DNA of 64,000 nucleotides, taken from NCBI GenBank assembly GCA_963724415.1, contig CAVRUS010000011.1, forward strand, positions 561 through 64,560, given 5' to 3'. The notes below the pieces were generated by a model that ran no database searches, was not told the origin of the DNA, and worked only from the letters and a program-made list of their open reading frames with translations. Positions 1 through 64,000 of the stretch are shown one piece after another. A program made the position numbers and the translations under genes. Origin of the DNA: an uncultured Actinomycetota bacterium. GTDB lineage: Bacteria > Actinomycetota > UBA4738 > HRBIN12. Positions within the stretch are counted from its first letter, which is position 1; each line of letters starts with the position of its first letter.

Positions 1-13
1 CACTTTCAGGCGC

Positions 14-38
14 GCCCCGGGGCGACCCCCCCCGGGGC
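14..38 (+). other. GC-rich hairpin (gccccgggg / ccccggggc, 9-bp stem) ending 4 nt before the GTG at 43
   Basis: Self-complementary arms read directly in the sequence. It could terminate an upstream gene outside the window or act as a 5' structural element. Confidence 0.3.
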
Positions 39-42
39 TTCG

Positions 43-624
43 GTGTTCCCGAGGTTTGTGCAGCCCACGTCGTGGCGCCGCGCTCTTCAAGGCCGGTATC
101 GTGGCCTCATGGACACCTGGAACGCGCTGCGGGCTCGCCGGAACGTCCGCACGTACGAGGACGCACCGATCCCCGCGAAGCAACTCGATCAGATCCTCGA
201 AGCGGCCAGGCGCACTCCGTCTTCGATGAATCAGCAAGGGTGGGACTTCGTCGTCGTGACCGACCGCGACGACCTCCGCGAGCTCTCGAAGGCGTGGCGC
301 CACGCCGCGCACGTCGCGACGTCCGCGGCGACGATCGTGCTGGTGATCCCCGAGACCAGCGACCGCGACGAGCGCGACACCCTCTGGTACGACCTCGGGC
401 AGGCAACGATGTCGATCATGGTCGCGGCCGCCGACCTCGGGATCGGCAGCGGACACGCCTCGATCGGGGATCAGCAGCTCGTGCGCGAGCTGCTGGCCAT
501 CCCCGCGGCCCGGGAGCCCGCGATGTTGATCGCGCTCGGATCGCCGGCGGATCGATCGCTCACTCCGGTCGACCAACCCGCTCGGCGGCCGTTCGACGAC
601 GTGGTCCATCCTGGTCGCTGGTGA
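43..624 (+). CDS. nitroreductase family protein
   Basis: 193-aa ORF. The N-terminal RNVRTYEDAPIP and the later LGQATMSIMVAAADLGIGS motif are typical of the NADH/flavin nitroreductase fold. GTG at 43 or ATG at 109 are both possible starts. Confidence 0.75.
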   Translation: MFPRFVQPTSWRRALQGRYRGLMDTWNALRARRNVRTYEDAPIPAKQLDQILEAARRTPSSMNQQGWDFVVVTDRDDLRELSKAWRHAAHVATSAATIVLVIPETSDRDERDTLWYDLGQATMSIMVAAADLGIGSGHASIGDQQLVRELLAIPAAREPAMLIALGSPADRSLTPVDQPARRPFDDVVHPGRW

Positions 625-742
625 GCGAGTGATCCGTCATCGAGCCGACCGTAACTCGCTGAGCGCGCTGAGCGTCCAGTGCGGGCCCGGGCACGTGGTC
701 GACGACCACAAGAAACTCCCCCTCTGAGAGTGCCAGGCGCGG

Positions 743-1478
743 TGAGTCAGCCGCTCCACGGATGCAGGCCGGCCTCGCAGAACGACAGCGCCATGGGATC
801 GGGGTGCTCCTCCTCCCAGGCTTCCAGCGGGTCCAGGTACCAGAGGATGACCTTCCAGTCCTCGCCGTCGAACCCCATCTCGAAGCTCGCGAGGTGTCGC
901 TCGGCGCCGTCTCCCTCGTCGATCGCGGCGGTCCACGCCAGGTGGTAGGTCCGGCGTCGGGGGATGTCGGGACCACACGTGCCCACCCCGATCACGGTCG
1001 CGGAGCCGCCGCCGAGCTCGTCCGTGAACGCAGGGTCGATCCCGGAGATGACCGCGTCGAGCCGTTGCGCGTACGCCGATCTCGGGAGGAGGTCGACGAT
1101 GAAGTCCGCGCTGCTCAGGCCGTGTCCGGTGAGGACGTCGGCGTCCGCACACCCCGGGAAGTACTGACGCTCGACCCTGGCACACTCGATCGTGTCCGCT
1201 CTGCTGAGCCGGAGGAGGGTGGCGGCGTCCCGTTCGAGGAGCGCTCGCCCGATCCGAGTCGCCGTGTCGCAGAAGGCGTCATCCGTCACAGGACAACCGG
1301 CTCTCGTGAAGGTCGGCTCGGGGATCGGGGTCACGGTCGGAGATGGCGTCGAGACGCTCGGCGGGGGAGCCGATGGGCTCGGCTCCGGCGCGTCCGCGGA
1401 TCCGCAGGCGATCACGCCGACCAGCAGCAAGGACGCGAGGACCGACCACCTCATCTGCTCACACCTACGTAGGGAGGA
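743..1478. repeat. direct repeat copy A (about 736 bp, about 97% identical to 2518-3253)
   Basis: Near-identical nucleotide runs and near-identical six-frame ORFs: 747-1454 vs 2522-3247, 762-1472 vs 2537-3247, 637-1185 vs 2430-2960. Confidence 0.9.
747..1454 (-). CDS. putative lipoprotein (signal peptide with LVGVIAC lipobox), duplicated gene copy 1
   Basis: 235-aa ORF with N-terminal MRWSVLASLLLVGVIACGS followed by a Pro/Ser-rich linker. No recognisable domain. Confidence 0.65.
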   Translation of the reverse strand: MRWSVLASLLLVGVIACGSADAPEPSPSAPPPSVSTPSPTVTPIPEPTFTRAGCPVTDDAFCDTATRIGRALLERDAATLLRLSRADTIECARVERQYFPGCADADVLTGHGLSSADFIVDLLPRSAYAQRLDAVISGIDPAFTDELGGGSATVIGVGTCGPDIPRRRTYHLAWTAAIDEGDGAERHLASFEMGFDGEDWKVILWYLDPLEAWEEEHPDPMALSFCEAGLHPWSG

Positions 1479-1574
1479 GCCCGCCCGGTCGATGTCAGGC
1501 GACGCGGTCGAGCATGCTCCGAGTCAGTAATGTGCTGGACGGTGTGGGGCGAAGCCCACGTCAGGAGGGGTTCG

Positions 1575-1706
1575 ATGAACATCGGCGAGGAACGGCGGAC
1601 GATCTACATCGAGCCGATCGAGGAGCCGCCTCCGGCGGAGGATCCCGTCCCGATCGCCGAGCCGGTTCCGGACCCGAGGAGGGATCACGAGCTCGAGCCC
1701 GCCTGA
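1575..1706 (+). CDS. small ORF (43 aa, Pro/Glu-rich) with strong SD
   Basis: AGGAGGGG lies 6 nt upstream of ATG 1575 and the stop is TGA 1704-1706. It ends 8 nt before the ATG of the next gene. It is below the size cut-off of the ORF track. Confidence 0.4.
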   Translation: MNIGEERRTIYIEPIEEPPPAEDPVPIAEPVPDPRRDHELEPA

Positions 1707-1713
1707 CGATCGC

Positions 1714-2520
1714 ATGGATCCCTCGTCGGTTCGTGTACCCGACGGGATCGAGCCGATCTCCGCGTATCGCGCGTGGTTCTACTCGATCGAGGGCCGGAAG
1801 GCTCAGCTCCGTCCGCTCTCCGCCCCGAACATCTCATCGCGCGGGAACGGCTGGGACGGGGCGGGGGCGAACTGGGTGACCGCTTCATGCGCGCTGGTCG
1901 GGTCGTCGACCCATGAGGTGCCTTCGGAAGACTGCAGCTGTGGCTTCTATTCGCTCAAGGAGCTCGATCATGCCGTGGACCTTGCATCGCCCTTCCGTTT
2001 CATGTCGATCCCTGGCCGAAAGGTCGATCAGGTCGTCCTCGGCCGCATCCTGCTCTCCGGCAAGGTCATCGAACACGACTTCGGTTATCGGGCCGAGCGA
2101 GCTCGGATCGCTGAGCTGATCCCGTTCCGTGGCTCGGAGCGATCCGTCATGGTCCTGGCAGATCGCCTCGGGGTCGGGATGGGGTCCGCCGTGGAACCGA
2201 CCTCTCTGGAAGAGGAGATCCACGTCGCGCTCGCAGGCCCCGCGGCGCCACGGCCCGTTCGCGCGAAGGCTCCCTCCGATCCTACGGAAAGTGCGGTGCT
2301 CGGTGTCCTCGCGATCGTCTCGCTGATCGCCGCCTTCGTCGTCGCGGCCGCGTGGGGTCAGATCTGGGTCCCGTTGATCGTCGTGTCGATCGGTCAGATC
2401 GGGCGCTCCGCCGACTCGATGGCGAAGGCCTACCGGGCTCTGCGTGACTGGTCCGGCAGTGGATCGAACCGTCCGAGGTTGCTGCCACCGGTTCCCACCG
2501 GCCGCGGCGTGAAGCGCTGA
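1714..2520 (+). CDS. hypothetical protein with C-terminal transmembrane segment
   Basis: 268-aa ORF between the two repeat copies. It has a hydrophobic stretch AVLGVLAIVSLIAAFVVAAAWGQIWVPLIVVSIG and no domain I recognise. Confidence 0.55.
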   Translation: MDPSSVRVPDGIEPISAYRAWFYSIEGRKAQLRPLSAPNISSRGNGWDGAGANWVTASCALVGSSTHEVPSEDCSCGFYSLKELDHAVDLASPFRFMSIPGRKVDQVVLGRILLSGKVIEHDFGYRAERARIAELIPFRGSERSVMVLADRLGVGMGSAVEPTSLEEEIHVALAGPAAPRPVRAKAPSDPTESAVLGVLAIVSLIAAFVVAAAWGQIWVPLIVVSIGQIGRSADSMAKAYRALRDWSGSGSNRPRLLPPVPTGRGVKR

Positions 2521-3253
2521 GTCAGACGCTCCACGGATGCAGGCCGGCCTCGCAGAACGACAGCGCCATGGGATCGGGGTGCTCCTCCTCCCAGGCTTCC
2601 AGCGGGTCCAGGTACCAGAGGATGACCTTCCAGTCCTCGCCATCGAACCCCATCTCGAAGCTCGCGAGGTGTCGCTCGGCGCCGTCTCCCTCGTCGATCG
2701 CGGCGGTCCACGCCAGGTGGTAGGTCCGGCGTCGGGGGATGTCGGGACCACACGTGCCCACCCCGATCACGGTCGCGGAGCCGCCGCCGAGCTCGTCCGT
2801 GAACGCAGGGTCGATCCCGGAGATGACCGCGTCGAGCCGTTGCGCGTACGCCGATCTCGGGAGGACGTCGACGATGAAGTCCGCGCTGCTCAGGCCGTAT
2901 CCGGTGAGGACGTCGGCGTCCGCACACCCCGGGAAGTACTGACGAGCGACCCTGGCGCACTCGATCGTGTCCGATCTGCTGAGCCGGAGGAGGGCGGCGG
3001 CGTCCCGTTGGAGGAGCGCTCGCCCGATCTGGGTCGCCGTGTCGCAGAAGGCGTCATCCGTCACGGGACAACCGGCTCTCGAGAAGGTCGGCTCGGGGAT
3101 CGGGGTCGCGGTCGGAGATGGCGTCGAGACGCTCGGTGGGGGAGCCGATGGGCCTGGCTCCGGCGCGTCCGCGGATCCGCAGGCGATCACGCCGACCAGC
3201 AGCAAGGACGCGAGGACCGACCACCTCATCTGCTCACACCTACGTAGGGAGAG
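2518..3253. repeat. direct repeat copy B
   Basis: See copy A. It includes the gene start and about 24 nt upstream. Confidence 0.9.
2522..3247 (-). CDS. putative lipoprotein, duplicated gene copy 2
   Basis: Shares the MRWSVLASLLLVGVIACGS start with copy 1 and is about 95% identical in amino acids. The 429-aa extended ORF upstream is antisense of the 3390-3920 gene and is rejected. Confidence 0.65.
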   Translation of the reverse strand, partial: LRRCEQMRWSVLASLLLVGVIACGSADAPEPGPSAPPPSVSTPSPTATPIPEPTFSRAGCPVTDDAFCDTATQIGRALLQRDAAALLRLSRSDTIECARVARQYFPGCADADVLTGYGLSSADFIVDVLPRSAYAQRLDAVISGIDPAFTDELGGGSATVIGVGTCGPDIPRRRTYHLAWTAAIDEGDGAERHLASFEMGFDGEDWKVILWYLDPLEAWEEEHPDPMALSFCEAGLHPWSV

Positions 3254-3389
3254 CCCGCTCGGGACCTTCGCGCTGGTTCGAGTCGTTCTGCGACAACCCT
3301 TGCGCTCCGCGCAGGGGCACTCGTACGCTCCACGCGCGCAGCCCTTCCCTTCCGAGCTGCGGCCGATCCGGCAAGCGAGGAGGGTCAGG

Positions 3390-3920
3390 ATGGCGCGCAC
3401 CAGGGTCCGCAAGCTGGCCCCTATCGTCATCGGGCTGCTGCTCACCGCCTGCTCCTCCGAGGCGTTCGAATCCTCGCGGCACGGGTACAGCCTGGAGGTG
3501 CCTTCAGGCTGGGAGGTCACGGAGTACCCCGGAACGTGGACGCAGCTCGAGGAGTTCTCGCCGGGGGCAGAGGTTCCGGGGGAGGACGTCGTCGCTCCGC
3601 CGGACCTGTCGTCGTTCCTCGTGAGCAACTCGATGGAGATCCCCTCCGACATGACGGCGGCCGAGTGGCAGGAAGCCTTCGATGCGCTCGTGGCGCCGGC
3701 GCTGACCGAGGAGTGCCCCGGTACGACGGCAAGCGACGTCGTCGCGGGCGAGCCGGCGGCGGCGGTGGAACAGCCGTGCGAAGGGTCGATCATCGTCGGG
3801 CGGCGTCTCACGCACGCAGGACGCGGGTACTACTTCACGATCCGGTTCCCGGCCGATGATGCCGCTGCGAGGGAGACGCTCGAGAGCGTGGTTCAGTCGA
3901 TCGAGTTCATCGACGACTGA
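3390..3920 (+). CDS. putative lipoprotein (LLLTACSS lipobox)
   Basis: ATG at 3390 is preceded by GAGGAGGG. N-terminal MARTRVRKLAPIVIGLLLTACSSE. Its 3' end overlaps the convergent cyclase gene by 14 nt. Confidence 0.65.
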   Translation: MARTRVRKLAPIVIGLLLTACSSEAFESSRHGYSLEVPSGWEVTEYPGTWTQLEEFSPGAEVPGEDVVAPPDLSSFLVSNSMEIPSDMTAAEWQEAFDALVAPALTEECPGTTASDVVAGEPAAAVEQPCEGSIIVGRRLTHAGRGYYFTIRFPADDAAARETLESVVQSIEFIDD

Positions 3921-6900
3921 CCGTCAAGTGACCTCGGCGTGGGCCGGTGACGGTCGGGCGGACTCGATCCGCTCGAGGAGCGACACGGCGCCGATCCCCG
4001 TGAGGAACGCCGTGCTCTCGGCGAGGGCCTCGGTCGTGAGCTCCTCGTCCGGCAGGACGTGGGCCATGTCGGCGGCGCAGAACGCCTGATCCAGGCGGCG
4101 CGTCGAGCGCCCGCCACTCGCCGAGCGCTCGCTCGTACCCGGCGAGGGCGTCCTCGCGGCGGCCCTCGAGCGCCGCCAGGCCGGCCTCCGCCGTGCGGCG
4201 GACCGCGTCGATCCAACGTCCCCGGAGCGGCGCCATCGCCTCGAGCGCACGGCGGAGCCGATCCGGGTCGCGCAACCAGACGGCCGCGCGCGCGGCCTCC
4301 CGGGCGGCGTAGTGCGCGTTGACGCCGCTCGGTTCGAGCTCGACCGCTTCGATCGCGGCCTCGAACGCCGGGGCGGGATCGCCGCCCAGGAGGTGGACCA
4401 GCGCGGATTCGCGGCCGAACCACGTGTGCATCGCGAGCTGCTCCGCGGCCTCGATCCGCGGCGCGATCCCGTCGAGCCGGCGGCGCGCGGCGGCGACATC
4501 TCCCCGATGCGCCTGGAGGAGGATCTCGCAGAACTCGCGCGCGAGCTCGTTCTCCGTACCCAGTTCACGCCCCTCGAGGCGGTGGAGCGCCTCCTCGGCC
4601 TCTTCCCAGCTGCCCAGCTCGATGGCCCCCTCGGCTGCGTTGGTCAGCCCGTGCATCTCGCCGGCGCGGTCCCCTGCCCGCCGGGCCGTCTCGGCGCTCT
4701 CGAGGATCGCGCGGAGCGCTCCGGCCGGATCCTCCTCCAAGCTCCCGATCCCGATCGCCATGAGCGCCCAGCTCCGGTAGCGGAGGCTGCCGATCTCGTC
4801 GGCCAGCTCCAGCTCGCCGCGTCCGAGGATCGTCGCCTCCCGGTGGCGGCCGAGGTTGAAGTACGCGCCACCCTTCGCGTCCAGGGCCTCGATCATCACG
4901 TCGGTGAGGTGGAGCCGCTCGGCGATCGTCAGCGCGCGCTCGGCCAACGGGATCGCGGCCTCCACCGCGCCGGTCGCGCGCAGGGCCTGGGCGAGCTTCG
5001 CGCACAGCCGCGCCGCGACGTCTTCGTCGGCGTCGCCGAGGGCCTCCAGCGCGCGCTCCATCCGCTCCGCCGCCTCGGCCCGGCGGTCCTGTGGGCGGAG
5101 GACCTCGTACAGGTCGGCCGTCGCCCGGCCGGCGGCCGCGTGATCGCCCAGCTCCTCGTGGAGCGCGATCGCCTCCTCGTACAGCGCCTCGGCTCGGTCG
5201 AACCACGCCGCGAGTGTGGCGGCCGATGCGGCGGTGGTGAGGAGGGAGGCTCGCTCCGGCCCCTTCGGCGTCACGTCGAGGGCGATCTCCGCGTAGCCGA
5301 TCGCCTGCTCGGGCGAACCGAGCGAGAGCGCCCGCTGCGCCGCCTGGGAGAGCCAGTCGCGGGCGCGCGCGGCCAGCGCATCGGCCTCCGGTCCCTCCGG
5401 CGAAGCGCGGTACGCCTCGACGTAGTGGGTGGCGACGACGCCGGCGAGCTCGTCGTCGCTGAGCGACTCGAGATGGTGCGCGGCCGCGAGGTGCCGGCTC
5501 CGCCGGTCGGGCTTCGAGAGCGTCGAGTAGGCGACCTCCTTGATCAGCGCCTGCAGGAACGAGTACTGGCCTCGCTCCGGCGAGCGCGCGTCGACCTCGA
5601 GCCCGAGGAACTCCCTCCGGACCAGCTCGCGCAGCCGCGCCTCGACCTGCTCCCGGCCCGAGCCGGCGACGGCCGCCAGGCCTTCGACCGTGAAGGTCAT
5701 GCCGACGACCGAGGCGTCCTGCACCAGCGCGCGGTCCTCGGGCGGCAGCACGTCCAACCGTGCCGCGATCAGCGCGTGGAGCGTCTCGGGGATGGTGTCG
5801 AGGGTCCCGACCTCGCCCACGAGGACGTACGCGTCGTCGCGCGCTTCGAGCGCGCCGCGGTCGACCAGCATCCGGACGGTCTCCACGGCGTAGAGCGGCA
5901 TCCCCTCGGCGCGCGCGACGATCCGCTCGACGCTCTCCGGCGGCATGCCGTGGACGAATCCCTCGACGAGCTCGGCGATCACCGGGTCGGGGAGTCGCTC
6001 GAGGTGCATCGCGGTGAAGCTGCGCTGGCCGGATCCCCAGTTCGGGCGCTTGTCGGCGAGCTCGGGTCTCGCCATCGTGACGATCAGGATCGGATGGCTC
6101 TTCGACCACTCGAGGATCGACTCGATGAAGTCGAGCAACCCCGGGTCGGCCCACTGGAGGTCCTCGAAGACCATCACGATGGTGCCCTGCTCCGCGATCC
6201 GCTCGAAGAAGGCCCGCCACGCGGCGAACAGCTCCTCGCGGTCGCCGTGCGGAGCGGGGTCGAGCCCGAGCAGGTGCGCGAGCCGCGGCTCGATCCATCG
6301 CCGCTCGTCGGGATCCGAGACGAACTCGGCCACCGACGCCGAGAGCTTGCGCCGTGAGGTGGCCGGGTCGTCGGTCTCGGCGATCCCGGCCCGCATCCGG
6401 ACCATCTCGCCCAGGGCCCAGAACGTGACGCCGTCGCCGTAGGACGGGCATCGGCCGCGATGCCAATAGAGCACCTCGACGAAGCCGTCGATCCACTTGA
6501 GCAGCTCCCAGGCGAGCCGCGACTTGCCGACGCCGGCGATCCCGGTGACCGAGACGAGCCGAGCCTTCCGTTCGGCGCCGGTCGCGCGGACGAGCTCCTT
6601 GATCGAGCGGAGGTCCTCGGCGCGACCGACGAACGGAGGCTCGATCGCCTCGCCGCGGCCGGCGCCGCGGAGCTCGCCGAGGACGCGGAGCGCGCGCCAC
6701 GCGGGAACGACCGTCTCCTTGCCCTTCAACGTGAGGTCGCCGAACTTCTCGAACGCGATCGCGCGGCCGGTCGCCCGGACCGTCGTCTCGCCGACGAGGA
6801 CGGTGCCGGGCTCGGCCATCGACTGGAGCCGGGAGGCCGTGTTCACCAGGTCGCCCGCGACGATCCCCTGCGAGGTGGCGCCGACCGTCGCGGCGGCCTC

Positions 6901-7410
6901 GCCGGTGAGGACGCCTGCGCGGGCACGGAGGTCGGCGCCGACGTCCGCGCCGAGGGTCTCGACGGCCTCGAGCAGCTCGAGCGCCGCCCGGACCGCACGC
7001 TCGGCGTCGTCCTCGTGCGCCGCCGGCGTCCCCCAGACCGCCATCACGGCGTCGCCGATGAACTTCTCGACGAGACCGCCGTAGCGCTCGATCGTCTCCC
7101 GGGCCGTCTCGAAGTAGCGGGACAGCAGGTCGCGGACCTCCTCGGGGTCACGGCCCTCCGCGAGGTTCGTCGAGCCGACGAGGTCGGCGAACAGGACCGA
7201 CACGAGACGGCGCTCGGTCGACGGCGTGGCGGCGGCCGGGACGGGCGGGGCCGCGCTCGTGCCGATCGTCGCCCCGCACTCCCCGCAGAACTTGCTGTCG
7301 GGAGCGTTGGGCGCGCTGCATGCGTCGCAGACGATCACGAGCGCCGAGCCGCATTCCTTACAGAACTTGCGGCCCGGCTCGTTCTCGGTCCCGCAGTTCG
7401 AACAGTTCAC
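3907..7410 (-). CDS. double zinc-ribbon / class III adenylate-guanylate cyclase / STAND (AAA) NTPase / TPR protein, paralog 1
   Basis: 1167 aa. N-terminal CxxC pairs (CSNCG..CKECG, CDACS..CGECG). Cyclase motifs VSVLFADLVGST and KFIGDAVMAVWG. P-loop GIAGVGKS. A long TPR-like helical C-terminal region. The last 60 aa or so are low-complexity. Confidence 0.85.
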   Translation of the reverse strand: MNCSNCGTENEPGRKFCKECGSALVIVCDACSAPNAPDSKFCGECGATIGTSAAPPVPAAATPSTERRLVSVLFADLVGSTNLAEGRDPEEVRDLLSRYFETARETIERYGGLVEKFIGDAVMAVWGTPAAHEDDAERAVRAALELLEAVETLGADVGADLRARAGVLTGEAAATVGATSQGIVAGDLVNTASRLQSMAEPGTVLVGETTVRATGRAIAFEKFGDLTLKGKETVVPAWRALRVLGELRGAGRGEAIEPPFVGRAEDLRSIKELVRATGAERKARLVSVTGIAGVGKSRLAWELLKWIDGFVEVLYWHRGRCPSYGDGVTFWALGEMVRMRAGIAETDDPATSRRKLSASVAEFVSDPDERRWIEPRLAHLLGLDPAPHGDREELFAAWRAFFERIAEQGTIVMVFEDLQWADPGLLDFIESILEWSKSHPILIVTMARPELADKRPNWGSGQRSFTAMHLERLPDPVIAELVEGFVHGMPPESVERIVARAEGMPLYAVETVRMLVDRGALEARDDAYVLVGEVGTLDTIPETLHALIAARLDVLPPEDRALVQDASVVGMTFTVEGLAAVAGSGREQVEARLRELVRREFLGLEVDARSPERGQYSFLQALIKEVAYSTLSKPDRRSRHLAAAHHLESLSDDELAGVVATHYVEAYRASPEGPEADALAARARDWLSQAAQRALSLGSPEQAIGYAEIALDVTPKGPERASLLTTAASAATLAAWFDRAEALYEEAIALHEELGDHAAAGRATADLYEVLRPQDRRAEAAERMERALEALGDADEDVAARLCAKLAQALRATGAVEAAIPLAERALTIAERLHLTDVMIEALDAKGGAYFNLGRHREATILGRGELELADEIGSLRYRSWALMAIGIGSLEEDPAGALRAILESAETARRAGDRAGEMHGLTNAAEGAIELGSWEEAEEALHRLEGRELGTENELAREFCEILLQAHRGDVAAARRRLDGIAPRIEAAEQLAMHTWFGRESALVHLLGGDPAPAFEAAIEAVELEPSGVNAHYAAREAARAAVWLRDPDRLRRALEAMAPLRGRWIDAVRRTAEAGLAALEGRREDALAGYERALGEWRALDAPPGSGVLRRRHGPRPAGRGAHDRGPRREHGVPHGDRRRVAPRADRVRPTVTGPRRGHLTVSRR

Positions 7411-7510
7411 GTCGAAACCTCTCCTCGCCGGGGGCCGAAGCGTACCCGGAGCCTTCGAGGACCGCGCTAGGCGTGGCGTCAGCCCTTTGACACTCCCTCA
7501 GCGCGAGCGC

Positions 7511-8026
7511 ATGGTTGCCCCAGGTGGAGACCGCGGCTGGGGAGTAGAGGTGGGGAGCCCGATCGGAACGCCCGAGGTTCCGCCTCGAGTCGACGTCCCT
7601 GCCGCCCCTGCGAACCGCCGGCCCTTCGTGCTCGTGATCCTGGGGCTCGCGGTCGTCACGATCGTCGCGATCGTGCTCTTCTCAGCCGGCGGGTCCGTCG
7701 GGTCCTGCTCGGAGGAGGATCTACAGCTCGCTCAGCAGATCCCTCCCTACGGCGGCGCGGAGCTCGAGTACTTCGACGATCCCGAGGGCCCCGGCTGCGT
7801 CACACAGCTCGAGGTCGAAGCATCGGCGACCGAGGTGCTCGATCACTACGAAACGGTTCTCGAGGACGACGGCTGGGAGGTCACCGTTCAGGACGTGCCG
7901 GTTGTGGAGGGTCCCGAAGGAATGACCGTAGCCGACTTCGTCGCCGTTCGCGGCGCGTCGGAGGTGACGATCGCCCTCGAAAGCTTCGATGGTCAGGTGA
8001 GCGCCGCGATCCGGGTCGATGCCTGA
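7511..8026 (+). CDS. membrane-anchored hypothetical protein
   Basis: Start at MVAPGG; the upstream part of ORF 7226-8026 overlaps the cyclase gene. It has a TM helix FVLVILGLAVVTIVAIVLF. Its 3' end is repeated at 25083-25219. Confidence 0.5.
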   Translation: MVAPGGDRGWGVEVGSPIGTPEVPPRVDVPAAPANRRPFVLVILGLAVVTIVAIVLFSAGGSVGSCSEEDLQLAQQIPPYGGAELEYFDDPEGPGCVTQLEVEASATEVLDHYETVLEDDGWEVTVQDVPVVEGPEGMTVADFVAVRGASEVTIALESFDGQVSAAIRVDA

Positions 8027-8105
8027 GGCCGACGGACGGGAGTGCCCGGCCCTCAGCTATCCCGGCTCAGGGACGAGCGCCGAAACGGGCCGGTTGGTTG
8101 GATCG

Positions 8106-8540
8106 CTATCCGGTTGAAGGGCGTGGACCGGTGGCCGTGAAGTCCGCGGTCGAGCCGACCACGTCGACCTCGACCGTTTCGAACGACTCCTCGAGGATCC
8201 GACGGAGCCCGTCAGCGGTGTCCCCGAGGTTGTCGAAGTCGCCCTGCCAGTTGAACGCGCGCAGGCCCGCACGAGCCTGCGGCCGGTGTCGTTCCTCGAG
8301 GCCCAGGACGGTGCCGCCGAACAGCACACCTTCGGGCGCCAGAACATCGGCGATGTTCCGGATCGCCACGGCCTTGTTCGACTGCGGTCCCCGCAGGCAG
8401 TGGAGGACGTAGGTCAGCGCCACCGAGTCGAACGGACCCTCGACCGGCAGAGGCTTCATCACGTCCGCCTCGACGGGGGTCGGGTGCATCGCCGCGTGCC
8501 CGGAGGCCCAGAAGGGTTCCACCCTTCGTCGCCGGCGCAC
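8106..8540 (-). pseudogene. class I SAM-dependent methyltransferase, 5'-truncated fragment
   Basis: Only the C-terminal half is present (FDSVALTYVLHCL...LAPEGVLFGG). The GxGxG motif I region is absent upstream. Confidence 0.4.
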
Positions 8541-8735
8541 AGCGAGACATGGTGGTCCTGACGGTAGGTCCTGCGTGCCGTTCTCTCCGTAAGCCGTTTG
8601 GGCGGCTTTACGGAGAACCGCCGTCGGGTTATCGAAGCGGACACAGCGTAGTCACGATCGCGCTTGATCGTTCATCCGCTCAGTTGACAGAGGGGCAGCC
8701 GGTCGCCTGGCCGGCGCCGAGGGAGGTGGTCTCCG

Positions 8736-9545
8736 GTGGCGAGACTCGCGAGGACACGCGAAGCGATGGCCCCGAGGCGAGGCGTGCGCCTGCACCCGGT
8801 CGAGGTGAAGGACGGCAAGGCGTTCATCGGAACGAGACATATCCACCTCGGTCGTCGGAAGGACAAGAAGGATCCTCGCGACAGGATCGCGAGCCTTCCG
8901 CGACCGAGGCGAGCCACTGCGGTCCAGCTTCCCGACTTCAGATACTGGGCCGATTCCGTGTGGCGAGGCGATCAAGGGTCGTTCCCTCATTGCGTCGCGT
9001 ACTCGGCCGTCCATCGGATCGAGAACTCGCCGACGACATATCCGGCGTCCGGCCCGGTGGTCGCTCCGACGGACGTCTACGCGCGGGCGCAGCAGATCGA
9101 CGAGTGGCCGGGTGAGGCCTACGACGGAACCTCCGTGCGTGCCGGCGCGAAAGTGATGTTGGAGAAGGGTTTCATCTCGGAGTACCAGCGGATCACGTCG
9201 CTCCAGGAGCTCATCGACTTCCTTCGTTCGCCAGCGTCCGCGGGCGGCGGACCCGTGTTGATCGGGATCGACTGGCACGAGGACATGTTCTCGCCCGTCT
9301 ACGAGCAGGACGCGCTCGGCGACTATCGATGGCTGCTGATACCCACAGGGGCGGTCTCCGGCGGACATGCCGTCCTCGTGAACGGGGTCAACGTTCCTCG
9401 GGAGACGTTCAGGATCCTGAACTCATGGGGCCGTGACTGGGGCGTCGACGGCCGGGCGTCGATCCGCTTCGCCGACATGGATGACCTCCTGTTCTCGCAG
9501 GGTGGAGACGCCTGGAGGTACGTCGAGCAGCGCTCTGCGACGTGA
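8736..9545 (+). CDS. papain-like (C1 family) cysteine peptidase
   Basis: DQGSFPHCVAYSA matches Gln19/Cys25 of papain, GGHAVLVNGVN matches His159, and NSWGRDWGVDGRASIRF matches Asn175 of the NSWG motif. GTG 8736 has an upstream GGGAGG; ATG 8766 is the alternative start. Confidence 0.8.
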   Translation: MARLARTREAMAPRRGVRLHPVEVKDGKAFIGTRHIHLGRRKDKKDPRDRIASLPRPRRATAVQLPDFRYWADSVWRGDQGSFPHCVAYSAVHRIENSPTTYPASGPVVAPTDVYARAQQIDEWPGEAYDGTSVRAGAKVMLEKGFISEYQRITSLQELIDFLRSPASAGGGPVLIGIDWHEDMFSPVYEQDALGDYRWLLIPTGAVSGGHAVLVNGVNVPRETFRILNSWGRDWGVDGRASIRFADMDDLLFSQGGDAWRYVEQRSAT

Positions 9546-9586
9546 AGCAGGTCTGACGTGGAGCACACGCTGAGGGGGGCTCGCTG

Positions 9587-10531
9587 ATGGACTGGCCTGT
9601 GGTCGAGGTCGTGATCGGACTTTCGTTCATGTTCTTCTTGATCAGCATCGTCGCGTCCGCGACGAACGAGGCGATCGCCGGCATCTTCAAGTTGCGTGCG
9701 CGTTCGCTCGAGCAGGGCATCAAGAACCTCCTCACAGGCTCGACCGTTCCGGCCGCCAGGGTGGATCTCGAGATCGTCAGGAAGCTCTACGACCACGCGC
9801 TCGTGAACGGGTATCAGAAAGGCACCGACAAGAAGGAGCCCAAGCACGAACACGAGGATGCCTACAAGGGCGGGCCTTCGTACCTGTCTTCACGTTCGTT
9901 CCGGAACGCGCTCCTCGACATCACCGAGTTGCTCGAGGCGACGGCCGACCCCGCCGACGACCCGATCCCCGTGAAGGAACTCCGCGAGGCGGTCGAGGCG
10001 AAGATCAACGACCTGCCGAGCCACCTCAAGCACTCGCTGATGGCGATCTGGAGGTCCGCCAACAAGGATGCGGCCGAGTTCCGCGAGGGCGTGGAGCGAT
10101 GGTTCGATCGCGGCATGGAGCGCGTCTCCGGCTGGTACAAGCGACGGACGCAGGTGATCCTATTCGTGGTTGGGTTCGTCGTTGCGATCGCGATCAACGC
10201 GAGCGCGCTCACGGCAGCGGACCAGCTCTGGAAGGACGACGGGCTCCGGAAGGGCCTCGTTGCTCAAGCGGATCAGCAACAGGAGTCCGTCGAGGGGACG
10301 ACTGCGCTGGAACAACTCAGAGAGCTCGAGTTCCCGATCGGGTGGGGGGAATCGACTCGGCCGGACGACGTCGGAGGGTGGTTGCTCGCGATCGTCGGAT
10401 GGGTGATCACCGGTCTCGCTGTCACGCTCGGCGCGCCGTTCTGGTTCGACGCGCTCGGGAAGGTGAGCAACCTCCGGGCGGCGGGCGCCAAACCAACCAG
10501 TTCGGTCACCCCGCCAACGTCGACGAAGTAG
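9587..10531 (+). CDS. hypothetical membrane protein
   Basis: 314-aa ORF with the SD GAGGGGGG. It has N- and C-terminal TM helices and somewhat lower GC than its surroundings. Confidence 0.6.
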   Translation: MDWPVVEVVIGLSFMFFLISIVASATNEAIAGIFKLRARSLEQGIKNLLTGSTVPAARVDLEIVRKLYDHALVNGYQKGTDKKEPKHEHEDAYKGGPSYLSSRSFRNALLDITELLEATADPADDPIPVKELREAVEAKINDLPSHLKHSLMAIWRSANKDAAEFREGVERWFDRGMERVSGWYKRRTQVILFVVGFVVAIAINASALTAADQLWKDDGLRKGLVAQADQQQESVEGTTALEQLRELEFPIGWGESTRPDDVGGWLLAIVGWVITGLAVTLGAPFWFDALGKVSNLRAAGAKPTSSVTPPTSTK

Positions 10532-10647
10532 GTCGCGGAGGTGAAGCTCAACATCGAGTCGCCCTGATGCGACCTCCGCTCAGAGGACGTTCCGAAGCAT
10601 CGTCGGCGTCGCGTCTTCTTCCGGCGTCTCGCCCTCTGACTTCTGCT

Positions 10648-11685
10648 TCAGATAGCGATCGCTGAACTCGGTGTTGAGCTCGACCCACATCGGGAGGTGA
10701 TCGGACATCTGGTAAGTGCGCCAATCCCGGTAGTAGCGCTCCTTGCCTGCTTCATCGCGGTGTTGCCCCTGGACGACGTCTCATAGGCGCCGCCCATGTC
10801 GTCGATGTAGGTCATCTCGTCGTCGTCTTTGTACACCGAGTCGTAGTAGTTGAAGACGCCGCCCTTCGCCTCCTTGAGCTGATCGGCAGCATCCATCGTG
10901 ATGAATGCGATCTGGTCATAGAACTTCGTGCGCGGCGCGTTGGACGGAAGCTCCTTGAGTCCTTCCGGCACGACGAACCCCGCATCGAGGAGGGCCTTCA
11001 TCGTCAGGTCCTCCGGCGAGAAGATGTTGAAGTCTCCGAGCAGGATCATGTTGGGAGCCCACGCGAACGGCTCGTTCGCACGCGCGGCGAGGAACTCCGC
11101 GAGCAGACCGATCTCAGCCACGCGACGCGGATCCTCCGCCACAGCGCTGCCATACAGGATGTGCGTGGTGCAGATCGTGAACGCGAACCAGCCGACCCGG
11201 AATCCGACGATGAACGGCGTCCGGGCGAGCTGGTCGGCGGGGCGGTACTCGCCTCCTCCCATCGCGATCGGGGGGATCACGACCTCGCCGGCGAGGCCGC
11301 CGAAGGAGACCTTGCGTTCGTCGTACAGGAACGCCATGCGTTCCTAGTTGCCCGGCATCCCTTCCGTGACGTCGGTGAGGATGTACCGCCACCACCGGCC
11401 GAGGTAGTAGCGGAGTCGGTTCAGTGCTTGCAGATCGTCGCGGACCTCCTGGATCGCGACGACGTCGAATCGGCTGACGATCTCCGCGATATATAGGAGC
11501 GACTCCTGTGACCGCTCGCCGTACTTGGGCGAGTCGAACTCCCGGATGTTCCACGTCGCGAGGAGCAGGTTGTCGATCGTGCGACGTGGGATCTGGTGAT
11601 CGAGCTCGTCCTTGACCGTAAGGAGGCGATCGGCCGTTCGACGATCGCGATCACTGGCCGGGTCCAGGTCCGTGTATGAGGGCAT
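10648..11685 (-). pseudogene. endonuclease/exonuclease/phosphatase (EEP) family protein interrupted by an in-frame TAG at 11341-11343
   Basis: The N-part LLATWNIREF (11344-11685) and the C-part MILLGDFNIFSPED (10648-11337) are in the same frame, separated by a single amber codon (..GMPGN*ERMAFLY..). Confidence 0.7.
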
Positions 11686-11690
11686 GGTCC

Positions 11691-12734
11691 TCAGCCGATA
11701 ACCGGTGAGCCACTCACCGACTGGCTCGGCGACTGGCAATCGACGAAGGCATCGATTCGCATCGGCTCCGAGGGCGAGCTGGTCGAGCCGCTCGTGTTCG
11801 AGCCAGTCACCACAACGCGAACGGCGGGGCAATCGCTCGTCGTCGGGGTGTAGGAAGACATCGTAGCTCCGACGATATCCGTGCAGCCGTCCGGACCGTC
11901 CTCAGAGCGACAGGCGCCCTGCCACTGGTACGTGAGGTCCGGCGGGGGTGAGCCAGCCCAATCGCCTCCGATCGCCACGAAGGTCGGTTCACGATCGTCG
12001 ATGAAGGGTTCTCCTTGGGGAAGCGGGATGAGGCCGAGGGCGGCTGCCTGCTGGGCGAAGACCACCTCGTCTGGCGGGTTGAAATTGACGCTGACGAGCC
12101 TTGACTCTCCCGTGTCGAACGAGTGCTCGAGACCCATCCCCGGAGGGATCAGCCACGTCTGACCGTTCGGATCGATGGCCTCTACCGACCCCGCGAAGGT
12201 GGAGACCACGAACACGGGGTCGGCGTCGCAGGTCGTGCTGATCTGTACTGCGTCTGAGACCAGGAGCGTCCCCAAGCCGCAGAGGTCTTCTTGGCCACCG
12301 GCCTTGAACGTGCACAGTGCCCGACCACCGAGGATCCGGAACACCGTATTTTCCTGTTCGCGGGTGACCGCCGAGGCGATCTTCCCGGTCCCTGGGTCTT
12401 GACTGAATTGACACAGGGCGAGCTGACCGAACGCGAGGTCGACCACTCCGCTTCGGTCCACCCGCAGCCGCGTCAGGCAGGCGACCTGTCGGCGTTCCGT
12501 GAGTTCCGCAAAGGAGCCGCCGTCCGGCGGCAGGATCTCGATGAGTCCGCCGCCTGGATCTGCGAAGTCGTCATCGAACACGCACTCGGGTGAGTCCGAG
12601 TCGGTGGGCGACGGGGTCGCTGTCGTGGTCGACGTCTGCGTGTTCGACGGGGTGTTCGAACCCGATCCTCCCCCGGCGCAAGCCGCGAGCAGAACGAACT
12701 GCGCGACGAGGACGATCGAGCGCTTACCCCACAC
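11691..12734 (-). CDS. putative secreted lipoprotein (LLAAC lipobox), Cys-rich
   Basis: GTG start with an upstream GGAGG. N-terminal MWGKRSIVLVAQFVLLAACAGG followed by a Thr/Ser-rich linker. Confidence 0.6.
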   Translation of the reverse strand: MWGKRSIVLVAQFVLLAACAGGGSGSNTPSNTQTSTTTATPSPTDSDSPECVFDDDFADPGGGLIEILPPDGGSFAELTERRQVACLTRLRVDRSGVVDLAFGQLALCQFSQDPGTGKIASAVTREQENTVFRILGGRALCTFKAGGQEDLCGLGTLLVSDAVQISTTCDADPVFVVSTFAGSVEAIDPNGQTWLIPPGMGLEHSFDTGESRLVSVNFNPPDEVVFAQQAAALGLIPLPQGEPFIDDREPTFVAIGGDWAGSPPPDLTYQWQGACRSEDGPDGCTDIVGATMSSYTPTTSDCPAVRVVVTGSNTSGSTSSPSEPMRIDAFVDCQSPSQSVSGSPVIG

Positions 12735-12827
12735 TCACGTGCCTCCGACGGTGCCAGGCGTCAACGAGTGCCTTCTCCCAGCGCCGCAGGCTGGCCATCA
12801 GGCCTTGCACAGCCACGCCGAGCGGCG

Positions 12828-14277
12828 TTACCACGAACACCCCGACGAAACCTCCCAACAACGGGACGATGATTCCCGGGTCGCGATCCACTCGGACGGG
12901 ACGAGCTCGCCCGTTTCGGTCAGAGCGCTCGTGGTGGTGACCGAGTGCATGAAGAGCGATTGCTGTCCAGTTTCAAGTTTGAGAGTGGCAGCGAACGGAT
13001 CGCTGGGATCGGCCTCGAGCGTGAGGACCGCGGGCGACGAGAACGCAGTCGCATCGCCGGGGGATAGGACGATCTGTCCCGAGAGTCCCTCCAGATCGGC
13101 GCGCGCCCCGTAGGCTTTCAGGGTCAACCCGTCGACGGAGCGGAGCTCGAACGTTGGCGGAACACCTCCCTCGCCCGACCCGATGACCAGATGAAGTGAG
13201 CCCTCGCATCGGGTCACCGCTTCCTCGCCCGTGAACTCGACCAGCGACGTGAGGTCTCCTCGCGATACCTCGAGCGTGACGCCTGGCCCGGGCGCACTGA
13301 AGCACAGACTCGGCGTCGATCGCGTGCGGGTGAAGAGCGCGACCCCGATGGGATCCGGGAGCGAGCCGAAGGGCGCGATGTCAAGGCTCCGCCCTTCTAC
13401 CCTGGCGCCGCCGCTGGAAACGTATTGCGGGCTCGACCACGTGAGCTCGACTGGCGTCCTCGCGATCCGGACCTCTCCGTCCACGCACTCGCCATCTAGG
13501 TCGTCCGCCAACCTGTCGCATCTCGTGTCCGGCAGCGGAAGGAGGACCACCGCCGTTCCGTCCGTCGCCCCGCTTACCGCGAGCTCTCGGACGTATCCGC
13601 CCTCGAGCGACCAGCGTACGGATCCGGGACCTCCCCTCATCGTGAGGTGACGGAGCGTCGTGACGCTCTGCGTCGTCACGGTGGCCGCCACCGGCGGTCG
13701 CCAGTCGTGGAGCACGTTGTACCCGGTGATGGCAAGGCTCGCGCCCACCATCGCGAGGATCAAGGCGAGGACGCCTGAGGTGCTCGATGCCTGGGGCCGA
13801 GATTCCCGAAATGCGCTCGCGAGGATCGCACGATCCTCAGGGGTGAAGACTGGCCGTCGCGCGCCACCCCAGAACTCGTCGTGTTCCTGGAGATCGGAGG
13901 GGTAGATCCACGCCTCCTTCACCCGTCCATTGGCCATCGAGAACCGGACGCATTGCCGATCGCTCAACGCCCGCCCGTTCCTGGAGGCCGTGAGGTGTTG
14001 CCACGCCACCAGGTCCGGTCCGCGCTCCGATACGTCCTCGAGCTCGATCCGGACGCTGTCGTCCGAGAGTTCGCCGAGCGAACGGAAGTACGCATCGATC
14101 TTCTCGACGCCGGCGAACGTCCCTGCGACGCGGCTGCGTCCCGGGACGTGCAGGACGGCGTCCGGCGCGAAGACGAGATCTCCCCGCGAATCGCCACTGA
14201 GGAACGAGGCGTAGTCGCGCTCGAAGTCTGAGCGTCGGCGCGACCGCGCCGGTTGGCGGGTTCGTCCACAGCGCACG
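12828..14277 (-). CDS. SnoaL/NTF2-like domain / TM / extracytoplasmic domain protein (start uncertain)
   Basis: DYASFLSGDSRGDLVFAPDAVLHV...ANGRVKEAWIYPSD is a SnoaL-like fold, followed by the TM helix VLALILAMVGASLAITGY and a domain of about 300 aa. The upstream 130 aa of ORF 12828-14630 are RG-rich and rejected. The GTG at 14277 is a guess. Confidence 0.55.
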
Positions 14278-14593
14278 ATGGTTCGCCCCCTGGTCGATGC
14301 GCTCCGGAGTCTGCTACCGATGGGAACCGACGTCCCGTGGTTCTTTCGGGGGACAGAGGAAGCACTATTGATTCGGCATGACGTAGGCGTACGGTCACGG
14401 AGCGGGGGTGGACCGTGGCGTTCGATTTCGCGTACGAGCAGGAGCTCGAGAACGAGGCTCGCGGACGGGCCCGGGCTGGAAGCCGGGGACGCCTCTCCGC
14501 ACCCGACCCTCCGACTACCCAGGAACCATCGTTCCACTCGTGGTCCAGGGGGAGACGCTCGGGGGATACGTCTTCGATGAAAGGAGGCCCTGA

Positions 14594-15298
14594 TTGAACG
14601 CTTACGAGCAGGGGCAGTGGCGAGCGACACATAAGAACGGACAGATCCCTCGTGGTGAGCTCGCGGAGATCCCCGGCGATCAAGACAAGGATCTCCTAGG
14701 GCCGGCCCTCATGCATCCCGAGGCCACATGGAACTTCCAACGCATGCGGGAGGCGGCCAAGCACGTCGGCGTGAACCTGGAGATCTCGTACAGCTACCGC
14801 ACCTACGAGAAGCAGGTGCACAAATACGAGATCTTCAAGAACGGCGGGAATCTCGCCGCCACCCCCGGCACCTCGAATCACGGGTGGGGCCTCGCGCTGG
14901 ATCTCAGCATCCCCGAGTACCCGGCGGCGAATAGCAACGCGCAGTTCAAGTGGCTAAAGGCCAATGCTCTTCGATTCGGTTTCCACAATAACGATGCTTC
15001 GTCCGAACCATGGCATTGGGACTACGAAGGCGGACATCCTATGGAGGAGGACCAGATGACCCCGGAAGAGAAGGCGGAGTTCGAGGAACTGAAGAAGTTG
15101 GTCGCGGACCACGAGAAGCTCATCACGGCGTTGCGCGAGGGTTTGGGCTCGGCCGACGACCCCGCGGCGTTCTTGGGGGCAGGCAACCGCGTCGCGACTT
15201 CGGTTCGGAGGTCCGAAGAGGAGAAGAAGGAAAACAGCGACGGTGATGATGGGGCGAAGAAGGCAAAGGGTGCCAAGGGTGTGAAGACGCCAGGCTGA
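14594..15298 (+). CDS. M15B/VanY-like D-Ala-D-Ala carboxypeptidase (peptidoglycan peptidase)
   Basis: Motifs SNHGWGLALDL and SEPWHWDY. TTG start with AAGGAGG 6 nt upstream. GC is clearly lower, with a Lys-rich tail. Confidence 0.8.
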   Translation: MNAYEQGQWRATHKNGQIPRGELAEIPGDQDKDLLGPALMHPEATWNFQRMREAAKHVGVNLEISYSYRTYEKQVHKYEIFKNGGNLAATPGTSNHGWGLALDLSIPEYPAANSNAQFKWLKANALRFGFHNNDASSEPWHWDYEGGHPMEEDQMTPEEKAEFEELKKLVADHEKLITALREGLGSADDPAAFLGAGNRVATSVRRSEEEKKENSDGDDGAKKAKGAKGVKTPG

Positions 15299-15334
15299 AC
15301 AGTGCCCTTCCGGTCGGCGCCGAACGAGAGGGCG

Positions 15335-16165
15335 ATGTCCGATCCATCGACTCTGCCGATGAGAGGCAGTGGCACGATGCGAGCAGAGGCGGAACGGCTC
15401 GCGTGCTTCCCTGGGGAACGGCTCGAGTTCCGCGCGTGGCCTGGATCCAACCGCCGGGACGAGGACATCGAGTGGTCGGGGGGTGGTGCCCCCACCGCGG
15501 CGAGCGGCCGCACGTTCCGTTCATCGTTCGAACGCGCCGGCGCCCACACCGTTCGCGCTCGCTGCGGCGAGGCAGCGGTCGAGTTCGTCGTCACCGTGTG
15601 CCCTGTGGCCGACTGGATCGCGGAGGCGGCCGAGTTCTACGGACCGTCCCTCGACCTCGAGGGCATCCGCGTCAAGTCCAGCCGTTTGGTCCTGGGCAAG
15701 AGTGGCACGGGTTTCACCTGCAACCGGGTGATCCGTTTCAAGCGGCCACGGACCGAAGCGGATCTCCCCTCATCGTCCACCCTCGTGCACGAGCTCGGCC
15801 ACGTCTGGGAGCACCAGGACGGACGCGCGCAACTGGTGCGCGGGCTCGTCGAGCAGGTGGGGAGATGGTTCGGGCGGGATCCGTACGACTACGGCGGTCC
15901 GGCTGGCACGGCTGCGACGACGGACCTGTCGTCGCTGCGTCTGGAGAGCCAGGCGCAGATCATCCAGGAACTGTGGCGAGCTCGCCACGGCGCTCCCGAG
16001 GACAGGCGTGAGAACGCCTTCACGCCCACCTACGTCGCAGACCTGCAGCGGCTCGTCGACGGGGCGGGGATCGGCACGAGGCCACCCCGTGGGAGGACGG
16101 CCGCGTCCACGATCGACGGTGTCGTCGCAGGAATCGTCAACGTCGTGGTAGACCTCGCGGGTTGA
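15335..16165 (+). CDS. HExxH zincin-like protein (DUF4157-like)
   Basis: TLVHELGHVWEHQDG resembles the HELxHVxQ signature. The ATG at 15335 is preceded by GAGAGGG. Confidence 0.5.
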   Translation: MSDPSTLPMRGSGTMRAEAERLACFPGERLEFRAWPGSNRRDEDIEWSGGGAPTAASGRTFRSSFERAGAHTVRARCGEAAVEFVVTVCPVADWIAEAAEFYGPSLDLEGIRVKSSRLVLGKSGTGFTCNRVIRFKRPRTEADLPSSSTLVHELGHVWEHQDGRAQLVRGLVEQVGRWFGRDPYDYGGPAGTAATTDLSSLRLESQAQIIQELWRARHGAPEDRRENAFTPTYVADLQRLVDGAGIGTRPPRGRTAASTIDGVVAGIVNVVVDLAG

Positions 16166-16194
16166 CGGATCACGTCGCGGGAAGGGAGCGATCC

Positions 16195-17962
16195 ATGACC
16201 GACGAGCACCATCGAGCGGGCGCCTCAGAGGCTCCTCCACGACCGAAGGATGAGTCCGGGCCCGAGCTGGAATTCACTCGACGCCCGCGGATGGTCCGGT
16301 GGCTGTCGCCGACGCAGCTCGTTCACACGGGACGTCAGGCGCTCTTCGCCGTCCTGATGTCGGGCTACTCGGACAAGCGAGAGATCCAAGCGGCGCTCCC
16401 GTCGCCGGGTGTCGTCGACCGCTCCGACAACGACGCGATCTGGATCGACTTCGTCTCCGACCTCGGTGACGGCTTCAATCCCACGTACACGCTCGCATAC
16501 CTTCTGGCCAAGCCGTCCCTCGATCTTCCCGATCCCAAGCCCCGCGGAAGCATCCTCGTGATGGGCGGCGATCAGGTGTATCCGGTCGCGAGCCAGAAGC
16601 GCTATCGGAACAAGCTGGTCGGTCCGTTCCGAGCAGCGCTCCCGTACCTCGCCGAGGATGAGCCGGAGCTGTTCGTCGTCCCGGGCAACCACGATTGGTT
16701 CGACGGGCTCACGTCGTTCATGCGCGCCTTTTGCCAACGGGGATGGGTCGGAGCGTGGAGGATGCAGCAGACGCGCTCGTACTTCGCGGTCAAGCTCCCG
16801 CATCACTGGTGGCTCTGGGGAGTGGACATCCAGTTCGACAATTACATCGACTGGCCCCAGCTCGAATACTTCCTCACGGTGGCCGAGGGCGTGCAGAAAG
16901 GCGACGGGGTCATCGTCTGTCTCGCCAAGCCGAGCTGGGTCGACGCGAACGCCGCGGAACCCAACCCTGGATCCGGACGTGTATGCGACGTTCGACTACC
17001 TCGAGCGGAAGGCGATCATCGCCCGCGGAGCGTCGATCCCGCTGGCGATCAGCGGCGACCGGCATCACTATGCCCGGTACGAGGAACGCTCCGACGGACA
17101 TCGTCAGCGCATCACGTGTGGAAGCGGCGGTGCCTTCCTCTCCGATACCCACGGCCTTCCCGATCCGATCGTGGTGCCGCATCCAGAGGCGAGCAGACGA
17201 TCCCCCACGCCGCCAAGCACCTACTCGCTCGAGAAGCGCTACCCGGAGAAGCGCGACTCCATCAAGCAGGCGCGGCTCCATGTCTGGTCCCTGCTCTGGC
17301 GCAATGACGCGTTCCCGGTGCTCGTCGGCGCCGTGGCCTTCGTCTTCGCTTTGCTGGGACGAGGCGCGATCGCTCAGGGCGGGCAGTCGCTCTGGGCGAT
17401 GCCCGATGACTGGTGGCGGCGCGTCCTCACGTGCCTCATCGCCGGGTTGCTCCTCCTCGCGCTGGTCGGGTTCACGAAACACGCGCAGCTCCTCCGTGCC
17501 TGGGGGCTCGGGCTTCTCCACACGGTCATGCATCTCGCAGCGATCGCCGCCACTGCGTGGGCGGCCAGTGGCATCGTGCACGCCTGGGGGCCCGGTCTCT
17601 CGAAGGACTGGCATATCGGCCTGACGCTCGGCGGCACCTTCGTGCTGTATGCGATCGTGGGCTGCGAGATCTTCGCCCTCTATCTCCTGATCGCCGACGG
17701 ATTCCGCATGAACCGTACGGAGCTCTTCGCCGCGATGCGGGTGCAGGACCGCAAGGGCTTCCTGCGGATGAAGATCGACGCTGAGGGGTGCACCGTCCAT
17801 CCCGTGAAGGTCGAGAAGGTCCCTCGGAAGTGGCGGTTGCAGCCCACGGGCGGACCCAGTGACCCGTGGTTCACGCCCGTCGACCGCCGATCCGGTCCCG
17901 GAGCTGATCGAGCCACCGTTCCTCGTCCCTCGTGGTGGTCCGGAACCTCGGAGGGGAGCTGA
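16195..17962 (+). pseudogene. calcineurin-like metallophosphoesterase with C-terminal membrane region, frameshifted near 16950-16975
   Basis: GDQVYP and GNHDW are in frame 1. SGDRHHYARY and four TM helices are in another frame (ORF 16658-17962). The total length is not a multiple of 3. Confidence 0.7.
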
Positions 17963-17963
17963 C

Positions 17964-20395
17964 ATGACCAGACTCTCGTGGCCCATCGAGAACATCAAAC
18001 GCCAGTACGAGGTCGTCGTGGTCGGTTCGGGATACGGCGCGTCGATCGCCGCTTCCCGACTCGCTCGCGTGGGGCGGCGCGTCTGCGTGCTCGAGCGCGG
18101 CCGCGAATGGCAGACCGGCGAGTACCCGGACACCCTGCGCGAGGCCGCTGCACAGATGCAGGTCGACGCTCCCGGCGGACGGTGGGGGTCCACGACCGGT
18201 TTGTATGACTTCCGCGTGAACGACGAGATCGACGTGTTCCTCGGCTGCGGGCTCGGCGGCACGTCGCTGGTGAACGCTGGCGTCGCGCTGCGGGCCGATG
18301 ACCGCGTGTTCGACGACGACCGTTGGCCGAGTGTGTTCCGAGACCCGAACGCGCTCACGGATGGATACGAGCGGGCCACCGCCATGCTCCGGCCCTCCCC
18401 GTACCCACGGGCATCGAGCCTGCCCAAGCTCGATGCGCTCGAGGTTTCGGCCGACCACCTCAGCGAAAGCGGGGTATCCCGCTGCCTTCGACCGGCCGCC
18501 GATCAACGTCCACTTCGGCGAGGCCGGGCCCAACCATGTCGGCGTCTACCAGCAACCGTGCACGCTGTGCGGCGACTGCGTGTCGGGCTGCAACTCCGCC
18601 GCGAAGAACACGCTGATCATGAACTACCTGCCGGACGCGAGGAACCACGGTGCCGAGATCTACACCCGGACGTGGGTGCAGCGACTCGAACGACGGGACG
18701 ATGGCCGTTGGGTCGTCCACTTCCAGCTCCGGGATGCGGGGCGCGAGACCTTCGACGCGCCGACCCTGTTCGTGATCGCGGACATCGTCGTCCTGGGTGC
18801 CGGCGCGCTCGGCTCCACCGAGATCCTGCTGCGCTCCCGGGACGCGGGACTCCCGGTCTCGGACGAGCTCGGAACCCGCTTCACCGGCAACGGCGACGTG
18901 CTCGCGATCGGCTACAACAACGACCGCGAGATCGAGGGCATCGGCTACGGGGCTCGGTCGGTGGATCGCGAAGGAGCCCGTGGGGCCCTGCATCACCGGC
19001 ATCATCGACCTGCGGGGCAGCCCCCGGCTCGAGGACGGGTTCGTGATCGAGGAGGGCGTGATCCCCGGCGCGCTGTCGAGCCTGCTCCCAGAGGTTTTCG
19101 CCGGCATGGACGCGATAATGGGCGAGGACACGGATCGCGGGCTCAAGGACTTCCTGCTCGAGAGCGCGCGCGAGCTCGGAGGCCTGTTCCGCGGGCGCGA
19201 GAGCGGTGCGCTGCGCAACACCCAGACCTACCTGGTGATGTCCCACGACGACGGTCAGGGGCGCATGCGGCTCGAGGACGATCGCCTCCGGATCTCCTGG
19301 CCGGACGTGGGTGAGCAGTCGATCTTCCGCACCGTGAACGAGCGCCTCCGGCAGGCGACGGCCGCGCTCGGGGGCCACTTCGACGAGAACCCGTTGTGGA
19401 CGAGGCTGTTCGGCCACGATCTCGTCACGGTGCATCCCCTCGGCGGGTGCGTCATGGCAGACGACGCCGGCGGCGGCGTGGTCAACGATCGGGGTCAGGT
19501 GTTCTCCGGGGCCACGGGGGACGGTGTCTACGAGAGCCTCTACGTGATGGACGGCGCGGTGATCCCGCGCCCGATCGGCGTCAACCCGCTCCTCACGATC
19601 TCGGCGGTGGCCGAGCGCTCGGTCGCGCTGCTCGCGCGCGACCATGGCTGGCCGGTGGACTACGACTTCGAGGAGCCGCCCGTCGTCGCCGCGGGCGCCC
19701 CTGCTCGGCTCGGCGTGGAGTTCACGGAGACGATGCGGGGCGCCTTCGCCATGCGCGAGGCGGCGGGAGAGCCGACACGGGAGGACTACGAGCGCGCGGC
19801 TGCCGAGGGCGTACGGATCGCCCGCGCCGGGCACGACGCCGCCCGGATGCAAGGCCGGCCGGCGACGACGGCCGATTTCCCCGGCGGCGGGGCCTTCGAG
19901 TTCACGCTCACGATCACGTCGAGCGACCTCGATGCCATGATCGGTGACCCGGATCACGCGGCGACGATGGTCGGTACGGTCCGCGCCTCTACGCTGTCAC
20001 CCGATCCGCTGATGGTGACGAATGGGCGGTTCAACCTCTTCCTCGACGACCCGACGAACGAGCGGCGCAAACGTATGCGGTACCAGATGGACCTCAGCAG
20101 CGAGGACGGCACGGCCTACACGTTCGAGGGGTTCAAGGAGATCGCGGACGATCGCGGCGTCGATGTGTGGACCGACACCACCACGCTCTACGTCACGATC
20201 CGGGAGGCGGGACGGGTGGACGGACGGGTGGGACTCGGGATCCTGCGGATCAGCCCGAAGGACTTCATGCGCCAGCTCACGACGATGCGCGCGATCGGCG
20301 CCAGAGGGGTCCTCGAGGCGGCCGAGGCGAAGGTGCGGTTCGGACGGCTGTTCGCCGGCGAGCTGCAGGAGGTGTACGGAGCGCTCCTGGTCTGA
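17964..20395 (+). pseudogene. cholesterol-oxidase-like GMC oxidoreductase with a C-terminal extension of about 200 aa; two frameshifts (about 18470 and about 18960)
   Basis: YEVVVVGSGYGASIAASRLARVGRRVCVLERGREW is the FAD Rossmann motif. GVYQQPCTLCGDCVSGCNSAAKNTL and the C-terminal part lie in two other frames. The SD GGAGGGGAG precedes ATG 17964. Confidence 0.75.
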
Positions 20396-20404
20396 TCCGG
20401 TCGG

Positions 20405-21949
20405 TCAGACGCCGTGGTAGGAGTCCCAGAGCTGGCCCAGGTACCAGGAGCCGAACGTGGCGAGCGTGGCGGCCCGCTCGGCGATCGAGTCCGTGTTCGT
20501 CGCGTGCATGCTCGACACGAGCTTCGCGACGTCCCCGACGTCCAGCCGGAGCACCCCGGCGCCTGCGACCGGCCCGCTCGCGTCGTCGCCTTCGTGCAGG
20601 GTGGCCGGGATCGTCGTGATGTCACCCCATATGTCGGCGCCGGGGTCGTCGCGCAGATGCGCTCGCCCGGCGACGCGGTAGCTCCGCCCGCCGTGCTCGA
20701 AGGCGAGCTCGTACACCACCTCCTTCGCGTCGGGCTCGTCCGACGGCGCGAACAGGTTGAAGAGCCCGTCGACGCACGGGAGTCGGTCGCCGAAGGCGGG
20801 GAACGAGAGGTCTCCCGTCAGGGAGCCTGCGTGCTCGGGGTCCGACACGAACCGCTCGACGTCGTCGACGTCGATGTTGGCCCTGAGCGCGAGGGTCGTC
20901 CCGTCGGCCTGGCCCTTCGCCGCCCCCTCGGCGGGATCGGTCGCACCCAGCGCGAAAGGCCCGGTCATCGTCTCGCTGAACATCACACCACGACGCCCAC
21001 CGGCCATCCGAGTGACATCGGGGGTCAGCGCGAGTCCCTCCTCGGCCGCCGATGCCAGGTAGCGCTTCGCATCGCGGTACCCCATCGAGATCAGTGCGTC
21101 GGCGTCGATCCGCCCCTCGTAGAGATCGGGGTCGAGGGGGAGCGGCGAAGCGGGTTTGACCACGTGGAGCCGGATCGGCCGTGTCTGCCCGAAGGCTCCC
21201 TCCCCTTTCTCGATGCGACCGTTCAGCTCGCGGATACGATCCAGGTCCTCGAACAGCGCGCCGTTGGCCGACAGCTCGATCATGTGCACGTACTGGCGGA
21301 ACGGGCCCGGGTGATACTCCGGCTCGTTGCCGATGCACCAGACGAGCCAGATCTCCTCGGCTCCCCGGCGCACGGCTTCCCAGAGGTTGGCGTCGCGGAT
21401 CCAGACCGAATCGACGTAGGTGGCGTCGCCGCGCCGCACCGGGGGCATGAAGATCGGCAGTGAGATCCCGGCGACCAGCAGGTCGAGGTCGACGTCGGTG
21501 TGGTCGATCGCTTCGTTCGTCTTGGTCGTGTAGTTGCACACGTTGAACGTGCCCTGGATGCCCCGCGCGGCTCGGATCGAGTCGACGTCGACTCCCAGGT
21601 CGGGGAAGACGTGCCCCACGATGCCGTCGGCGTCGCCGAGGGCCATCAGATGCGAGGCCCGGACGTAGTCGGCGAGGGGCGCGAACGACACGAAGTCGCG
21701 GACGTTGAGCCGCCGCCACCGATCGCACATCTCGGGCGGTGTGAGCCCCGAGAGCAGCATCGCGAGGTTGATCGTCCCGCCCGAAGTCCCGTCGGCGTGG
21801 AAGAACACGAGCCCAGCGTCGACCAGCGCCCGGATCGCGCCTGCCTGGTAGGCGACCCGCATCCCGCCACCCGCCAGGACGAGGGACCGCCTCGGCCCCG
21901 TGTCGCCCTCTGGAGCGGCCCCGCTGGGCACGTGCGGCTCGGCGGTCAT
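20405..21949 (-). CDS. patatin-like phospholipase with a C-terminal domain homologous to the GMC protein C-terminus
   Basis: LVLAGGGMRVAYQAGAIRAL is the oxyanion motif and DGTSGGTINLAML is GxSxG. The C-terminal 200 aa align with the C-terminus of 17964-20395. Start taken at MTAEPH; the upstream RG-rich part is rejected. Confidence 0.8.
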   Translation of the reverse strand: MTAEPHVPSGAAPEGDTGPRRSLVLAGGGMRVAYQAGAIRALVDAGLVFFHADGTSGGTINLAMLLSGLTPPEMCDRWRRLNVRDFVSFAPLADYVRASHLMALGDADGIVGHVFPDLGVDVDSIRAARGIQGTFNVCNYTTKTNEAIDHTDVDLDLLVAGISLPIFMPPVRRGDATYVDSVWIRDANLWEAVRRGAEEIWLVWCIGNEPEYHPGPFRQYVHMIELSANGALFEDLDRIRELNGRIEKGEGAFGQTRPIRLHVVKPASPLPLDPDLYEGRIDADALISMGYRDAKRYLASAAEEGLALTPDVTRMAGGRRGVMFSETMTGPFALGATDPAEGAAKGQADGTTLALRANIDVDDVERFVSDPEHAGSLTGDLSFPAFGDRLPCVDGLFNLFAPSDEPDAKEVVYELAFEHGGRSYRVAGRAHLRDDPGADIWGDITTIPATLHEGDDASGPVAGAGVLRLDVGDVAKLVSSMHATNTDSIAERAATLATFGSWYLGQLWDSYHGV

Positions 21950-22016
21950 CGGACCGGAGTCGAGGAGAGCCCTTCTGGGGGCCTCGAGCGCGCCGGCCGG
22001 GTCGCGAGGGAGATGT

Positions 22017-22430
22017 TCACCGTCGGATGCGCCTCCAGAACGCGAGTCCGAGCGCCCCGGACAGGAGGTCGAACCCCGCCACCAGCAGCGCCACCCCGGA
22101 GAACACGCCGCGAGCGACGCCGATCCCGACCGCCGCCGAGGCACCCACCTTCTGGAGGGCGGCCCAGAAGACGACGATGGGGTGCTCCGCCCGGTCCAGG
22201 AGCGCGTGGATCAGCATGCCGCCGAACAGCACCATGAACATGCCGACCGTGGCGAACAGCTGTCGGGTCGCCTCCGTGTTCTCGACCGAGAGCCGGTCCA
22301 GCACGAAGCCGGGAGCCACGATCTGGGTGAGGCCGGAGGCCACCGTGATCGCCGCGATCGCGAGGAGAACGAGACGGAGCGGGTCTGCGACCAGGCGCCG
22401 CCGCACGCCAACCGCCGCCGGATCGCTCAT
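22017..22430 (-). CDS. small membrane protein
   Basis: 137 aa with 3-4 TM helices. Its start overlaps the stop of the upstream gene in a TGATG arrangement. Confidence 0.55.
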   Translation of the reverse strand: MSDPAAVGVRRRLVADPLRLVLLAIAAITVASGLTQIVAPGFVLDRLSVENTEATRQLFATVGMFMVLFGGMLIHALLDRAEHPIVVFWAALQKVGASAAVGIGVARGVFSGVALLVAGFDLLSGALGLAFWRRIRR

Positions 22431-22894
22431 CACCGCGCCCGCACCGCGAAGAAGATCGCCATGGTGAGCCACTCCGTGCTCCACAGCCCCACCCGGATGG
22501 ATGTCAAAGACTTCCATCGGCGCAGCGCCTCCTCGAGCTCCGCCGGGTCGGTGATCCCTTCGGCCATGCGCCGGTTGATCGGCAGGATCAGGGTCACCGT
22601 GAGCGCGGCGCTCCCGACGACCAGCGTCAGGACCAGGATCGGGACCCAGACCAGCCCGGTGCCCCACTCCGCCACGAGCATGATCCCGGCGGTGGCGATC
22701 ATGATGGTGGTCAAGGCCGTGAACACCCGCAGGGCCGCCTTCACCTGTGGCACGAAGTGCAGGTAGTAGTTCTCGACCGTGAGGTGCGGAGTGATCGGGA
22801 AGGAGAACAGCACAGTGGACCACCCGGTCCCGAAGTACATGGACGCGCCCATGAGGAGGACCACCTCGTCGACCAGGACCAGCGTCCGCGTCAT
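22430..22894 (-). CDS. small 4-TM membrane protein (possibly DUF1772-like)
   Basis: 154 aa and hydrophobic. Translationally coupled to 22017-22430. Confidence 0.55.
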   Translation of the reverse strand: MTRTLVLVDEVVLLMGASMYFGTGWSTVLFSFPITPHLTVENYYLHFVPQVKAALRVFTALTTIMIATAGIMLVAEWGTGLVWVPILVLTLVVGSAALTVTLILPINRRMAEGITDPAELEEALRRWKSLTSIRVGLWSTEWLTMAIFFAVRAR

Positions 22895-22900
22895 GCCGGT

Positions 22901-23788
22901 TCAGCGCACGAGCTCGTCGTCGCCATACGGAGCCTTCGGCGGGTCGAGCCAGTCCTGGCTCAGCCCGAGGTCGAACACGCTCTCCATCCCTTCGCCCGGC
23001 TGCGGCGTCCCCTCCCAGCTCAGGAACCACGCCTCGAAGTGGTCGTCGAGGGCCCCGGAGAAATCGCCGAGGTACGCGGTGAAGACGGGCTTGGGGTCGA
23101 TGTGAAGCTCCTTCAGCGGCTGGACCCGCGGGTGGTTCCCGAGGTACATGCGCGCTATCGCGCCGCCGCCGAGCCCGACCTGCATGTGGCCCTTGAAGTA
23201 GACGCCGGACTTCATGAGCATGCCGCGGAAGCGGCAGTAGTTGATCGCACCGATATCGAGCGGGATCCGGAACCCTCCCGGCCGGTCGATCTCGATGCGC
23301 ATCCCGAGCATCCCATCCTTGTCGTACTGGCTGCTCACGACCTGGTCGGAGACTTCGAAGTCCAGGTTGGCCTGGTGCTTGGGCATGCCCCAGATCCCCT
23401 TGCCCCCTTTGACCGAGATCTCGCTGCTGACCGGGAGGTCCACGACGTACTGTCCGGTGCCGAACCAGCGCCGGAACAGCGCCGGCACCAGGGGCGGCGC
23501 CGGCCCGCCCCCGTGCGTGCAGGCGATCGCGATGCTGAACTCGACGTACTTGCCGATGTCGGTGAACCGGTAGTTCACGACCGTGATCACGAGCACGGCG
23601 TGACCCCCGAGTCGGAACGGGTGGAGCTCGTTGCCGGGGAGCATGGCAGCGGCTCGGCGACGGTCGATCCGGAAGGCGGCCATGAGCGCGCCCGTCTTCA
23701 CGGAATCGACGGGGAGCCGGAACGGGATCCCGTCCACCAGCGCGTTGCGCCCGGCCTGGGCCTTGATGCGACGCGGCATGGCGGTCAT
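22901..23788 (-). CDS. acetoacetate-decarboxylase-like (ADC fold) family protein
   Basis: The C-terminal 295 aa of ORF 22901-24391, from MTAMPRRIK, resemble ADC-like proteins. The upstream RG-rich part overlaps the neighbouring gene and is rejected. Confidence 0.45.
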   Translation of the reverse strand: MTAMPRRIKAQAGRNALVDGIPFRLPVDSVKTGALMAAFRIDRRRAAAMLPGNELHPFRLGGHAVLVITVVNYRFTDIGKYVEFSIAIACTHGGGPAPPLVPALFRRWFGTGQYVVDLPVSSEISVKGGKGIWGMPKHQANLDFEVSDQVVSSQYDKDGMLGMRIEIDRPGGFRIPLDIGAINYCRFRGMLMKSGVYFKGHMQVGLGGGAIARMYLGNHPRVQPLKELHIDPKPVFTAYLGDFSGALDDHFEAWFLSWEGTPQPGEGMESVFDLGLSQDWLDPPKAPYGDDELVR

Positions 23789-23820
23789 CCGCGGCACCTC
23801 GAAGGGGTCATCTTCATCGG

Positions 23821-24879
23821 CTACCTCTTCAGCTCGTCGAGCATCAGTGGGAACACGTCGCGTGCCGCGTCCTTGCCCATGAATACGTCCAGGTGGCTGT
23901 AGTTCGGCAGCACGCGCAGAGAGTGGTAGTTGGGGCGCCGTCGATCGAACAGCTCGAAGGTCCGCTCCTGGCTCTCCGCCGAGAAGCACCGGTTGAGCTT
24001 GCCGGCGAAGAACGCGAACCTCGCGTCCGTTTGCGGCGGCTGGGCGAGGAAGTCGGCGGGAAGCGCAGGCAAGCCTTCGACCGAGACGAGACGTCCGCGT
24101 TGGACGCACTGCGCCATCTGCTCGAAGAACGTCATCGGGACGAACCCGAACTCCGAGCGGAGCCATTCGTGCGTCTCGCCATTGAGGTTCTCGTGCCGCC
24201 AGAGCGCCGGGAAGCCCGTGCCGTACGTGAAACTGACCATCCGGCAGACAGTGTTGTCGCACTCGTGGTGGAACGCGCGCACGAGCAGCACCATGATCTT
24301 CGCGAACGTCGTCGGCGCCTCGACGCCCCAGTGGGGGTCCATGTACCTCGACGCCATCTTCACGAGCGGCGTCAGGTACCGGATCTTCCATCGCGAGACC
24401 ATCGGGATGACCGGGTGCAGCGAGACCGCGTTCGTGACGATCGTCGTGACCTCAGGCACCAGGCCGGCGACGGCCGACATCATGAAGCTCGTCGAGCCCT
24501 GGCAGTGGATGATCGCTTTCATCTCGTCGCTGCCGGTCTCGCGCAGCACCGTGCGCACGGCCTCCGGGTGGTCGTACGCGGCGGCGCGATCGAGGGTCCA
24601 CTCGTTCGGGGCGAAGTCGATGCTGGCGCGCCAGTTCTCGAGCCAGACGTCGTAGCCCTCCTCGACGAGCACGTTGACGAGGTTCGACCGGACCGGCGCC
24701 CGGAAGACGTTCGCGCGGACGCCGGCACCGTGGACGAGCATCACCGGCCCGCGGTCGGGCGGGCGCGAACCACGGACGTTGATGACGTTGCCCTCGTGCC
24801 CGTCCGCCGTCGTGAAGCGCACGACGCGGCCAGGCCCGGTCGCGGCCGCTCCCGCTGCGTTCGGCGCGCCCTCAGGCAT
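23821..24879 (-). CDS. alpha/beta hydrolase (lipase-like)
   Basis: Start at MPEGAP with GGAAGGA upstream. IIHCQGSTSF is the nucleophile elbow, and there are a Gly-rich oxyanion region and a C-terminal His. Confidence 0.65.
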   Translation of the reverse strand: MPEGAPNAAGAAATGPGRVVRFTTADGHEGNVINVRGSRPPDRGPVMLVHGAGVRANVFRAPVRSNLVNVLVEEGYDVWLENWRASIDFAPNEWTLDRAAAYDHPEAVRTVLRETGSDEMKAIIHCQGSTSFMMSAVAGLVPEVTTIVTNAVSLHPVIPMVSRWKIRYLTPLVKMASRYMDPHWGVEAPTTFAKIMVLLVRAFHHECDNTVCRMVSFTYGTGFPALWRHENLNGETHEWLRSEFGFVPMTFFEQMAQCVQRGRLVSVEGLPALPADFLAQPPQTDARFAFFAGKLNRCFSAESQERTFELFDRRRPNYHSLRVLPNYSHLDVFMGKDAARDVFPLMLDELKR

Positions 24880-25082
24880 CCGATGTCCTTCCCGCCGCGT
24901 GGACCGATCGAGGTGTGCCCGACCGGCGCGCCGGCACTGCACCCGCGAACAGTACGACCGCCCGTTCGCGTGGCGCAAATCCTTGCCATGTTCGGCCGCC
25001 GCTCTTCGGGCGGCGCTCTGATCCACGTATCGCATTGCCGTAGGTTCCATGGCCTACGAGAGCCAGCCGACGGGATGCCCTC

Positions 25083-25219
25083 AGGACACGCCGGCGGAGG
25101 GTCCCGAAGGTGTGACGGCAGCCGACCTCGTCGCCGTCCGCGGCGGGTCGGAGGTGACGATCGCCCCTCGAAAGCTTCGATGGTCAGGTGAGCGTCCCGA
25201 TCCGGGTCGACGCCTGAGG
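25083..25219 (+). repeat. degenerate copy (about 85% identical) of the 3' end of gene 7511-8026, with a 1-nt indel
   Basis: Compare 7890-8029 (..gagggtcccgaagg..gtcggaggtgacgatcgccctcgaaagcttcgatggtcaggtgagcg..) with 25082-25219. Confidence 0.7.
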
Positions 25220-25556
25220 ACATCGGAGGGAGAGATGACCGGGTCGAAGGAGTCGTCGGCCATCTAGGTCGCCGGACCTCTTCCGGGTTCGACCCCGAAC
25301 GGGGGCGAACCTACACTCGCGAACATGCAGCGTCGCAGCGGAGGACGCAGCCTCGGGTCGGTCTATCGCCTCGACCCGTTGACGTTCGAGGGGGAGAGGA
25401 TGCCCGTAGGCGCGGAGGTGCTCGGCGTCGCCGTGGACGAAGCCGCCGACTCTCTGTGGGTCTACGTCGGTGAGTCCTCGGATCCGAGCCCCGAGTGAGC
25501 CAGAGTCGAACGGGTGTGCTGCATCGCGACGCGGCTGCTCCAGGAGGTCGCGCGGA

Positions 25557-26009
25557 TCAGTTCCGGTCCGAGACCTCGGCGGCGATCTCCCCGGCGCGCC
25601 GATAGCTGAGCTCGGCGCCGAGCCGGAGGAACTCCCGGATCCCGGCGAGCTGTTCCGCCGTGAAGCGGCTGCCCGAGGCGAGCCATGCGGCGGCAACGGG
25701 ACCCCAGGCGTGCTCGGCGAGCTCGCGGAAGCGCTCGGTCGTCTCGACCAGGACCCGGCGCCGGTCGGAGGGATCCGCGAGGCGCTGCACGTAGCCGGCT
25801 CGCTCGAGGCGGTCGAGCACCGCGGTGATCGCGCCGGTGGTCAGCCGACTCTCTTCGGCCAGACGGCCCGCGGGGACCGTGCCGAGCCTGGCGAGGATGT
25901 CGAGGCAGATCACGTCGGTCCGATTCACCCCGAGCCACTCGGCGATCGCGGCGTCCATCGCGTCCGCGGCGTTCTGGTTGATCCGCATCTCCGTGATGAT
26001 CTCGGCCAT
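25557..26009 (-). CDS. MarR family transcriptional regulator
   Basis: 150 aa from MAEIITEMRINQ. The winged-HTH region TTGAITAVLDRLERAGYVQRLADPSDRRRVLVETT is present. It is divergent from the epoxide hydrolase gene. Confidence 0.8.
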   Translation of the reverse strand: MAEIITEMRINQNAADAMDAAIAEWLGVNRTDVICLDILARLGTVPAGRLAEESRLTTGAITAVLDRLERAGYVQRLADPSDRRRVLVETTERFRELAEHAWGPVAAAWLASGSRFTAEQLAGIREFLRLGAELSYRRAGEIAAEVSDRN

Positions 26010-26126
26010 CTCGTCACGGCGGGATAGGCGAGAGCGCCTTGACGGTCGAGTATCTTGAGAAGTAAGATTCTTAGACATCGTGGGGATGATACCCCAGCCG
26101 CGAGGAGAAGGGAAGGAGCCAGCTCG

Positions 26127-27254
26127 ATGACCGGCACCGACACCGAGATCCGCCCGTTCCGCATCGACATCCCGCAGGCCGACCTCGACGACCTCCGGGC
26201 TCGCCTGGACCGCACGCGCTGGCCCGACGAGCTGCCCGGCGTCGGCTGGGACTACGGGGTGCCGCTCGGCTACGTGAAGGAGCTCACCGAGTACTGGCGC
26301 GCGGGCTACGACTGGCGCGAGTGGGAGAGCAGGCTCAACGCGTACCCGCAGTTCACCACCACGATCGACGGGCAGAACGTCCACTTCCTGCACGTCCGGT
26401 CGCCCGAGCCGGACGCGCTGCCCGTCATCCTCACGCACGGGTGGCCGGGCTCGATCGTGGAGTACCTCGACGTCATCGACCGGCTGAGCGATCCGAGGGC
26501 GCACGGAGGCGATCCGAGCGACGCGTTCCATCTGGTGATCCCGTCGCTCCCCGGGTACGGGTTCTCCGGTCCCACCCACGAGGCCGGCTGGACCAACCCA
26601 CGCATCGCGAAGGCCTGGGCGGTGCTGATGGGCCGGCTGGGCTACGACCGCTACGGCGCCGTCGGCAACGACGCGGGCTCGATGATCAACCCCGAGCTGG
26701 GGCGGCACGACCCCGAGCACGTGCTCGGCGTCCACGTCACGCAGATCTTCTCGTTCCCGACCGGTGACCCGTCGGAGATGGCGGACCTCACGGAGGAGGA
26801 GCAGCGGGAGCTGGGAACGCTCCAGTGGTTCTACGAGAACAAGATGTCGTTCAACACGCTGATGGCCCAGCAACCGCAGACGCTGTCGTTCGCTTTGCTC
26901 GACTCACCGGTCGGGTTGCTCGCCTGGAACGCGCAGCTGCTCGGCGAGGAGCTGGATCGAGACTTCGTCCTCACGAACGTGATGCTCTACTGGCTGACCG
27001 GAACGGCGGGCTCCGCGGCTCGGCTGTACTACGAGAACGCCCATGCCACGCCGCCGACCGAACCGACCACCGTTCCGATCGGGCTGGCCGCGTTCGCGGG
27101 GGACTTCAGCGGCATCCGCCGCTTCGCGAACCGGGATCACTCGAACATCGTTCGCTGGACGACGTTCGAGGGCGGCGGCGGCCACTACGCGGCGCACAAG
27201 GTGCCCGATCTCCTCGTCGGCGACGTGCGGGAGTTCTTCCGGGACCTGCGCTGA
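26127..27254 (+). CDS. epoxide hydrolase (microsomal-EH-like, EHN domain + alpha/beta hydrolase)
   Basis: [27 protein letters not shown] is the EH N-terminal domain and HGWPGS is the hydrolase motif. The SD GGAAGGAG precedes ATG 26127. Confidence 0.85.
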
Positions 27255-27284
27255 CGTCACCGGTGACGGCGTGATCGGCTGGCC

Positions 27285-30200
27285 CTAGCGCGTCGCCATC
27301 TCGAGTTGCTCGGCCACGCCGGCGGAGACGACGTTCCCCTTCTGCGCGTACAGCTCCCGCGCTCGGCGGAGAGCGTCCATCCGTTCGGCGGAGTCTCCGA
27401 CTGCGGACAACACCGTGGCGAGGTCCATGAGACTGTCCGCGCACATGTTCGTGTCGTCGGTCTCTTCGGCGAGCTCGACCGCCGCTCGCGCCAGGGTTGC
27501 CGCCTCGGCATGCTCGCCGCGCGCGGCAAGGACCTTCGCCTTGGCGCTCCGCCACAAGACCTGGGTCGCGAGATCGTCGTCGGCCCCGATCTCCTCCGCG
27601 ATGCGACAGAACTCCTCGGCCTCCTCCAACCGTCCCTGGGCGCAGATCGCATGCGCCAGAAGCGCTGCCGCGGTGGCCTGGTACCCGAGGTCCCCGAGCC
27701 GGGTGACCTCGTCGTACCCAGCTCGGAGGGCTCGCTCCGCGGCCGCCGGATCTCCCGCGAGCGTCTCGATGAACCCCTCGGCCTCGGAAGCGAAGGACGC
27801 CCGCATCCTGAGCCCGTGGTCCTCGAGGATCTCGAGGCTCTTGCGGACGAGTCGTCGAGCTTCATCGATCCGACCCTGCATCGCGTTCAGTGCCGCCATG
27901 CTCCGGATCGCGCCCGCCTCCGCGGTCGGATTCCCCTTCGCGAGCTCCATGATCCTCTCGCATCGAGTCATGACGTCGGCCACCGGCGCCGGCCCGAACA
28001 GGCCGGTACCCGCGTACATGCGAAGGCTTTCGGCCTCCTCATATTCGGCGCCGGCCTTCCGCGCGTGCTCGATCGCCTGTTCGAGCGCGCGGTCGGCCTT
28101 CGCGTAGGTGCTCTGCGTGAAGTGCACGTCTCCGAGCAGGCGGTACGCCCTCGCGAGCCCGAGGTCGTCACCCAGCTCCTCGAGGACGGGGATCACGCTC
28201 CCCAGCGTCTCCAACGCCTCCTCGGATCGATGCTCGGGATCCGTGAACTCCCTCAGTAGGAGCGAGACGATCTGGACGTGGGCCTCGAGGCCACGGTCTC
28301 CGTTCGCTCGCGCGCGATCGACGGCGTCGCGCAGCATCGCCTCGGCACGGGCGATCTCTCCCGTCTCCATCAGCGACTGCCCGAACTCCGGGACCAGCGC
28401 GAGCCGCCGCGGGTCATCGAGCGGGAGGAGGTCGTAGCTGCGCCCCAGAAGGGTGGCGGCCGCCTGGATGTCGCCCCTCGCCAGCGCTCGTCGGCCGACC
28501 GAGGCGAGCGTCGCGCTGGCGCGGCCGATCAAGGCGTCCGTGTCATCATCGGGTTGACCGAGCTCCATGCGGTAGCGAGCCGCTCTCTCGAGGTGATAGG
28601 CGAGGATCTCCTCGTTCTCTCCGATCCGGTCGCCGGTGGTCCGCTCGAGCCAGCCGGCGAAACGCAGGTGGAGGTCGGCCCGCAGCTCCTTGGGGGCCTG
28701 GCGGTACGCCCCCTCCTGGATGAGGAGGTGATGGAAGCCGAACGCATCCTCGCCGAACGAGGCGGAGTGGTCGGGGGCGATCAGCTCACGCCGAACGAGG
28801 CTCTGCAGGATCGGACCCACGCGCGAACGCAATCCATCGGGGACCAGATCGACAACGGCTGCCCACGAGAAGATCTTGCCGATCACGGCGCCGCCGTGGA
28901 TCACGGCTCGCTCTTCCGCCGTGAGTCGATCCAGGCGAGCCCCGACGAGGGCCTGGATCGTCGGCGGGACCGTCGCGAGCGCGGCCTCCCTCGTCGACCC
29001 CCCGGCGTCCGCACCCTGGGCTTCGAGCACGCCGTCGTCCCGGAGCATCTTGACCATCTCCACGACGAACAGCGGATTGCCGCTTCCCACCTCGGAGATC
29101 CGTCCGCGGAGCCCGGCGCTCAGATCGCCGCCCTGGAGGAGCTCGTCGATCAACGTCCCGATCTCATCCGCTGCCAGCGGCTGCAGGTGAAGGATCGCCG
29201 CGTTCGGCAGGTGGGCCGCCCATCCGGATCGTTCCTCCAGCACATCGCTCCGGGCGAGGCAGAGGACGAGGATCGGGGCGTCCCGGCACGAGCGCAGGAG
29301 GTACTCGAGAAGATCGAGGAGCGCGGGTTCGGCCCACTGCAGGTCGTCCAAGATCACGACGAGCGGATGTTCCCGGGCTACCTGCTCCAGCAGCCGGCGG
29401 ATCGCCCAGAAGGTCTCCTGCATCCCCACGGTGGCGTCCGCCAGACCGATCGCTGCTGCGACCCGGTCGAACAGCAATCCTGATTCCTCGGCGCCGCGCA
29501 AGAGCGCCTGCAGCTTGGAGCGGGCGATCTCGAGGGGATCGTCGAGATCGATCCCCGCGAGCTCACGGACCGCCTCGGCCACCGGCCAGAACGTGATGCC
29601 GTCACCGTAGGGGAGGCATCGTCCCTCGATCGTGATCGCTTCGCCTTCGATGCCGGTGACGAATTCGCTCGCGAGCCGTGACTTGCCGGCCCCAGCGGTT
29701 CCCGTGACCGTGAGGAGCCGGCAGGCTCGCTGCGCGATAGCCAGGTCGAACGCCTCGCGCATCCGGCCGATCTCATCAGCACGACCCACCAGGGGAGGAT
29801 CTGCTCGCTTCGGCCGCTCGCCGAACGCGGTGGTGTCGAGCAGTCGGTAGGCCGTTACCGGCAGGCGCTTCCCTTTGAGGACCAGGGAGGCTCCTTCATC
29901 GACCGAGACGGAATCGCGAACCAAATCGTAGGTCTCCCGCCCGAGGAGGATCTCCCCAGGGGCCGCGGCTTGCTGGAGTCGAGCGGCCAGGTTCACGGCT
30001 CCTCCGACGACGGCTGGGCCCGAAGCGGAGCCAGAGACGAAAACCTCTCCGGTGCTCACGCCGGTTCGCGTGGTGATCGAGACACCGGCCGTGCGCTCCA
30101 GGTCGTCGTTGAGCGAAGTCAGTGCGCTCCGCATGTCGGCCGCCGCACGCGTCGCCCGAAGGGCATCGTCCTCGTGCATCCGCGGGATGCCGAAGACCGC

Positions 30201-30473
30201 CATCACCGCGTCGCCGATGTACTTCTCGACCGTGCCACCGTGCCGTTCGAGCACGCGGCGCATCTCCTCGAAGAACCTGGTCATCACCCGCCGAACCGTC
30301 TCGGGGTCGAGCTCGTCGCCCATCGGGGTGGAGCCGACCACGTCGCAGAAGACGATCGAAACGGTCTTCCTCGCCATGCCGAGCGCGGGCACGGCCGTCA
30401 GCGGGGTGGCACATGACATACAGAAGCGGGCGGGTTCCGGGTTGTCCCGGCCACACGATCCACAGATCGGCAT
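27285..30473 (-). CDS. zinc-ribbon / class III cyclase / STAND NTPase / TPR protein, paralog 2
   Basis: 1062 aa. CGSCG..CMSC ribbon, VSIVFCDVVGST and KYIGDAVMAVFG cyclase motifs, P-loop GTAGAGKS, and a TPR C-terminus. Confidence 0.9.
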   Translation of the reverse strand: MPICGSCGRDNPEPARFCMSCATPLTAVPALGMARKTVSIVFCDVVGSTPMGDELDPETVRRVMTRFFEEMRRVLERHGGTVEKYIGDAVMAVFGIPRMHEDDALRATRAAADMRSALTSLNDDLERTAGVSITTRTGVSTGEVFVSGSASGPAVVGGAVNLAARLQQAAAPGEILLGRETYDLVRDSVSVDEGASLVLKGKRLPVTAYRLLDTTAFGERPKRADPPLVGRADEIGRMREAFDLAIAQRACRLLTVTGTAGAGKSRLASEFVTGIEGEAITIEGRCLPYGDGITFWPVAEAVRELAGIDLDDPLEIARSKLQALLRGAEESGLLFDRVAAAIGLADATVGMQETFWAIRRLLEQVAREHPLVVILDDLQWAEPALLDLLEYLLRSCRDAPILVLCLARSDVLEERSGWAAHLPNAAILHLQPLAADEIGTLIDELLQGGDLSAGLRGRISEVGSGNPLFVVEMVKMLRDDGVLEAQGADAGGSTREAALATVPPTIQALVGARLDRLTAEERAVIHGGAVIGKIFSWAAVVDLVPDGLRSRVGPILQSLVRRELIAPDHSASFGEDAFGFHHLLIQEGAYRQAPKELRADLHLRFAGWLERTTGDRIGENEEILAYHLERAARYRMELGQPDDDTDALIGRASATLASVGRRALARGDIQAAATLLGRSYDLLPLDDPRRLALVPEFGQSLMETGEIARAEAMLRDAVDRARANGDRGLEAHVQIVSLLLREFTDPEHRSEEALETLGSVIPVLEELGDDLGLARAYRLLGDVHFTQSTYAKADRALEQAIEHARKAGAEYEEAESLRMYAGTGLFGPAPVADVMTRCERIMELAKGNPTAEAGAIRSMAALNAMQGRIDEARRLVRKSLEILEDHGLRMRASFASEAEGFIETLAGDPAAAERALRAGYDEVTRLGDLGYQATAAALLAHAICAQGRLEEAEEFCRIAEEIGADDDLATQVLWRSAKAKVLAARGEHAEAATLARAAVELAEETDDTNMCADSLMDLATVLSAVGDSAERMDALRRARELYAQKGNVVSAGVAEQLEMATR

Positions 30474-30599
30474 GTCGGTCGGAGTGTAGGCACCCGACCT
30501 CGACCACCGATAGTGCTGCGCGAGAGAGGCCTGCCGAGTTGACCAGATGGGTCGACCGCATCAGAGTCGCCGCACGGCTCAACTCGGGGAGGGGGTCAC

Positions 30600-30764
30600 G
30601 TGCCGAAGCGATACCGGATCGAGATGACGCTGTTCAACGGCAACACGCAGCTGGAGCCAACAGACACACATCCTGAGGACTATGAGAGCGACGAGGAGGC
30701 GAAGGCGAAGTTCGCGGAGAAGAAGAAGGCTGCTCGCGAAGCGGGTAAGGGACGGCCCGCCTAG
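30600..30764 (+). CDS. small ORF (54 aa, Lys/Glu-rich)
   Basis: GTG at 30600 is preceded by GGGGAGGGGG. Product: VPKRYRIEMTLFNGNTQLEPTDTHPEDYESDEEAKAKFAEKKKAAREAGKGRPA. Confidence 0.4.
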   Translation: MPKRYRIEMTLFNGNTQLEPTDTHPEDYESDEEAKAKFAEKKKAAREAGKGRPA

Positions 30765-30770
30765 TCGCGG

Positions 30771-31337
30771 TTACCCCGTGTCCTGATCGTCCGAAGGCTT
30801 CGCCCCCGCGCCCGGGATCGTCTCGCTCGGCGGCAGATGGAGCAGGCTCTGCACGCGGCGGACACCTGGAACCTCGCGGGTGAGGTCGACGACCTCCCCG
30901 AAGGTGTGCCGGTCGTGAAGGTCGCCGGACAGGTACGCCACGCCGTTGACCACGTCGATCACAAGGTCGTCCGCACTCAGATCGGGTCGTCGTTCGAGAC
31001 TGGCTCGGACCTGACCGGCGATGCGAGCATCCTTTCCTTGGCCGGCGCCGAGGGGTCCCGCCTCCACGTCCTCTGTCGGACGTCCGGGCCGAGGAGCCGC
31101 GATCGGCTCGGGGCTGGGCACCCGAGAGACGGCGGTGTCGAGAGGACTCGGCGGGATCGGTGCCAGGTTCTCGGGAAGCGGCGACCCATCGTCTTCCCGG
31201 TGGTACGAAGGCCGGCGGGTGATCCTGGTGAGCATCGACCGGAGGTGTTCTCGCCGCGAGCCTCCGTTGATGGGATCGAACAGATAGACAGCGGCGGCCC
31301 CAGCGAGGGCCGCCAGGATCGCACTGCGGGTCCGCAT
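30771..31337 (-). CDS. BON domain-containing protein
   Basis: Start at MRTRSAILAALAGAAAVYLF (signal/TM) with a GAGGAG SD. C-terminal IAGQVRASLERRPDLSADDLVIDVVNGVAYLSGDL is a BON motif. Confidence 0.65.
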   Translation of the reverse strand: MRTRSAILAALAGAAAVYLFDPINGGSRREHLRSMLTRITRRPSYHREDDGSPLPENLAPIPPSPLDTAVSRVPSPEPIAAPRPGRPTEDVEAGPLGAGQGKDARIAGQVRASLERRPDLSADDLVIDVVNGVAYLSGDLHDRHTFGEVVDLTREVPGVRRVQSLLHLPPSETIPGAGAKPSDDQDTG

Positions 31338-31461
31338 GATGTCTCCTCGGGGGTCGGCTCCGGTCCGAACTCGGCCCTTCCATCCTCCGCAAGTCGGGCC
31401 CGGGCGGCATCGACAGGAAGACCTACCGCATCCGCGGGAGGGGTGGAGGAGGGCGGAGCCG

Positions 31462-32118
31462 ATGGTCGAGGATGGACCGATGTCCCCGAGCGAACCCGCA
31501 CCACGGAGCGGCCTGACCGCGCGCTTCGTCCAGCTGTTCGCCGGCCTGGTGCTCTTCGGTGTCAGCCTCGCGCTCCTCGTCCGGAGCGAGCTGGGTCTCG
31601 ACCCTTGGGACGTCTTCCACCAGGGCCTCTCGGTCGCGACCGGCCTGTCGATCGGCGCGTGCACGATCGTTGCCGGCGTCGTCGTTCTCCTGCTCTGGAT
31701 CCCGCTGCGTCAGCGGCCGGGTATCGGCACCGTCGCCAATGTCGTGCTGGTTGGGCTCTCGCTCGACGCCGTCCTGCTCCTGATCCCTCCTACCGCCGAC
31801 CTCGGGCTCCGCTGGGCCTATCTCGTCGCAGGCATCGTCCTGAACGGGATCGCGACCGGCGCCTACATCGGTGCCGGGCTCGGCCCCGGACCGCGGGACG
31901 GGCTGATGGTCGGGCTCGCGCGCGACGGCCGGTCGCTCCGCGTCGTGCGGACGGCGATCGAGGTGTCGGTGCTCATCGTGGGATGGCTCCTGGGAGGGAC
32001 CGTCGGCATCGGAACGGTGCTCTTCGCGTTGACGATCGGGCCGATCGTCCACCGGACGGTGCCCGCGTTCTCTCGGCACGCGGTCCACGTTCCGCGAGGA
32101 GGGTTCCCCGCGACGTAG
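31462..32118 (+). CDS. membrane protein (YczE/YitT-like)
   Basis: ATG at 31462 with SD GGAGGAGGG. About 5 TM helices. Confidence 0.55.
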   Translation: MVEDGPMSPSEPAPRSGLTARFVQLFAGLVLFGVSLALLVRSELGLDPWDVFHQGLSVATGLSIGACTIVAGVVVLLLWIPLRQRPGIGTVANVVLVGLSLDAVLLLIPPTADLGLRWAYLVAGIVLNGIATGAYIGAGLGPGPRDGLMVGLARDGRSLRVVRTAIEVSVLIVGWLLGGTVGIGTVLFALTIGPIVHRTVPAFSRHAVHVPRGGFPAT

Positions 32119-32137
32119 CCGCTGCGAGATCGATCGC

Positions 32138-32455
32138 TCAGAGGATCGAGTCGTGGATGAGGATCGAGGTGATCGCCGCCCCGAAGGCGGCGAACCCCAT
32201 CCCGATGATCGCGAGGGCGATCCCGAAGCCGGCGGTTCCCCGTCCACGTGCACCGCCGGGAGCATGCATCGCGCGCGCGGCGAGCCAGATGCTCGCGATC
32301 CCGAGGACGAGGCCCACCAGGAAGATCCCGAGCGGCCACGACTCGAACAGTCGCGCCGTCACGAAAGTCCCGAGGATCGAGAGCACTCCCATCGTCAGCG
32401 ACAGGTCACCGACGAGGGCGACGTCGGGAACGTCGGGATCATTTGGCGCCTTCAT
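32138..32455 (-). CDS. small membrane protein
   Basis: 105 aa with three hydrophobic helices. Confidence 0.45.
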   Translation of the reverse strand: MKAPNDPDVPDVALVGDLSLTMGVLSILGTFVTARLFESWPLGIFLVGLVLGIASIWLAARAMHAPGGARGRGTAGFGIALAIIGMGFAAFGAAITSILIHDSIL

Positions 32456-32577
32456 AGTGAGGTGATCATCGACTGGGATGCGCGGCGTGCCTAGACGGGA
32501 ACGTGCTCAACTCATGACGCCGGAGTCCTCGTAGCGCGTGGGCTGTTCGTCCCAGCGGTCTGGGCACCTCAGGAAGG

Positions 32578-33355
32578 TCAGCGAGCGATCGCTCCCGCCG
32601 CTCGCACGATCGCGGGGAGGACCTCGCCGATCGGAGCTCGGATCGTCACGTCGGCTCCGTCGTCGAGCGGGGTCTCGCCCTGGTTCACGATGACCAACCG
32701 CGCGCCGCGCCGGTGGGCATCGACGGCGAGCGTCGCGGCCGGCTGCACGGTGAGCGTCGTCCCGATCGCGAGGAACAGGTCACACGCGCTCGAGGCCACG
32801 ACCGCCGTCTCGAGCACGAGCGGATCGAGGCGCTCGCCGAACGCCACCGTCGCCGACTTCTGGATGCCGCCGCACTCGGTGCACGCAGGGTCGGGCTCGC
32901 CGGCGCGGACGCGATCGAGCTGCTCCTGCATCGGCGTGCGGCGGTCGCACGACAGGCACTTCGCCTGGTGGATCGTCCCGTGCAGCTCGAGCACCCGCTC
33001 GGAGCCGGCCGCCTGGTGGAGCCCGTCGATGTTCTGGGTCATCAGCGCGAGCAGCGTGCCGCGCCGCTCCAGCTCGGCGAGCGCACGATGCCCGTCGTTC
33101 GGCTGCGCCGTCCACGCCGGGTGGCGCATCCGCTCCTGCCACGCCTGGACGCGGACCTGTGGATCGCGCACGTAGTCCTCGATGTTCACGAGCTTCATCC
33201 GCTCGGGGTTCGTGGTCCACACGCCGTTCGGCCCTCGGAAGTCGGGGATGCCCGACTCGGTGCTGATGCCCGGCCCCGGTCAGGACGACGATCCGCTCGG
33301 ATGTGCGGATATCGCCGGCAACTCGTTCGATCGAACGTTCGGGCTCGTCGCTCAC
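32578..33355 (-). pseudogene. Sir2-family NAD-dependent deacylase with a frameshift in a G/C run near 33270
   Basis: The C-terminal catalytic and Zn-binding part (QNIDGLH, CLSCDRR, CTECGG) is in ORF 32578-33222. The N-terminal GAGISTESGIPDFRGPNG is only readable after a 1-nt shift at ..accggggccgggcatc.. Confidence 0.7.
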
Positions 33356-33431
33356 GCAGTGGAGCCTAGGCCGGTTCACGAGCGAGTTGTCGGATCTGAT
33401 TGGATATAACGACTCTGTTATCATCGCGCAG

Positions 33432-33737
33432 ATGAGAGCAGGCACGATTCTTCGGGAGGCTCGGCATCGAGCCGGGCTCACGCAGCGTGAGCTCGCGCGC
33501 AGGGCGGGTGTGCCCCAGCCGGCGGTCTCCCGGATCGAGCGCAACCACGTCTCCCCGCGACTCGAGACGCTCGACGTCCTGCTCCGCGGATGTGGCCTCG
33601 CCCTCGACCTGGTTGAGCGACCCGGCCTCGGCGTCGATCGGACGTTGATCCAGGAGCGACTGCGCCTCTCGCCGATCGAACGCGCGCGGCTGACCGCCCG
33701 GGAATGGAACCGGACGCGCGGCCTCTCGTCGGGGTGA
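33432..33737 (+). CDS. XRE-family HTH transcriptional regulator
   Basis: LTQRELARRAGVPQPAVSRIERN is the HTH. The upstream region is AT-richer (ggatataacgactctgttatcat). Confidence 0.75.
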   Translation: MRAGTILREARHRAGLTQRELARRAGVPQPAVSRIERNHVSPRLETLDVLLRGCGLALDLVERPGLGVDRTLIQERLRLSPIERARLTAREWNRTRGLSSG

Positions 33738-33809
33738 CACCCTCTGAGCGAACCTGCCTTCGACCCCATCGCCGGTCTCCGGACGCTCGTCGAGCACGGC
33801 GTCCGCTTC

Positions 33810-34235
33810 GTGTTGATCGGCGGCTACGCGGCTGCGCTCCGCGGCTCGCCGATGATGACGGGCGACGTCGACATCTGCCCGGCTCGCGATCGCGGCAACC
33901 TCGATCGGATGGCCGAAGCTCTGCAAAGCCTGCACGCCCGCCTCCGTGGAGCACCGGCCGATGTCCCGTTCTTGCTCGACGGCCGGACACTCGAGGCGGG
34001 TGACCACTTCACGTTCTCGACCGACGCGGGTCCCATGGACTGCCTGAGCACGCCGGCCGGGACCGATGGGTTCGTGGACCTCGATGCGTCGGCCACCGAC
34101 GAGGACCTCGACGGGCTCGTCGTCCGCGTGGCCTCCCTCGACGACCTGATCCGCATGAAGCGCGCTGCCGACCGGCCACAGGACCGGATCGCGGTCGAGT
34201 GGCTCTCTGCGCTCCGCGACGAGCTCGAAAGCTGA
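33810..34235 (+). CDS. nucleotidyltransferase-fold protein (AbiEii-like / MNT-like)
   Basis: LIGGYAAALRGSPMMTGDVDI fits the GG..A....GS....T.D.D pattern. It starts 70 nt after the XRE stop, and the ORF is open back to 33738 so a non-ATG start is possible. Confidence 0.55.
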   Translation: MLIGGYAAALRGSPMMTGDVDICPARDRGNLDRMAEALQSLHARLRGAPADVPFLLDGRTLEAGDHFTFSTDAGPMDCLSTPAGTDGFVDLDASATDEDLDGLVVRVASLDDLIRMKRAADRPQDRIAVEWLSALRDELES

Positions 34236-34328
34236 GCGCCGGCGCTCTCGCGGGCGCCTGAGTCGATACGGTCTTGCGTGTCGCCGAGACGGCTGGCCGA
34301 CACCTTTCCGTGAGCGGAGGAGGGTTCG

Positions 34329-34658
34329 ATGGCACAAGCGAACGCGATCATCGTCAGGATCCGGGCGGACGCGGCCGAGGAGTTCGAGCGGCTGTTCGAG
34401 GCGGAGGAGCTGCCGATCTGGGACGAGTTCGTCTCCACCGGCGCCTTCCTGAAGGCGCGGCTCGCTCGCGTGGAGTACGGGTCGGAGGAGCGCGAGGACG
34501 TCGCCCTCTATCTGATCTATGCGGAGGTGCCGGGGATGGCCGAGCACTCCGCGCACGACCGCGATCCACGGTTCGGGACCTTCCTCGAGAAGGCTCGTGG
34601 GCTCCAGCCCGAGAGCCCATCCGTCTTCGGAGGCAACGTGATCTTCGAACGCGGATAG
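34329..34658 (+). CDS. hypothetical small protein
   Basis: 109 aa. The SD GAGGAGGG precedes the ATG. Confidence 0.55.
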   Translation: MAQANAIIVRIRADAAEEFERLFEAEELPIWDEFVSTGAFLKARLARVEYGSEEREDVALYLIYAEVPGMAEHSAHDRDPRFGTFLEKARGLQPESPSVFGGNVIFERG

Positions 34659-34705
34659 GCGGATCCCGCCTCGTCCTCGGGAAGCGCGTGGCATAGGCTC
34701 CACTG

Positions 34706-37700
34706 GTGCTGACCTGCGCGAACTGCGGGCGAGAGTCTCCGGAGGACTTCGCGTTCTGCCCGGCGTGCTCGGCGCCGTTGGCTCCGGCCGGCGGCCAGGA
34801 CGTCCGGAAGACCGTGACGGTCGTCTTCTGCGACGTCACCGGCTCGACCGCGATGGGCGAACGCCTCGATCCCGAGTCGCTCCGCCGGGTGATGTCGCGC
34901 TACTTCGCCGAGATGCGGGCGGCGCTGGAGCGCCACGGGGGCACCGTGGAGAAGTTCATCGGCGACGCGGTGATGGCGGTGTTCGGCGTCCCGGCGATCC
35001 ACGAGGACGATGCCCTTCGGGCCGTTCGCGCCGCCGCTGAGATGCGAGAGGCCCTCGCAGGTCCTCAACAAGGAGCTGGAGCGCGACCACGGCGTTTCGC
35101 TCGCCGCCCGGATCGGGGTGAACACCGGCGAGGTTGTCGCGGGTGACCACGGCCGACACGCTCGTCACCGGCGACGCCGTGAACGTCGCCGCCCGTCTGG
35201 AGCAGGCCGCGGAGCCGGGGACCGTCCTCATCGGCGAGGAGACGCTCCGCCTCGTCCGGGACGCGGTGGTCGTCGAGCCGGTCCCACCGCTCGAGGTCAA
35301 GGGCAAGTCGGAGCCGCTCGCCGCGTTCCGTCTGGTCGAGGTGACGGCCGGGGTCGCCGGGGTCGCGCGTCGCCTGGACTCGCCGATGGTCGGCCGGGAG
35401 CGTGAGCTCGCCCGGCTCCGGCAGGCGTTCGAGGCCGCGATCGCCGACCGCTCGTGTCAGCTGTTCACGATCCTCGGCACCCCCGGGGTCGGCAAGTCCC
35501 GGTTGGTCGAGGAGTTCCTCGGTTCGCTCGGAGAGGCCACGGTCCTTCGAGGTCGCTGCCTCCCGTACGGCGAGGGGATCACGTTCTTCCCCGTCGGGGA
35601 GGTCGTGAAGGAGGCGGCCGGCCTCGAGGACTTCGACGCACCGGACGAGATCGAGCGGAAGATCTGCGCGGTGCATCGGCACGGACGGCCCGGCGTGCTC
35701 GACGCTCGCGCAACTGTTCGCCGCGGCCGATCGTGACAGCTCGGTCGAGGAGACGTTCTGGGCGGTCCGGTCGTTCCTGGAGGCGGTCGCGCAGACCGCA
35801 CCGCTCGCCGTGGTGTTCGACGACATCCACTGGGGAGAGCCCACGTTCCTGGACCTGATCGAGCACATCACGGACTGGGCGCGCGAGGCGCCGATCCTGG
35901 TGCTCTGCGTCGCGCGGCCCGAGCTGCTGGACGAGCGGGCGGGCTGGGGCGGCGGCAAGTTCAACGCCACGACGATCTCCCTCGAGCCACTCTCCGACGA
36001 CGAGTGCGGCGACCTGATCGGGAACCTGCTCGGCCGCGCGCCGCTTCCGGAGGAGGCGCGGGACCGGATCCTCGCCGCGGCCGAGGGCACGCCGTTGTTC
36101 GTCGAGGAGATGCTCTCGATGCTGATCGACGAAGGATTGCTGGCTCGCGACGGCGACCGATGGGTGGCGACCGGATCGCTGTCCGACCTGCGGGTGCCGC
36201 CGACGATCCAGGCGCTGCTGGCCGCGCGGCTCGATCAGCTCACCGGCGACGAACGCGCGGCGATCCAGCGGGCGGCGGTGTGCGGCAAGCAGTTCCACGT
36301 GGGCGCGGTGGCGGCGTTGCTGGACGGCGAGGGCCGGGAGGTGCGGCCGACCCTGATGAGCCTGGTCCGGCGGGACCTGATCCGGCCGGACCGGTCGATC
36401 GCTGGCGGGCGAGGACGCGTTCCGGTTCCGCCACCAGCTGATCCGCGACGCCGCCTACGAGGCCGCGCCCAAGGCGCTCCGCGCCGAGCTCCACGAGCGG
36501 TACGCCGACTGGCTCGAGGGCGTCGGGGAGGCTCGTGTCGAGGAGTTCGAGGAGATCCTCGCCTACCACCTGGAACGGGCGCACCGACTGCTCGAGGAGC
36601 TCGGACCACTGGACGAGGCCGGGCGCGAGCTGGGGCTCCGGGCCGCCGGGCACTACGCGGCGAGCGCCCGCCGTGCGTCGGATCGGAGCGACGATCGGGC
36701 GGCCGCGACACTGTTCCGGCACGCGGCCGACCTCCTTCCCGAGGGTCATCCGGATCGACCGCGCGCCCTGTACGACGTCGGGCGCGCGAGCCTGCGCGGC
36801 CTCGACCCACGCGTGGCGTCCGCCGCGCTCGACGAGGCCGTGGCGGCTGCCGCCGCGAGCGGACAGCGATCGATCGAGTGGATGGCCAGGATCGACCGGG
36901 GCCTCATGCAGATGATGATCGACCCGCATCGGGTTCACCAACGACGACTTCCGGGCGGAGGTGGCCGCGGCGAGGGCCGAGCTCGAGGCGGGCGGCGACG
37001 ACGAGGCGCTCGCGATCGTGTGGATGGGGCTGGTGCAGGTGGAGTGGATCCCGTGCCGCTTCGACGCGGCGAGGGAGGCGACGATCCACGCCGTCGAGCA
37101 CGCTCGTCGCATCCGGGATCGGTCGCTCCTGATGGACGCGATGTCGCTCCAGGGTGGGCGCCGAGCTGCTCGGCTCGACGACGCCGGCCGAAGGGAGGCC
37201 GTCTGCTCGATGCGGTGACGGCCGAGTTCGGACAGGAGGACTTCATCGGACATGCGGCCCTGATCCAGGAAGCGTGCTTCGACGCGTTGACCGGAGATTT
37301 CGATCGGGCGCGCGAACGGCATCAGTGAGTCCGAGGCGCTCGCCGAACGATTCGGTTCGGACCTGTGGGTCACGGCGAGCTACGAGTTCGGCGGCGAGAT
37401 CGAGATGATGGCGGGCGACTCCGAGGCGGCGGAGCGATCGTTCCGCAAGGAATACGAGATCCATCAGCGCCTCGGCGACGAGGGACACGGGTCGACCGCC
37501 GCGGCCTACCTCGCCCTGGCGCTCTGCTCGTCTCGGTCGGTTCGACGAGGCGGAAGAGTTCGCCACGATCGCGCGCGACGATCGGCGCCGACGACGACCT
37601 GGCCACGCAGGCGAGCGCCCGCTCCGCCCAGGCGCTGGTCCGGTCCGCACGGGGCGAGCACGACGAGGCGCACCGGCTCGCGCGAGAGGCCGTCGACATG

Positions 37701-37893
37701 TACGCGGGAGGCGCAGAGTCCCTGGTTCCACGGGGACACCCTGATGACGCTCGCGGAGGTCGCACGCGCGGCCGGCCTCGACCGAGGAGGCGGCGGAAGC
37801 GGCGCGCGCCGCGTTGGCGGCCTACGAGCGCAAGGGGCACGAGCCGGGGATGGCGTCCGCGCGGGCGTTGATCGACGAAGTCTCGGCCGGCTG
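34706..37893 (+). pseudogene. zinc-ribbon / cyclase / STAND / TPR paralog 3, disrupted by at least 6 frameshifts
   Basis: The pieces lie in different frames (34706-35146, 35134-35736, 35810-37132, 36961-37218, 37405-37971) yet align collinearly with paralog 4: CANCG..CPAC ribbon, VTVVFCDVTGST, GTPGVGKS, VFDDIHWGEPTFLDLIEH. Confidence 0.8.
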
Positions 37894-37895
37894 AC

Positions 37896-38483
37896 TCAGC
37901 CAGACGGGTCGCGCTCGGCGTCGGGGAGCGTGGGCGCATCGGTCGGATACAGGCCGGCGACGAAGCCGTAGACCTGGTCGCCGGCCCTGGGGATCTTGGC
38001 GAACGTGCGAGCGAGCTCCTGGACCTGTGCCCAGAAGGTGCGCACATCCTCGATCGGGATGCGGGCGTGCGAGAGCGTGCACCGCAGCTCATCGGCCACG
38101 TGAGCCGGGCCGGACTCGGCGGCTGCCTGCGCGAGCCCGTTGATGGCGGCCGCGACCTGCTTGTCCTCGGGACGGCTGAGCACGCCGATGTAGAACGTGC
38201 GGGCGACCCGTCCGTAGAACCGCTCCTCGATCGCCCGCACCCGCCGCGTGCGCACCACCCGGAGGAGGCCGGCATCGACGAGGAGGTTCACGTGGTAGGC
38301 GATGGAGCTCTTGGGACGGTCGACCGCCTTCGCCATCTCGGTGACCGTGGCGGCACGCTCGAGGAGCAGCTCGAGGAGGGTGGCTCGCAGGGGGTCGGCC
38401 AGCGCGCGCAGCTGGTCGTGCGCGGTGACCACGACCATCTCCTCGAGGTCGTAGTCGGGGATCGTCTGCTCATTGGACGACAT
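37896..38483 (-). CDS. ArsR family transcriptional regulator
   Basis: LADPLRATLLELLLERAATVTEMAKAVDRPKSSIAYHVNLLVDAGLL is the ArsR HTH. Confidence 0.8.
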   Translation of the reverse strand: MSSNEQTIPDYDLEEMVVVTAHDQLRALADPLRATLLELLLERAATVTEMAKAVDRPKSSIAYHVNLLVDAGLLRVVRTRRVRAIEERFYGRVARTFYIGVLSRPEDKQVAAAINGLAQAAAESGPAHVADELRCTLSHARIPIEDVRTFWAQVQELARTFAKIPRAGDQVYGFVAGLYPTDAPTLPDAERDPSG

Positions 38484-38547
38484 ATCTAGAACATCCTAGT
38501 ATCCTGGACCATTCGATGGAAGTCCGTCCGATGAAAGGAGTGTAGAC

Positions 38548-39138
38548 GTGGCTGAGGTCGTTCTGTTCCATCACGTGCAAGGGCTGACCGACGGGGTCCG
38601 AGCGTTCGCCGAGGAGCTGCGCACCGGTGGGCACACCGTGCACACGCCCGACCTCTTCGAGGGTGCGCGCCCGGAGAGCATCGACGACGGCTTGGCGTTC
38701 GCCGGAAAGATCGGGGACGAGGTGCTCACCGCGCGCGTCGACGCGTCCGTGGCCGACCTTCCCGACGGCCTGGTGTACGCGGGCATCTCCTTCGGGGTCA
38801 GCGAAGCGCAGCGACTCGCCCAGACCCGACCGGGTGCGCGCGGAGCGCTCCTCTACGAGGGCTGCATGCCGATCACCGGAGAGTGGGCCTTCGGACCGTG
38901 GCCGGACGGGGTCCCGGTGCAGATCCACGGCATGGACAAGGACCCGGTCTTCGGGTTGGACGGCGACCTCGATGCCGCCCGCGAGCTGGTCGACACGGTC
39001 GGACCCGAGCTCGCCGAGCTGTTCGTGTACCCGGGCGACCGACACCTCTTCACGGACAGCTCCCTCCCGTCGTACGACGCGGAGGCGACCGCGCTGGTGG
39101 CGGAGCGCTCGCGCGAGTTCCTCGACCGGGTGAGCTGA
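38548..39138 (+). CDS. dienelactone hydrolase family protein
   Basis: GTG start with SD GAAAGGAG. Fold-typical order of a nucleophile region and a C-terminal His (GDRHLF). Confidence 0.65.
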   Translation: MAEVVLFHHVQGLTDGVRAFAEELRTGGHTVHTPDLFEGARPESIDDGLAFAGKIGDEVLTARVDASVADLPDGLVYAGISFGVSEAQRLAQTRPGARGALLYEGCMPITGEWAFGPWPDGVPVQIHGMDKDPVFGLDGDLDAARELVDTVGPELAELFVYPGDRHLFTDSSLPSYDAEATALVAERSREFLDRVS

Positions 39139-39162
39139 CGTCGGCCCGAGCTCGGCTCCGGG

Positions 39163-39696
39163 ATGACCGTTGACGGATGTCGGCGTCGAGCCGACCATGC
39201 CGGTATGAAGGCGGAGGACGTCGTCACCTACGACTACCCAGAGGAGTCGTACACGGAAGTGATCCCGGGGCTCACCCAGGCGAGCGCCGCGCACTCGCCC
39301 GCCGAGATGCTGTCGATGTTCGATGTCCTGATCGACGTCGGCGGACGGGATCGGTGGGCCGGCGACCCCGATCCCCGCTACAGCTTCCACCCGATCGACG
39401 ATGTCCCGTTCATCGCCGATGCCGAGATGATCCACACGGTGGGGGAGAGGATCGCCTCGCTCGTCAGCGAGGGGAAGCACGTCGCGGTCAACTGTATGAG
39501 CGGCGTGAACCGATCCGGGCTCCTCGTCGGACGCGCGCTCGTGGCGCTCGGCTACACACCCGAGCAGGCGATCGAGGCCGTGCGCCGGGCGAGAGGACCG
39601 ATGGCGCTCAGCAACCAGCACTTCGTGCGCTTCCTCCTGGTCGACTGCACCCCCGGAGCCCTGGCGCGACGCCGCCAGCTGTCACTTCCGCTCTGA
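39163..39696 (+). CDS. protein tyrosine / dual-specificity phosphatase
   Basis: VNCMSGVNRSG is the CX5R P-loop. ATG 39205 is an alternative start. Confidence 0.7.
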   Translation: MTVDGCRRRADHAGMKAEDVVTYDYPEESYTEVIPGLTQASAAHSPAEMLSMFDVLIDVGGRDRWAGDPDPRYSFHPIDDVPFIADAEMIHTVGERIASLVSEGKHVAVNCMSGVNRSGLLVGRALVALGYTPEQAIEAVRRARGPMALSNQHFVRFLLVDCTPGALARRRQLSLPL

Positions 39697-39784
39697 TCTT
39701 CGGGCGCGCTGAGCCCGATTGACCGACGTACTCGCTGGGTAGGGGTTCGTATGTGCTCGGAACGACTCGATGAGGAGGTCTCCG

Positions 39785-40171
39785 ATGCCGGATGGAGAGA
39801 CGGTCAACGTTCGCTACATGGTCGACGACGTCGATGAGGCGATCGCGTTCTACACGGAAGTGCTCGGCTTCGAGCTCCTGAGCAACGCGTCGCCCGCGTT
39901 CGCGGACGTGCGCCGCGGCAACCTCCGACTGCTGCTCGCGGGACCGAGCAGCTCGGCGGGACGTCCGATGCCCGACGGGAGGAAGCCGGAGCCCGGCGGA
40001 TGGAACCGGATCCACTTCATCGTCGATGACATCGACACCGAGGTGACGCGTCTGCGCGGCGAGGGTGCCACGTTCCGGAACTCTGTCGTGGAGGGCCCAG
40101 GCGGCAAGCAGATCCTTCTCGAGGACCCATCCAACAACGTCGTCGAGCTGTTCCAGCCCGCCGGCCGATAG
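39785..40171 (+). CDS. VOC (glyoxalase/bleomycin-resistance) family protein
   Basis: SD GAGGAGG lies 7 nt before ATG 39785. Typical beta-alpha-beta-beta-beta module sequence. Confidence 0.65.
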   Translation: MPDGETVNVRYMVDDVDEAIAFYTEVLGFELLSNASPAFADVRRGNLRLLLAGPSSSAGRPMPDGRKPEPGGWNRIHFIVDDIDTEVTRLRGEGATFRNSVVEGPGGKQILLEDPSNNVVELFQPAGR

Positions 40172-40250
40172 CCGATCTCCGGTACGGCGGCGGGGGCGAC
40201 GACCTCTCGGCGAGCGGGCCCGAGGCTGCCCGGATTAGACTCGACCGAAG

Positions 40251-41000
40251 GTGACCACCTCGAACGGACATCTGATCGAGATCGAGCACGTCCGCAAGAG
40301 CTTCGGTTCCCACCTGGTCCTGGACGACATCGACCTCTCGATCTCCACGGGGGAAGCGGTCGTGATCGCGGGGCCATCCGGCTCCGGCAAGTCCACGCTC
40401 CTGCGCTGCATCAACGGCCTCGAGACGATCGACGAGGGCGACATCCGGTTCGACGGGCGCTCGGTGCCCGCGGCCGGGAACGACGTGTTCCGACTGCGCG
40501 CCGAGATCGGGATGGTGTTCCAGTCGTTCAACCTCTTCGCGCACAAGTCGGTGCTGGACAACATCACGCTCGGCCCGATCAAGGTGAAGGGCATGTCCCA
40601 GCAGGACGCGACCAGCCTGGCGCGCGGCCTCTTGGAGCGCGTCGGCATCCCGGAGAAGGCCGACGACTTCCCGGCCGACCTCTCGGGCGGCCAGCAGCAG
40701 CGGGTCGCGATCGCCCGTGCGCTCGCCATGGAGCCGAAGCTGATCCTCTTCGACGAGCCGACGTCGGCGCTCGACCCGGAGATGATCCGCGAGGTGCTCG
40801 ACGTGATGCGGGATCTCGCGCACGACGGCATGACGATGATCGTCGTGACGCACGAGATGGGGTTCGCCCGCGAGGTCTGCGACCGGATCGCGTTCGTCGA
40901 CGAGGGGAAGATCGTGGAGGAGGGTGCGCCGGAGGAGTTCTTCGAGGGAGCGAAGAGCCAGCGAGCGAAGGACTTCGTCGACAAGATCCTCCGACACTGA
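40251..41000 (+). CDS. polar amino-acid ABC transporter ATP-binding protein
   Basis: Walker [10 protein letters not shown], signature [15 protein letters not shown], Walker [12 protein letters not shown]. Confidence 0.9.
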
Positions 41001-41068
41001 GGAGGTAGTAGAAGAGAGAAGAGGGGGCGGAGCGGCCCGCGCGGAGGGCGGGCCCGAAGGGAGGAACG

Positions 41069-41971
41069 ATGGCACACGTACGGTGGAACCGCCGGTGGCC
41101 GGTGGTGCTCGTTTCGGTCTTCGCGCTGGTCGCGGCCGCGTGCGGCGAGGACGAGCCCGAACCGCCGGCCGATGACGGCCAGACCCAGGAGTTCCCCGCC
41201 GGGTCGACGATGGCCGAGCTGCAGGAGGCGGGCGAGATCACGATCGGCGTGAAGTTCGACGTCCCGCCGTTCGGGTTCAGGAACCCGCAGACCGACGCGA
41301 TCGAGGGCTTCGACGTCGACCTGGGTCAGGCGATCGCCGACGAGCTCGGCGTGGAGGCGAACTTCATCGAGGCGATCTCGGACAACCGGATCCCGTTCCT
41401 CGTGGACGGCACGGCCGACCTGATCCTGTCGACGATGACCATCACGACGGACCGGGACGCGGAGATCGACTTCTCGATCCCGTACTACATCGCCGAGGGC
41501 CGGGTGCTCGCACCGGTGGACTCCGACATCACCGGAGTCGAGGACCTGGCGGGGACGACCGTATGCACGGCGACCGGATCGACGTACGAAGAGAACCTCG
41601 CGGCGAATGCTCCGGACGCCGAGCTCCGTCTGGTCGATACATACTCCGAATGCTTCGAGCTGATCCAGACGGGCGCCGTGGACGCCGTGTCCACAGACGA
41701 CGTGATCCTCACCGGGATGATCATCCAGGACGACACCCTGGAGCTGAAGGGTGAGGGATACACGGTCGAGCCGTACGGCGCCGGCATCGCCGATGGTGAC
41801 ACCGAGTTCAAGGAGTTCGTCGACGGCGTGATCCAGGCCTTCATCGACGACGGTCGGTGGGATGCCACGTACGAGAAGTGGATCGGGCAGTACACCGGCG
41901 AGTCCGACTCCGCTCCGACGATGACCCTCGAGGAGGCGCTCGAGTTGCGTCCGTGCGAGGAGACCTGCTGA
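41069..41971 (+). CDS. amino-acid ABC transporter substrate-binding lipoprotein
   Basis: Signal plus lipobox VFALVAAAC. Family 3 SBP-like sequence. Confidence 0.8.
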   Translation: MAHVRWNRRWPVVLVSVFALVAAACGEDEPEPPADDGQTQEFPAGSTMAELQEAGEITIGVKFDVPPFGFRNPQTDAIEGFDVDLGQAIADELGVEANFIEAISDNRIPFLVDGTADLILSTMTITTDRDAEIDFSIPYYIAEGRVLAPVDSDITGVEDLAGTTVCTATGSTYEENLAANAPDAELRLVDTYSECFELIQTGAVDAVSTDDVILTGMIIQDDTLELKGEGYTVEPYGAGIADGDTEFKEFVDGVIQAFIDDGRWDATYEKWIGQYTGESDSAPTMTLEEALELRPCEETC

Positions 41972-41990
41972 TCGAGGCGGTCGCGAGCCG

Positions 41991-42653
41991 ATGAGCGGGC
42001 TCTGGGAAGTGCTGGTCCAGCACTTCCCGGAGTTCCGCTCGGGGTTCTTGGTCACCGTCCAGCTCGTGGCGGTGTCGTTCGTGATCGCGATCGGCGTGGG
42101 CCTGTTCGTGGCCGCCCTCCGGGTAGCCCCCGTCCGATGGGTCCGATGGGTCGGCGGGCTGTACGTGGAGTTCTTCCGCAACGTCCCGTTGCTCGTGCTG
42201 CTGACGATCGCATACCTCGGGCTCCGGCGCGCCGGGATCCCGATCGGGCCGTGGGTGGCCGGGACGGCGAGCCTCGGCCTCTACACAGCGGCCTACGTGG
42301 CCGAGACGATCCGCTCGGGCATCTTCGCGGTGGGGAAGGGGCAGATCGACGCCGGCCTGTCGCTCGGGTTCACGCACCGGCGGGTGCTGTCCGTGATCGT
42401 GATCCCCCAGGCGGTGCGGAGCGTCATCCCCCCGCTCGGGAGCCTGATCATCGCGATGATCAAGAACTCCGCGATCATCGGCGTGGTGTTCGCGCTCGCC
42501 GACGACCTCCTGAAGGAGGCTCGGCTGATCGGCTCCGCGACGTTCCGGTACAACGAGGTGTTCTTCTGGGCGGCCGTCGGGTACCTGCTGTTGACGGTCA
42601 GCGTGACCTTCGCGGTCCGGGCGCTCGAACGACGGCTCGTGGTCAGGCGATGA
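41991..42653 (+). CDS. amino-acid ABC transporter permease (HisMQ-type)
   Basis: Polytopic membrane protein with an EAA-like loop. Confidence 0.8.
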   Translation: MSGLWEVLVQHFPEFRSGFLVTVQLVAVSFVIAIGVGLFVAALRVAPVRWVRWVGGLYVEFFRNVPLLVLLTIAYLGLRRAGIPIGPWVAGTASLGLYTAAYVAETIRSGIFAVGKGQIDAGLSLGFTHRRVLSVIVIPQAVRSVIPPLGSLIIAMIKNSAIIGVVFALADDLLKEARLIGSATFRYNEVFFWAAVGYLLLTVSVTFAVRALERRLVVRR

Positions 42654-42673
42654 GCTGAGGGCGGTGAGCTGAG

Positions 42674-43498
42674 ATGGGCTATCTCTTCGACCCGGACAAC
42701 TGGGAGTGGCTCTTCTCGGGGAACAACTTCTGGTTCCTGCTCCGCGGATTCTGGATCAACATCCAGATCGCGTTCGTCGCGATGGTGCTCTCGCTCACGA
42801 TCGGTCTCGTGCTCGCGCTGCTCCGGGTCTCCACGCGCCGGATCCTGAGCAGGGTGGCGGGCGTGTGGGTGGACGTATGGCGCAACCTGCCGTTGATCTT
42901 CGTCATCCTGTACTTCTTCCTGGTGATGCCGGAGGCCTGGCGCGAGGCCTACGAACGCTGGGTCCCGGAGTGGTTCCCGACCGCGTTCCAGACGCCGTTC
43001 TTCCTGGCCGCCGTGGCCGGTCTCACCATCTACAACTCGGCCGTGCTGGCCGAGATCATGCGGGCGGGCATCGTGTCGCTGGAGCGAGGTCAGGGAGAGG
43101 CCGCGGCGTCGATCGGGCTCCGCCACTGGCAGGCGATGCGGCTCGTCGTGCTGCCCCAGGGGCTCCGGCGGATGGTGCCGGCCACGGTGTCGCAGCTGAT
43201 CACCCTGATGAAGGACACCACGCTCGTCAGCATCATCGGGATCCAGGAGGTGATGCGGCACGCGCGGATCGTCGTCTCCACGAGCGGCAGCCCGTTCGTG
43301 GGGACGGGCGTGGACGCGCCGCTCCTGCAGGTGTTCCTCACGGTCGGGATCATGTTCGTGATCGTGAACCTCACGCTCTCGCGGCTGTCGCGGCGCCTGG
43401 AGCTCCGTGAGCGGCGCCGCACCGGTGTGCAGGTCGAGAAGGTCGCGGGGCTCGAGGACCAGCTCGCGATCCAGACCGCCCTCCCCGACGAGCCGTAG
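42674..43498 (+). CDS. amino-acid ABC transporter permease
   Basis: Second permease of the operon. Confidence 0.8.
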   Translation: MGYLFDPDNWEWLFSGNNFWFLLRGFWINIQIAFVAMVLSLTIGLVLALLRVSTRRILSRVAGVWVDVWRNLPLIFVILYFFLVMPEAWREAYERWVPEWFPTAFQTPFFLAAVAGLTIYNSAVLAEIMRAGIVSLERGQGEAAASIGLRHWQAMRLVVLPQGLRRMVPATVSQLITLMKDTTLVSIIGIQEVMRHARIVVSTSGSPFVGTGVDAPLLQVFLTVGIMFVIVNLTLSRLSRRLELRERRRTGVQVEKVAGLEDQLAIQTALPDEP

Positions 43499-43523
43499 CC
43501 GCGAAGTCGGTAGCCTTGCGCCG

Positions 43524-44123
43524 ATGGCTCTCTCGACGCGGTTCGACGAAGCACTGGTCTACGCCCACGAGCTCCATCGCGAGCAGACCAGGAAGGGCGA
43601 CGACGTCCCGTTCGTCTCCCATCTCCTCGGGGTGTCATCGCTGGTGCTCGAGGAAGGCGGGTCCGAGGATCAGGCGATCGCCGCGCTCCTCCACGACGCG
43701 GCTGAAGATCAGGGCGGCCGGTCCACGCTCGAGGAGATCAGGTCACGGTTCGGGGACGACGTCGCGAGGATCGTCGAGGCGTGCACCGACTCGTTCGAGG
43801 ATCCGTTGCCCCCGTGGCGTTCCCGGAAGGAGGCCTACGTCGAGCGACTGCCTCATCAGTCGGCTGATGCGCTCCTCGTTTCGCTCGCCGACAAGGTCTA
43901 CAACGCGGGAACGCTCGCTCTGGCCCTCGCCGAGCACGGCCCCGCGTACCTCGACGGGCTGATGGGCGGGCGGGAGGGGAGGCTCTGGTACTACAGAGCG
44001 CTCACCGACACGTTCGTGAGGATCCCCGGCTTCGACAGTCGATTGATCGATGTTCTTCGCCGGATCGTCGAGGAGGTCGAGTCGCTGGCATCTCGAGAGA
44101 CCGCCAGCGAACCCTCTCCGTAA
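43524..44123 (+). CDS. HD domain phosphohydrolase
   Basis: HDAAED and H..LGV motifs. Start at MALSTRFDEA. Confidence 0.65.
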   Translation: MALSTRFDEALVYAHELHREQTRKGDDVPFVSHLLGVSSLVLEEGGSEDQAIAALLHDAAEDQGGRSTLEEIRSRFGDDVARIVEACTDSFEDPLPPWRSRKEAYVERLPHQSADALLVSLADKVYNAGTLALALAEHGPAYLDGLMGGREGRLWYYRALTDTFVRIPGFDSRLIDVLRRIVEEVESLASRETASEPSP

Positions 44124-44139
44124 CGCGCGGGCGCACGAT

Positions 44140-45030
44140 TCAGTGAAGGTCACGCACCATCGCTCGGAGATGCTCGAGCTTCTCGGGGTTGCTGACGGCG
44201 TGCATGGTCTGCACCTGACCGTCAACGATGTCGAGCGAGACGGCCGCGATGGCCACGTCGTCGGCATCGAGGAACAGCGCGCCGGGCTGGCCGTTGATCT
44301 CGGCGCGACGCATCGTGACGACGCCCAGGCGCCTGCCCTGTGTGGCACCCGCCTGCAGGAGCCGGGCAACCTTCTCGCGACCGTGGACCGGCTTCGGGAA
44401 GGCGAACCCCTTGCCACCGCCATCGGCGTACGCGACAACGTCGGCCGCAAGCATGCTCACGAGGTCCTCGACTTCCCCCTCCGCCGCCGCCGCGAAGAAT
44501 CGCTGCGCGAGCTCGTCCCGTTCCGCCTTCGACGCATCGAACCGCGGCTTCCCGGCCTGCACCTGCCGGCGCGCGCGGACCGCGATCTGGCGGCAGTTCT
44601 CCTCGCTCTTGCCCACCACCGATGCGATCTCGTCGTAGTCGTACTCGAAGACCTCCCGCAGCAGGAAGACGGCACGCTCGACGGGCGTGAGGCTCTCGAG
44701 GAGCACCAAGAACCCCATCGAGAGCGAATCGGCCGTCTCCGCGTGACGCTCGGCATCCGAGGTCTCGTCCGTGAGCAGTGGCTCGGGGAGCCACGTGCCC
44801 ACGTAGGACTCGCGGCGTACCCGCGCGGACCGCAGGTGGTCGATGCACAGGCGGGTCGCGACGGCCGACAGGTAGGACTTCGGCGACTGGACCTGCGTGC
44901 CGGCGGCGGTCTCGCGGTGGTAGCGCAGGAACGCCTCTTGCACGATGTCCTCAGCGTCGGTGGCGCTACCGAGCATCCGGTAGGCGATCGAGAACAGCAG
45001 CGGCCGCAGCTCGGCGACAGGGTCGTCCAT
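44140..45030 (-). CDS. ECF41-type RNA polymerase sigma factor with SnoaL-like C-terminal extension
   Basis: Sigma2 region DIVQEAFLRY and sigma4 region. The ECF41 signature YVGTWLPEP is followed by a C-terminal extension of about 120 aa. Start at MDDPVAEL. Confidence 0.85.
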   Translation of the reverse strand: MDDPVAELRPLLFSIAYRMLGSATDAEDIVQEAFLRYHRETAAGTQVQSPKSYLSAVATRLCIDHLRSARVRRESYVGTWLPEPLLTDETSDAERHAETADSLSMGFLVLLESLTPVERAVFLLREVFEYDYDEIASVVGKSEENCRQIAVRARRQVQAGKPRFDASKAERDELAQRFFAAAAEGEVEDLVSMLAADVVAYADGGGKGFAFPKPVHGREKVARLLQAGATQGRRLGVVTMRRAEINGQPGALFLDADDVAIAAVSLDIVDGQVQTMHAVSNPEKLEHLRAMVRDLH

Positions 45031-45071
45031 GCGCGCCTCCAAAGCGGATCGTCGTCTCCATCCTCCCACGG

Positions 45072-45098
45072 GACGAAGGAGGCCCTCGATCCGTGACA
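45072..45098 (-). promoter_or_regulatory. candidate ECF41-type promoter (TGTCACG-N16-CGTC) upstream of the sigma factor gene
   Basis: Minus-strand reading is GTTGTCACGG atcgagggcctcctt CGTC. The -10 element lies about 42 nt upstream of ATG 45030. Confidence 0.5.
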
Positions 45099-45130
45099 AC
45101 GGCTGCGTGACTCTCCTCGGAGCCGGACCG

Positions 45131-45158
45131 TGTCACGGGCGCGTCGCCTCCTCTCGTC
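45131..45158 (+). promoter_or_regulatory. candidate ECF41-type promoter (TGTCACG-N17-CGTC) upstream of divergent gene 45185
   Basis: TGTCACG at 45131-45137 and CGTC at 45155-45158, followed by SD GAGAGGAG and ATG 45185. Confidence 0.4.
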
Positions 45159-45184
45159 TCGTGTGATGAGAGGAGTGATGCGAG

Positions 45185-45379
45185 ATGCAGACCGATCAGC
45201 GAACGGACCAAGACTGGGTGGGGCCGGATCTCCCGAGCCTCAGCGGTGTCGTGTTCGGCTCGATCCTGTTCGTGACGGGCATGATGCTCATGCTGACGGT
45301 GATCGGGGCACCCTTCGGGATCCTGCTCTTCGCGGCAGGGCTCGGGTGGATGACGACGCCGAAGGACCGCCGGCGATGA
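45185..45379 (+). CDS. small membrane protein (64 aa)
   Basis: Strong SD. Two hydrophobic helices. Its stop overlaps the next ATG in an ATGA arrangement. Confidence 0.55.
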   Translation: MQTDQRTDQDWVGPDLPSLSGVVFGSILFVTGMMLMLTVIGAPFGILLFAAGLGWMTTPKDRRR

Positions 45380-45604
45380 CGATCCGGGCGACGACGGCGC
45401 GGCGGATCCTGCGGAGGCAGGGGATGCCTCCGCGGGAGATCCGCGCCGTCTTGGCTGCGGACGATCCGCTCGTCGGCGGCGACTCCTGGAGCTCCATCGC
45501 GAGCGGCTGGGGGAGTGGCTCGAGGAGCAGCGCAGGCTGGTGTCGAGCATCGAACGCTCCCGACCAAGGCGATGACGATCCTCATGTCGCGTCGGAACTC
45601 GCAT
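45377..45604 (+). CDS. hypothetical protein (75 aa)
   Basis: ATG overlaps the stop of 45185-45379. No recognisable domain. Confidence 0.3.
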
Positions 45605-45640
45605 TGAAGTTCTGAGGCACCAGATGCCGATGGGTATCGG

Positions 45641-46120
45641 GTGCTGACCGAGGAGGATCTCGTCGAGACCGCCCTGCTCCGGTACGCCCAGAAGCGGGCG
45701 ACCGAGTGGGGCGCGGATCGGTTCGCGGCGGAGTTCCGGCGCCGTGACCTCGAGGAACGGTGGGTCGAGGCGGCCCGAACGAACACGACGCCGTACACAC
45801 CCCTCGAAGTCACGGAACCGGCCGCACTCTCCGGGCCCGTCGACGCCTCCGCGCAGGACCTGGTCGTCGAGACCGCCACACGCGACGAGTGGCGCCTCAC
45901 GAGACCGGCCCACGTCCGGCACGCGTCGGTGCCTCGGCCGCCCGCCGATGCACCGCGAGACCGATCGCGGCCGACTCGGCCGCCGGAAGCGGAAGCAGGT
46001 CACGAAGGACGCCGCCTGGACGATCCCGGCAGCGGAGGTCGCGCGGATGTCGCCCGCGGCGCGTCGGCTCTACGGCCTCGAGGACCCCGTCACGCGCTGA
46101 CGGTTCGGTTGGTCGGCTAG
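45641..46120 (+). CDS. hypothetical protein
   Basis: 159-aa ORF; the C-terminal half is low-complexity. Confidence 0.3.
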   Translation: MLTEEDLVETALLRYAQKRATEWGADRFAAEFRRRDLEERWVEAARTNTTPYTPLEVTEPAALSGPVDASAQDLVVETATRDEWRLTRPAHVRHASVPRPPADAPRDRSRPTRPPEAEAGHEGRRLDDPGSGGRADVARGASALRPRGPRHALTVRLVG

Positions 46121-46130
46121 CCTCGAACGG

Positions 46131-46454
46131 ATGCCAGGGAACAGGAGCGCCCGGGTCGCGCTCGTGTGCGGCATCGTGGGACTGGCCACGCAGTTGGTCA
46201 GCGCCATCCCGCTCGTGGTGTTCGCGCGGCGGAACGGTGATCTGCTCCCCGGGTTCGTGGTGCTGATGGTGGGGATCGTCCTCGGCGCCATCGCCGTCGT
46301 CGCCGGAGTCCTCGGGCGGGGGAGTGCCGAGCGCGGGACGCCGCAAGAGCGTCGGGCCACCGTCGGCATCTGGCTCGGCGGGTCCGCGATCCTGGCGAGC
46401 GTGCTCCTCTCGATCCTGCTCGTCTCGGCGGCGGTCTCGACGTTCGAGTTCTGA
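46131..46454 (+). CDS. membrane protein (107 aa)
   Basis: Three TM helices. Confidence 0.5.
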   Translation: MPGNRSARVALVCGIVGLATQLVSAIPLVVFARRNGDLLPGFVVLMVGIVLGAIAVVAGVLGRGSAERGTPQERRATVGIWLGGSAILASVLLSILLVSAAVSTFEF

Positions 46455-46675
46455 ACCCGGTCGTGGCGTCGGGACGAAGACGTACACTGGAACAGACGCG
46501 ATCCCCATCCATCGGAGGGGAGAAGCAGGAGCTTCGGAGATCGCATCCGCCGATCCCGTTCCATCGCTGGTCCAGCGACGCTTGATATCCCGAGCGATCC
46601 TTGCTCTCGATCTGGCTCAGTTGGCCCGGACGGTTGCGGGTCCACGCACGACAACGAACGAAGGAGCACATACCT

Positions 46676-46981
46676 ATGCAGCATGTTCGTATCGCAACGT
46701 ATGACATCAAGGACGGCACCTTCGAGGAGCTCTCCCGCACCGCCCGTGAGGGCATGCTCCGCACCTTCCAGGACCAGGCCGGCTTCATCCGGTACGGGGT
46801 CGCCGACCTCGGCGACCGCAAGCTCGTCTCGCTGAGCCTCTGGGAGACCCGCAAGGACGCCGACGCATCGGTCCCGGTGGCCGAGCGCTGGGTGCGCGAG
46901 CACCTCGCGAACAAGGTGGAGCTGAAGTCGACCCAGATCGGGGACATGGCCTTCTTCGAGGGCGCGCCCGCGAAGGTCTGA
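46676..46981 (+). CDS. ABM (antibiotic biosynthesis monooxygenase)-like small protein
   Basis: SD AAGGAG lies 8 nt before ATG 46676. MQHVRIATYDIK....LWETRKDADAS is the typical ABM pattern. Confidence 0.55.
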   Translation: MQHVRIATYDIKDGTFEELSRTAREGMLRTFQDQAGFIRYGVADLGDRKLVSLSLWETRKDADASVPVAERWVREHLANKVELKSTQIGDMAFFEGAPAKV

Positions 46982-47282
46982 CCGATACCACGCGGCCGCA
47001 TCGCGCTACTGCACGAGCGCGGCCGTTGGGGATGGGGGGTCCACTCCGGTGGGCCCCCTCTTCCACGGAGGGAGCGAGGGCACCATGACGATCCTGCAGG
47101 ATCCGGTCCGCCCGTTCGATCCCTCGATGCCTGCGCCGTCGCCTCGACCGGGCGATGAGGTCCTGACCGCGATGCGACCCCGAGGTTCGAGGGGGAAGAC
47201 CTCGTTCGAGCTCGCATCACGCGGCGGGTACGTGACGGCACGTCACGACGGGGCGGCGAACGGCGAGAGCTCGATCTAGCGC

Positions 47283-49478
47283 TCAGGGAGTGCGGATCAG
47301 GTGGTTCGCGACGTCGGCTTCGAAGTCGTCGAGGCTGAGCTCGGCGATGCGATCGACATCCACGGTCTGCAGGCTGAACGAGAACGTCGTCCCGACGCCG
47401 AGCTGAGAGTCCACCCAGATCCGTCCGGACATCGCCTCGACGAGCGTGCGCGCGATGTAGAGCCCGAGTCCCGTGCCCGGCCGGCGCGCCGCGCCGTTCT
47501 GCACACGGTAGAAGCGGTCGAACACCAACTCGCAGTGCTCCGGCGCGATGCCTTCGCCCTGGTCGCTCACGGAGATCGTCACCGAACCCTCGGCCGTCCG
47601 AGTGCCGACCGTGATCGGCAGGCCCGCCGGCGTGTACTTGTCCGCGTTCGTGAGCAGGTTCAACACGATCTGCTCCACGCGGAACGGATCGGCGAACACG
47701 ATCGTCGCCCGGTCCAGGTCACTGAGCACGACCGGGCGATCCGAGTGCTGCTCCCGGAACTCCGTGACGACGCGGGTGAGCACGTGGCCGAGCGGCATCG
47801 GCTGGAGGTCCACCACGAGGCCGCCGGCCTCGATCAGCGAGACGTCGAGCATGTCGTTCACGACGCGCTCGAGACGTTGCGCCTGGCGCAGCATGATCCG
47901 GTAGTACTCCTGCAGCTTCTCGGGCGAATCGTCGACGGTGCCCTCGACGAGGCTCGTGAGGAACCCGCGGAGCGGCGTGAGCGGGGAGCGCAGCTCGTGG
48001 GAGACCATCGAGACGAAGTCGCGCTTGATCTGCTCGGCCTTCATCTCCTCGCCGGCGTCGCGCACCACGACGATCTGCTGGGGCGGCGCGTCCTCGTCGT
48101 CGCGGATCGTGCTGGTCCGGAGGCGCAGCTCCTTCGTCGCGCCGTCCTTCGTGGTCGCCGTGGTGTCGCCGAGCCGGCCGTTGCCGTCGTCCTCCGCGGC
48201 GAGCACGGTGATCATGCCGAGCCCGAGGAGCTCCTCGCAGCGCTTGCCGATCGCGTCGTCCTCCGAGTAGCCCACGATCGCGTGCATCGCCGGGTTCCAC
48301 GACCTGATCAAGCCGTCCGGGTCAACCGTGAAGACGCCGTCGGAGGTGTGCGAGACGATCTCCGAGAGTCGGGCGCGCTCGAGGGTCTTGCCGTACAGGC
48401 GGTGGTTCCACAGGCGAGCGGCGATCTGGCTCGCGAAGCCGTCGACGAGGACACGCTCCGTCGCCGTGAGGGCCTCCTCCCGGTAGACCGCGAGCACCCC
48501 ACGGACGTCCTCGCCGTCGCCGACGAGGGCGATCTGGGGGGCGACCCCGCTGTGCACCGCGACGAACGCGTCCAGCGGATCGACGCCGGCGTCGTCGATC
48601 GTGAGGTGGCGGATGCCATTCGAGGTGTGCACGGCGACGGCGGTGTCGTCCACGACGACGAGCTCCACGCGGTCGGCCGGGAGCAGCTTCTCGAGCAGCC
48701 CGAGGAAGTCGCCGAAGCGCTCGGTGGTGGCCATCGGTGCGGAGAGCACGCGGCCCGCCTCGTAGAGGCTCCGCATCTGTTCGCGCTCCTTGACGCCTTC
48801 GACCCACCGTTGGTACGTGACGTAGGCGAGCCCGACCGGCGCGATCATCAGGATCAGCGCGACCGGCTCCGCGGCCCAGACCAACGCCGCGAGGATGCCC
48901 AGGGCGACGTTGCCGAGCCAGTGCAAGACGTTGATCGCGAGCGGGAGACGGAACACGTCGAGGAACCGGGTGCGCTCGACCATCGACACGACCAGCATGA
49001 TCGCGGTGGCGTTCACGGCGAAGGCGACGTACATCGCGGCCAGGACGGCGGCCCAACGCGCCGGGTCGGCCGGTCCCGAACCCCACCCGCCGAGGACGGC
49101 GAACGTGAGCTCCGCGAGGGTGAGCCCGATCAGGAACTGCGAGACGTTGTAGGTGATCTTGAACGGCTTCCAGCGGTTCAGGCCCTCGCCCACGACGACG
49201 CCGAGGAGCACGGCGACCGTCAGGACGCCGGGCGACACGAGGAGGAGCGCGCCGGCCCACACGCCGTCGGTGAGCGCGAAGTTCACGGTTTCGGTGCCGC
49301 GCCGCAGCGGGATCGAGTACCGCTCGGCCGCGATCGTGAGTCCCGCGATCACCGCGACGGCGAGGAGGTCCTGCATGTCCCAGCGCGTGATCTCGGGCAC
49401 GCGGATCGCGAGGCAGCCGATCGCGAGCAACGCCGCGCCCGTGATCAGGAGCTTCACCGAACGAGGAAGTGCCTTCAT
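47283..49478 (-). CDS. sensor histidine kinase (polytopic membrane N-domain, PAS, HisKA, HATPase)
   Basis: H-box FVSMVSHELRSPLTPLRGF and N/G boxes in the C-terminus. Six or more TM helices at the N-terminus. SD GAGGGGA. Confidence 0.9.
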   Translation of the reverse strand: MKALPRSVKLLITGAALLAIGCLAIRVPEITRWDMQDLLAVAVIAGLTIAAERYSIPLRRGTETVNFALTDGVWAGALLLVSPGVLTVAVLLGVVVGEGLNRWKPFKITYNVSQFLIGLTLAELTFAVLGGWGSGPADPARWAAVLAAMYVAFAVNATAIMLVVSMVERTRFLDVFRLPLAINVLHWLGNVALGILAALVWAAEPVALILMIAPVGLAYVTYQRWVEGVKEREQMRSLYEAGRVLSAPMATTERFGDFLGLLEKLLPADRVELVVVDDTAVAVHTSNGIRHLTIDDAGVDPLDAFVAVHSGVAPQIALVGDGEDVRGVLAVYREEALTATERVLVDGFASQIAARLWNHRLYGKTLERARLSEIVSHTSDGVFTVDPDGLIRSWNPAMHAIVGYSEDDAIGKRCEELLGLGMITVLAAEDDGNGRLGDTTATTKDGATKELRLRTSTIRDDEDAPPQQIVVVRDAGEEMKAEQIKRDFVSMVSHELRSPLTPLRGFLTSLVEGTVDDSPEKLQEYYRIMLRQAQRLERVVNDMLDVSLIEAGGLVVDLQPMPLGHVLTRVVTEFREQHSDRPVVLSDLDRATIVFADPFRVEQIVLNLLTNADKYTPAGLPITVGTRTAEGSVTISVSDQGEGIAPEHCELVFDRFYRVQNGAARRPGTGLGLYIARTLVEAMSGRIWVDSQLGVGTTFSFSLQTVDVDRIAELSLDDFEADVANHLIRTP

Positions 49479-49491
49479 GTCGTGTCTCCCC

Positions 49492-51183
49492 TCAGCTCCA
49501 TGCGACGGAGCTCCACGAGTTCGAGCTCCAGGAGTTCGAGCTCCATGAGTTCGAGCTCCATGAATTCGAGTTCCAGTACATGCCGCTCCACGAGTTGGAG
49601 CTCCACGAGTTGCTCGACCATCCGCTGTTCTCGGCGATCAACGACGACCACGCGGTGGAGGACCAGGAGTTCGACGACCAGGAGGTCGACGACCACGAGT
49701 TCGAGTCCCACGGAGCGCCGAGGACGTCCATCTCGCCGGTCACGAGGTCCGGCTCGCCGTCGTGGTTCACGTCCGCGTACACGTGGAACTTCCCGCGGCT
49801 GCCCTCGAGGGAGCCGACGCCGAGCGACCGGATCAATCCCGCGTTCGCCCAGTCGCCGCTGCCGATGCTCTGCAGGGCGCCGAGCGCGTCGACCATGCCG
49901 GAGCCGCCACCCGTGCGGTACTGGGAGGCTCGGAACGTGCTCCCCATCAGGATGCTCTTGACCGCGCTCGGCTTGAGGGTCGGGTTCGCCTGGTACAGCA
50001 GGGCCGCCACGCCGGAGACCACCGCGCCGGCCTGCGACGTGCCGGTCCCCTTGAAGTAGTCCTCGTCGACGACGGCGTCCTGATGGAACCCGTCGATCGT
50101 GCTTCCCACGTCGCGCGTCGCCACGATCGTCGTGCCGGGGGCGACGATGTCGGGCTTCGTGAACCCGTCCTGGGTGATGGCGCTGCTGGAGAAGGGGGCG
50201 ACCTCGTCGTCCTTGCGATCGGCGGTCTGGTGCACGTCGACCGCTCCGACCGTGATCACGAACGGGTCGTCGCCGGGCTTGTTGATCGTCCCGGGCCCGC
50301 GGTTCCCGGACGAGACGACCACGGCGATCCCGGCGGCCCACGCACGCTCCACCGCTGCGTTCAACGGGTCGATCGCGTAGGGCTGGAGGCTGTCCGTCCC
50401 GAAGGAGAGGTTCAACACCTTGATGCCGTACTGCGCACGATGGGTGACGACCCACTGGAGCGCCGCGATCACGACCGAGACGTCGGTGGATCCGTCGGGA
50501 CCGGCGACCTTGACCGAGACGAGCTTGGCCCCGGGTGCGACCCCGCGCCACTTGCCGTCGGAGGCCGCGCCGTTGCCGGCGATCACGCCGGCCATGTGCG
50601 TGCCGTGCCCGTAGGCGTCGTCGCCGCCGGCGTCGGGCGTGAAGTCCACGCGCGCCACGACCCGGTCACCGAGGTCCTCGACCTGCGCGACCCCTGTGTC
50701 GATCAGCGCGACCGTGACGCCGGACCCGTCGGCGCCGGCGGGGAGCTGCGACAGGCGGATCGACTTCCGCCACGCGAGGTTCGGCTCGATGTCGTCCCAC
50801 GCTCCCGTGCCGACCGCCGTCATCTGGATCCGGCCGTCGACGTACACGCCGCTGATCGACGGGTCGCGCGCAAGCATCGGGAGTCGGTTCTGCGGGACGT
50901 CGGCGGCGAACCCGCCGATCAGGGGGAGCGGTCTGGTGACGTGTCCGCCGACGGCCTGGACGAGGTCCTCGGCGAGATCGGCGGAGGGGATGCGCTCGTG
51001 AACAACGATGGAGAGGGTCGGGGCCGCCGGAGCGAACGGTGCGTGCGCCAGGGCGGCGACGAGAAGGGCGCTCACGACGAGACCGATCAGGACCGTGAAC
51101 TCGTGGCGTTGTGGGCTGGTCGCGACAGCCAGGCGGGGGGTGCCGATCGGGGCCAATCTGCTTCCTTCCGTGTTCCGGCACAT
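49492..51183 (-). CDS. S8 family (subtilisin-like) serine peptidase with C-terminal Trp/Ser pentapeptide repeats
   Basis: ALIDTG (Asp), HGTHMAG (His) and GTSQAG (Ser). Start taken at MCRNTEG, though MDRDG is also possible. The stop is 13 nt upstream of the kinase start. Confidence 0.85.
   Translation of the reverse strand: MCRNTEGSRLAPIGTPRLAVATSPQRHEFTVLIGLVVSALLVAALAHAPFAPAAPTLSIVVHERIPSADLAEDLVQAVGGHVTRPLPLIGGFAADVPQNRLPMLARDPSISGVYVDGRIQMTAVGTGAWDDIEPNLAWRKSIRLSQLPAGADGSGVTVALIDTGVAQVEDLGDRVVARVDFTPDAGGDDAYGHGTHMAGVIAGNGAASDGKWRGVAPGAKLVSVKVAGPDGSTDVSVVIAALQWVVTHRAQYGIKVLNLSFGTDSLQPYAIDPLNAAVERAWAAGIAVVVSSGNRGPGTINKPGDDPFVITVGAVDVHQTADRKDDEVAPFSSSAITQDGFTKPDIVAPGTTIVATRDVGSTIDGFHQDAVVDEDYFKGTGTSQAGAVVSGVAALLYQANPTLKPSAVKSILMGSTFRASQYRTGGGSGMVDALGALQSIGSGDWANAGLIRSLGVGSLEGSRGKFHVYADVNHDGEPDLVTGEMDVLGAPWDSNSWSSTSWSSNSWSSTAWSSLIAENSGWSSNSWSSNSWSGMYWNSNSWSSNSWSSNSWSSNSWSSVAWS
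49495..49710. repeat. 15-nt tandem repeat (about 14 units of gagctccaNgagttc) encoding (SNSWS)n
   Basis: Periodic DNA. The protease C-terminus reads NSWSSTSWSSNSWSS...SNSWSSNSWSSNSWSSNSWSSVAWS. Confidence 0.85.
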
Positions 51184-51399
51184 GGCGTCGGCCGGACGAA
51201 GGCCCACTTTGACCCCACGCAGGCCGACGGCGCTATCACTCGAAAGGGCATTCTCGACTCCGCCACGACCGTCGCGGTCCATCGGGCAGACGACCGACGT
51301 CCCGCCCGGACGGGGGATGCCCGGACCGGGACCTTCGGTACCTGTTGGGGGGACAACGACCGTTCGACTGACGGGAGACGGTGTGGTTGTCTCGCGGCG

Positions 51400-52083
51400 A
51401 TGGATCCGGACGTCGCAGAGGCGCTGGCGAAGAGCTTCCTGGGACGACTCCCCTCCGAGGTCGTCGACCCGCTGCTCGAGGACCAGGTCCGCCTCGACTA
51501 CCCGGCGGGCACGACCATCTACCGAGGTGGCGAGCCTGCCCGCGCGATCCTCGTGGTCTCGGGGCTGATCCGGATCTACGTGGCCTCTCGCCGGGGCCGC
51601 CAGGTGACGATCCGCTACGGGCGTCCGACGGACGTTCTCGGGACCGCGCTCATCATCGGCGGGCCGCTCAACGCCCACGCCCAGACCCTGTCGCCGACCA
51701 GCGTCTTGCAGATCGACGCGCGCCGGCTCGAGGACGCCGCACGCCGCGACGCTCGTCTCGCCTACGCGATGGCGGAGCAGGTGAGCGACCGGCTCGATGA
51801 GGCGATCGAACAGATCGCGATCAACACCTTCGGGTCCGTGATGCAGCGGGTCGCTTCCCAGCTCCTCGAGCTCGCTTCCACGCAGCAACGGCCGGAGGCC
51901 CCGCTCGTGGCGGAGGTGTCCCAGCAGGAGCTGGCCGATGCCATCGGATCCGTCCGGGAGGTCGTCGCGCGCGCCCTCCGGGGTCTGGGCGCCGCCGGGA
52001 TCGTGGCGACCTCGAAAGACCACATCGAGATCCTCGATCCCATCCGCCTCCACGAGGAGTCCCGGAGCAGTCGCCGCGCGTGA
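51400..52083 (+). CDS. Crp/Fnr family transcriptional regulator
   Basis: cNMP-binding beta-roll (GEPARAILVVSGLIRIY) and C-terminal HTH (ELADAIGSVREVVARALRGL). Confidence 0.8.
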   Translation: MDPDVAEALAKSFLGRLPSEVVDPLLEDQVRLDYPAGTTIYRGGEPARAILVVSGLIRIYVASRRGRQVTIRYGRPTDVLGTALIIGGPLNAHAQTLSPTSVLQIDARRLEDAARRDARLAYAMAEQVSDRLDEAIEQIAINTFGSVMQRVASQLLELASTQQRPEAPLVAEVSQQELADAIGSVREVVARALRGLGAAGIVATSKDHIEILDPIRLHEESRSSRRA

Positions 52084-52255
52084 CTTGAGTCACTCGACAT
52101 CGCTACCCAAGTCACTGACACGCGCGGCACAAAGAGGAACGCTTCTCCATGACCCCCGTTGGGCCGCAGATGTCGGCCTGCCATGGATCCGGCATGGACG
52201 CCCATGGATCAGAAGGAAGCGTCCGAATGAACAACGAGTACGAGCAGAGACAGCC

Positions 52256-52707
52256 ATGACCACCTACTTCGAGAACGTCATCAAGATCGAACAGGCCACG
52301 CGAGGAGGTCTTCGCGTTCCTGGCAGATCTCGAGAACGTCCCCAGTTGGAATCCGGCGATCGAGGTCCACATGGAAGACTTCTCCGTCTTCCGTCGGGGT
52401 CGGGATCGAGTACCGACAGATCCGTTCCGCGCCGGAGAGGAGCGAGGAGGTTCTCGAGGTCACCGCGTTCGAGCCCCCGCGCCGCTTGATCATCGAGCTT
52501 CAGGTCGGGCCGTTCCGGGCACGGACCGGCTATACGCTGGAGGCGGCAGAGGCAGCGACGCGGCTGACGAACTGGGTGGAGCTGGAACCTCCGTCGATCA
52601 TCTCGCGGGTCGTGGTTCCGCTCGCTGCGTCGCAGAGCAAGGCCGTGGTCGCATCGAACCTCGAACGGCTGAAGCGGATCCTCGAAGACACGCGACTCAG
52701 CATCTAG
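52256..52707 (+). pseudogene. SRPBCC (Bet v1-like / polyketide cyclase) family protein with about 2 frameshifts
   Basis: MTTYFENVIKIEQAT, REEVFAFLADLENVPSWNPAIE and RRLIIELQVGPFRARTGYTLEA lie in three different frames. The length is not a multiple of 3. Confidence 0.6.
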
Positions 52708-52760
52708 CGGCTGGATCCCGGTCCGCCCGCCGCCCGTCGGTGGCGCGTACGCTCGCCGAC

Positions 52761-54041
52761 GTGAACGCGAGGTCGCAGGAGCTCCGGCGGTCCGTGCCAG
52801 CTCTGGTGGCAGGGCTGACGGTCACGATCGTGTTCCTCGCGGTGCTGAGCATCGTGCTCACCGCGGCCGGCCCGGACGGGCTCGCCCTCTCGGACCAGCG
52901 CGAGAGCGAGTGGATCGCGCTCCTGTACGGCCTCCCGATGATCCCGAGCCTCATCCTCACGCTCCGGTACCGGATGCCGTTGCTGCTCACCGGGAACGTC
53001 TTCGCGATCATCTTCTTCGTCTCGCTCGGGGATCGGGTCTCGTTCGAGGAGCTCGCCGGCGCGACGATGCTCGCCGGAGCGATCGTGCTCGTGACCGCGT
53101 TCCTCGGGCTCACAGGGCAACTCGCGCGATGGATACCCGCTCCCATCGTGCACGGCCTGATCGCGGGGGCGGTGATGCCCTTCCTCGTCGGCGTCTTCTC
53201 CTCGCTCAGCACGTCCGACGGCGAGTGGCGGGTCGCGGTCATGGTCGGGGCCGCCGTGGTCGGATACCTCGTCGGGCAGCGGCTGCTCGGCACGCGGTTC
53301 CCGGCGATCGTGCCGGCGTTCCTCGCGGGATCTCTCGCCGCGCTGCTGACCGGGCAGCTCGGCGAGTTCTCCTCGACGTTCTCGCTCCCCTCGTTCGAAC
53401 TCGTCCGCCCCGTGTTCTCGCTCACGGCGATCCTCACGGTCGCCCCGGTGCTCCTCGCGGTGATGACCGTGCAGTCGAACATCCCGTCCGTGATCTACCT
53501 GCGGGGCCAGGGATTCGCGCCGCCCGAGCGGTTGATCAACCTCGTGAGCGGCGGGACCACGCTCGTCGGATGCCTCTTCGGACCGGTCGCCGTGTCGCTC
53601 GCGCTGCCGCCGGTCCTGGTGACGGCAGGGCCCGACGCAGGGGAGCGGTCCCTCCGCTACCGGGCGCTCTTCCTCCCCGTGGCGGCGGGGCTGCTGATCG
53701 CGCTGTTCGCCGCCGTGGCCGCCGACCTCGCACAGCTGATCCCACCGGTGTTGCTGCTGGCGATCGCGGGGCTCGCTCTGGTGCCCGCGTTGGTGGCAGC
53801 CCTCAAGGCGATCAGCGAGGGCCCGCTCGTCTTGGGGCCGCTGTTCGCGTTCGCGATCGCGCTGTCGGACATGACGATCCTCGGCCTCGGCCCGTTCTTC
53901 TGGTCCCTCGTCGTCGGCACGGCGATCTCGTCGTTCCTCGAACGGGACGGGATGAAGGAGCTAGGGCAGCGAGCGAGACGCCGGTGGCGGGGCGCCGTCA
54001 ACTGGTGTTCCCGCGGGCGACAGCGCATTGTTCTGATCTGA
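52761..54041 (+). CDS. BenE-family benzoate/H+ symporter-like membrane transporter
   Basis: About 426 aa with about 12 TM helices. The GTG start is inferred. Confidence 0.55.
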   Translation: MNARSQELRRSVPALVAGLTVTIVFLAVLSIVLTAAGPDGLALSDQRESEWIALLYGLPMIPSLILTLRYRMPLLLTGNVFAIIFFVSLGDRVSFEELAGATMLAGAIVLVTAFLGLTGQLARWIPAPIVHGLIAGAVMPFLVGVFSSLSTSDGEWRVAVMVGAAVVGYLVGQRLLGTRFPAIVPAFLAGSLAALLTGQLGEFSSTFSLPSFELVRPVFSLTAILTVAPVLLAVMTVQSNIPSVIYLRGQGFAPPERLINLVSGGTTLVGCLFGPVAVSLALPPVLVTAGPDAGERSLRYRALFLPVAAGLLIALFAAVAADLAQLIPPVLLLAIAGLALVPALVAALKAISEGPLVLGPLFAFAIALSDMTILGLGPFFWSLVVGTAISSFLERDGMKELGQRARRRWRGAVNWCSRGRQRIVLI

Positions 54042-54096
54042 CGGCATACGCTCATTCCAGGTACTCAGGCTCGACCCGTCGAGTGCCGACGACACG

Positions 54097-54747
54097 ATGC
54101 ATGAAGGTCGATCCGGCGCGCGCGCGACCGAGTCGGCTGCGCCTCGCGCTCGCTTCGCACGACTGCTCGGCATGCATGTCGTCGAGCGTGAGTGGCGCGC
54201 GAGCGGTCATCAGGTCGCCGGCGTGTGGCTCGGACGGCTCCCCGAGGGATGGTTCGTGTTCCACGACGTCCCGGCGGGAGAGCGAGGCGCCACGATCGAG
54301 CAGGTCGTGTTCGGCCCCGGCGGCGTCTTCACGATCACGACGAAGAGCCTCGCGGGATCGATCCGCGTGAACCCTCGGAGCATCGTGCACGACGGCCACC
54401 GCACGAGCCTCCTCGCGAAGGCGTCCGCGGAGGCTCGGCGAGCCGGGAGCCTCCTCTCTGCGGCGGTCGGCCGGGACGTCGAGGTCCGTGGACTCCTCGC
54501 GATCCTGGCGGACGAGTGGATCGTGCGGCAGCTGCCCACCGACGTCTACGTCGGTGGTCCGGGGAGCGTGAAGCACTGGATGCTCCAGCAGCCCCCGGTC
54601 CTCCGCTCCAGCGACGTGATCGTGCTGGCGGCCGCGGCCTCGCGGCCCGGCACGTGGACGGCCCAGCCGGAGGGTCCGCTGGCGAGTGTCTCGATGCTGC
54701 CGTCCCGCGAGAGCACCCGGATCCGAACCGCCCCGTCGGCGACGTAG
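54097..54747 (+). CDS. NERD domain-containing protein
   Basis: FHDVPAGERGATIEQVVFGPGGVFTITTKSLAG matches the NERD core. Confidence 0.5.
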   Translation: MHEGRSGARATESAAPRARFARLLGMHVVEREWRASGHQVAGVWLGRLPEGWFVFHDVPAGERGATIEQVVFGPGGVFTITTKSLAGSIRVNPRSIVHDGHRTSLLAKASAEARRAGSLLSAAVGRDVEVRGLLAILADEWIVRQLPTDVYVGGPGSVKHWMLQQPPVLRSSDVIVLAAAASRPGTWTAQPEGPLASVSMLPSRESTRIRTAPSAT

Positions 54748-54905
54748 CCTGCCCGCAGCGGTGTCCCCCATCCGGAGGACACGGGACGTGTCGGGCCCCT
54801 TCCGATCAGCATCCGATCCGTGCTCGGACTCGGCTGGATCGCTCGACCTCGCAGATACCTGCCGTAGGTGTCAAGTCGGTCACCCATCTGGCCGATGGAA
54901 CGACC

Positions 54906-56312
54906 ATGTCCCTCCTCAATGGCGTCCCGTACGCGCCCGTCTCCCCGCCTCAGATGGGTCGTCCCCGACGGCGCGCGACCGACACGGTGGTGGGTGGCTC
55001 GATCGGGCCGCAGCCGCTCCGCCGCGAGACCGACGGCTGGCTCGAACGCTGGATGGAGACGGTTGCCGATCTCGCTCGGCTGAAGCGCTCCCACCCGATG
55101 CTCGACGCCGTGATCGAGGAGCAGGACGGTCGACGGATCCGCATCGGCGAGCGGTGGCTCTTCGACTTCGCCTCGTGCAACTACCTCGGCTTCGATCTCG
55201 ATCCCGAGATCATCGCGGCGGTCCCGGAGTACCTGGCCCGGTGGGGGACCCATCCGTCGTGGTCGCGCCTCCTCGGGAGCCCGGTCCTGTACGAGGAGAT
55301 CGAGGCGAAGGTGACCGAGCTCGTCGGCGGGGAGGACACCCTCCTGTTCCCGACGATCACCCACATCCACATGTCGGTGATCCCGGTCCTCGCCGCCGCG
55401 GGCGCGATCTTCCTGGACGGCCGGGCGCACAAGACGATCTACGACGGCGCGATGATCGCGCGCGGACACGGCGCGACGGTCCAACGCTTCCGGCACGACG
55501 ACGCGGAGCATCTCGAGGAGCTGCTCCGCGCGAGCACGATCACGCCCCGCGTGATCGCGCTCGACGGCGTGAACTCGATGCTCGGCAACGCTCCGGACCT
55601 GCGCGCGTTCGCACGGCTGGCCCGCGAGTACGACGCGTTGCTCTACGTCGACGATGCGCACGGCTTCGGCGTGGTCGGCGAGCGCTCGCCGGACGAGCTC
55701 TGCGACTGGGGCACGCGCGGCAACGGCATCGTCCGTCATCAGGGCGAGACCTACGAGAACGTGATCTTCGTCGCCGGCTTCTCGAAGGCGTACTCGTCCC
55801 TCCTGTCGTTCCTCACGCTGCCCACGCGGCTGAAGGACGTGCTGAAGGTGGCGGCGCCTCCGTACCTCTACTCCGGACCGTCGCCGGTGGCTTCGCTCGC
55901 CACGGCGATCGCGGGCCTGGACGTGAACGACCGGCGCGGCGATCTGCAGCGCCTCGAGATGCACCGCAAGACCGCCCGGGTCCTGGATCGGATCCACGAG
56001 CTCGGCATCTACACGCCGAACCGCTCGGGGTACCCGCTGATCGAGATCCCGCTCGCCGACCACGAAGACATCGACGCGGTCGGCCAGTACCTCTTCGACG
56101 GGGGCATCTACCTGACGATGGCCGCCTATCCGCTCGTCCCGATGGACGAGGTCGGCTTCCGGATCCAGATCACCGCCGCCAACGACGACGAACAGATCGA
56201 GCGGCTCTGCGAGGTGCTCGGGGAGATCAACGAGCGTTTCGAGCTGCAACACGACGGACACCGCGAGCTCCTCCGGGGACGGGCCGCCCGAGCAGGAGGG
56301 GCAGTGGGATGA
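54906..56312 (+). CDS. PLP-dependent alpha-oxoamine synthase family enzyme (AONS/KBL/serine-palmitoyltransferase-like)
   Basis: FASCNYLGF, VDDAHGFGVVG and the GFSKAYSS lysine motif. Confidence 0.8.
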   Translation: MSLLNGVPYAPVSPPQMGRPRRRATDTVVGGSIGPQPLRRETDGWLERWMETVADLARLKRSHPMLDAVIEEQDGRRIRIGERWLFDFASCNYLGFDLDPEIIAAVPEYLARWGTHPSWSRLLGSPVLYEEIEAKVTELVGGEDTLLFPTITHIHMSVIPVLAAAGAIFLDGRAHKTIYDGAMIARGHGATVQRFRHDDAEHLEELLRASTITPRVIALDGVNSMLGNAPDLRAFARLAREYDALLYVDDAHGFGVVGERSPDELCDWGTRGNGIVRHQGETYENVIFVAGFSKAYSSLLSFLTLPTRLKDVLKVAAPPYLYSGPSPVASLATAIAGLDVNDRRGDLQRLEMHRKTARVLDRIHELGIYTPNRSGYPLIEIPLADHEDIDAVGQYLFDGGIYLTMAAYPLVPMDEVGFRIQITAANDDEQIERLCEVLGEINERFELQHDGHRELLRGRAARAGGAVG

Positions 56313-57004
56313 CCAAAGGTCCGGTCGCGGCGGGGTTGGGCCGCGTGGAGGAGCTCAGCGAGGCGGGCGACTACGAGGCCGCCCTCTCCGAGCTCGATCG
56401 ACAGCTCGAGGAACACCCCTTCGAGCCCGCCGTGCACACCGCGCGCGGCTGGGCTCTGGAGAACCTCGGTCCGAACGGTTTGCCGGCAGCGCGGGCGGCG
56501 TACCTGCGCGCCCTCGAGCTCGATCCCACCGCCCTCTGGGCGAAGGAAGGACTCTCGAACGTGTCCCGGCGGATGGGCGACGTCGACGAGGCGAACCGGC
56601 TGGCTCGCGAGGTGATCGACGAAGGGATGCCGCGGTGCGATGAGGAGATCGACCTCCTCGAGCTGGTCGGATGGTGTCAGCTCCGGCTCGGTGAGTACGA
56701 CCGGGCGGTGGCGACCCTCCGCCGCGCCCTCGAGCTCGACGGGCGATGGACCGCGGTGCGTTTCGACCTCGCGCTCGCTCTGATGTGCGTCGGCGACCGT
56801 GGGCGAGCGTTCCTCGAGTACCAGCGGGGGATCCACCAGGCCATCAACGGCGGCGTCGAGCGGTTGCGCGGTGTCGTCCGGATGGGGCTCGACGACCTGG
56901 AGGAATGCCTGTCGGAACGACCCGCCCTCGCGGCGACCCGGGAGGCGATCTCGGCCCGCGATCTCCTCCGGTCCACACTCCGAGTGGCCTCGCGAACGGC
57001 GTGA
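56309..57004 (+). CDS. TPR repeat protein
   Basis: Its ATG overlaps the stop of the previous gene in an ATGA arrangement. TPR-like helices (AAYLRALELDP...). Confidence 0.65.
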   Translation: MTKGPVAAGLGRVEELSEAGDYEAALSELDRQLEEHPFEPAVHTARGWALENLGPNGLPAARAAYLRALELDPTALWAKEGLSNVSRRMGDVDEANRLAREVIDEGMPRCDEEIDLLELVGWCQLRLGEYDRAVATLRRALELDGRWTAVRFDLALALMCVGDRGRAFLEYQRGIHQAINGGVERLRGVVRMGLDDLEECLSERPALAATREAISARDLLRSTLRVASRTA

Positions 57005-57007
57005 TGC

Positions 57008-58382
57008 ATGAGCTGGCTGTCGGATCGCGTCCGGATCCTCCGCCCGCTCCGGCATCGAGACTTCCGGCTGCTCTGGACCGGGATGACCGCGTCGCTGATC
57101 GGCGACGGCATCTTCCTCGTGGCGCTCGCGTGGCAGGTCTACGAGCTCTCGAACGTCCCGACCGCGCTCTCGATCGTGGGCGTCGCGATGACGCTGCCGC
57201 AGATCGTCTTCCTCCTGATCGGCGGTGTGGTGAGCGACCGGTTCGACCGGCGCTGGGTGATGATCGCGGCGGACGCGATCCGCGCCGTGAGCGTGGCCGC
57301 CCTCGGGGATGCTGTCGATCGGCGGCGTCCTGGAGCTCTGGCACATGATGATCGTGGCCGCCACGTTCGGGGCCGGGACCGCGTTCTTCGGTCCGGCCTT
57401 CGATGCGATCGTGCCGCAGCTGGTGCCCGGCGCGGATCTGAACCAGGCGAACTCCCTCGACCAGTTCATCCGTCCGGCCGCGGCCCGCATGCTGGGCCCC
57501 GCCGTCGGGGGATGGCTGATCGGCATCTGGGGCGGGAACCCCGGCCCGGCCTTCCTGATCGATGCGCTCACCTTCGTCGTGTCGATCGCGTGCGTCGCCC
57601 GCATGAGGGCGCGTGAGATCGACCGTTCCGCGGACGGAACCGAAGACCGCGTTCCAGGACGTCAAGGAGGGGTTCCGCTTCGTCCGCTCGCGGGTATGGC
57701 TCTGGGGCACCTTCCTGGCCGCGACCCTCGCGTACCTGATCTTCTGGGGACCCTCCGAGGTCCTGTTGCCGTTCATCGTCAAGAACCACATGCACGGGTC
57801 GGCGAGCGACCTGGGGTTCATCCTCGCGCTCGGCGGCGTCGGGGCGATGTTCGCCGCCGTGGTGATGGGGAACCGCGAGATGCCCCGCCGCCACATCACG
57901 TTCATGTACGGGGTCTGGACGCTCTCGACCCTCGCGGTCGCCGGCTATCGGGCTCGCCTCGCTTCCCGTGGCAGGCGATGGTCGCGTGCTTCGTCTTCAA
58001 CGCCCTGGAGGGAGCGGGCACGATCGTCTGGGCGACCACGAAGGGCCGCCTCGTCCCGGAGCGCCTGCTGGGCGTGTCTCGAGCTTCGACTGGTTCATCT
58101 CGATCGGCCTCGTGCCCCTGTCCTTCGCGATCACCGGCCCGGTGGCCGCTGTGTTCGGGGCCCGGAGCGACGCTCGTCGGCGCGGGCATCCTGGGTGCGA
58201 TCGTCACGCTCGGGTTCCTGTTCCTGCCGGGGATGCGGGACATCGAGCGCTCCGGGGACCTCGCGCGCGCCTCGGCGGAGGACGACGAGTTGGCTCTCGG
58301 GTTCCTGGCCGACGACCCGATGGTGCCGATCGGCGCCGGGGGAACCCCCCGGGGGTCCGAAGCCGCTGAGATCGGCTCCTGA
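57008..58382 (+). pseudogene. MFS transporter with at least 3 frameshifts
   Basis: Collinear MFS pieces are found in frames 57008-57616, 57309-58382, 57613-58395 and 57968-58369. One shift is at a GGGG run near 57310. Confidence 0.65.
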
Positions 58383-58407
58383 GCAGCGGCGATGAGCCTA
58401 AGGCGCG

Positions 58408-61400
58408 GTGTTCGGAGGACCCGATACCCAACGGGTGAAGCAACGGGCCTGGTTGGCGTACTCCATCGGCGGCGCCCTCGTGACCGCGGCGTACCTGTTC
58501 GTGCCCGGTCTCCGCCTCGGGCCGATCTTCAACCTGATCGCGATCTCCTCGCCGATCGCGATCCTGATCGCGGTGAGGCTGTGGAAGCCCCAGACCCGCC
58601 TCCCGTGGTACCTGTTCGCGCTCGGGATGACGTTCTTCGTGGCCGGCGACGTCATCACCTACAACTACGACCGCTTCTTCGGCACCGAGCTCCCGTTCCC
58701 GTCGGTCGGCGACGTCTTCTACCTGTCCGTGTACCCGTGTCTGGTGGCCGGCATCCTGCTCCTCGTCCGTCGGAGCAATCCGGGTGGTGACCGCGACAGC
58801 GTGATCGACTCGCTGATCGTCGCGATCGGCGTCGGGACGGTCTCGTGGGTCTTCCTGCTCTCGCCGCTGGCGCACGACTCGGTCGTCGACGCTGCTCCAG
58901 AAGCTCACCGCGATGGGCTACCCGGTGGTGGACCTGATCCTGCTCACGGTGGTGGTCCGGCTCGCGATCGGCGGCGGCCGCCGGACGCCGCGTCCTTCTA
59001 CCTGCTGGCCAGCGCGGCGTTGGCGCTGTTCGCACGGACTTCCGCTACAGCTACATCTTCGTGCAAGGCGACGTCTACGACCAGAGCGGGATACCTCGAG
59101 GCCGGCTGGGCGACCTTCTACATCCTGTGGGGGGCCGCGGCCTTGCACGGATCGATGCGGACGTTGTCGGAGCGGGTCGTCGACGTCGTTCCGCGGCTCT
59201 CCCGTAGCCGGCTCAGCGATCCTCGCGCTGGCCTCGTTGCTCGCGCCCTGCGTGATGATGATCCAGCACCTCCTGCGGAAGCGACCGAGGACCTCCCCGT
59301 GCTGATCGGGGCGGCCGGCGTCTTGTTCCTCCTGGTCGTGATGCGGATCGCCGGGTTGGTGCGGAAGCAGGAACAGTCGGCGGTCCGGGAGCGGGCGCTC
59401 CGCGGCGCCGGGACCGCCCTCGTGACGGCGACGAACCGGGAGGGCATCTACGCGGCGACCTTGCAGGCGGCGCGGTTCCATCGCGGGCGGAGAGCTCGGT
59501 GATCCGTGTGTTGGTCGCCGAGGAAGCGCTCGAGGAGTTTCACCGTCGTGGCGGCCGAGGGAGGAACGGAGGAGTCATCGGCCGGACGATCTCGCTCTCG
59601 AGCGCTCCGCGACTGGAAGCGCGACCGGCTCCGTTCGCACCGCTCCTACGAGGTGCCGATCTCAGGAAGCGGAACTCGCCGGACCCCTCGCCCTCCCGGT
59701 CGAGAGTGACGTTCCTCCTGAGCGGGCCGCTGTTCATGAAGGACGAGCTCCGAGGTCTGCTCGTGGTGGGAAGCCAGATCGGCCCTTCCGAAGGAGAACC
59801 GAGACACGCTCGAGGCTCTGACCTCGCAGGTCGCGCTCGCGCTCGATAGCGCCGCGCTGACCGAGGACCTGCTCCGCCAGCAGACCGAGGCGCGGTTCCG
59901 ATCGCTCGTCCAGAACTCGACGGACGTCGTGATGGTGGTCGACGCCGATTCGACCGTCCGCTACGTCAGCCCGTCGGTGGCGGGTGTGTTCGGCTACGAC
60001 CCCTCGGAGCTCGAGGGGACCAAGCTCACGGGCCTGATCCATCCCGACGACAAGGCGCCCGTGCTCCAGTTCCTGACCGCCACGAGCCGCGAAGGAGGGG
60101 TCCCGACCACGCTGATCGAGTCGCGGATGCGGCACCGAGACGACTTCTGGCTCCACATCGAGACGCTCCGAACGGACCTGATGCACGATCCCAACGTGAA
60201 GGGGATCGTCCTGAACTCCCGGGACGTATCGGAACGCAAGGCGTTCGAGGAGCAGCTGGCGCACCAGGCGTTCCACGACTCGATCACCGGGCTCGCGAAC
60301 CGCGCGCTCTTCCGCGACCGCGTCGAGCACGCGCTGGAGCGCCTGACGCGCACCGACCTGCCGATGTCGGTCCTGTTCATGGACCTCGACGACTTCAAGA
60401 CGATCAACGATTCGCTGGGGCACGCGGCCGGCGACCGCCTGCTGGGGGAAGTGGGGGAGCGGCTGCGAACGTGCCTCCGGACGCCGGATACGGCCGCCCG
60501 CCTCGGGGGCGACGAGTTCGCGATCCTGCTCGAGGACGGTGGCGAGGGAGTCGGTGCGGCCGACGTCGCCGTCCGGATCCTCCAGGCGTTGGACGCTCCG
60601 TTCCAGCTCGACGGGAAGGAGGTCTTCGTCCGGGCGAGCATCGGGATCGCGAGCTCGGGCGTCGACGGGACGATCGGGCCGGAGGGAGCGGAGGAGCTCC
60701 TCCGCAACGCGGACGTCGCGATGTACATCGCGAAGGAAGCGGGGAAGAACCGGTATCAGGTCTTCGAACCGAAGATGCACGACACGGCGCTCCGCAGGCT
60801 GGAGCTGAAGGCTGACCTGCAGCGAGCCGTCGACAACGAGGAGTTCGTCCTCTTCTACCAACCGGTGATCCATCTGGCGAGCGGGGAGATCGAGGGGTTC
60901 GAGGCCTTGATCCGCTGGAACCATCCGACCCGGGGTCTCGTGATGCCCCTGGACTTCATCCCCCTCGCCGAGGAGACGGGCCTGATCGTTCCGATCGGTT
61001 CGTGGGTGCTCGCGGAAGCGTGCCGGAGCGGGCAGGAGCTGCAACCGGCCGGGACCGACGAACGCCCGCTGCACGTGGCGGTCAACCTGTCCGCGAAGCA
61101 GCTGCAGCGTCCGGGGATCGTCCAAGAGACCGCGCAGGTGCTCCTGGACTCCGGGTTGCCGCCCGAGCGTCTCGTGCTCGAGATCACCGAGAGCGTGATG
61201 ATGCAGGACATGGTCCTGTCCAACGAGCGCCTCACGCAGCTCGGGGTCCTGGGCGTCAAGATCGCCGTGGACGACTTCGGGACCGGGTACTCGTCGCTGA
61301 ACTACATCCGACGCTTCCCCGTGGACATCCTGAAGGTGGACAAGTCCTTCGTCGACGGCGTCAGCGAAGGCGGCGAGGAGTCGGCGCTGACCGCCGCGAT

Positions 61401-61602
61401 CATCGAGCTCGCGGGCATCCTCAACCTCCGCCCCGTGGCCGAGGGGATCGAGCGTGCCGATCAGCTGGAGAAGCTCCTCGAGCTCAACTGCGAGCTCGGG
61501 CAGGGCTACTACTTCTCGGAGCCGCTGTCGTTCGACGGTGCCCGGGAGCTCCTGCGGAACCGGCGGATCCTCGCCAGCAGAGACGCGGAGCTGACGACGT
61601 AG
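58408..61602 (+). pseudogene. membrane sensor / PAS / GGDEF / EAL signalling protein; the 58880-59810 segment carries about 8 frameshifts, and 59929-61602 is intact
   Basis: Polytopic N-domain, PAS (MVVDADSTVRYVSPS), GGDEF (RLGGDEFAIL) and EAL (EALIRW, KIAVDDFGTGYSS). The middle of the protein is readable only by hopping frames. Confidence 0.7.
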
Positions 61603-61626
61603 CGCCTCCTCGCCCTCGCCTCATCC

Positions 61627-61664
61627 GAGGCCCGGGCGGTCTGCGGGTCGCCCGCCCGGGCCTC
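61627..61664 (+). terminator. putative intrinsic terminator hairpin (13-bp GC stem gaggcccgggcgg / ccgcccgggcctc)
   Basis: Lies 25 nt after the EAL gene stop. A perfect inverted repeat with a 12-nt loop, followed by cgcgttccttcc (a weak U tract). Confidence 0.4.
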
Positions 61665-61850
61665 CGCGTTCCTTCCATCGGTAGGACCGGGGGACCTCCT
61701 GCTCGGGTGCCGGGATCCCGGCGCCTCTCGGGAGGCCGCTGCCAACCCTCCGAGGAAAGATGTAGCCGCCCCACGTGACGCGAGGAGGACGGGCGAGGGA
61801 ACGTTCGGTGTCGGCTTCGGCGGCCGAGCCCCGCCACCTATGCTCCTGCC

Positions 61851-64000
61851 GTGAAACGGTGCCCGAGCTGCGGGGAGGAGAACGCCGACCGGGCGCGGTT
61901 CTGCCAGCGTTGTGCGACGCCGCTCGAGGAGGCCGCGCCCCCGCCCGGTGACGTCCGGAAGGTCGTCACGATCGTGTTCGCCGACGTGACCGGTTCCACG
62001 GCGCTCGGCGAGCGCCTCGATCCCGAGGCCCTCCGACGCGTGATGGGTCGGTACTTCGACGAGATGGCCGCTGCGATCGAGCGCCACGGCGGGACGGTCG
62101 AGAAGTTCATCGGCGACGCCGTGATGGCCGTGTTCGGGATCCCGCGGCTCCACGAGGACGACGCCGTCCGGGCCGTGCGCGCGGCGATCGGGATGCGCGA
62201 GGCGCTCGAGGCGCTGAACCTGGATCTGGAGCGCGAGCACGGCGAGGGACTGGCCGCGCGGATCGGCGTGAACACGGGCGAGGTCGTGGCCGGCGACCCG
62301 TCGGCCGGGCAGCGCCTCGTCACCGGCGACGCGGTGAACGTCGCCGCGCGGTTGGAACAGGCGGCCGCGCCCGGCGAGATCCTGCTCGGCGATCCCACCT
62401 ACCGTCTGGTCAAGGACGCCGTGGAGGTCGAGCCCGTGGACGCCCTCGCCCTGAAGGGGAAGCAGCAGCCGGTGCCGGCGTTCCGGCTGATCGCCGTGGC
62501 GGCCGACACCGCGGGACACGAGCGCCACCTCGATTCGCCGATGGTGGGCCGCGCGAAGGAGCTCTCCCTGCTGGAGCACGCCCTCGAGCGCGCGGTCACC
62601 GACCGCACCTCGCACCTCTTCACCCTGATGGGTCCGGCCGGGGTCGGGAAGTCCCGGCTCGTGGCCGAGTTCCTCGGCGGATCGGTGAGCGAGGCGACGG
62701 TCCTGCGCGGCCGCTGCCTCTCCTACGGCGAGGGCATCACGTTCTTCCCGCTCGCCGACGTGGTCCACCAGGCGGCGGGGATCCTGGACAGCGACCTCCC
62801 GGCGGTCGCTCGCTCGAAGCTCGACGACGTCCTCGGCGACGCGCCCGATCGGGATCGCGTCGCGGGACTGGTGGCCGGTCTGTTCGGCTGGGCGGATCCC
62901 GGTGCGACCGAGGACGCGTTCTGGGCGGTCCGCAAGCTCCTCGAACACCTCGCACGCGATCGCCCGCTGGTGGTCGTGTTCGACGACATCCATTGGGGAG
63001 AGCCGACGTTCCTCGACCTGATCGAACACCTCGCGGACTGGACGCGGGATGCCGCGGTCCTGTTGCTGTGCATCGCGAGGCCCGAGCTCCTCGAGGTTCG
63101 CCCCGGTTGGGGCGGCGGCAAGATGAACGCGACCTCGATCCTGCTCGAGCCGCTCGCCGGCGACGATGCGTCGCAGCTCGTCGACAACCTCCTCGGGCGG
63201 GCCGACATCCCGCAGGTCGCGCGCGACCGGATCCTCGAGGCGGCCGAGGGCAACCCGCTCTTCGTCGAGGAGATGCTCGCGATGCTGATCGACGACGGCC
63301 TCCTCCGATTCGAGGACGGTGCGTGGCGATCCGTCGAGGACCTGGCGAACGTGACCGTGCCGCCGACGATCCACCTGCTCCTGGCCGCGAGGCTCGACCG
63401 GCTCGACGCCGATGAGCGCGCGGTGATCGAGCGCGGCTCGGTGGAGGGCAAGGTGTTCCACTCCGGCGCCGTCGCGACGCTCAGCCAGGAGACGGCCCGC
63501 CCGAACGTTCGGTCCCGGCTGCTGGCACTGGCCCGCAAGGAGCTGATCCGGCCGGACCGGCCCGAGTTCGCCGGCGAGGACGCCTTCCGGTTCCGGCATC
63601 TGCTGATCCGTGATGCCGCGTATCAGGCGATGCCGAAGGAGCAGCGAGCCGATCTGCACGAGCGCTTCGCGGGCTGGCTGGCGGAGGCCGCGCGCGAGCG
63701 GATGGCCGAGTACGAGGAGATCCTCGGATACCACCTCGAGCAGGCCTACCGGTACCGGGAGGAGCTCGGCGCTGCCGACGAGGCCGCGCGGGGGATCGCG
63801 ACGCGCGCGGCCGAGTATCTGTTCGCCTCGGCGGTCCGCGCGGACGAGCGCAACGACCTGAACGCGGCGAAGGCGTTCCTGGAACGCAGCGTCGCGCTCT
63901 CGGACGGAGGTCTCCAGGGGCGATCGCTGCTGCTGCTGGCCGAGGTCGTCCAGGAGCTGGGCGAGTACACGGCGGCACACGAGATCGTCCTGCGCGCCCG
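61851..64000 (+). CDS. zinc-ribbon / class III cyclase / STAND NTPase / TPR protein, paralog 4 (3'-partial at window end)
   Basis: GTG start. CPSCG..CQRC ribbon, VTIVFADVTGST and KFIGDAVMAVFG cyclase motifs, P-loop GPAGVGKS, VFDDIHWGEPTFLDLIEH. It continues beyond position 64000. Confidence 0.85.
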   Translation, partial: MKRCPSCGEENADRARFCQRCATPLEEAAPPPGDVRKVVTIVFADVTGSTALGERLDPEALRRVMGRYFDEMAAAIERHGGTVEKFIGDAVMAVFGIPRLHEDDAVRAVRAAIGMREALEALNLDLEREHGEGLAARIGVNTGEVVAGDPSAGQRLVTGDAVNVAARLEQAAAPGEILLGDPTYRLVKDAVEVEPVDALALKGKQQPVPAFRLIAVAADTAGHERHLDSPMVGRAKELSLLEHALERAVTDRTSHLFTLMGPAGVGKSRLVAEFLGGSVSEATVLRGRCLSYGEGITFFPLADVVHQAAGILDSDLPAVARSKLDDVLGDAPDRDRVAGLVAGLFGWADPGATEDAFWAVRKLLEHLARDRPLVVVFDDIHWGEPTFLDLIEHLADWTRDAAVLLLCIARPELLEVRPGWGGGKMNATSILLEPLAGDDASQLVDNLLGRADIPQVARDRILEAAEGNPLFVEEMLAMLIDDGLLRFEDGAWRSVEDLANVTVPPTIHLLLAARLDRLDADERAVIERGSVEGKVFHSGAVATLSQETARPNVRSRLLALARKELIRPDRPEFAGEDAFRFRHLLIRDAAYQAMPKEQRADLHERFAGWLAEAARERMAEYEEILGYHLEQAYRYREELGAADEAARGIATRAAEYLFASAVRADERNDLNAAKAFLERSVALSDGGLQGRSLLLLAEVVQELGEYTAAHEIVLRA

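Follow-up and report, generated by a model that had tools for sequence, protein, structure and literature searches.

A direct repeat of a lipoprotein gene around the s43-X operon of an uncultured soil Actinomycetota bacterium: probably a fairly old, recombining duplication

Genes and features of the locus

The window, by which we mean the whole 64,000-nucleotide stretch of DNA analyzed, contains two copies of a lipoprotein gene, lipoA and lipoB, which share one orientation and flank a two-gene operon, s43-X. The features of this region are listed in Table 1, and related loci are referred to by their locus numbers (L001, L002, etc.).

Table 1. Features of the duplicated lipoprotein locus and its flanks
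Feature	Position	Strand	Description
Nitroreductase gene (left flank)	43..624	+	Same flank in L002
Terminator-like hairpin	715..731	-	Immediately follows lipoA, beyond the repeat; no equivalent at lipoB
Repeat copy A	739..1488		Ungapped core 739-1476; 1-nt indel relative to copy B beyond the core
lipoA	747..1454	-	235-aa secreted lipoprotein (putative): signal peptide, lipobox VIAC (Cys17), six conserved Cys; mature domain predicted NTF2-like
Divergent intergenic region lipoA/s43-X	1455..1574		Only the first 37 nt lie within the repeat
s43	1575..1706	+	Conserved 43-aa micro-protein; strong Shine-Dalgarno AGGAGG 6-11 nt upstream; stop 7 nt before X start
X	1714..2520	+	268-aa protein; N-domain (~residues 1-160) uncharacterized, then C-terminal transmembrane helices
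Repeat copy B	2514..3262		1,775 bp downstream of copy A; core 2514-3251, 97.4% identical to A
lipoB	2522..3229	-	235-aa paralogue of lipoA with signal peptide and lipobox VIAC (Cys17)
Divergent intergenic region lipoB/L2	3230..3389		Upstream context unlike that of lipoA
L2	3390..3920	+	176-aa lipoprotein, lipobox LTAC, no family match; unrelated to lipoB
Zinc-ribbon/adenylate cyclase/AAA_16/TPR gene	3907..7410	-	Conserved; anchors the variable region on its right side in L001, L002, L005, L006, L037, and L047

The lipoB gene differs from lipoA at 17 codons (11 nonsynonymous and 6 synonymous differences), almost all of them within codons 25 to 122. The N terminus of the product, MRWSVLASLLLVGVIAC, reads as a signal peptide that closes with a lipobox of the form [LVI][ASTVI][GAS]C, and Cys17 is conserved at ≥90% in 22 homologues. 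On this sequence evidence, the gene encodes a putative lipid-anchored, exported protein. An AF2 model of the protein has a pLDDT of 84, and a Foldseek search with this model gave 20 PDB matches at E ≤ 1e-3, all of which are NTF2-like or SnoaL-type except one, a CaMKII holoenzyme model. The mature domain is therefore predicted to adopt the NTF2-like cone-shaped alpha+beta fold. Its predicted fold resembles that of SgcJ (PDB 4ovm), an NTF2-like protein of the SnoaL/SgcJ type (Foldseek probability, 1.0; E = 2e-5; target-normalized TM, 0.5 to 0.67). In contrast with these proteins, the lipo product appears to be exported and lipid anchored, is longer by about 50 residues, and contains six conserved cysteines. 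Sequence searches with lipo gave no match in the PDB and no Pfam or NCBIfam match to a curated family (SnoaL, DUF4440, and similar), and a metagenome scan with lipo returned 5 short loci. The lipo genes would define an unannotated family of exported NTF2-like proteins.

At ≥90% identity, L2 is found only in the contig of the window and in L005. Since the upstream regions of lipoA and lipoB differ, lipoA, which is divergent from s43-X, and lipoB, which is divergent from L2, are probably regulated differently. A sigma-70 promoter scan found no promoter, but the consensus used may not suit this phylum. Searches of lipo, s43, X, and L2 against Pfam, PHROGs, NCBIfam, and PADLOC yielded no credible family. 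Elsewhere in the window, a mobile origin was considered for a 17-kb segment at 8.5 to 25.8 kb and was dropped, as a Pfam scan of its open reading frames gave metabolic domains only.

Extent and identity of the repeat

An independent search, checked base by base, found a direct repeat at a fixed offset of 1,775 bp in which positions 739 to 1476 align without gaps to positions 2514 to 3251, with mismatches at 19 of the 738 bp (97.4% identity). Copy A and copy B have long identical runs of 223 bp and 96 bp, and both open reading frames are intact. Each copy contains the 235-amino-acid minus-strand lipoprotein gene together with 37 nt upstream of the ATG and 8 nt downstream of the stop codon. The earlier note on this DNA had described a repeat of 736 bp at about 97% identity, and our values bear this out. 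Its left boundary, 743/2518, coincides with the start of homology in all other genomic contexts, whereas the right end passes 1478/3253 and runs on to about 1488/3262 once a single 1-nt indel is allowed. The unit as found in all contexts is positions 743 to 1491 (~749 bp), with homology starting at 'TGAGTCAG' and ending at 'CCCGGTCG'. The gene content reported for the repeat was also correct, in that each copy has a complete lipoprotein gene and a putative ribosome-binding region within the shared upstream stretch.

A 738-bp match at 97% far exceeds chance, and the repeat is very probably a true duplication of the entire lipoprotein gene. As is characteristic of a tandem or segmental duplication, the copies have the same orientation and high identity over the whole unit. 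The end of one unit is joined to the start of the next at a constant period, with the 3' end of X abutting the 3' end of lipo at 2517/2518, and the copy state is polymorphic in close relatives (L002, L005, L001, L006, and L016).

The s43-X operon between the copies

The earlier note had placed between the copies a 43-amino-acid open reading frame with a strong Shine-Dalgarno sequence and a 268-amino-acid protein with a C-terminal transmembrane segment; both are there, the former preceded by AGGAGG and the latter modeled with C-terminal hydrophobic helices. The N terminus of s43, MNIGE[EQ]RRTIYIEPIEEP, is followed by a variable Pro/Glu-rich tail. The N-domain of X has the invariant residues C59, H67, C74, and C76 and the motif GK.IEH..GYRAE.AR, and its C terminus forms one or two hydrophobic helices (modeled helices 190 to 213 and 219 to 248; model pLDDT, 74). 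A frameshift sets the last 7 residues of X apart from the family consensus, and copy B opens with the three bases of the X stop codon.

Of 31 Actinomycetota MAG loci, about 25 retain the s43-X pair, with X identity down to about 35 to 40%, and the pair adjoins lipo in every close relative. L001 to L003, L006, L007, and L016 share the gene order lipo(-)/s43(+)/X(+). Tandem s43-X pairs are present at other loci (L018, L020, L025, and L026), which indicates that the neighborhood is duplication prone. Between strains, X is 46 to 92% identical where the lipo genes are 93 to 98% alike. At distant s43-X loci, clustering of neighboring genes returned only cyclase/AAA-type and GAF-containing large proteins, in an analysis that was blurred by shadow open reading frames.

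No match to X was found in Pfam, nor in the PDB by either sequence search or Foldseek. In BFVD, the X model (pLDDT 74, as above) matched two uncharacterized phage proteins (E = 1e-10 and 4e-8) and, weakly, DUF7666 (E = 2e-3; TM, 0.2 to 0.27), a family for which a literature search returned no paper. The X family comprises 4,243 clusters, and some members fuse the X N-domain to LuxR-type or sigma-factor domains, which suggests a regulatory system not yet described. Conserved, lacking annotation, and with relatives numbering in the thousands, the two-gene module s43-X has more potential than the duplication itself. The possibility that s43 begins with a conserved RNA element was also considered and was rejected because the invariant peptide, in a genome of 69% GC, accounts for the roughly 90% nucleotide identity there. 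An Rfam scan of positions 1 to 4200 at permissive E values gave nothing credible.

Junctions and copy states in relatives

Each junction of the duplicated structure recurs in at least one independent assembly. The nitroreductase-lipoA junction is found in L002, the lipoA-s43 junction in L001 to L003, L006, L007, and L016, and the lipoB-L2 junction in L005. The junction of the X 3' end with the lipo 3' end recurs in L001, L004, L005, L006, L016, and L037 and is present as stubs in L002 and L003. The combination of full X, full lipoB, and L2 is unique to the window among the loci retrieved, and no second contig with two intact lipo copies was found among the contigs retrieved.

The comparison of orthologous loci that the earlier note had suggested reveals a variable copy state, in which relatives have either a single intact copy with a stub of the second or, instead, stubs of X. 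L002 has one intact lipo gene and, after X, a 68-bp lipo stub that is 87% identical to its own lipo, at a period of 1,777 bp. L005 has one intact lipo gene and a 262-bp lipo fragment (89% identity) that is spaced more closely, at 726 bp. The reciprocal arrangement, in which a lipoprotein gene lies between two X-derived segments, is also seen: L001, L006, and L016 have a single lipo gene with X-derived sequence on its flanks. The X stub before lipo is 117 bp in L001 (86% identity; period, 1,749 bp) and at least 246 bp in L006 (87% identity; period, 1,742 bp). Given these variable copy states, the earlier description of the locus as a site of amplification or excision is fair at the population level, in view of both the single-copy haplotypes with second-copy stubs and the reciprocal X haplotypes. 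That amplification and deletion are ongoing we only infer, and the predicted deletion product, nitroreductase-lipo-L2, is absent from every locus examined.

Age of the duplication and signs of recombination

Since the X-lipoB junction and second-copy stubs are present in L002, L003, and L005, the two-copy state predates those lineages. Copies A and B differ at 19 sites, while the two differ from the copies of other strains at 12 to 15 sites overall (A-L002, 14; B-L002, 13; B-L004, 13; B-L005, 15). The sites compared, of which only about 23 are informative, suggest that lipoA and lipoB are not sisters among the strain copies. In a four-gamete test of 10 lipo copies, all four gametes are present at 159 of 253 site pairs, with Rm ≥ 12.

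The mismatches between A and B are clustered, with 16 of the 19 falling within positions 1091 to 1380 (P = 8e-5), and dS between the copies is 0.074 for codons 25 to 122 versus 0.012 for codons 123 to 235. This clustering fits conversion tracts, uneven constraint, or both. In relatives, the X stubs differ by 13% from the intact X of their own genome, compared with 2.6% between lipoA and lipoB. Either the lipo copies have undergone conversion or lipo and X were duplicated in separate events.

Origin of the duplication

We consider it probable that the locus is a fairly old, recombining duplication, the remnant of a lipo-s43-X tandem array in a variable locus, whose copies have been homogenized by recombination. 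The earlier note had raised the possibility of a recent event, and a recent within-genome duplication, in which one lipoprotein gene was copied shortly ago and has just begun to diverge, would account for 97.4% identity over 738 bp without indels, for identical runs of 223 and 96 bp, and for the intact reading frames. However, the 19 differences between A and B make them no closer to each other than to the copies of other strains, the polymorphisms are mosaic and common to other strains, and the same junctions are present in relatives where most of one copy has since disappeared. We therefore think a recent origin unlikely. We find it somewhat less likely still that the repeat is an assembly artifact, in which a metagenome assembler joined two strain haplotypes in tandem, an L002-like lipoA-s43-X and an L005-like lipoB-L2. 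The A-B divergence equals the between-strain divergence, L002 and L005, with one intact copy each, coexist in sample ERZ25039547, and the window comes from a MAG contig (386,793 bp) that alone among the contigs retrieved has both intact copies, all of which speaks for such a join. On the other hand, L002 and L005 each retain a stub of the other copy, which implies that a two-copy ancestor existed. In addition, the two haplotypes share only about 143 bp at the would-be join, and the window is not identical to either L002 (96.5%) or L005 (97.6%). Related assemblies were made with Nanopore reads and Flye, and reads of several kilobases span 2.5 kb (PMC12313526).

Entry of s43-X, or of the whole 1,775-bp unit, as a foreign element by a Campbell-type single crossover in a lipo copy, with possible exit as a circle, would yield exactly the A-insert-A topology seen here. 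The position of lipo between X and s43 in L001, L006, and L016 is the junction expected from a circle or a tandem array, and the sole structural relatives of X are uncharacterized phage proteins. We nevertheless regard foreign entry as very unlikely, and the word "insert" in the earlier note does not describe the segment well: s43-X is a chromosomal operon conserved at 31 MAG loci and adjacent to lipo in close relatives, the 1,039 bp contain no integrase, replication, or transfer gene, and the GC content is 0.667, like that of the flanks (0.69). A tblastn search with X against 50,697 phage and 72,556 plasmid records gave no match, and neither an empty site nor a nitroreductase-lipo-L2 haplotype was found in the relatives. 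Least probable of all, and in our judgment very unlikely, is that the ~749-bp lipoprotein unit moves by itself as a gene cassette that has defined ends and enters new sites. Its two ends are constant across different flanks (N, X, cyc-5', and other on the left; s43, L2, cyc-3', J6, and other on the right), and a short 'TCTCG'-like string is present on both sides in L045 and L039. But the left flanks are graded remnants of one X 3' end (4, 13, and 75 to 157 nt) rather than a single clean cut, and several contexts go back to the same ancestral flanks (left, GCGGCATCTCTCG; right, TCGTCACACCGAGCGG), so that only a handful of rearrangements is required. The unit ends have no terminal inverted repeats, there is no recombinase, and an empty site, which would read 'GCGGCATCTCTCG-TCACACCGAGCGG', was found in none of the loci examined.

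Two established kinds of element were also rejected. An integron gene cassette would require an attC site, for which there is no room in the 8 nt between the stop codon and the unit end. A composite transposon or IS-flanked element does not apply because the repeats encode a lipoprotein of predicted NTF2-like fold with no transposase family match; the flanks of positions 739 to 3262 are unrelated and contain no target site duplication.

According to the interpretation of an old, recombining duplication, the two repeats would be paralogous copies of one unit, a secreted NTF2-like lipoprotein gene with its 37-nt leader, around a resident s43-X, and the structure would represent 1.4 units of a lipo-s43-X array with a 1,775-bp period. 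The array may have formed through unequal or illegitimate recombination in a rearrangement-prone region beside the conserved cyclase/AAA/TPR gene. The two-copy state would have arisen before the strains represented in public metagenomes diverged, with erosion taking a different course in each lineage. The copies would have been held at 97% by homologous recombination or gene conversion, both with each other and, presumably, with population alleles, and also by purifying selection on the C-terminal half. As substrates for RecA-type recombination, the repeats would allow the 1,775-bp unit to be deleted, leaving nitroreductase/hybrid lipo/L2, or to be amplified, and such activity may be ongoing. 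The data fit either the formation of an array followed by erosion or stepwise copying.

A more far-reaching proposal, which we regard as doubtful, is that the 1,775-bp unit is a copy-number-variable contingency module in which exchange between lipo repeats amplifies, deletes, or swaps the hypervariable X. In this proposal, s43-X would be a new and widespread regulatory pair of a micro-protein and a Zn-binding-domain protein that is membrane tethered or fused to a helix-turn-helix domain. Only a demonstration of what the s43-X module does, or of recombination-driven switching, would change current understanding. As a duplication, the locus is ordinary, but it is a clean natural case of persisting and apparently still-recombining paralogues at a rearrangement hot spot in an uncultured soil Actinomycetota bacterium.

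Comparison with known systems

The topology of the locus, homologous direct repeats around a unique 1,039-bp segment, is identical to that produced by Campbell-type single-crossover integration. It differs from such an integration in that the middle segment, which has neither replicon nor integrase genes, is a conserved chromosomal neighbor, and an empty site was not found. Bacterial paralogues are known to evolve in concert through gene conversion, for example, tufA/tufB. Here, likewise, lipoA and lipoB are 97% alike, compared with 86 to 89% for the decayed stubs of relatives, and they have clustered differences and mosaic polymorphism. Unlike tufA and tufB, the lipo copies are not at distant loci but just 1 kb apart. 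Conversion between them is suggested by sequence patterns alone, and exchange with the alleles of other strains explains the mosaicism equally well.

Duplication and amplification by unequal homologous recombination is a model that comes from Salmonella and E. coli genetics. The present locus resembles it in having two copies in the same orientation, a fixed period, a junction of the X 3' end with the lipo 3' end, and a variable copy state, as well as 738-bp repeats that are long enough for RecA-dependent deletion or amplification. Compared with a fresh A-X-A-X duplication, it has only 1.4 units, its copies differ by 2.6% and date back to the strain splits, and an unrelated lipoprotein gene has taken the place of its right end.

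Structure of the repeat locus

By repeat search and base-by-base comparison at an offset of 1,775, positions 739 to 1476 (copy A) and 2514 to 3251 (copy B) align without gaps over 738 bp and differ at 19 positions (97.4% identity), and if one 1-nt indel is allowed, the similarity extends to ~1488/3262. This bears out the earlier note, which had placed a direct repeat of ~97% identity at 743 to 1478 and 2518 to 3253, with a full lipoprotein gene (lipo) in each copy. Both genes, lipoA and lipoB, encode a signal peptide and the lipobox MRWSVLASLLLVGVIAC. The strongly Shine-Dalgarno-led 43-aa open reading frame (ORF) reported between the copies (s43) is also present, and the C-terminal transmembrane segment claimed for the 268-aa protein gene X agrees with helices in our model of that protein. 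The coordinates are collected in the table.

Features of the repeat locus and corresponding features of homologous loci in other assemblies
Feature	Window position	Strand	Description
lipoA	747-1454	-	Complete 235-aa ORF in copy A
lipoB	2522-3229	-	Complete 235-aa ORF in copy B
Terminator-like hairpin	715-731	-	After lipoA only
s43	1575-1706	+	AGGAGG Shine-Dalgarno
X	1714-2520	+	Modelled C-terminal hydrophobic helices 190-213 and 219-248
L2	3390-3920		176-aa lipoprotein
Junction nitroreductase/lipoA			Reproduced in L002
Junction lipoA/s43			Reproduced in L001-L003, L006, L007, L016
Junction X 3' end/lipo 3' end			L001, L004, L005, L006, L016, L037; decayed stubs in L002, L003
Junction lipoB/L2			Reproduced in L005
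L002 remnant			68 bp of lipo 3' end directly after X; 87% to partner; period 1777 bp
L005 remnant			262-bp lipo fragment and 75-bp X stub beside intact lipo; 89%; spacing 726 bp
L001 remnant			117-bp X stub, far side of lipo; 86%; period 1749 bp
L006 remnant			At least 246 bp of X, far side of lipo; 87%; period 1742 bp
X stubs adjoining lipo			L016, 87 bp; L004, 157 bp; L037, 81 bp
X-to-cyclase gene content			Window and L005, L2; L006, nothing; L001 and L002, three different genes in each
lipo directly beside cyclase gene			L037, L047

The lipo flanks shared by the two copies are short (37 nt 5' of the ATG and 8 nt beyond the stop), and therefore the promoter contexts differ: lipoA is divergent from s43, while lipoB is divergent from L2, an unrelated lipoprotein gene. 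L2 has no family match in Pfam, PHROGs, NCBIfam, or PADLOC, and because its matches at ≥90% identity are limited to this contig and L005, it is a rare accessory gene of the variable region.

The stop codon of X is the first 3 bases of copy B. The X C terminus (window 2497 to 2520) reads ...PPVPTGRGVKR-stop versus the family consensus ...PPVPPAAA-stop, owing to one additional C (TTCCCACC versus TTCCACC). This frameshifted end, which takes its stop codon from the initial 3 nt of the lipo unit, is the version seen wherever the X 3' end abuts lipo (the L001 stub and L005).

The 1,039 bp between the repeats cannot be considered an insert, as had been proposed. The lipo(-)/s43(+)/X(+) order is common to the closest relatives (L002, which is 96.5% identical to the window in DNA, and L003, L001, L006, L007, and L016), the segment contains no integrase or replication gene and is without a match in phage or plasmid collections, and its GC content is 0.667, compared with 0.69 in the flanks. 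Since the more distant relative L039 has lipo and s43-X 3.2 kb apart in unchanged relative orientation, their adjacency reflects a shared neighborhood.

Comparison with orthologous loci

When orthologous loci were compared, as the earlier note had advised, every window junction was found again in an independent assembly. Relatives with one intact lipo retain remnants of a second unit at the locus. The simplest common ancestor would have carried two or more lipo-s43-X units arrayed in tandem, which would then have been trimmed differently in each lineage, with the window keeping 1.4 units. Copy state differs among relatives, and the suspected instability is thus supported, in the form of an unstable, polymorphic locus; the stretch that separates X from the conserved cyclase/AAA/TPR gene is hypervariable.

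Several observations concern the wider neighborhood. L037 joins window position 8500 straight to 25775, so that ~17 kb is absent there; the ORFs of this segment have only metabolic domains (SnoaL_2, GMC oxidoreductase, patatin, and acetoacetate decarboxylase), with no mobility genes among them, and GC drops to 0.64 to 0.66 at 8 to 18 kb. Several paralogous large zinc-ribbon/adenylate cyclase/AAA_16/TPR genes (3907-7410, 28588-30368, 34661-37894, and 61950-63769) cross-match at 65 to 73%, and genes of this type often neighbor s43-X in relatives (L039, L047, and L017). Defense-like genes (GmrSD, an AAA_19/AAA_30 helicase, an RNase_H_2-domain protein, an N6 methyltransferase fragment, and PLDc plus helicase) lie beside the lipo/X locus in L001 (1-4854), L004 (2240-2773), and L045 (3644-6748), and the variable region may border a defense island.

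Age of the repeat and alternative explanations

Across the 738 bp, 19 sites distinguish lipoA from lipoB, compared with 14 for lipoA-L002, 13 each for lipoB-L002 and lipoB-L004, and 15 for lipoB-L005. The two copies resemble each other no more than they resemble copies from other strains, which argues against the recent in-genome duplication that had been suggested. Among ten copies, all four gametes occur in 159 of 253 informative-site pairs, at least 12 recombination events are detected in 749 bp, and flank type does not group the lipo copies. The A-B mismatches are clustered, with 16 of 19 within 1091 to 1380 (P = 8e-5); dS is 0.074 for codons 25 to 122 and 0.012 for codons 123 to 235, and overall dN/dS is 0.6. 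Because intact copies are 97% alike versus 86 to 89% for stubs and their partners, the data fit homogenization of intact copies by gene conversion or allelic recombination, plus stronger constraint on the C-terminal half. Across strains, X is far more variable than lipo: in L016, X has 46% identity, and the adjoining lipo 96%. Positions 4913 to 5882 of L016 (MAG MFD00072.bin.1.11) are 94 to 95% identical to window 739 to 1630 and 2427 to 3255, a block made up of the X stub, lipo, the intergenic region, and the first 55 nt of s43, while the remainder of s43 and X has only ~46% protein identity. The homology break, at window 1630, is a sharp recombination break within s43.

That the A-B divergence equals strain divergence would also be expected of an assembly chimera of two strain haplotypes, and L002-like and L005-like haplotypes do occur together in one sample, while two intact copies were not found together on any further contig. 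However, each of these haplotypes holds a stub of the other copy, only ~143 bp is common to both at the would-be join, and related assemblies are Nanopore/Flye (record titles; PMC12313526), so we consider a chimera unlikely. It is very improbable that the lipo unit is a mobile cassette. Its homology does start at TGAGTCAG and stop at CCCGGTCG across many flank combinations, but the left flanks derive from a single X 3' end as graded remnants, several contexts have common short ancestral flanks (left, GCGGCATCTCTCG; right, TCGTCACACCGAGCGG), and an empty site is absent among the loci examined. In L045 and L039, a short TCTCG-like string directly adjoins the 749-bp unit on either side (GCGGCATCTCTCG, unit, TCTCGT...), which may be coincidental or may be left from a target duplication.

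The s43-X module and the lipoprotein family

Neither s43 nor X has a match in Pfam, PHROGs, NCBIfam, or PADLOC. A homologue of s43, whose N terminus is MNIGE[EQ]RRTIYIEPIEEP and whose Pro/Glu-rich tail varies, lies immediately 5' of X in ~25 of 31 MAG loci and is retained down to 35 to 40% X identity; s43 is a genuine conserved microprotein. The X N-terminal domain (~160 residues) has the motif GK.IEH..GYRAE.AR and invariant C59, H67, C74, and C76, likely a Zn site. The X family is large, with 4,243 clusters found at E ≤ 1e-3 in a set of 1.84 billion representatives, and its structural relatives are uncharacterized phage proteins only, with none in the PDB. In some members, LuxR-type helix-turn-helix or sigma-70 region 2 domains replace the C-terminal membrane helices, which suggests a regulatory role. 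In L008 to L032, a 40- to 48-aa protein with the invariant MNIGE[EQ]RRTIYIEPIEEP precedes a protein with the putative C-H-C-C Zn site. Together, s43 and X constitute an unannotated module with deep conservation, and L018, L020, L025, and L026 have it in tandem duplicate.

The lipo product is likewise without a match in Pfam, PHROGs, NCBIfam, or PADLOC. Its 116 homologous clusters all come from soil-type metagenomes and Actinomycetota MAGs, with six cysteines and the motif GVGTCGPDIPxRRTYHLAWTA invariant. In structure comparison, the AlphaFold model (pLDDT 84) matches proteins of the NTF2-like/SnoaL type, among them SgcJ (PDB 4ovm; E = 2e-5, probability 1.0), suggesting a fold of that type. The unannotated s43-X module is a more promising lead than the duplication; the repeat itself, a known kind of structure, is best read as a segmental duplication within a variable locus, whose copies probably evolve in concert.

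Follow-up and report, generated by a model that had tools for sequence, protein, structure and literature searches.

The locus analysed here raises the question of why two enzymes with different catalytic domains should end in the same region, and what this region would do for them. In a window of 64,000 nucleotides from the contig CAVRUS010000011.1 of an uncultured Actinomycetota bacterium (GCA_963724415.1), a cholesterol-oxidase-like GMC oxidoreductase and a patatin-like phospholipase are encoded tail to tail, and a first-pass annotation had proposed that their C-termini share a domain and that the neighbouring genes form a sterol or lipid-processing locus.

Two enzymes with a shared C-terminal domain

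The proposed sharing was borne out by a BLASTP comparison with compositional adjustment, in which the C-terminal 233 and 217 aa of the GMC protein and the patatin, respectively, aligned end to end (78 bits, E=3e-22 against a rejection limit of E>0.01, 68/229 identities, 30% identity). The shared region, hereafter termed X, measures ~210–230 aa, is C-terminal in both convergent proteins, and is one autonomous accessory domain common to both enzymes. Direct reading of the sequence also confirmed that the two genes meet tail to tail, 9 bp apart, with the GMC stop codon (TGA, 20393-20395) and the patatin stop codon (20405-20407, TCA on the + strand) both lying inside a 6-nt inverted repeat (GTCTGA/TCAGAC). 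The locus has a GC content of 66–70% and the two X copies are physically adjacent, as would be expected if their resemblance were trivial, reflecting chance or the composition of a GC-rich genome, or else a recent duplication or gene conversion confined to the adjacent gene ends, but this reading retains next to no probability and is already refuted by the E-value obtained despite compositional adjustment, by the hundreds to thousands of orthologues of each copy in separate subfamilies, by a search that found no DNA inverted repeat of >23 nt linking both X regions, and by the same two-copy layout in co-directional clusters of other phyla. Since the subfamilies represented by X(GMC) and X(patatin) are each kept across phyla, the two copies are old paralogues and did not arise by local duplication.

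The GMC protein belongs to the GMC oxidoreductase superfamily (PF00732/PF05199), with domain matches spread over three reading frames (GMC_oxred_N, 21.2 bits in fragment 1, below the 23-bit cutoff, and 31.1 bits in fragment 2; GMC_oxred_C, 43.3 bits) and a GxGxG motif for FAD/ADP binding (VVVVGSGYG, residues 16–24). Its reading frame is broken twice: it starts in frame 0 (17964 to ~18467), shifts to frame 1 (~18469 to ~18972), and ends in frame 2 (~18974 to 20395). The two single-base insertions (Table 1) were placed by reference to the orthologue of the close relative L081, which is intact (808 aa) and has a start matching position 17964. As the L081 contig is 92–94% identical to the window and the dN/dS of the GMC gene is 0.16, the frameshifts are either very recent or sequencing/assembly errors. 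Both had been overlooked in the first-pass annotation. The part of the gene encoding X lies in an unbroken 532-aa ORF (18797..20395).

The patatin is likewise a clear member of its family, the patatin-like phospholipases (PF01734; 75.7 bits vs a cutoff of 27.7, E=7e-21, residues 88–251 of a 579-aa ORF). Its motifs in the window are LAGGGMRVAYQAG, DGTSGGT, and YVDSVWIRD, and the corresponding residues G29–G31/R33, S58, and D182 are invariant in 28 patatin homologues. A start at 21949 yields a protein of 514 aa, and its homologues have 513–524 aa, including one of 514 aa with 93% identity (P0218). A signal peptide would not fit in either protein, because the FAD motif begins at residue 17 of the GMC protein and the GGGxR motif at about residue 26 of the patatin.

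Table 1. Features of the locus, in window coordinates.
Feature	Position	Strand	Basis
Metallophosphoesterase (MPE), C-terminal multi-TM region	16195..17962	+	Pfam Metallophos, tblastn, hydropathy scan
GMC oxidoreductase catalytic part, cholesterol-oxidase-like	17964..19693	+	Pfam and PDB matches; +1 insertions at ~18462 and ~18968
X domain, subtype T1 (type seen with GMC and ABH)	19694..20392	+	BLASTP vs patatin C-terminus
Spacer between convergent stop codons	20396..20404	.	9 nt tccggtcgg, read directly
X domain, subtype T2 (type seen with patatin)	20408..21028	-	BLASTP, subtype assignment
Patatin-like phospholipase catalytic domain	21029..21949	-	GGGMR oxyanion motif, GTSGG serine, D-S-V aspartate
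memB, small 4-TM membrane protein	22017..22433	-	Hydropathy scan; cluster position kept in several phyla
memA, small membrane protein, weakly Anthrone_oxy/DUF1772-like	22430..22894	-	Pfam E=9.7e-5, below gathering score
Acetoacetate-decarboxylase-like (ADC family) protein	22901..23797	-	Pfam ADC E=1.6e-16
Acid-lipase-like alpha/beta hydrolase (ABH), Cys (H-C-Q-G) at nucleophile elbow	23821..24822	-	PDB acid lipases

The X family and its predicted fold

X is a large family of predicted beta-barrel domains that carries no name and is widespread in bacteria. At E<=1e-3 the family comprises 2,861 representative clusters at 50% identity (861 at E<=1e-30), and a single peptide pattern retrieved at least 591 genomic loci from at least 11 phyla, the best match of this genome scan being 50% identical among the matches listed. 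Taxa carrying the gene cluster described below include Nostocaceae, Cytophagales, Terriglobia, Nitrospira, and Gaiellaceae, among others. The X region matched no Pfam-A or NCBIfam profile, and 30 X members searched against Pfam at E<=1 retrieved no matching family for the domain, apart from isolated weak matches of one or two members (DUF5450, E=0.095; YtkA, E=0.025). DUF3376 (PF11856) is, like X, a C-terminal region of some patatin-family proteins and had been named as a candidate for its identity, a suggestion we reject, as the two window proteins had no match to it at E<=0.01 and the 30 members none at E<=1. A relationship of X to the ADC-like protein of its own cluster was also discarded (hhalign probability 0.7%, E=0.076).

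An AF2 model of the T1 domain (pLDDT 89, pTM 0.85) contains eight long strands and helices, and X is accordingly predicted to be an eight-stranded up-and-down barrel with N- and C-terminal helices. Sequence searches of the PDB with X alone gave no match at E<=10, and a Foldseek search of the PDB with the model gave none at E<=1e-3. The avidin/calycin-type eight-stranded barrels (Cap15 receptor barrel, DUF3237/UPF0311, PDB 3C5O) share 5–14% sequence identity with X, which differs from them by ~100 additional residues, in which a long helix follows strand 1 and the C-terminus forms an amphipathic helix. Invariant polar residues of the family are E12, H88, N114, Y130, and K148, together with a D-x-W-x-D-T-T-T-L loop.

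A conserved cluster and its fusions

All of the neighbours reported at first pass, an ADC-like protein, a lipase-like ABH, and two small membrane proteins, were recovered by Pfam, PDB, and hydropathy analyses. The ABH resembles gastric and lysosomal acid lipases in the PDB (E=5e-8 to 3e-5), and the cysteine at the nucleophile position is found in 23/26 representatives and in at least 64 of 69 ORFs from the loci. A sequence search of the PDB found no relatives of the ADC-like protein or the MPE, and tRNA and Rfam searches of the window gave no match. The MPE gene, which lies immediately upstream of the GMC gene and is part of the same system, was absent from the first-pass annotation. Its Pfam Metallophos match is weak (E=8.8e-4, below the gathering score), its frame breaks near 16960 and changes again near 17879, after which the final ~27 aa no longer follow the L081 orthologue, and the intact 578-aa L081 protein matches the window in two to three frames by tblastn.

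The gene order ABH-ADC-memA-memB-DUF4345-patatin-(MPE)-GMC-X is found again in the close relatives L081 and L082 and also in Bacteroidota, Acidobacteriota, Nostoc, and Nitrospira, and memA is conserved in the cluster. An ABH gene lies within 10 kb of GMC-X in all loci with full 10-kb flanks (42/42), and GMC-X-ABH forms a single ORF in 24 of 80 loci. Judged from this conserved gene content, the core of the cluster is a cholesterol-oxidase-like GMC-X flavoenzyme with an acid-lipase-like ABH whose nucleophile is predicted to be a cysteine, and the extended cluster adds the patatin with its paralogous X, the ADC-like protein, a membrane-anchored MPE, and two or three small membrane proteins. Our search of the literature on this combination of enzyme families returned nothing relevant.

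The fusions of X connect the same proteins. A census of domain architectures found X fused to five enzyme families (GMC, ABH, patatin, ADC, and Metallophos), at the N-terminus, at the C-terminus, or in the middle, in the arrangements GMC-X, GMC-X-ABH, X-ABH, patatin-X, patatin-X-X, ADC-X, and X-metallophosphoesterase, in an MPE-X-ABH fusion (P0110), and as a stand-alone domain. Specific homologues of these fusion partners are encoded, unfused, by the neighbouring genes in the window (41–56% identity): the ADC-like protein is 56% identical to the ADC part of an ADC-X fusion (P0169), the ABH 41.5% identical to the ABH part of an X-ABH fusion (P0178), and the MPE 51% identical to the MPE part of an X-MPE fusion (P0125) and 39% identical to the MPE-X-ABH fusion. 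Transmembrane segments directly follow some X domains (P0122, the P0123 class, and P0125). No Pfam family matched the ~420-aa C-terminal extension of some GMC-X proteins, the membrane protein P0122_C, or memB, the last searched at E<=1.

The role of X

From the homology, fold class, fusion network, and conserved synteny shown above, we infer a coupling role for X, which on balance is probably an accessory module that the soluble enzymes of one conserved lipid-processing cluster, cytoplasmic and membrane-associated, have in common. X would keep these enzymes at a hydrophobic substrate or membrane platform that they share, through binding of a lipid moiety, docking onto partner proteins, or both, and ester/phosphoester hydrolysis (patatin, ABH, and MPE) and alcohol oxidation (GMC) might then proceed in sequence on the same lipid. 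More tentatively, X may be the signature domain of a previously unrecognised multi-phylum membrane-lipid enzyme assembly, in which it would tie the enzymes physically to one lipid substrate or to one another.

Several observations count against this accessory role. Clusters combine X subtypes as T1+T1, T1+T2, T1+T3, or single-X, and we found no consistent pairing rule of the kind that would have argued for X-X docking. The Bacteroidota patatins of the same cluster have a degenerate C-terminal region that the X profile no longer matches, and the model of a patatin-X-X protein (pTM 0.69) does not establish a fixed domain arrangement. The invariant polar residues of X also resemble an active site or a specific ligand site more than a generic docking surface.

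Instead of serving passively in binding or docking, X might be an enzyme in its own right, a beta-barrel isomerase, cyclase, or dehydratase, for example, that takes over the product of the enzyme to which it is attached. We regard a catalytic X as unlikely.

Quite unlikely, too, is a sterol-processing locus in which the GMC protein would oxidise cholesterol, the ABH would hydrolyse steryl esters, and X would bind sterols. The nearest solved relatives of the GMC protein are type I cholesterol oxidases, for example Streptomyces ChoA (PDB 1B4V/4U2L, E=2.5e-28), with which its N-terminal ~560 aa share the GxGxG FAD motif, GMC_oxred_N/C, and the HPLGGC and GVNP motifs (in the phmmer alignment to 4U2L, HPLGGCV with HPLGGCV and GVNPLLTI with GVNPFVTI; the equivalent of Glu361 could not be aligned). 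Homologues are labelled ‘cholesterol oxidase’ in JGI and UniRef, and the nearest solved relatives of the ABH include lysosomal acid lipase/cholesteryl ester hydrolase. However, the frame fragments of the GMC protein, scored separately, reach 56.2, 55.3, and 47.1 bits against the whole-protein cutoff of 850 for the NCBIfam cholesterol-oxidase equivalog (NF058674), and the protein lacks a signal peptide, whereas canonical ChoA enzymes are known as secreted proteins. The cysteine in place of serine at the ABH nucleophile position and the spread of the cluster over many phyla also speak against sterols, and most of the taxa bearing it are not groups known for making or breaking down sterols. The solved ChoA chains (504 aa) end without an X domain and cover only residues 17–557 of the 809-aa GMC protein, which has ~55 extra residues in the stretch separating the two aligned blocks. 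This agrees with the first-pass remark that X was not known as an established partner of cholesterol oxidase. A sterol substrate is not supported. Of the first interpretation, the shared accessory domain, its absence from canonical cholesterol oxidases, and the conserved lipid-enzyme cluster have held, and the DUF3376 and sterol assignments have not.

By analogy with the Cap15 barrel and SAVED, X could also be an allosteric small-molecule sensor that switches on several membrane-damaging effectors in a defence or abortive-infection locus, which we consider very improbable; a PADLOC search with eight cluster proteins returned no match at E<=0.01.

Recognised as a domain family, X would suggest that cyanobacteria, Bacteroidota, Acidobacteriota, Actinomycetota, Nitrospirota, and other phyla have a system for remodelling or catabolising lipids, and its fusions, as “Rosetta-stone” evidence, would tie five enzyme families into one testable pathway. 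Thousands of bacterial proteins whose present labels go no further than ‘GMC family oxidoreductase’, ‘cholesterol oxidase’, ‘patatin-like phospholipase’, or ‘alpha/beta fold hydrolase’ share the unannotated domain and have their genes in a single conserved cluster, and defining the family would correct ‘cholesterol oxidase’ labels that are likely misleading. The consistent cysteine predicted as the nucleophile of an acid-lipase-like hydrolase would be an enzymological oddity.

Patatins with C-terminal accessory domains are known from PlpD, ExoU, VipD, and CapV. X differs from the POTRA domain and 16-strand barrel of PlpD, the helical membrane-localisation domain of ExoU, and the Rab5-binding domain of VipD, and no patatin chain in the PDB includes X, as none aligned with our model over more than ~260 residues. 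A parallel in function may be offered by PLAT/LH2, C2, START, and lipocalin domains, the accessory lipid/membrane-binding domains of lipid enzymes. Although X has no sequence or specific fold relationship to these domains and its lipid binding is putative, so that the comparison is one of how they work, X resembles them in being a compact beta-rich module appended to different lipid-active catalytic domains.

A common C-terminal domain in two convergent genes

The open reading frames named in the first-pass annotation are present in the window, within a locus of 66–70% GC. As it described, the genes of a GMC oxidoreductase and a patatin-like phospholipase are arranged tail to tail, with 9 nt between their stop codons, and the C-termini of their products are homologous (BLASTP of the C-terminal 233 aa of GMC vs. 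the C-terminal 217 aa of patatin, E = 3e-22, 30% identity, both segments aligned at full length). Neither chance nor duplication explains the resemblance of this ~210-aa domain, here called X: no DNA-level inverted repeat joining the two X-coding regions was found, and X(GMC) and X(patatin) are different subfamilies, each kept across phyla, which rules out an origin by local duplication. The tail-to-tail layout is not itself conserved. Both convergent stop codons lie inside a 6-nt inverted repeat (GTCTGA ... TCAGAC) around the 9-nt spacer (20390..20410), and there is too little space between the genes for a conventional terminator.

X matched no Pfam-A or NCBIfam model, nor did 30 diverse members at E ≤ 1, so the earlier suggestion of a DUF3376-type domain is rejected; PDB sequences also yielded no match. 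In line with the earlier remark that X was not known as an established partner of cholesterol oxidase, the canonical Streptomyces enzyme aligns to GMC residues 17–557 only, which uses up its 504-aa solved chain and makes X an addition beyond that enzyme. In an AlphaFold2 model built from a 30-sequence alignment (pLDDT 89, pTM 0.85), the first of eight long strands is followed by a long helix, and the C-terminus forms an amphipathic helix. Strand 1 bears the conserved motif F-[TS]-E-x-M-x-G and the last helix F-G-x-x-F-x-x-x-L-x-x-x-Y; also conserved are DPxH, G-x-F-N-L-F, a Tyr, G-x-K and D-D-x-G-x-D-x-W-x-D-T-T-T-L. X is a real, ancient and autonomous domain, a beta-barrel according to the AlphaFold2 model. 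The Pfam and NCBIfam copies searched contain no family model for it, and neither a closely related solved structure nor any literature was found.

Architectures and genomic context of X

A search with an X profile against 1.84 billion representative proteins recovered 2,861 clusters with X at E ≤ 1e-3 (861 at E ≤ 1e-30), and a single peptide pattern yielded at least 591 genomic loci, those listed belonging to Actinomycetota, Cyanobacteriota, Bacteroidota, Chloroflexota, Acidobacteriota, Nitrospirota, Myxococcota, Latescibacterota, Desulfobacterota, Gemmatimonadota, and Fibrobacterota. Clustering of the X-flanking regions and Pfam scans of representatives showed, besides the two lipid-active catalytic domains that carry X in the window, further partners: a metallophosphoesterase (MPE, Metallophos), an acid-lipase-like alpha/beta hydrolase (ABH) and an acetoacetate-decarboxylase-like (ADC-like) protein. 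In addition to the forms of the window, GMC-X (~790 aa) and patatin-X (~515 aa), each strongly conserved with 54–63% identity between phyla, we found GMC-X-ABH (~1,135 aa), X-ABH (~575 aa), patatin-X-X (~750 aa), ADC-X, GMC-X-Metallophos, Metallophos-X-ABH, X-Metallophos, X-GMC, GMC-X followed by a transmembrane (TM) segment and a ~420-aa region of no known family, and many stand-alone X proteins (200–230 aa). In P0123, P0170, and P0114 (C-terminal ~420 aa), X precedes a TM helix and two repeats with a GGTGxF motif; this two-repeat region matched no Pfam family, and its motif may resemble dirigent/AOC-type barrels. In P0122, a multi-TM region directly follows X (C-terminal 275 aa). The patatins of seven Bacteroidota loci (L009, L024, L047, L048, L061, L065, L068) end in a ~170-aa region (its start is LNFRSQFSG in L009) resembling a degenerate X, in which the conserved motifs are gone and a match to the X profile is no longer obtained.

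The window neighbours of the GMC/patatin pair are specific homologues of X fusion partners elsewhere. Identity is 51% between the MPE and the MPE portion of P0125, 56% between the ADC-like protein and the ADC portion of P0169, and 41.5% between the ABH and the ABH portion of P0178; the ABH also matched 28 further X-linked ABH flanks. Two close relatives (L081, L082) share the order ABH-ADC-memA-memB-(DUF4345)-patatin-X, convergent with GMC-X, where memA and memB are small membrane proteins. Co-directional clusters, in which the MPE often immediately precedes GMC-X, occur in Flavobacterium and other Bacteroidota, Terriglobia, Nostoc, and Nitrospira. The ABH is near GMC-X in all 42 loci with full 10-kb flanks, the MPE in 14, the ADC-like gene in 10 and the patatin gene in eight, which identifies GMC-X and ABH as the core; the window cluster is an extended form of it. 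Membrane proteins are always present in the cluster.

Features of the window
Feature	Position	Strand	Remark
Signalling ATPase	3907..7497	-	
MPE	16195..17962		C-terminal multi-TM region
GMC-X	17964..20395	+	coding sequence in three frames
Patatin-X	20405..21949	-	intact, 514 aa from ATG at 21949
memB	22017..22433		
memA	22430..22894		
ADC-like	22901..23797	-	
ABH	23821..24822	-	
MarR regulator	25557..26009	-	adjoins cluster
EHN-type epoxide hydrolase	26127..27254	+	adjoins cluster
Signalling ATPase	27285..30473	-	
Signalling ATPase	34697..37300	+	broken
Signalling ATPase	61779..63998	+	

The MarR/epoxide hydrolase neighbourhood is not kept in L081 or L082. Present in L081 but missing from the window are the DUF4345 membrane-protein gene between memB and patatin (22014/22015 in the window vs. 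7471-7835 in L081) and, between GMC and MPE, a Lactamase_B gene plus a 313-aa gene (17934/17939 vs. 11905-14549). The MPE has just 70% DNA identity to L081, unlike the 92–94% over 17939..25027, suggesting a mosaic or recombined segment. GC at third codon positions (GC3) is 0.91–0.95 across the cluster and right flank (18400..27250) vs. 0.79–0.85 in the left genes (11500..18000), a step in composition. The four large paralogous signalling ATPases within the 64 kb are of the zinc-ribbon/adenylate-cyclase/AAA_16(/TPR) type.

Interrupted reading frames

The first-pass annotation overlooked that the GMC coding sequence switches frame at about 18467 and 18972, with Pfam GMC_oxred_N and GMC_oxred_C matching consecutive fragments in different frames. 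The metagenomic contig L081 (92–94% DNA identity over 17939..25027) carries an uninterrupted 808-aa GMC gene, relative to which the window has single-base insertions at about 18462 and 18968. The break is present in the deposited assembly itself, since the gene is called there as a fragment of 450 aa (P0347). Frame-corrected dN/dS vs. L081 is 0.16 for GMC (patatin 0.18, ADC-like 0.20, ABH 0.23), indicating purifying selection on GMC until very recently. Whether indel errors of the assembly or recent decay of the gene caused the break, the X-coding part of GMC is contained in an uninterrupted ORF of 532 aa.

The apparent frameshifts cluster in a small number of genes, namely GMC, the MPE upstream of it (near 16960 and 17879), the adenylate-cyclase/AAA_16 ATPase (34.7–37.3 kb) and an MFS_3 transporter (57.0–58.4 kb), the latter two recognized by consecutive parts of one Pfam model in different frames. 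No frameshifting indel vs. L081 was found in 20.4–24.8 kb, and a GC3 scan gave no frame break in 24.8–30.4 kb. Error-prone assembly and recent decay of individual genes would each account for this pattern. Further possible frameshifts are at 4088-4102 and 45931. As sequenced, the MPE terminates at 17962 in a different frame, 1 nt short of the GMC ATG; its conserved C-terminal peptide (DPVPELIEPPFLVPR) is in the GMC-start frame with no stop codon between (17850..17970), so that one indel would create or destroy an MPE-GMC-X fusion.

Possible role of X and relation to known enzymes

Fusion of X to five enzyme families and its separation from them have occurred repeatedly, and these families are also encoded next to one another, which is classic "Rosetta-stone" evidence for one functional system. 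X may quite possibly mark a previously unrecognised multi-enzyme system, a reading we hold tentatively; the gene cluster appears undescribed so far, and no paper linking its enzyme families was found in the searchable library. We regard X as an accessory module shared by lipid enzymes. As these enzymes are probably lipid-active and cytoplasmic, membrane proteins always accompany them and TM segments directly follow X in some proteins, the most likely role of X is to hold the enzymes at a membrane platform or lipid substrate common to them. Binding of a hydrophobic ligand, within the barrel or at its mouth, might achieve this, as might docking to partners, or the two together. Specific evidence makes each of the rival readings less likely, in which X is a catalytic barrel, the locus a sterol-specific system, or X the allosteric sensor of a defence system; PADLOC models matched none of eight cluster proteins at E ≤ 0.01.

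X offers a solid, testable lead bearing on how thousands of proteins are annotated, with the window case limited by the frame-broken GMC gene of this particular assembly. Databases already list X proteins, either by generic names or as "cholesterol oxidase", the latter probably misleading. Like cholesterol oxidase, the window GMC protein keeps the FAD, HPLGGC and GVNP motifs, but it scores far below the equivalog cutoff and lacks a signal peptide. For the ADC-like protein and the MPE, sequence comparison reveals no relatives of solved structure. The ABH is similar to the acid lipases of stomach and lysosome, whose C-terminal Y-x-H-L-D (histidine) motif it retains; in contrast to them, nearly every member has H-C-x-G at the nucleophile elbow, with Cys, never Ser, at this place (23 of 26 representatives and at least 64 of 69 locus ORFs; P0078-P0203, L001-L082), which suggests a thiol-based chemistry, e.g. 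an acyl-thioester intermediate or transacylation.

Follow-up and report, generated by a model that had tools for sequence, protein, structure and literature searches.

MenT and AbiEii nucleotidyltransferases (NTases) are recently understood toxins that block translation by extending the 3' end of tRNA, and the antitoxins that accompany them are strikingly diverse. The known system closest to the locus described here is MenAT1 of Mycobacterium tuberculosis (Rv0078B-Rv0078A; PDB 8AN4, 8AN5 and 8RR5; PMC10435456, PMC11375011). The two share their layout, a small upstream partner followed by a minimal NTase of about 165-195 aa. The roles of T39, D41 and K137 of MenT1 are documented (PMC10435456, PMC11375011).

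We analysed a stretch of 64,000 nucleotides of actinobacterial DNA, called the window throughout, which carries a pair of genes of this layout:

33402..34238, + strand: the whole cassette, its limits being the start and end of homology to close relatives
33432..33737, + strand: XRE-family gene, 101 aa plus TGA, putative antitoxin and autorepressor, assigned by Pfam HTH_3
33744..34235, + strand: minimal NTase gene, 163 aa plus TGA, putative toxin, assigned by its homologue-based start and conserved residues
33858-33860, 33864-33866 and 33870-33872, + strand: NTase key codons T39, D41 and D43
34038-34040, 34158-34160, 34173-34175 and 34182-34184, + strand: NTase key codons D99, K139, R144 and D147

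Judged from sequence, the XRE and NTase genes are probably a toxin-antitoxin module, a variant of the MenAT/AbiE kind. On balance we favour reading the 835-bp cassette as an autonomous, autoregulated, toxin-antitoxin-like unit in which the NTase is the putative toxin. A preliminary description of this DNA had already taken the XRE and minimal NTase pair for a toxin-antitoxin or Abi-like module of the AbiEii type, and this reading stood up to all the computational tests applied. The catalytic Asp residues are retained and conserved housekeeping synteny is absent.

We compared the NTase with proteins of solved structure. MenT1 was its best solved relative by profile (8an4, E 1.2e-5, residues 11-155, hmmsearch against the PDB), and hhalign of the NTase with MenT1 gave 95.4% probability (E 1.7e-8). 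Foldseek likewise placed MenT1 at rank 1 (8an5_B, E 8.5e-7, TM 0.67); the AlphaFold model of the NTase had a pLDDT of 96. These searches point to remote yet significant homology between the NTase and MenT1, the tRNA-poisoning toxin of M. tuberculosis.

The minimal signature GS...DxD that had been pointed out in the NTase is present and nearly invariant in 65 diverse homologues. In full it reads GG..GS..TGDVDI, and together with D99, K139, R144 and D147 it is invariant or nearly so across these 65 proteins. T39, D41, D43, D99, K139, R144 and D147 are each at least 90% conserved in the family. Motifs I and II are present, with G26, G34, D41, D43 and D99 at least 90% conserved and aligned to GG...TRDVD of MenT1. 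T39 aligned with T39 of MenT1, the phospho-acceptor two residues ahead of the first catalytic Asp (S78 in MenT3), K139 with the motif III lysine K137, in HLIAMK, and D147 with D149, the conserved Asp of RPxD. The essential motif-IV D152 of MenT1 falls at a variable position (A150 in the window). As far as alignment can tell, the NTase retains the metal-binding and catalytic residues of MenT1/AbiEii-type toxins plus the Thr, with the exception of motif-IV D152.

The relatives of the NTase, 2072 close and 5640 distant ones (50%-cluster), are all unnamed; the pair belongs to a very large, unannotated family. Across the 65 members Pfam matched DUF6036 in 44 and DUF2204 in 34 (both at E<=0.01), Aminoglyc_resit in 9 and AbiEii in 7, the AbiEii matches being weak (best 8e-6). 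The window NTase stays below the gathering thresholds of DUF6036 (17.4 vs 23.6 bits) and DUF2204 (19.3 vs 20.3 bits) and has no match to Pfam AbiEii (PF08843) at E<=1. PADLOC, NCBIfam and PHROGs did not recognise it, and the 64-kb window holds no second NTase copy that we could find. In our literature search DUF6036 was unmentioned, DUF2204 appeared only irrelevantly and a pair of XRE and MenT-like proteins was undescribed. The dN/dS of the NTase gene was 0.07-0.21, which is purifying selection.

The fold similarity of the NTase to TM1012, ANT(2'')-Ia and LnuA was only slightly below that to MenT1 (Foldseek), and for a fused homologue TM1012 ranked first by fold. The NTase might instead modify a small molecule, an antibiotic or a metabolite, like ANT(2'')-Ia or LnuA, under the control of the adjoining XRE. 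The Foldseek matches to these two enzymes (TM 0.5-0.62) would fit this, as would the weak Aminoglyc_resit matches of nine of the 65 family members and the hosts, which are soil Actinomycetota, where antibiotic-modifying enzymes are common. However, MenT1 is the better relative by profile and by fold, ANT(2'')-Ia and LnuA ranking below both MenT1 and TM1012, and the AbiEii-typical motif-III Lys and R..D motif are nearly invariant. The strict 4-nt overlap of the genes, the repressor fusion and the HTH-less partners of 55-70 aa are foreign to resistance genes. There is also no resistance-type name and no NCBIfam match, and the window protein does not match Aminoglyc_resit. We consider a small-molecule NTase distinctly unlikely.

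A minimal NTase with the GS..DxD signature could also be the antitoxin of an MNT-HEPN (MntA/HepT) system. The preliminary description had called the NTase AbiEii/MntA-type; the AbiEii half of this stands, with the NTase as a remote MenT1 homologue, but the comparison with MntA/HepT fails because the pair is adjoined by neither a HEPN gene nor a conserved third gene in 82 loci. Pfam NTP_transf_2 and HEPN gave no match, and by structure the NTase comes closest to MenT1 and TM1012 rather than to MntA. Such a system is extremely improbable here. A 109-aa ORF at 34329-34658 was considered as a third component and rejected; it has no family match and is absent from relatives.

The putative toxin, in the toxin-antitoxin reading, is preceded by the XRE protein. 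The 101-aa XRE regulator of the preliminary description was borne out at 33432-33737 by a match to HTH_3 (PF01381) with E 5.8e-14 and 52.3 bits against a cut-off of 23 (residues 7-59). Residues 1-60 make up the HTH_3 domain. The best solved relatives of the XRE family profile are HigA (6af3_B, 2e-14), HipB and HigA2, all of them antitoxins; given HigA and HipB as its nearest solved relatives, the HTH is by homology of the antitoxin type. The dN/dS of the XRE gene (0.07-0.17) is again that of purifying selection.

A conserved C-terminal module (GVDRTLIQERLRLSPIERARL...), with the family consensus GVDRTLIR..LTP..R, spans residues 62-100 (33615-33731). Among 40 diverse sequences its D69 and R84 never vary, and conservation reaches at least 90% at R70, I73 and L77. 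The module occurs in three formats: stand-alone, in HTH-less proteins of 54-69 aa adjoining an NTase; fused to the XRE HTH; and in a single chain with the NTase, in natural XRE-NTase fusions. It showed no similarity to MenA1 or to any PDB chain (best E 0.22, to unrelated proteins), and it has no named relative either. We propose this module as the putative NTase-binding, neutralising part of the XRE protein. In one locus (L018) the module is deleted and the NTase is intact, which counts against the toxin-antitoxin reading.

An XRE homologue, or what remains of one (its HTH, its C-terminal module or more), lies directly upstream on the same strand in all 85 related loci. Apart from it the neighbours are not conserved: the best of the flank clusters, made up of cyclase-STAND paralogues, covers 18 of 82 loci. 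Of the best distant representatives, roughly a fifth are natural single-chain XRE-NTase fusions, which is not usual in classical type II pairs. In another locus (L091) the NTase is internally deleted, the short partner is retained and an IS110 adjoins.

The junction of the two genes was examined by translation, DNA alignments and a junction census:

33735..33747, + strand: gene junction

Here the XRE stop TGA (33735-33737) is followed by C within a 6-nt spacer, and then by CTGA (33744-33747), in whose place relatives have ATGA, GTGA or TTGA. An NTGA in which the XRE stop and the NTase start overlap was counted in 65 of 78 non-redundant loci, as GTGA in 32, ATGA in 22, CTGA in 6 and TTGA in 5. 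Such strict pairing with the NTGA overlap indicates translational coupling of the XRE and NTase genes. In the window copy an indel of 2-3 nt in the variable XRE tail has shifted the stop to TGA 33735, so that XRE and NTase lie in one reading frame. Speculatively, the in-frame TGA-C between them might even yield a low-level fusion by readthrough.

The NTase gene had been placed at 33810-34235, 70 nt after the XRE gene; it actually extends from 33744 to 34235 and starts 6 nt after the XRE stop. The GTG at 33810, 72 nt past the XRE stop, was rejected as start since all homologues begin 22 codons, and thus reach 22 residues, further upstream. They open with MSEPAFDP (M/V-SEPAFDP) at the position of the window codon CTG 33744. 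The same CTG start was found in an independent JGI contig (L086), which retains the canonical CTGA overlap, and in a metagenome-assembled genome (L006), so it is a natural variant.

The window copy looks functional but slightly eroded: its NTase gene starts with CTG, the XRE tail carries an indel and the left arm of the operator is mismatched at two bases. Whatever the function of the family, this copy might be a decaying remnant from which the NTase is no longer made. CTG in place of ATG, GTG or TTG, the breaking of the NTGA overlap by the indel, the operator mismatches and the two flanking pseudogenes all point that way. Against it, the NTase ORF is intact over its 163 codons with 93-96% identity to relatives, and its dN/dS against the closest relatives is 0.09-0.10. 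The CTG start is common to both other loci named above, one of them with the canonical overlap, within the XRE protein the indel touches nothing but the basic, variable tail, and the flanking frameshifts could partly be long-read assembly errors. A dead copy is in our estimate very unlikely.

Upstream of the XRE gene, the AT-rich region that had been noticed earlier was borne out by an AT-rich element, ATAACGACTCTGTTAT, at 33406-33421, which has one occurrence in the 64 kb where 0.02 would be expected. As to the autoregulatory palindrome that the preliminary description had thought worth looking for upstream of 33432, a candidate was found around this element:

33404..33424, + strand: putative operator overlapping a -10-like box, recognised as a conserved and co-varying inverted repeat

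The inverted repeat of the window (ATATAAC-GACTCT-GTTATCA, 33404-33423) corresponds to a family palindrome GATAnC-N6-GnTATCA located 7-9 nt ahead of the XRE start; its left arm has two bases that differ from TGATAAC, the family consensus. The element is unchanged across six close loci whose flanks diverge. The spacer of the best inverted repeat measured 6 nt in every one of 75 unique upstream regions. The arms were at least 6/7 complementary in 63 of these regions, and in 56 the repeat lay 7-9 nt from the start codon. The variable dinucleotide was complementary between the arms in 49 of the 75 (AG/CT in 29, AA/TT in 11, AT/AT in 6, others in the rest). Because its half-sites co-vary, the dimer-type palindrome over the XRE promoter is a likely candidate auto-operator. 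It is missing from HTH-less loci.

TATCAT (33419-33424) stands 7 nt ahead of the XRE ATG, which suggests a leaderless transcript. An E. coli-type promoter and terminator scan of the region gave no match, so TATCAT as the -10 box of such a transcript is suggested by its conservation only.

The pair could also be a regulatory unit that is not toxic, in which the NTase-like domain works alongside the XRE repressor as an enzyme or as a ligand sensor. The XRE protein might be nucleotidylylated, or a nucleotide sensed, and the pair or fusion would then be a signal-responsive transcription factor rather than an addiction module. Several observations fit this: among distant representatives natural fusions of about 250-310 aa turn up repeatedly, one of them (P0134) was modelled as one compact body (pTM 0.83) and another (P0126) lacks T39, D41 and K139 but keeps the same architecture. 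The pair is also very conserved and abundant in one soil actinobacterial lineage, and the neighbourhood is rich in signalling genes. However, the window has a single copy of the operator, the one at the promoter of the pair itself, and there is thus no sign of a regulon. The catalytic residues are kept in the great majority of members, and the partner may lose its HTH and still adjoin the NTase, which is at odds with transcription-factor activity as the core function. Relocation, plasmid carriage and cross-phylum spread, described below, fit selfish modules better. Overall, we hold a regulatory unit to be unlikely.

The mobility that favours the toxin-antitoxin reading was apparent from comparison with seven close loci. 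By blastn the window is matched from 33402/33406 to 34228/34238 at 81-89% identity, and the flanks of these loci match the window at 25.6 kb, at 45-54 kb, at 61-63 kb or nowhere. The limits of the cassette are exact, and among close relatives it is relocated. Plasmid copies were found in Mycolicibacterium rufum (a MOBF plasmid) and in Miltoncostaea (a megaplasmid), and the cassette is spread over Actinomycetota, Chloroflexota and Acidobacteriota at 56-62% identity.

In the window the pair does lie between a decayed Sir2 gene and a cyclase-STAND gene, as the preliminary description had it, and both flanking genes are frameshifted, with one frame change in Sir2 and at least five in cyclase-STAND. 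The defence or mobile context with which it had found this setting consistent was not confirmed. PADLOC was blank for the NTase and for Sir2, and the neighbours are signalling or housekeeping genes (cyclase-AAA_16-TPR, BON, ArsR, hydrolases). The surrounding genes are no defence island, and no phage matches were found for the locus.

If the favoured reading is right, an XRE dimer would bind the palindrome through its N-terminal HTH and repress its own, probably leaderless, operon. Residues 62-100 would bind the NTase and hold it inactive through occlusion, through auto-phosphorylation of T39 triggered in the way MenA1 triggers it in MenT1, or through the two together. Once the XRE protein is lost or degraded, the free NTase would add nucleotides to an essential RNA and growth would stop. 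By analogy with MenT1, MenT3 and MenT4, the likeliest targets would be tRNA 3'-CCA ends, and aminoacylation would be blocked. A weak CTG start or coupling-dependent reinitiation would hold the output of the toxin under that of the antitoxin.

More broadly, and only tentatively, the pair might belong to a large branch of MenT-like toxins that nucleotidylate RNA and have so far gone unrecognised, with a new antitoxin module of about 40 aa to neutralise them. The candidate branch comprises at least 5,600 clusters at 50% identity, from soil Actinomycetota, Chloroflexota and Acidobacteriota, and the candidate module (GVDRTxIR..L.LTP..R) is unrelated in sequence to MenA1 or AbiEi. Under the same reading, the XRE HTH fused to the module may supply autoregulation. 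The single-chain forms could be self-inhibited sensors freed by a trigger, like fused toxin-antitoxin defence proteins. If true, a very abundant unannotated branch, now 'hypothetical protein' in RefSeq and metagenomes, would be added to these toxins, together with a new neutralising module in a natural series of stand-alone, HTH-fused and fully fused forms. With this series one could test directly how antitoxin modules come to be recruited and whether the antitoxin universally induces auto-phosphorylation of the conserved Thr, and the co-varying operator half-sites are a ready system for the study of XRE specificity. Should the NTase prove non-toxic, the family would be a widespread, uncharacterised HTH-coupled enzyme.

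Among known proteins and systems, one of the top structural neighbours of the NTase is TM1012 of Thermotoga maritima (PDB 2EWR, 2FCL, 4HX0; DUF6036/DUF2204). DUF6036 (PF19502) and DUF2204 (PF09970), the sequence families matched by most NTase relatives, are uncharacterised and have no known function or partner. The XRE side resembles HigA and HipB in its closest HTH (6af3), in a small repressor that is encoded first and in the palindrome over the promoter. However, their cognate toxins are a RelE-like RNase or the HipA kinase, while the putative toxin here is an NTase.

With AbiE (AbiEi-AbiEii) and MenAT3/4, whose toxins are DUF1814 NTases, the pair shares the order of a gene for a DNA-binding, here only putatively autoregulating, antitoxin followed by a Pol-beta-type NTase with motifs I-III. 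AbiEii, MenT3 and MenT4 differ in being larger (about 250-300 aa, with a larger C-terminal domain), and their antitoxin is a winged-helix COG5340 protein, whereas the partner here is an XRE HTH_3 protein. The PADLOC AbiE models did not match the window NTase.

MenAT1 is closer. Its toxin has the same GG..G, T39 (the auto-phosphorylation site of MenT1), D41/D43, third Asp, motif-III Lys and RPxD, and the HTH-less partners of 54-69 aa in some members of our family resemble MenA1 with its 68 aa. The identity to MenT1 is only about 24-31%, and a MenT1 fragment matches Pfam AbiEii (1.1e-8, 35.7 bits against a cut-off of 22.5), while the window NTase does not. MenA1 has no DNA-binding domain, whereas most partners here are XRE HTH proteins that come with a putative operator. 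Finally, unlike MenAT1, the family described here includes natural fusions of the partner with the NTase.

The cassette under study pairs a gene for an XRE regulator with a gene for a nucleotidyltransferase (NTase), preceded by a putative operator:

33404-33423, forward strand, putative operator ATATAAC-GACTCT-GTTATCA, an inverted repeat just upstream of the XRE start
33432-33737, forward strand, XRE gene, 101 aa, HTH_3/XRE domain (Pfam E 5.8e-14)
33744-34235, forward strand, NTase gene, 163 aa, start codon CTG, placed by homologue N-termini

A mechanical ORF list starts the NTase gene at GTG 33810, as did the preliminary description. The frame stays open all the way from the XRE stop, and the part upstream of GTG 33810 translates as HPLSEPAFDPIAGLRTLVEHGVRF. 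In a search of 5.8 billion proteins we obtained 2072 matches to the NTase, the best of them 79-93% identical and all unnamed or called 'hypothetical protein'. Since most are 163 aa long with the N-terminus M/V-SEPAFDP, the start has to be moved to CTG 33744; database gene calls of 177 aa extend the gene too far upstream. Relatives use ATG, GTG or TTG. The same CTG is found within a canonical CTGA overlap in a JGI contig (L086, among the 177-aa calls) and in the closest MAG (L006), so CTG is a natural variant of this clade and not an error. The G+C content of the window is 69%.

With HMMER, 5640 relatives of the NTase (E<=1e-3) were retrieved from 1.84 billion cluster representatives. Residues G26, G34, T39, D41, D43, N52, D99, K139, R144 and D147 were invariant or at least 90% conserved among 65 diverse members. 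Pfam matches of the window protein were limited to DUF2204 and DUF6036, neither of them reaching threshold; of the 65 members, 44 matched DUF6036, 34 DUF2204, 9 Aminoglyc_resit and 7 AbiEii. MenT1, an NTase toxin of M. tuberculosis (8AN4), ranked first in an all-PDB profile search (E 1.2e-5, residues 11-155), with TM1012 second, and hhalign gave a probability of 95.4% for the match to MenT1. When the AlphaFold model (pLDDT 96) was submitted to Foldseek, MenT1 chains were again at the top (E 8.5e-7, TM 0.67 for the predicted structure), followed by TM1012, ANT(2'')-Ia and LnuA. T39, D41 and K139 align with T39, D41 and K137 of MenT1, where T39 undergoes auto-phosphorylation and activity requires both D41 and K137 (PMC10435456, PMC11375011). 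However, the motif-IV D152 of MenT1 falls on a variable position of this family, and Pfam AbiEii matches a MenT1 fragment at 1.1e-8 but not the window NTase. Because of these two differences the NTase is not a strict DUF1814 member; it is distantly homologous to MenT1 and falls in the neighbourhood of DUF6036 and DUF2204.

The NTase is consistently paired. An XRE homologue or remnant lies directly upstream of it on the same strand in 85 of 85 loci (5 long metagenomic contigs and 80 loci from species-representative genomes); the genomes of this census are all MAGs and belong to Actinomycetota, Chloroflexota/Limnocylindria, Acidimicrobiia or Acidobacteriota. The XRE stop overlaps the NTase start in 65 of the 78 non-redundant loci with a full XRE (GTGA 32, ATGA 22, CTGA 6, TTGA 5). 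The window copy carries a 2-3-nt indel in the XRE's variable basic tail. It touches only the last few, non-conserved residues and displaces the stop to TGA 33735, 6 nt before CTG 33744 and in the NTase frame. Both genes are under purifying selection (dN/dS 0.07-0.21).

At 33735-33747 the displaced TGA is followed by C, and readthrough would yield a 267-aa XRE-NTase protein similar in length and architecture to three natural 269-270-aa fusions among the distant relatives (P0126, P0134 and P0141). The frame match has a chance expectation of one in three and so may be meaningless.

The closest XRE profiles are those of the antitoxins HigA (2e-14), HipB and HigA2. Beyond the HTH, residues 62-100 form a strongly conserved module, G-[VIL]-D-R-[ST]-x-I-R-x-x-L-x-L-[ST]-P-x-x-R, which is the putative NTase-binding part. 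D69 and R84 are invariant in it, and conservation is 90% or higher at R70, I73 and L77. No similarity of the module to MenA1, the antitoxin of MenT1, or to any solved chain was found. Searching a database with the module alone gave 767 proteins, mostly XREs of ~100-110 aa, with several genuine HTH-less forms of 54-69 aa among them. A module-only protein of ~68-70 aa lies upstream of the NTase in one locus from Thermoanaerobaculia (L060) and two from Chloroflexota (L083, L092). Because HTH-less partners adjoin the NTase and such short forms exist, the module is the part that remains with the NTase and the HTH an add-on.

Natural fusions of XRE and NTase in a single chain, ~250-310 aa long, make up about one fifth of the best distant representatives; one of them, P0134, is predicted to form a compact body (pLDDT 95, pTM 0.83). 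The frequency of fusions speaks for the main rival reading, a non-toxic regulatory unit of XRE and enzyme, which we consider rather unlikely. In the 269-aa fusion P0126 the full architecture is kept, but the Thr, the first of the catalytic Asp residues and the Lys of motif III are gone (MAIRGLDF; MRLALGSYQD), which suggests that some fused members are catalytically dead.

The repeat upstream of the XRE occurs in relatives as a perfect TGATAAC-N6-GTTATCA, invariant amid diverging flanks. In 75 unique upstream regions the spacer of the best inverted repeat was always 6 nt; the arms were complementary at 6 or more of 7 positions in 63, and the repeat ended 7-9 nt before the start codon in 56. The variable inner dinucleotide changed in a compensatory manner in 49 of the 75 (AG/CT 29, AA/TT 11, AT/AT 6, and others). 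The 64-kb window contains a single copy of the motif, where 0.02 would be expected. The preliminary description had proposed a check for an autoregulatory palindrome, and a conserved and co-varying inverted repeat is indeed present. Its right arm terminates in TATCAT, which would fit the TANNNT -10 box of a leaderless mRNA in Actinomycetota; a scan for E. coli-type promoters found nothing.

In seven close relatives, homology to the window (81-89% nucleotide identity) starts at 33402/33406 and ends at 34228/34238, and thus spans exactly operator to stop codon. Their flanks match the window at 25.6, 45-54 or 61-63 kb, or nowhere. The most frequent flanking family, with none commoner, is the multi-copy cyclase-AAA_16-TPR paralogues (18/82 loci). 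Homologous pairs, annotated 'helix-turn-helix transcriptional regulator' and 'hypothetical protein', occur in Mycolicibacterium rufum, on a 264-kb mobilizable plasmid, and in Miltoncostaea oceani, on a megaplasmid; the NTase was not found in phages. The neighbours in the window, and further paralogues of one of them, are:

32578-33357, reverse strand, Sir2 gene, CobB-type, diverging from the XRE promoter, frame change near 33270
34329-34658, forward strand, 109-aa ORF just downstream of the cassette, coding-like GC3 0.88
34706-37700, forward strand, zinc-ribbon-cyclase-AAA_16-TPR (cyclase-STAND) gene, at least 5 frame changes (2>3>1>2>3>1>3)
3907-7497, reverse strand, further cyclase-STAND paralogue
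61779-64000, forward strand, further cyclase-STAND paralogue

The cassette thus sits between two frame-disrupted genes. Sir2 starts with GTG at ~33357 and reads VSDEPERSIERVAGDIRTSERIVVLTGAG; its single frameshift comes directly after the GAG motif, beyond which the sequence (ISTESGIPDFRGPNGVWTTNP...) runs on in another frame. This may be true decay or an indel from long reads. The frame changes of the cyclase-STAND gene were read against an intact 1091-aa paralogue (27285-30560, reverse strand), and their concentration in one gene argues for a true pseudogene over random assembly error. Neither Pfam nor NCBIfam nor PADLOC recognised the 109-aa ORF, the cassette flanks of close relatives contained no DNA match to it, and it does not belong to the conserved cassette module. 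As PADLOC recognised neither the Sir2 (as defence-type SIR2) nor the NTase, we saw no evidence of a defence island.

In locus L091 (3001-3379) a 57-aa HTH-less partner gene precedes what is left of an NTase, in which a large internal deletion spares only profile positions 21-33 and 128-163; an IS110 transposase and a NYN-domain gene lie close by. L006, whose cassette is the closest to that of the window (NTase 96% aa; MAG MFD06742.bin.2.313), has a single inserted base within 3685-3985 that splits its XRE after residue ~49; both halves are still ~88-95% identical, and the split is due either to inactivation in the very recent past or to an error in long reads. The close relative L007 carries, about 1.3 kb downstream of its own intact cassette, an isolated second copy of the final 76 nt of the NTase gene (76 bp, 5838-5913; 93% identical to window 34160-34235), perhaps a scar left by an earlier insertion or by recombination at the cassette 3' end. 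Two Chloroflexota loci, L077 (4152-4319, reverse) and L084 (3140-3280, reverse), each have, no more than 1 kb from the cassette and on the strand opposite to it, a second, divergent NTase-like fragment that covers the N-terminal third only (E about 1e-8 against the family profile).

The anatomy is best fitted by an autoregulated toxin-antitoxin cassette, which we hold to be the probable reading because a small operator-controlled repressor gene is translationally coupled to a MenT1-like NTase with intact catalytic residues, because the partner module persists with or without the HTH, and because the cassette is relocated between close relatives, carried on plasmids and spread across phyla. By homology, the free NTase would add nucleotides to tRNA 3' ends, and neutralisation would occur by occlusion and/or induced T39 auto-phosphorylation. 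In locus L018 (3887-4474) an in-frame deletion fuses XRE residues 26-60 straight to the NTase start, removing the module and the XRE N-terminus, while the NTase retains every catalytic residue. This locus may run counter to the proposed neutralisation, or it may be a remnant that is not expressed. An NTase that acts on small molecules and is controlled by the XRE fits the anatomy worse and is improbable, and an MNT-HEPN system, also a worse fit, is very improbable indeed. The window copy may be weakened by the CTG start, the displaced stop and the imperfect left half-site, and from its sequence it does not look visibly dead.

Our literature search returned nothing on DUF6036, DUF2204 only in an irrelevant context and no XRE-MenT-like pair, and in RefSeq and in metagenomes the NTase is annotated as hypothetical. 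The interest of the pair lies in a very large family, a new partner module and an informative series of split, HTH-less and fused forms. Type II antitoxins usually follow such a modular plan, with the HTH as an add-on, and the partners without an HTH are similar in size to MenA1, which has 68 aa and also lacks an HTH. Given the literature and the annotations, we regard the pair as a probable variant of the MenAT/AbiE-type NTase toxin-antitoxin systems with a new partner module.

Follow-up and report, generated by a model that had tools for sequence, protein, structure and literature searches.

Sigma factors of the ECF41 group are among the most widespread of all ECF sigma factors. To our knowledge, the only established targets of ECF41 are single neighboring enzyme genes.

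The promoter recognized by ECF41 has been defined as TGTCACA, a spacer of 16 ± 1 bp, and CGTC (Wecke et al. 2012, PMC3426412). The motif is found upstream of neighboring genes for a carboxymuconolactone decarboxylase, an oxidoreductase, or an epimerase (the COE genes) and often upstream of the gene encoding the sigma factor itself (PMC3426412). Amongst divergent ECF/COE loci (n=55), it precedes the sigma gene in 36 and the partner gene in 41 (PMC3426412). The genomic contexts of ECF41 are not uniform: about 30% are 'orphans', 6% are 'ungrouped', with hypothetical proteins nearby, and a few have cupin partners; hypothetical-protein partners carrying the motif have already been noted (PMC3426412). 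The sequence WLPEP was named as characteristic of the group, and actinobacteria often carry several ECF41 paralogs (PMC3426412). RpoE9 of Sinorhizobium meliloti, an ECF41 sigma factor, has a single target (PMC6180224), and a transcription start mapped in that organism lies 9 nt past the motif (PMC3616915). In place of an anti-sigma factor, regulation is exerted by a domain fused to the C-terminus of the sigma factor (PMC3426412, PMC5766207; reviewed in PMC8999054).

The locus considered here lies within a stretch of 64 kb (called the window below) from an uncultured member of the Actinomycetota. It probably constitutes an ECF41 (SigJ-type) module, in which the sigma factor drives two promoters placed back to back, one serving its own gene and the other a two-gene operon (Table 1).

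Table 1. Features of the ECF41-type locus, in window coordinates
Feature	Coordinates	Strand	Description
ECF41-type sigma gene, 296 aa	44140..45030	-	sigma-2, WLPEP linker, sigma-4, and a SnoaL_2-like C-terminal extension of ~120 aa
Sigma-side promoter, predicted	45072..45098	-	-35 TGTCACG 45098-45092, N16, -10 CGTC 45075-45072
Partner-operon promoter, predicted	45131..45158	+	-35 TGTCACG 45131-45137, N17, -10 CGTC 45155-45158
Small membrane protein, 64 aa	45185..45379	+	two predicted membrane helices; GAGGAG ribosome-binding site
Second ORF	45376..45575	+	ATGA overlap with membrane gene (45376-45379); frameshifted; small three-helix protein

The sigma factor was filed as ECF41-type, in keeping with the original prediction, because it exceeds the cut-offs of two NCBIfam models, TIGR02957 (SigX4; 358.8 bits against a cut-off of 323, covering model positions 5-280 of 281) and NF007214 (SigJ; 327.9 bits against 271), because its best match amongst solved structures is SigJ of Mycobacterium tuberculosis (PDB 5xe7; E = 3e-43, residues 7-285), and because its translation contains the linker YVGTWLPEP, with the WLPEP signature. 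The related model TIGR02960 (SigX5) gave 96 bits, far under its cut-off of 265. Pfam finds Sigma70_r2 at residues 6-70 and Sigma70_r4_2 at residues 108-156 and no further sigma region, leaving about 140 residues C-terminal to sigma-4. That these form a SnoaL-like extension is borne out by the full-length models and by the alignment with 5xe7, which takes in the SnoaL_2 domain and extends as far as NPEKL (NPDKF in SigJ), but not by Pfam SnoaL_2 taken alone, which falls below threshold (22.4 bits versus 27). The ATG at 45030 is preceded by GGAGG, and relatives use the same start. In two related loci (L001 at 3977-4003 and L083 at 3841-3870), 12 nt spanning the sigma gene's ribosome-binding site and its start codon are duplicated in tandem (GGAGGCACGCATG), resulting in two in-frame ATG starts; the window has one copy. 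The neighboring genes (an HD-domain gene and those encoding the 64-aa protein and the second ORF) gave no Pfam or NCBIfam match to an anti-sigma domain, though one of them may encode an anti-sigma factor of a novel type.

Just 154 bp (45031-45184) separate the sigma gene from the divergent membrane-protein gene, and within them, reading of the sequence and a pattern search both find the two motifs that had been predicted, TGTCACG-N16-CGTC on the sigma strand and TGTCACG-N17-CGTC on the opposite strand. Both agree with the published consensus, TGTCACA-n16(±1)-CGTC (PMC3426412). The spacer of the second, which had been considered off-consensus, falls at 17 nt inside the published tolerance of 16 ± 1. 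Position 7 of both boxes is G, where the consensus has A, and G is found at this position in the closest relatives as well. The minus-strand motif is 41 nt upstream of the sigma ATG and the plus-strand motif 26 nt upstream of the ATG of the membrane gene (45185). If, as we infer, the motifs are used as promoters by the sigma factor of the window, then transcription would start near 45062-45065 for the sigma gene and near 45165-45168 for the partner operon.

The intergenic region also contains an 11-nt inverted repeat (45148-45158 and 45165-45175; 91% complementary, with a 6-nt loop) that overlaps the -10 CGTC on the partner side as well as the membrane gene's ribosome-binding site, GAGGAG. L001 and L015 retain it in part, whereas L081 and L083 do not. 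For the repeat to fold into a hairpin in RNA, transcription would have to begin upstream of the start predicted above. An Rfam scan of the region gave nothing credible, and a simple scan for sigma-70 promoters and terminators from 43900 to 47400 found nothing, and so gave no 3' end for the operon. The operon had been said to extend to 45604, but no ORF ends there; the membrane gene stops at 45379 and the second ORF at 45575. Three genes further downstream (45641-46100, 46131-46454, and an ABM-domain gene at 46676-46981) were considered as members of the operon and rejected, as they are unlinked in L001, L015, and L081-L083. There is no COE gene within about 5 kb of the sigma gene; the ABM-domain gene is not of this kind and has no motif. 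Since about 30% of published ECF41 members likewise lack a COE neighbor, such a neighbor must be regarded as frequent rather than obligatory.

A scan of one genome per species provided 80 loci with relatives of the sigma factor, which were grouped by the neighbor of the sigma gene. The sigma factors of L001 and L015 are 94% identical to that of the window and those of L003, L004, and L005 69-73% identical, all from uncultured Actinomycetota. These five loci keep the back-to-back pair of motifs within intergenic regions that have otherwise diverged, and in each the gene behind the second motif encodes a homolog of the small two-helix protein. The pair is kept also in L012, L018, and L024, whose partner genes encode a hydrolase or an epimerase. 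On the sigma side, the motif with its N16 spacer is found in L001, L003-L005, L012, L015, L081-L083, L086, L089, and L090, while L084/L085 have TGTC as a variant -10 element and L002 has an N15 spacer. On the partner side, the five closest relatives (L001, L015, and L081-L083) all have an N16 spacer, as opposed to N17 in the window, and in every relative examined the motif precedes the small membrane gene. This includes L002, where the small gene has been relocated downstream of the sigma gene and has its own copy of the motif, TGTCACA-N15-CGTC. In L003, it is the second ORF that has moved downstream of the sigma gene.

The same association was seen from the side of the small protein, by inspecting the contigs of seven family members drawn from separate clusters, those of P0252, P0260, P0267, and P0272 being defined at 50% identity. 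In six (P0074, P0100, P0252, P0260, P0267, and P0272), the gene is divergent from one encoding an ECF-type sigma factor, and the motif pair lies between them (the -10 element at P0252 being TGTC), and the seventh, a contig of 965 bp (P0265), has the partner-side motif and part of the N-terminus of a sigma factor. Where the contig is long enough, the sigma factor is about 300 aa in length. An HMM of the small protein, run over the 80 species-level loci, found only L001-L005 and L015. The sigma factors linked to the protein constitute one clade in a rough neighbor joining tree, a clade of uncultured Actinomycetota. Nested within this clade are four loci (L006, L007, L008, and L010) that are without the small protein and keep TGTCACA-N15/16-TGTC; in L006 the partner is a cupredoxin lipoprotein, in L007 a DoxX protein, and in L010 the remnant of an epimerase. 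In more distant relatives, the same motif stands before epimerases (L013, L014, L018, and L024), with decarboxylases and oxidoreductases found further out. The claim that the partner is something other than the usual COE enzyme is thus upheld: it is a small membrane protein, and the pairing is conserved across the clade.

The TGTC form of the -10 element, found in L006, L007, L008, L010, and L084/L085 at a spacing of 15-16 nt, is missed by a search for CGTC alone. Partner genes are plastic within the sigma clade and tend towards envelope proteins. Genes for cupredoxin lipoproteins are present in L006 (~1680-1800) and, divergently oriented, in L002 (3357-3719), and a DoxX_2 membrane protein is encoded in L007 (~1000-1450), with a similar case in Streptomyces (L037). 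The small membrane gene is followed by a cupin gene in L004 (21-482) and by a gene for an MMPL-like transporter in L002 (5127-7502).

Might the motifs of the window be accidents of GC-rich DNA? Short motifs do turn up at random, and the window has four occurrences of the pattern TGTCAC-N16-18-CGTC, where shuffled sequence gives an expectation of 0.85. The two additional exact matches are intragenic and probably meaningless, one (20992-21017) lying within the gene at 20405-22144 and the other (33713-33739) antisense within a gene encoding an XRE-type helix-turn-helix protein. Within the 154-bp gap, however, roughly 0.002 matches are expected and two are seen. To score the entire window, a matrix was built from 55 instances of the motif near sigma homologs in distant ECF41 loci, leaving out the close clade, and spacers of 15-17 nt were allowed. 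Only two sites in 64 kb exceeded 14 bits, the sigma-side motif (20.0) and the partner-side motif (19.4), and 20 shuffled windows reached at most 17.6. Because instances entered the training set by matching the core exactly, there is circularity in the core columns; independent weight comes from those that flank them (e.g., the T before CGTC). The two other matches, each below 14 bits, were dropped as possible extra targets. Beyond the statistics, the position and spacing of the motif are kept in more than 10 orthologous loci, and on these conservation data an origin by chance appears extremely improbable, a reading that may be taken as already effectively refuted.

Or perhaps the two TGTCACG boxes are not promoter elements but half-sites at which a dimeric transcription factor binds a single inverted-repeat operator, CCGTGACA-N32-TGTCACGG. 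The boxes do make up an inverted repeat of 8 nt that is perfect, its arms 32 nt apart, and an adjacent gene encodes a small protein that may be MerR-like. Against this, the -35 boxes are anywhere from about 0 to 33 bp apart in orthologous loci, unfit for the fixed operator of a dimer, while the spacer between -35 and -10 elements remains at 16 nt (15 in L003), a combination that fits two promoters rather than one palindrome. Furthermore, each box keeps a CGTC or TGTC 15-17 nt downstream, loci that are not divergent carry a single box upstream of COE genes, and the candidate regulator has no recognizable helix-turn-helix. An operator of this sort is very unlikely.

The first gene of the putative operon is indeed the small-membrane-protein gene into which the opposite-strand motif had been said to read. 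Its product, with two predicted helices, has a hydrophilic N-terminus with a conserved WVGPDLPSL, a short GxPxG turn between the helices, and a basic C-terminus, and the family has invariant glycines at intervals of about seven residues. The glycines, the turn, and the basic C-terminus point to a hairpin whose two ends would be cytoplasmic. The gene is intact, and its GC3 value (0.86), together with the tendency of relatives to differ from it mainly at third codon positions, argues that it is a real coding gene. Homologs number 231 (569 by profile), all unnamed and without a Pfam domain. An HMM search of 1.84 billion representatives gave 31 matching clusters at 50% identity, nearly all of them small proteins of 36-119 aa; the weakest of the cluster matches listed is to a protein of 403 aa and is confined to a stretch of 12 residues. 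No named relative came to light in Pfam, in NCBIfam, in a search of 5.8 billion sequences, or in the HMM search. The best Pfam match, YccF, was set aside as below threshold (E = 0.009, 17 bits versus 27), as was DUF3040 (E = 0.002-0.03, also below the cut-off), which matched only the homologs in L003 and L004.

The second ORF is less straightforward. Alignment of the DNA with L083, L001, and L081 indicates that one T is missing from it between 45475 and 45476; the frame supported by homology stops at 45575. In L083 the ORF is intact and encodes 80 aa. Many of the 136 members of its family bear the JGI label 'MerR regulator', and several comparisons point in the same direction: a sub-threshold match to Pfam MerR-DNA-bind (E = 0.05, positions 9-64 of 65); a match to BrlR at E = 0.22 in a profile search of the PDB; and, for an AF2 model consisting of three helices (pLDDT 86.6), a top Foldseek match to the MerR-family protein NmlR with E = 2.5 and a TM score of 0.61. 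No match was found to the helix-turn-helix families PF00376 and PF13411. The protein may therefore resemble that part of a MerR protein made up of the latter half of the DNA-binding domain and the dimerization helix, minus the helix-turn-helix, which we offer as a lead only; since all of the MerR evidence is non-significant, the protein was not filed as a member of that family.

The missing T is not an isolated case. The next gene (45641-46100) undergoes a change of frame between 45955 and 46005 relative to an intact homolog of 156 aa in L083, and a GC3 frame plot shows both switches, two frameshifts within about 600 bp. At least two frameshifts so close together raise concern over the quality of the sequence or, alternatively, over whether the target operon has become a pseudogene. 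It may be, then, that the ECF41 promoters are real but that the module is partly decayed or rewired in this organism, so that the operon is weakly expressed or pseudogenized, or the sites are driven by a paralogous ECF41 sigma factor encoded elsewhere in the genome. The N17 spacer, where the five closest relatives have N16, would fit decay, as would the 1-nt deletion in the second ORF and the frameshift in the gene that follows, and for a paralog in control there is the frequent presence of several ECF41 sigma factors in actinobacteria (PMC3426412). But a spacer of 17 nt is within the published range of 16 ± 1, the membrane gene is intact with a coding pattern of substitution, and no ECF41 paralog exists inside the 64-kb window. 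Moreover, L015, taken from a metagenome bin like this one, contains many more indels than the window, and these resemble errors of long-read assembly; the indels of the window may be artifacts as well. The longer spacer and the frameshifts may thus represent either assembly errors or true decay of the target operon; the N17 promoter may be weaker than its N16 counterparts, or its extra base may itself be an assembly indel. Partial decay or rewiring is improbable, in our estimation.

Most of this architecture is shared with the ECF41/COE modules that have been studied (Ecf41-YdfG of Bacillus licheniformis, RSP_0607-RSP_0606 of Rhodobacter sphaeroides, and RpoE9-SMb20029 of S. meliloti): the domain structure of the sigma factor, the motif TGTCAC(A/G)-N16(±1)-CGTC, the lack of an anti-sigma gene, and a single neighboring target operon. 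Even the divergent layout with a motif on both sides is a described sub-type, and given the counts of Wecke et al. 2012, the back-to-back arrangement and predicted autoregulation are established features of the family. The difference lies in the partner, here a two-helix protein of 64 aa followed by a small helical protein. M. tuberculosis SigJ (5xe7; Goutam et al. 2017) is the closest structure, and in SigJ the aligned SnoaL_2 domain modulates promoter binding. However, the relationship is distant and the target different, and NF007214 is a subfamily model that implies no functional equivalence.

Sigma factors tightly linked to the gene for a small membrane protein, with predicted autoregulation, also bring to mind SigW-RsiW and RpoE-RseA. 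Unlike the membrane proteins of those systems, that of the window has only about 20 N-terminal residues predicted to lie in the cytoplasm and no anti-sigma domain, and its gene is divergent from the sigma gene rather than co-transcribed with it; ECF41 sigma factors are in any case regulated by their own C-terminal domain. A SnoaL-like C-terminal extension is found as well in ECF56, ECF294, ECF295, and ECF205 (e.g., SigG1-RsfG), from which the window sigma factor is set apart by its ECF41-type NCBIfam matches, its WLPEP, and the ECF41 motif.

How might the module work? By analogy with the members that have been studied, the SnoaL_2-like C-terminal domain would hold the sigma factor in check with no need of an anti-sigma factor. 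A cue, probably a small molecule, would provoke a conformational change through which the domain permits activity, and the active sigma factor, together with RNA polymerase, would recognize the two back-to-back promoters in the 154-bp region. From the leftward promoter would come transcription of the sigma gene itself, i.e., positive autoregulation, and from the rightward promoter transcription of the two-gene operon, giving rise to the 64-aa membrane hairpin and the translationally coupled small helical protein.

The hairpin might be more than a target. Its linkage to the sigma gene is strict in all loci examined and survives rearrangement, and the family apparently occurs only beside these sigma factors. 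Perhaps, then, it is a dedicated partner of the ECF41 clade on the membrane side, with the cytoplasmic WVGPDLPSL peptide, possibly along with the MerR-like protein, making contact with the sigma factor or its SnoaL-like domain. We consider this doubtful. If true, a sigma factor that is otherwise cytoplasmic and self-regulated would gain a link to the membrane.

Some other features of the window deserve mention. The XRE-type gene (~33420-33737, plus strand) in which the antisense chance match to the ECF41 motif sits is followed by a nucleotidyltransferase-like gene (33810-34235, plus strand), and the two resemble a toxin-antitoxin pair. Close by, a gene for a SIR2-family deacetylase (32578-33360, minus strand) seemingly lacks its N-terminal ~45 codons in frame, judging from its counterpart in L015 (2604-3284), which may be due to another indel. 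This gene lies less than 2 kb from the sigma locus in L015, L081, and L082 and 12 kb from it in the window. Finally, there are three large paralogous genes (3907-7410 and 27285-30473 on the minus strand and 61851-64000 on the plus strand), each of which begins with a zinc-ribbon-like CxxC...CxxC and continues with a segment like those of adenylate/guanylate cyclases (…IVFxDVxGST…); three such paralogs is an unusual density for 64 kb.

No description was found of a conserved clade in which a two-helix hairpin replaces the enzyme partner, the ECF Hub subgroup tables and the supplement to Casas-Pastor et al. 2021 lying outside the material covered. The gain is incremental, because both the architecture and the promoter logic were described in 2012. 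The new element, real though modest, is a coherent clade with a lineage-specific two-helix membrane protein in the place of the enzyme. Since close relatives have envelope proteins as partners (the cupredoxin lipoprotein and DoxX), the module in this lineage points to the cell envelope rather than to cytoplasmic detoxification. With two promoters, three small genes, and a natural variation between N16 and N17, it also offers a compact system in which to test promoter spacing and autoregulation. The clade broadens what a module of one sigma factor and one target can control.
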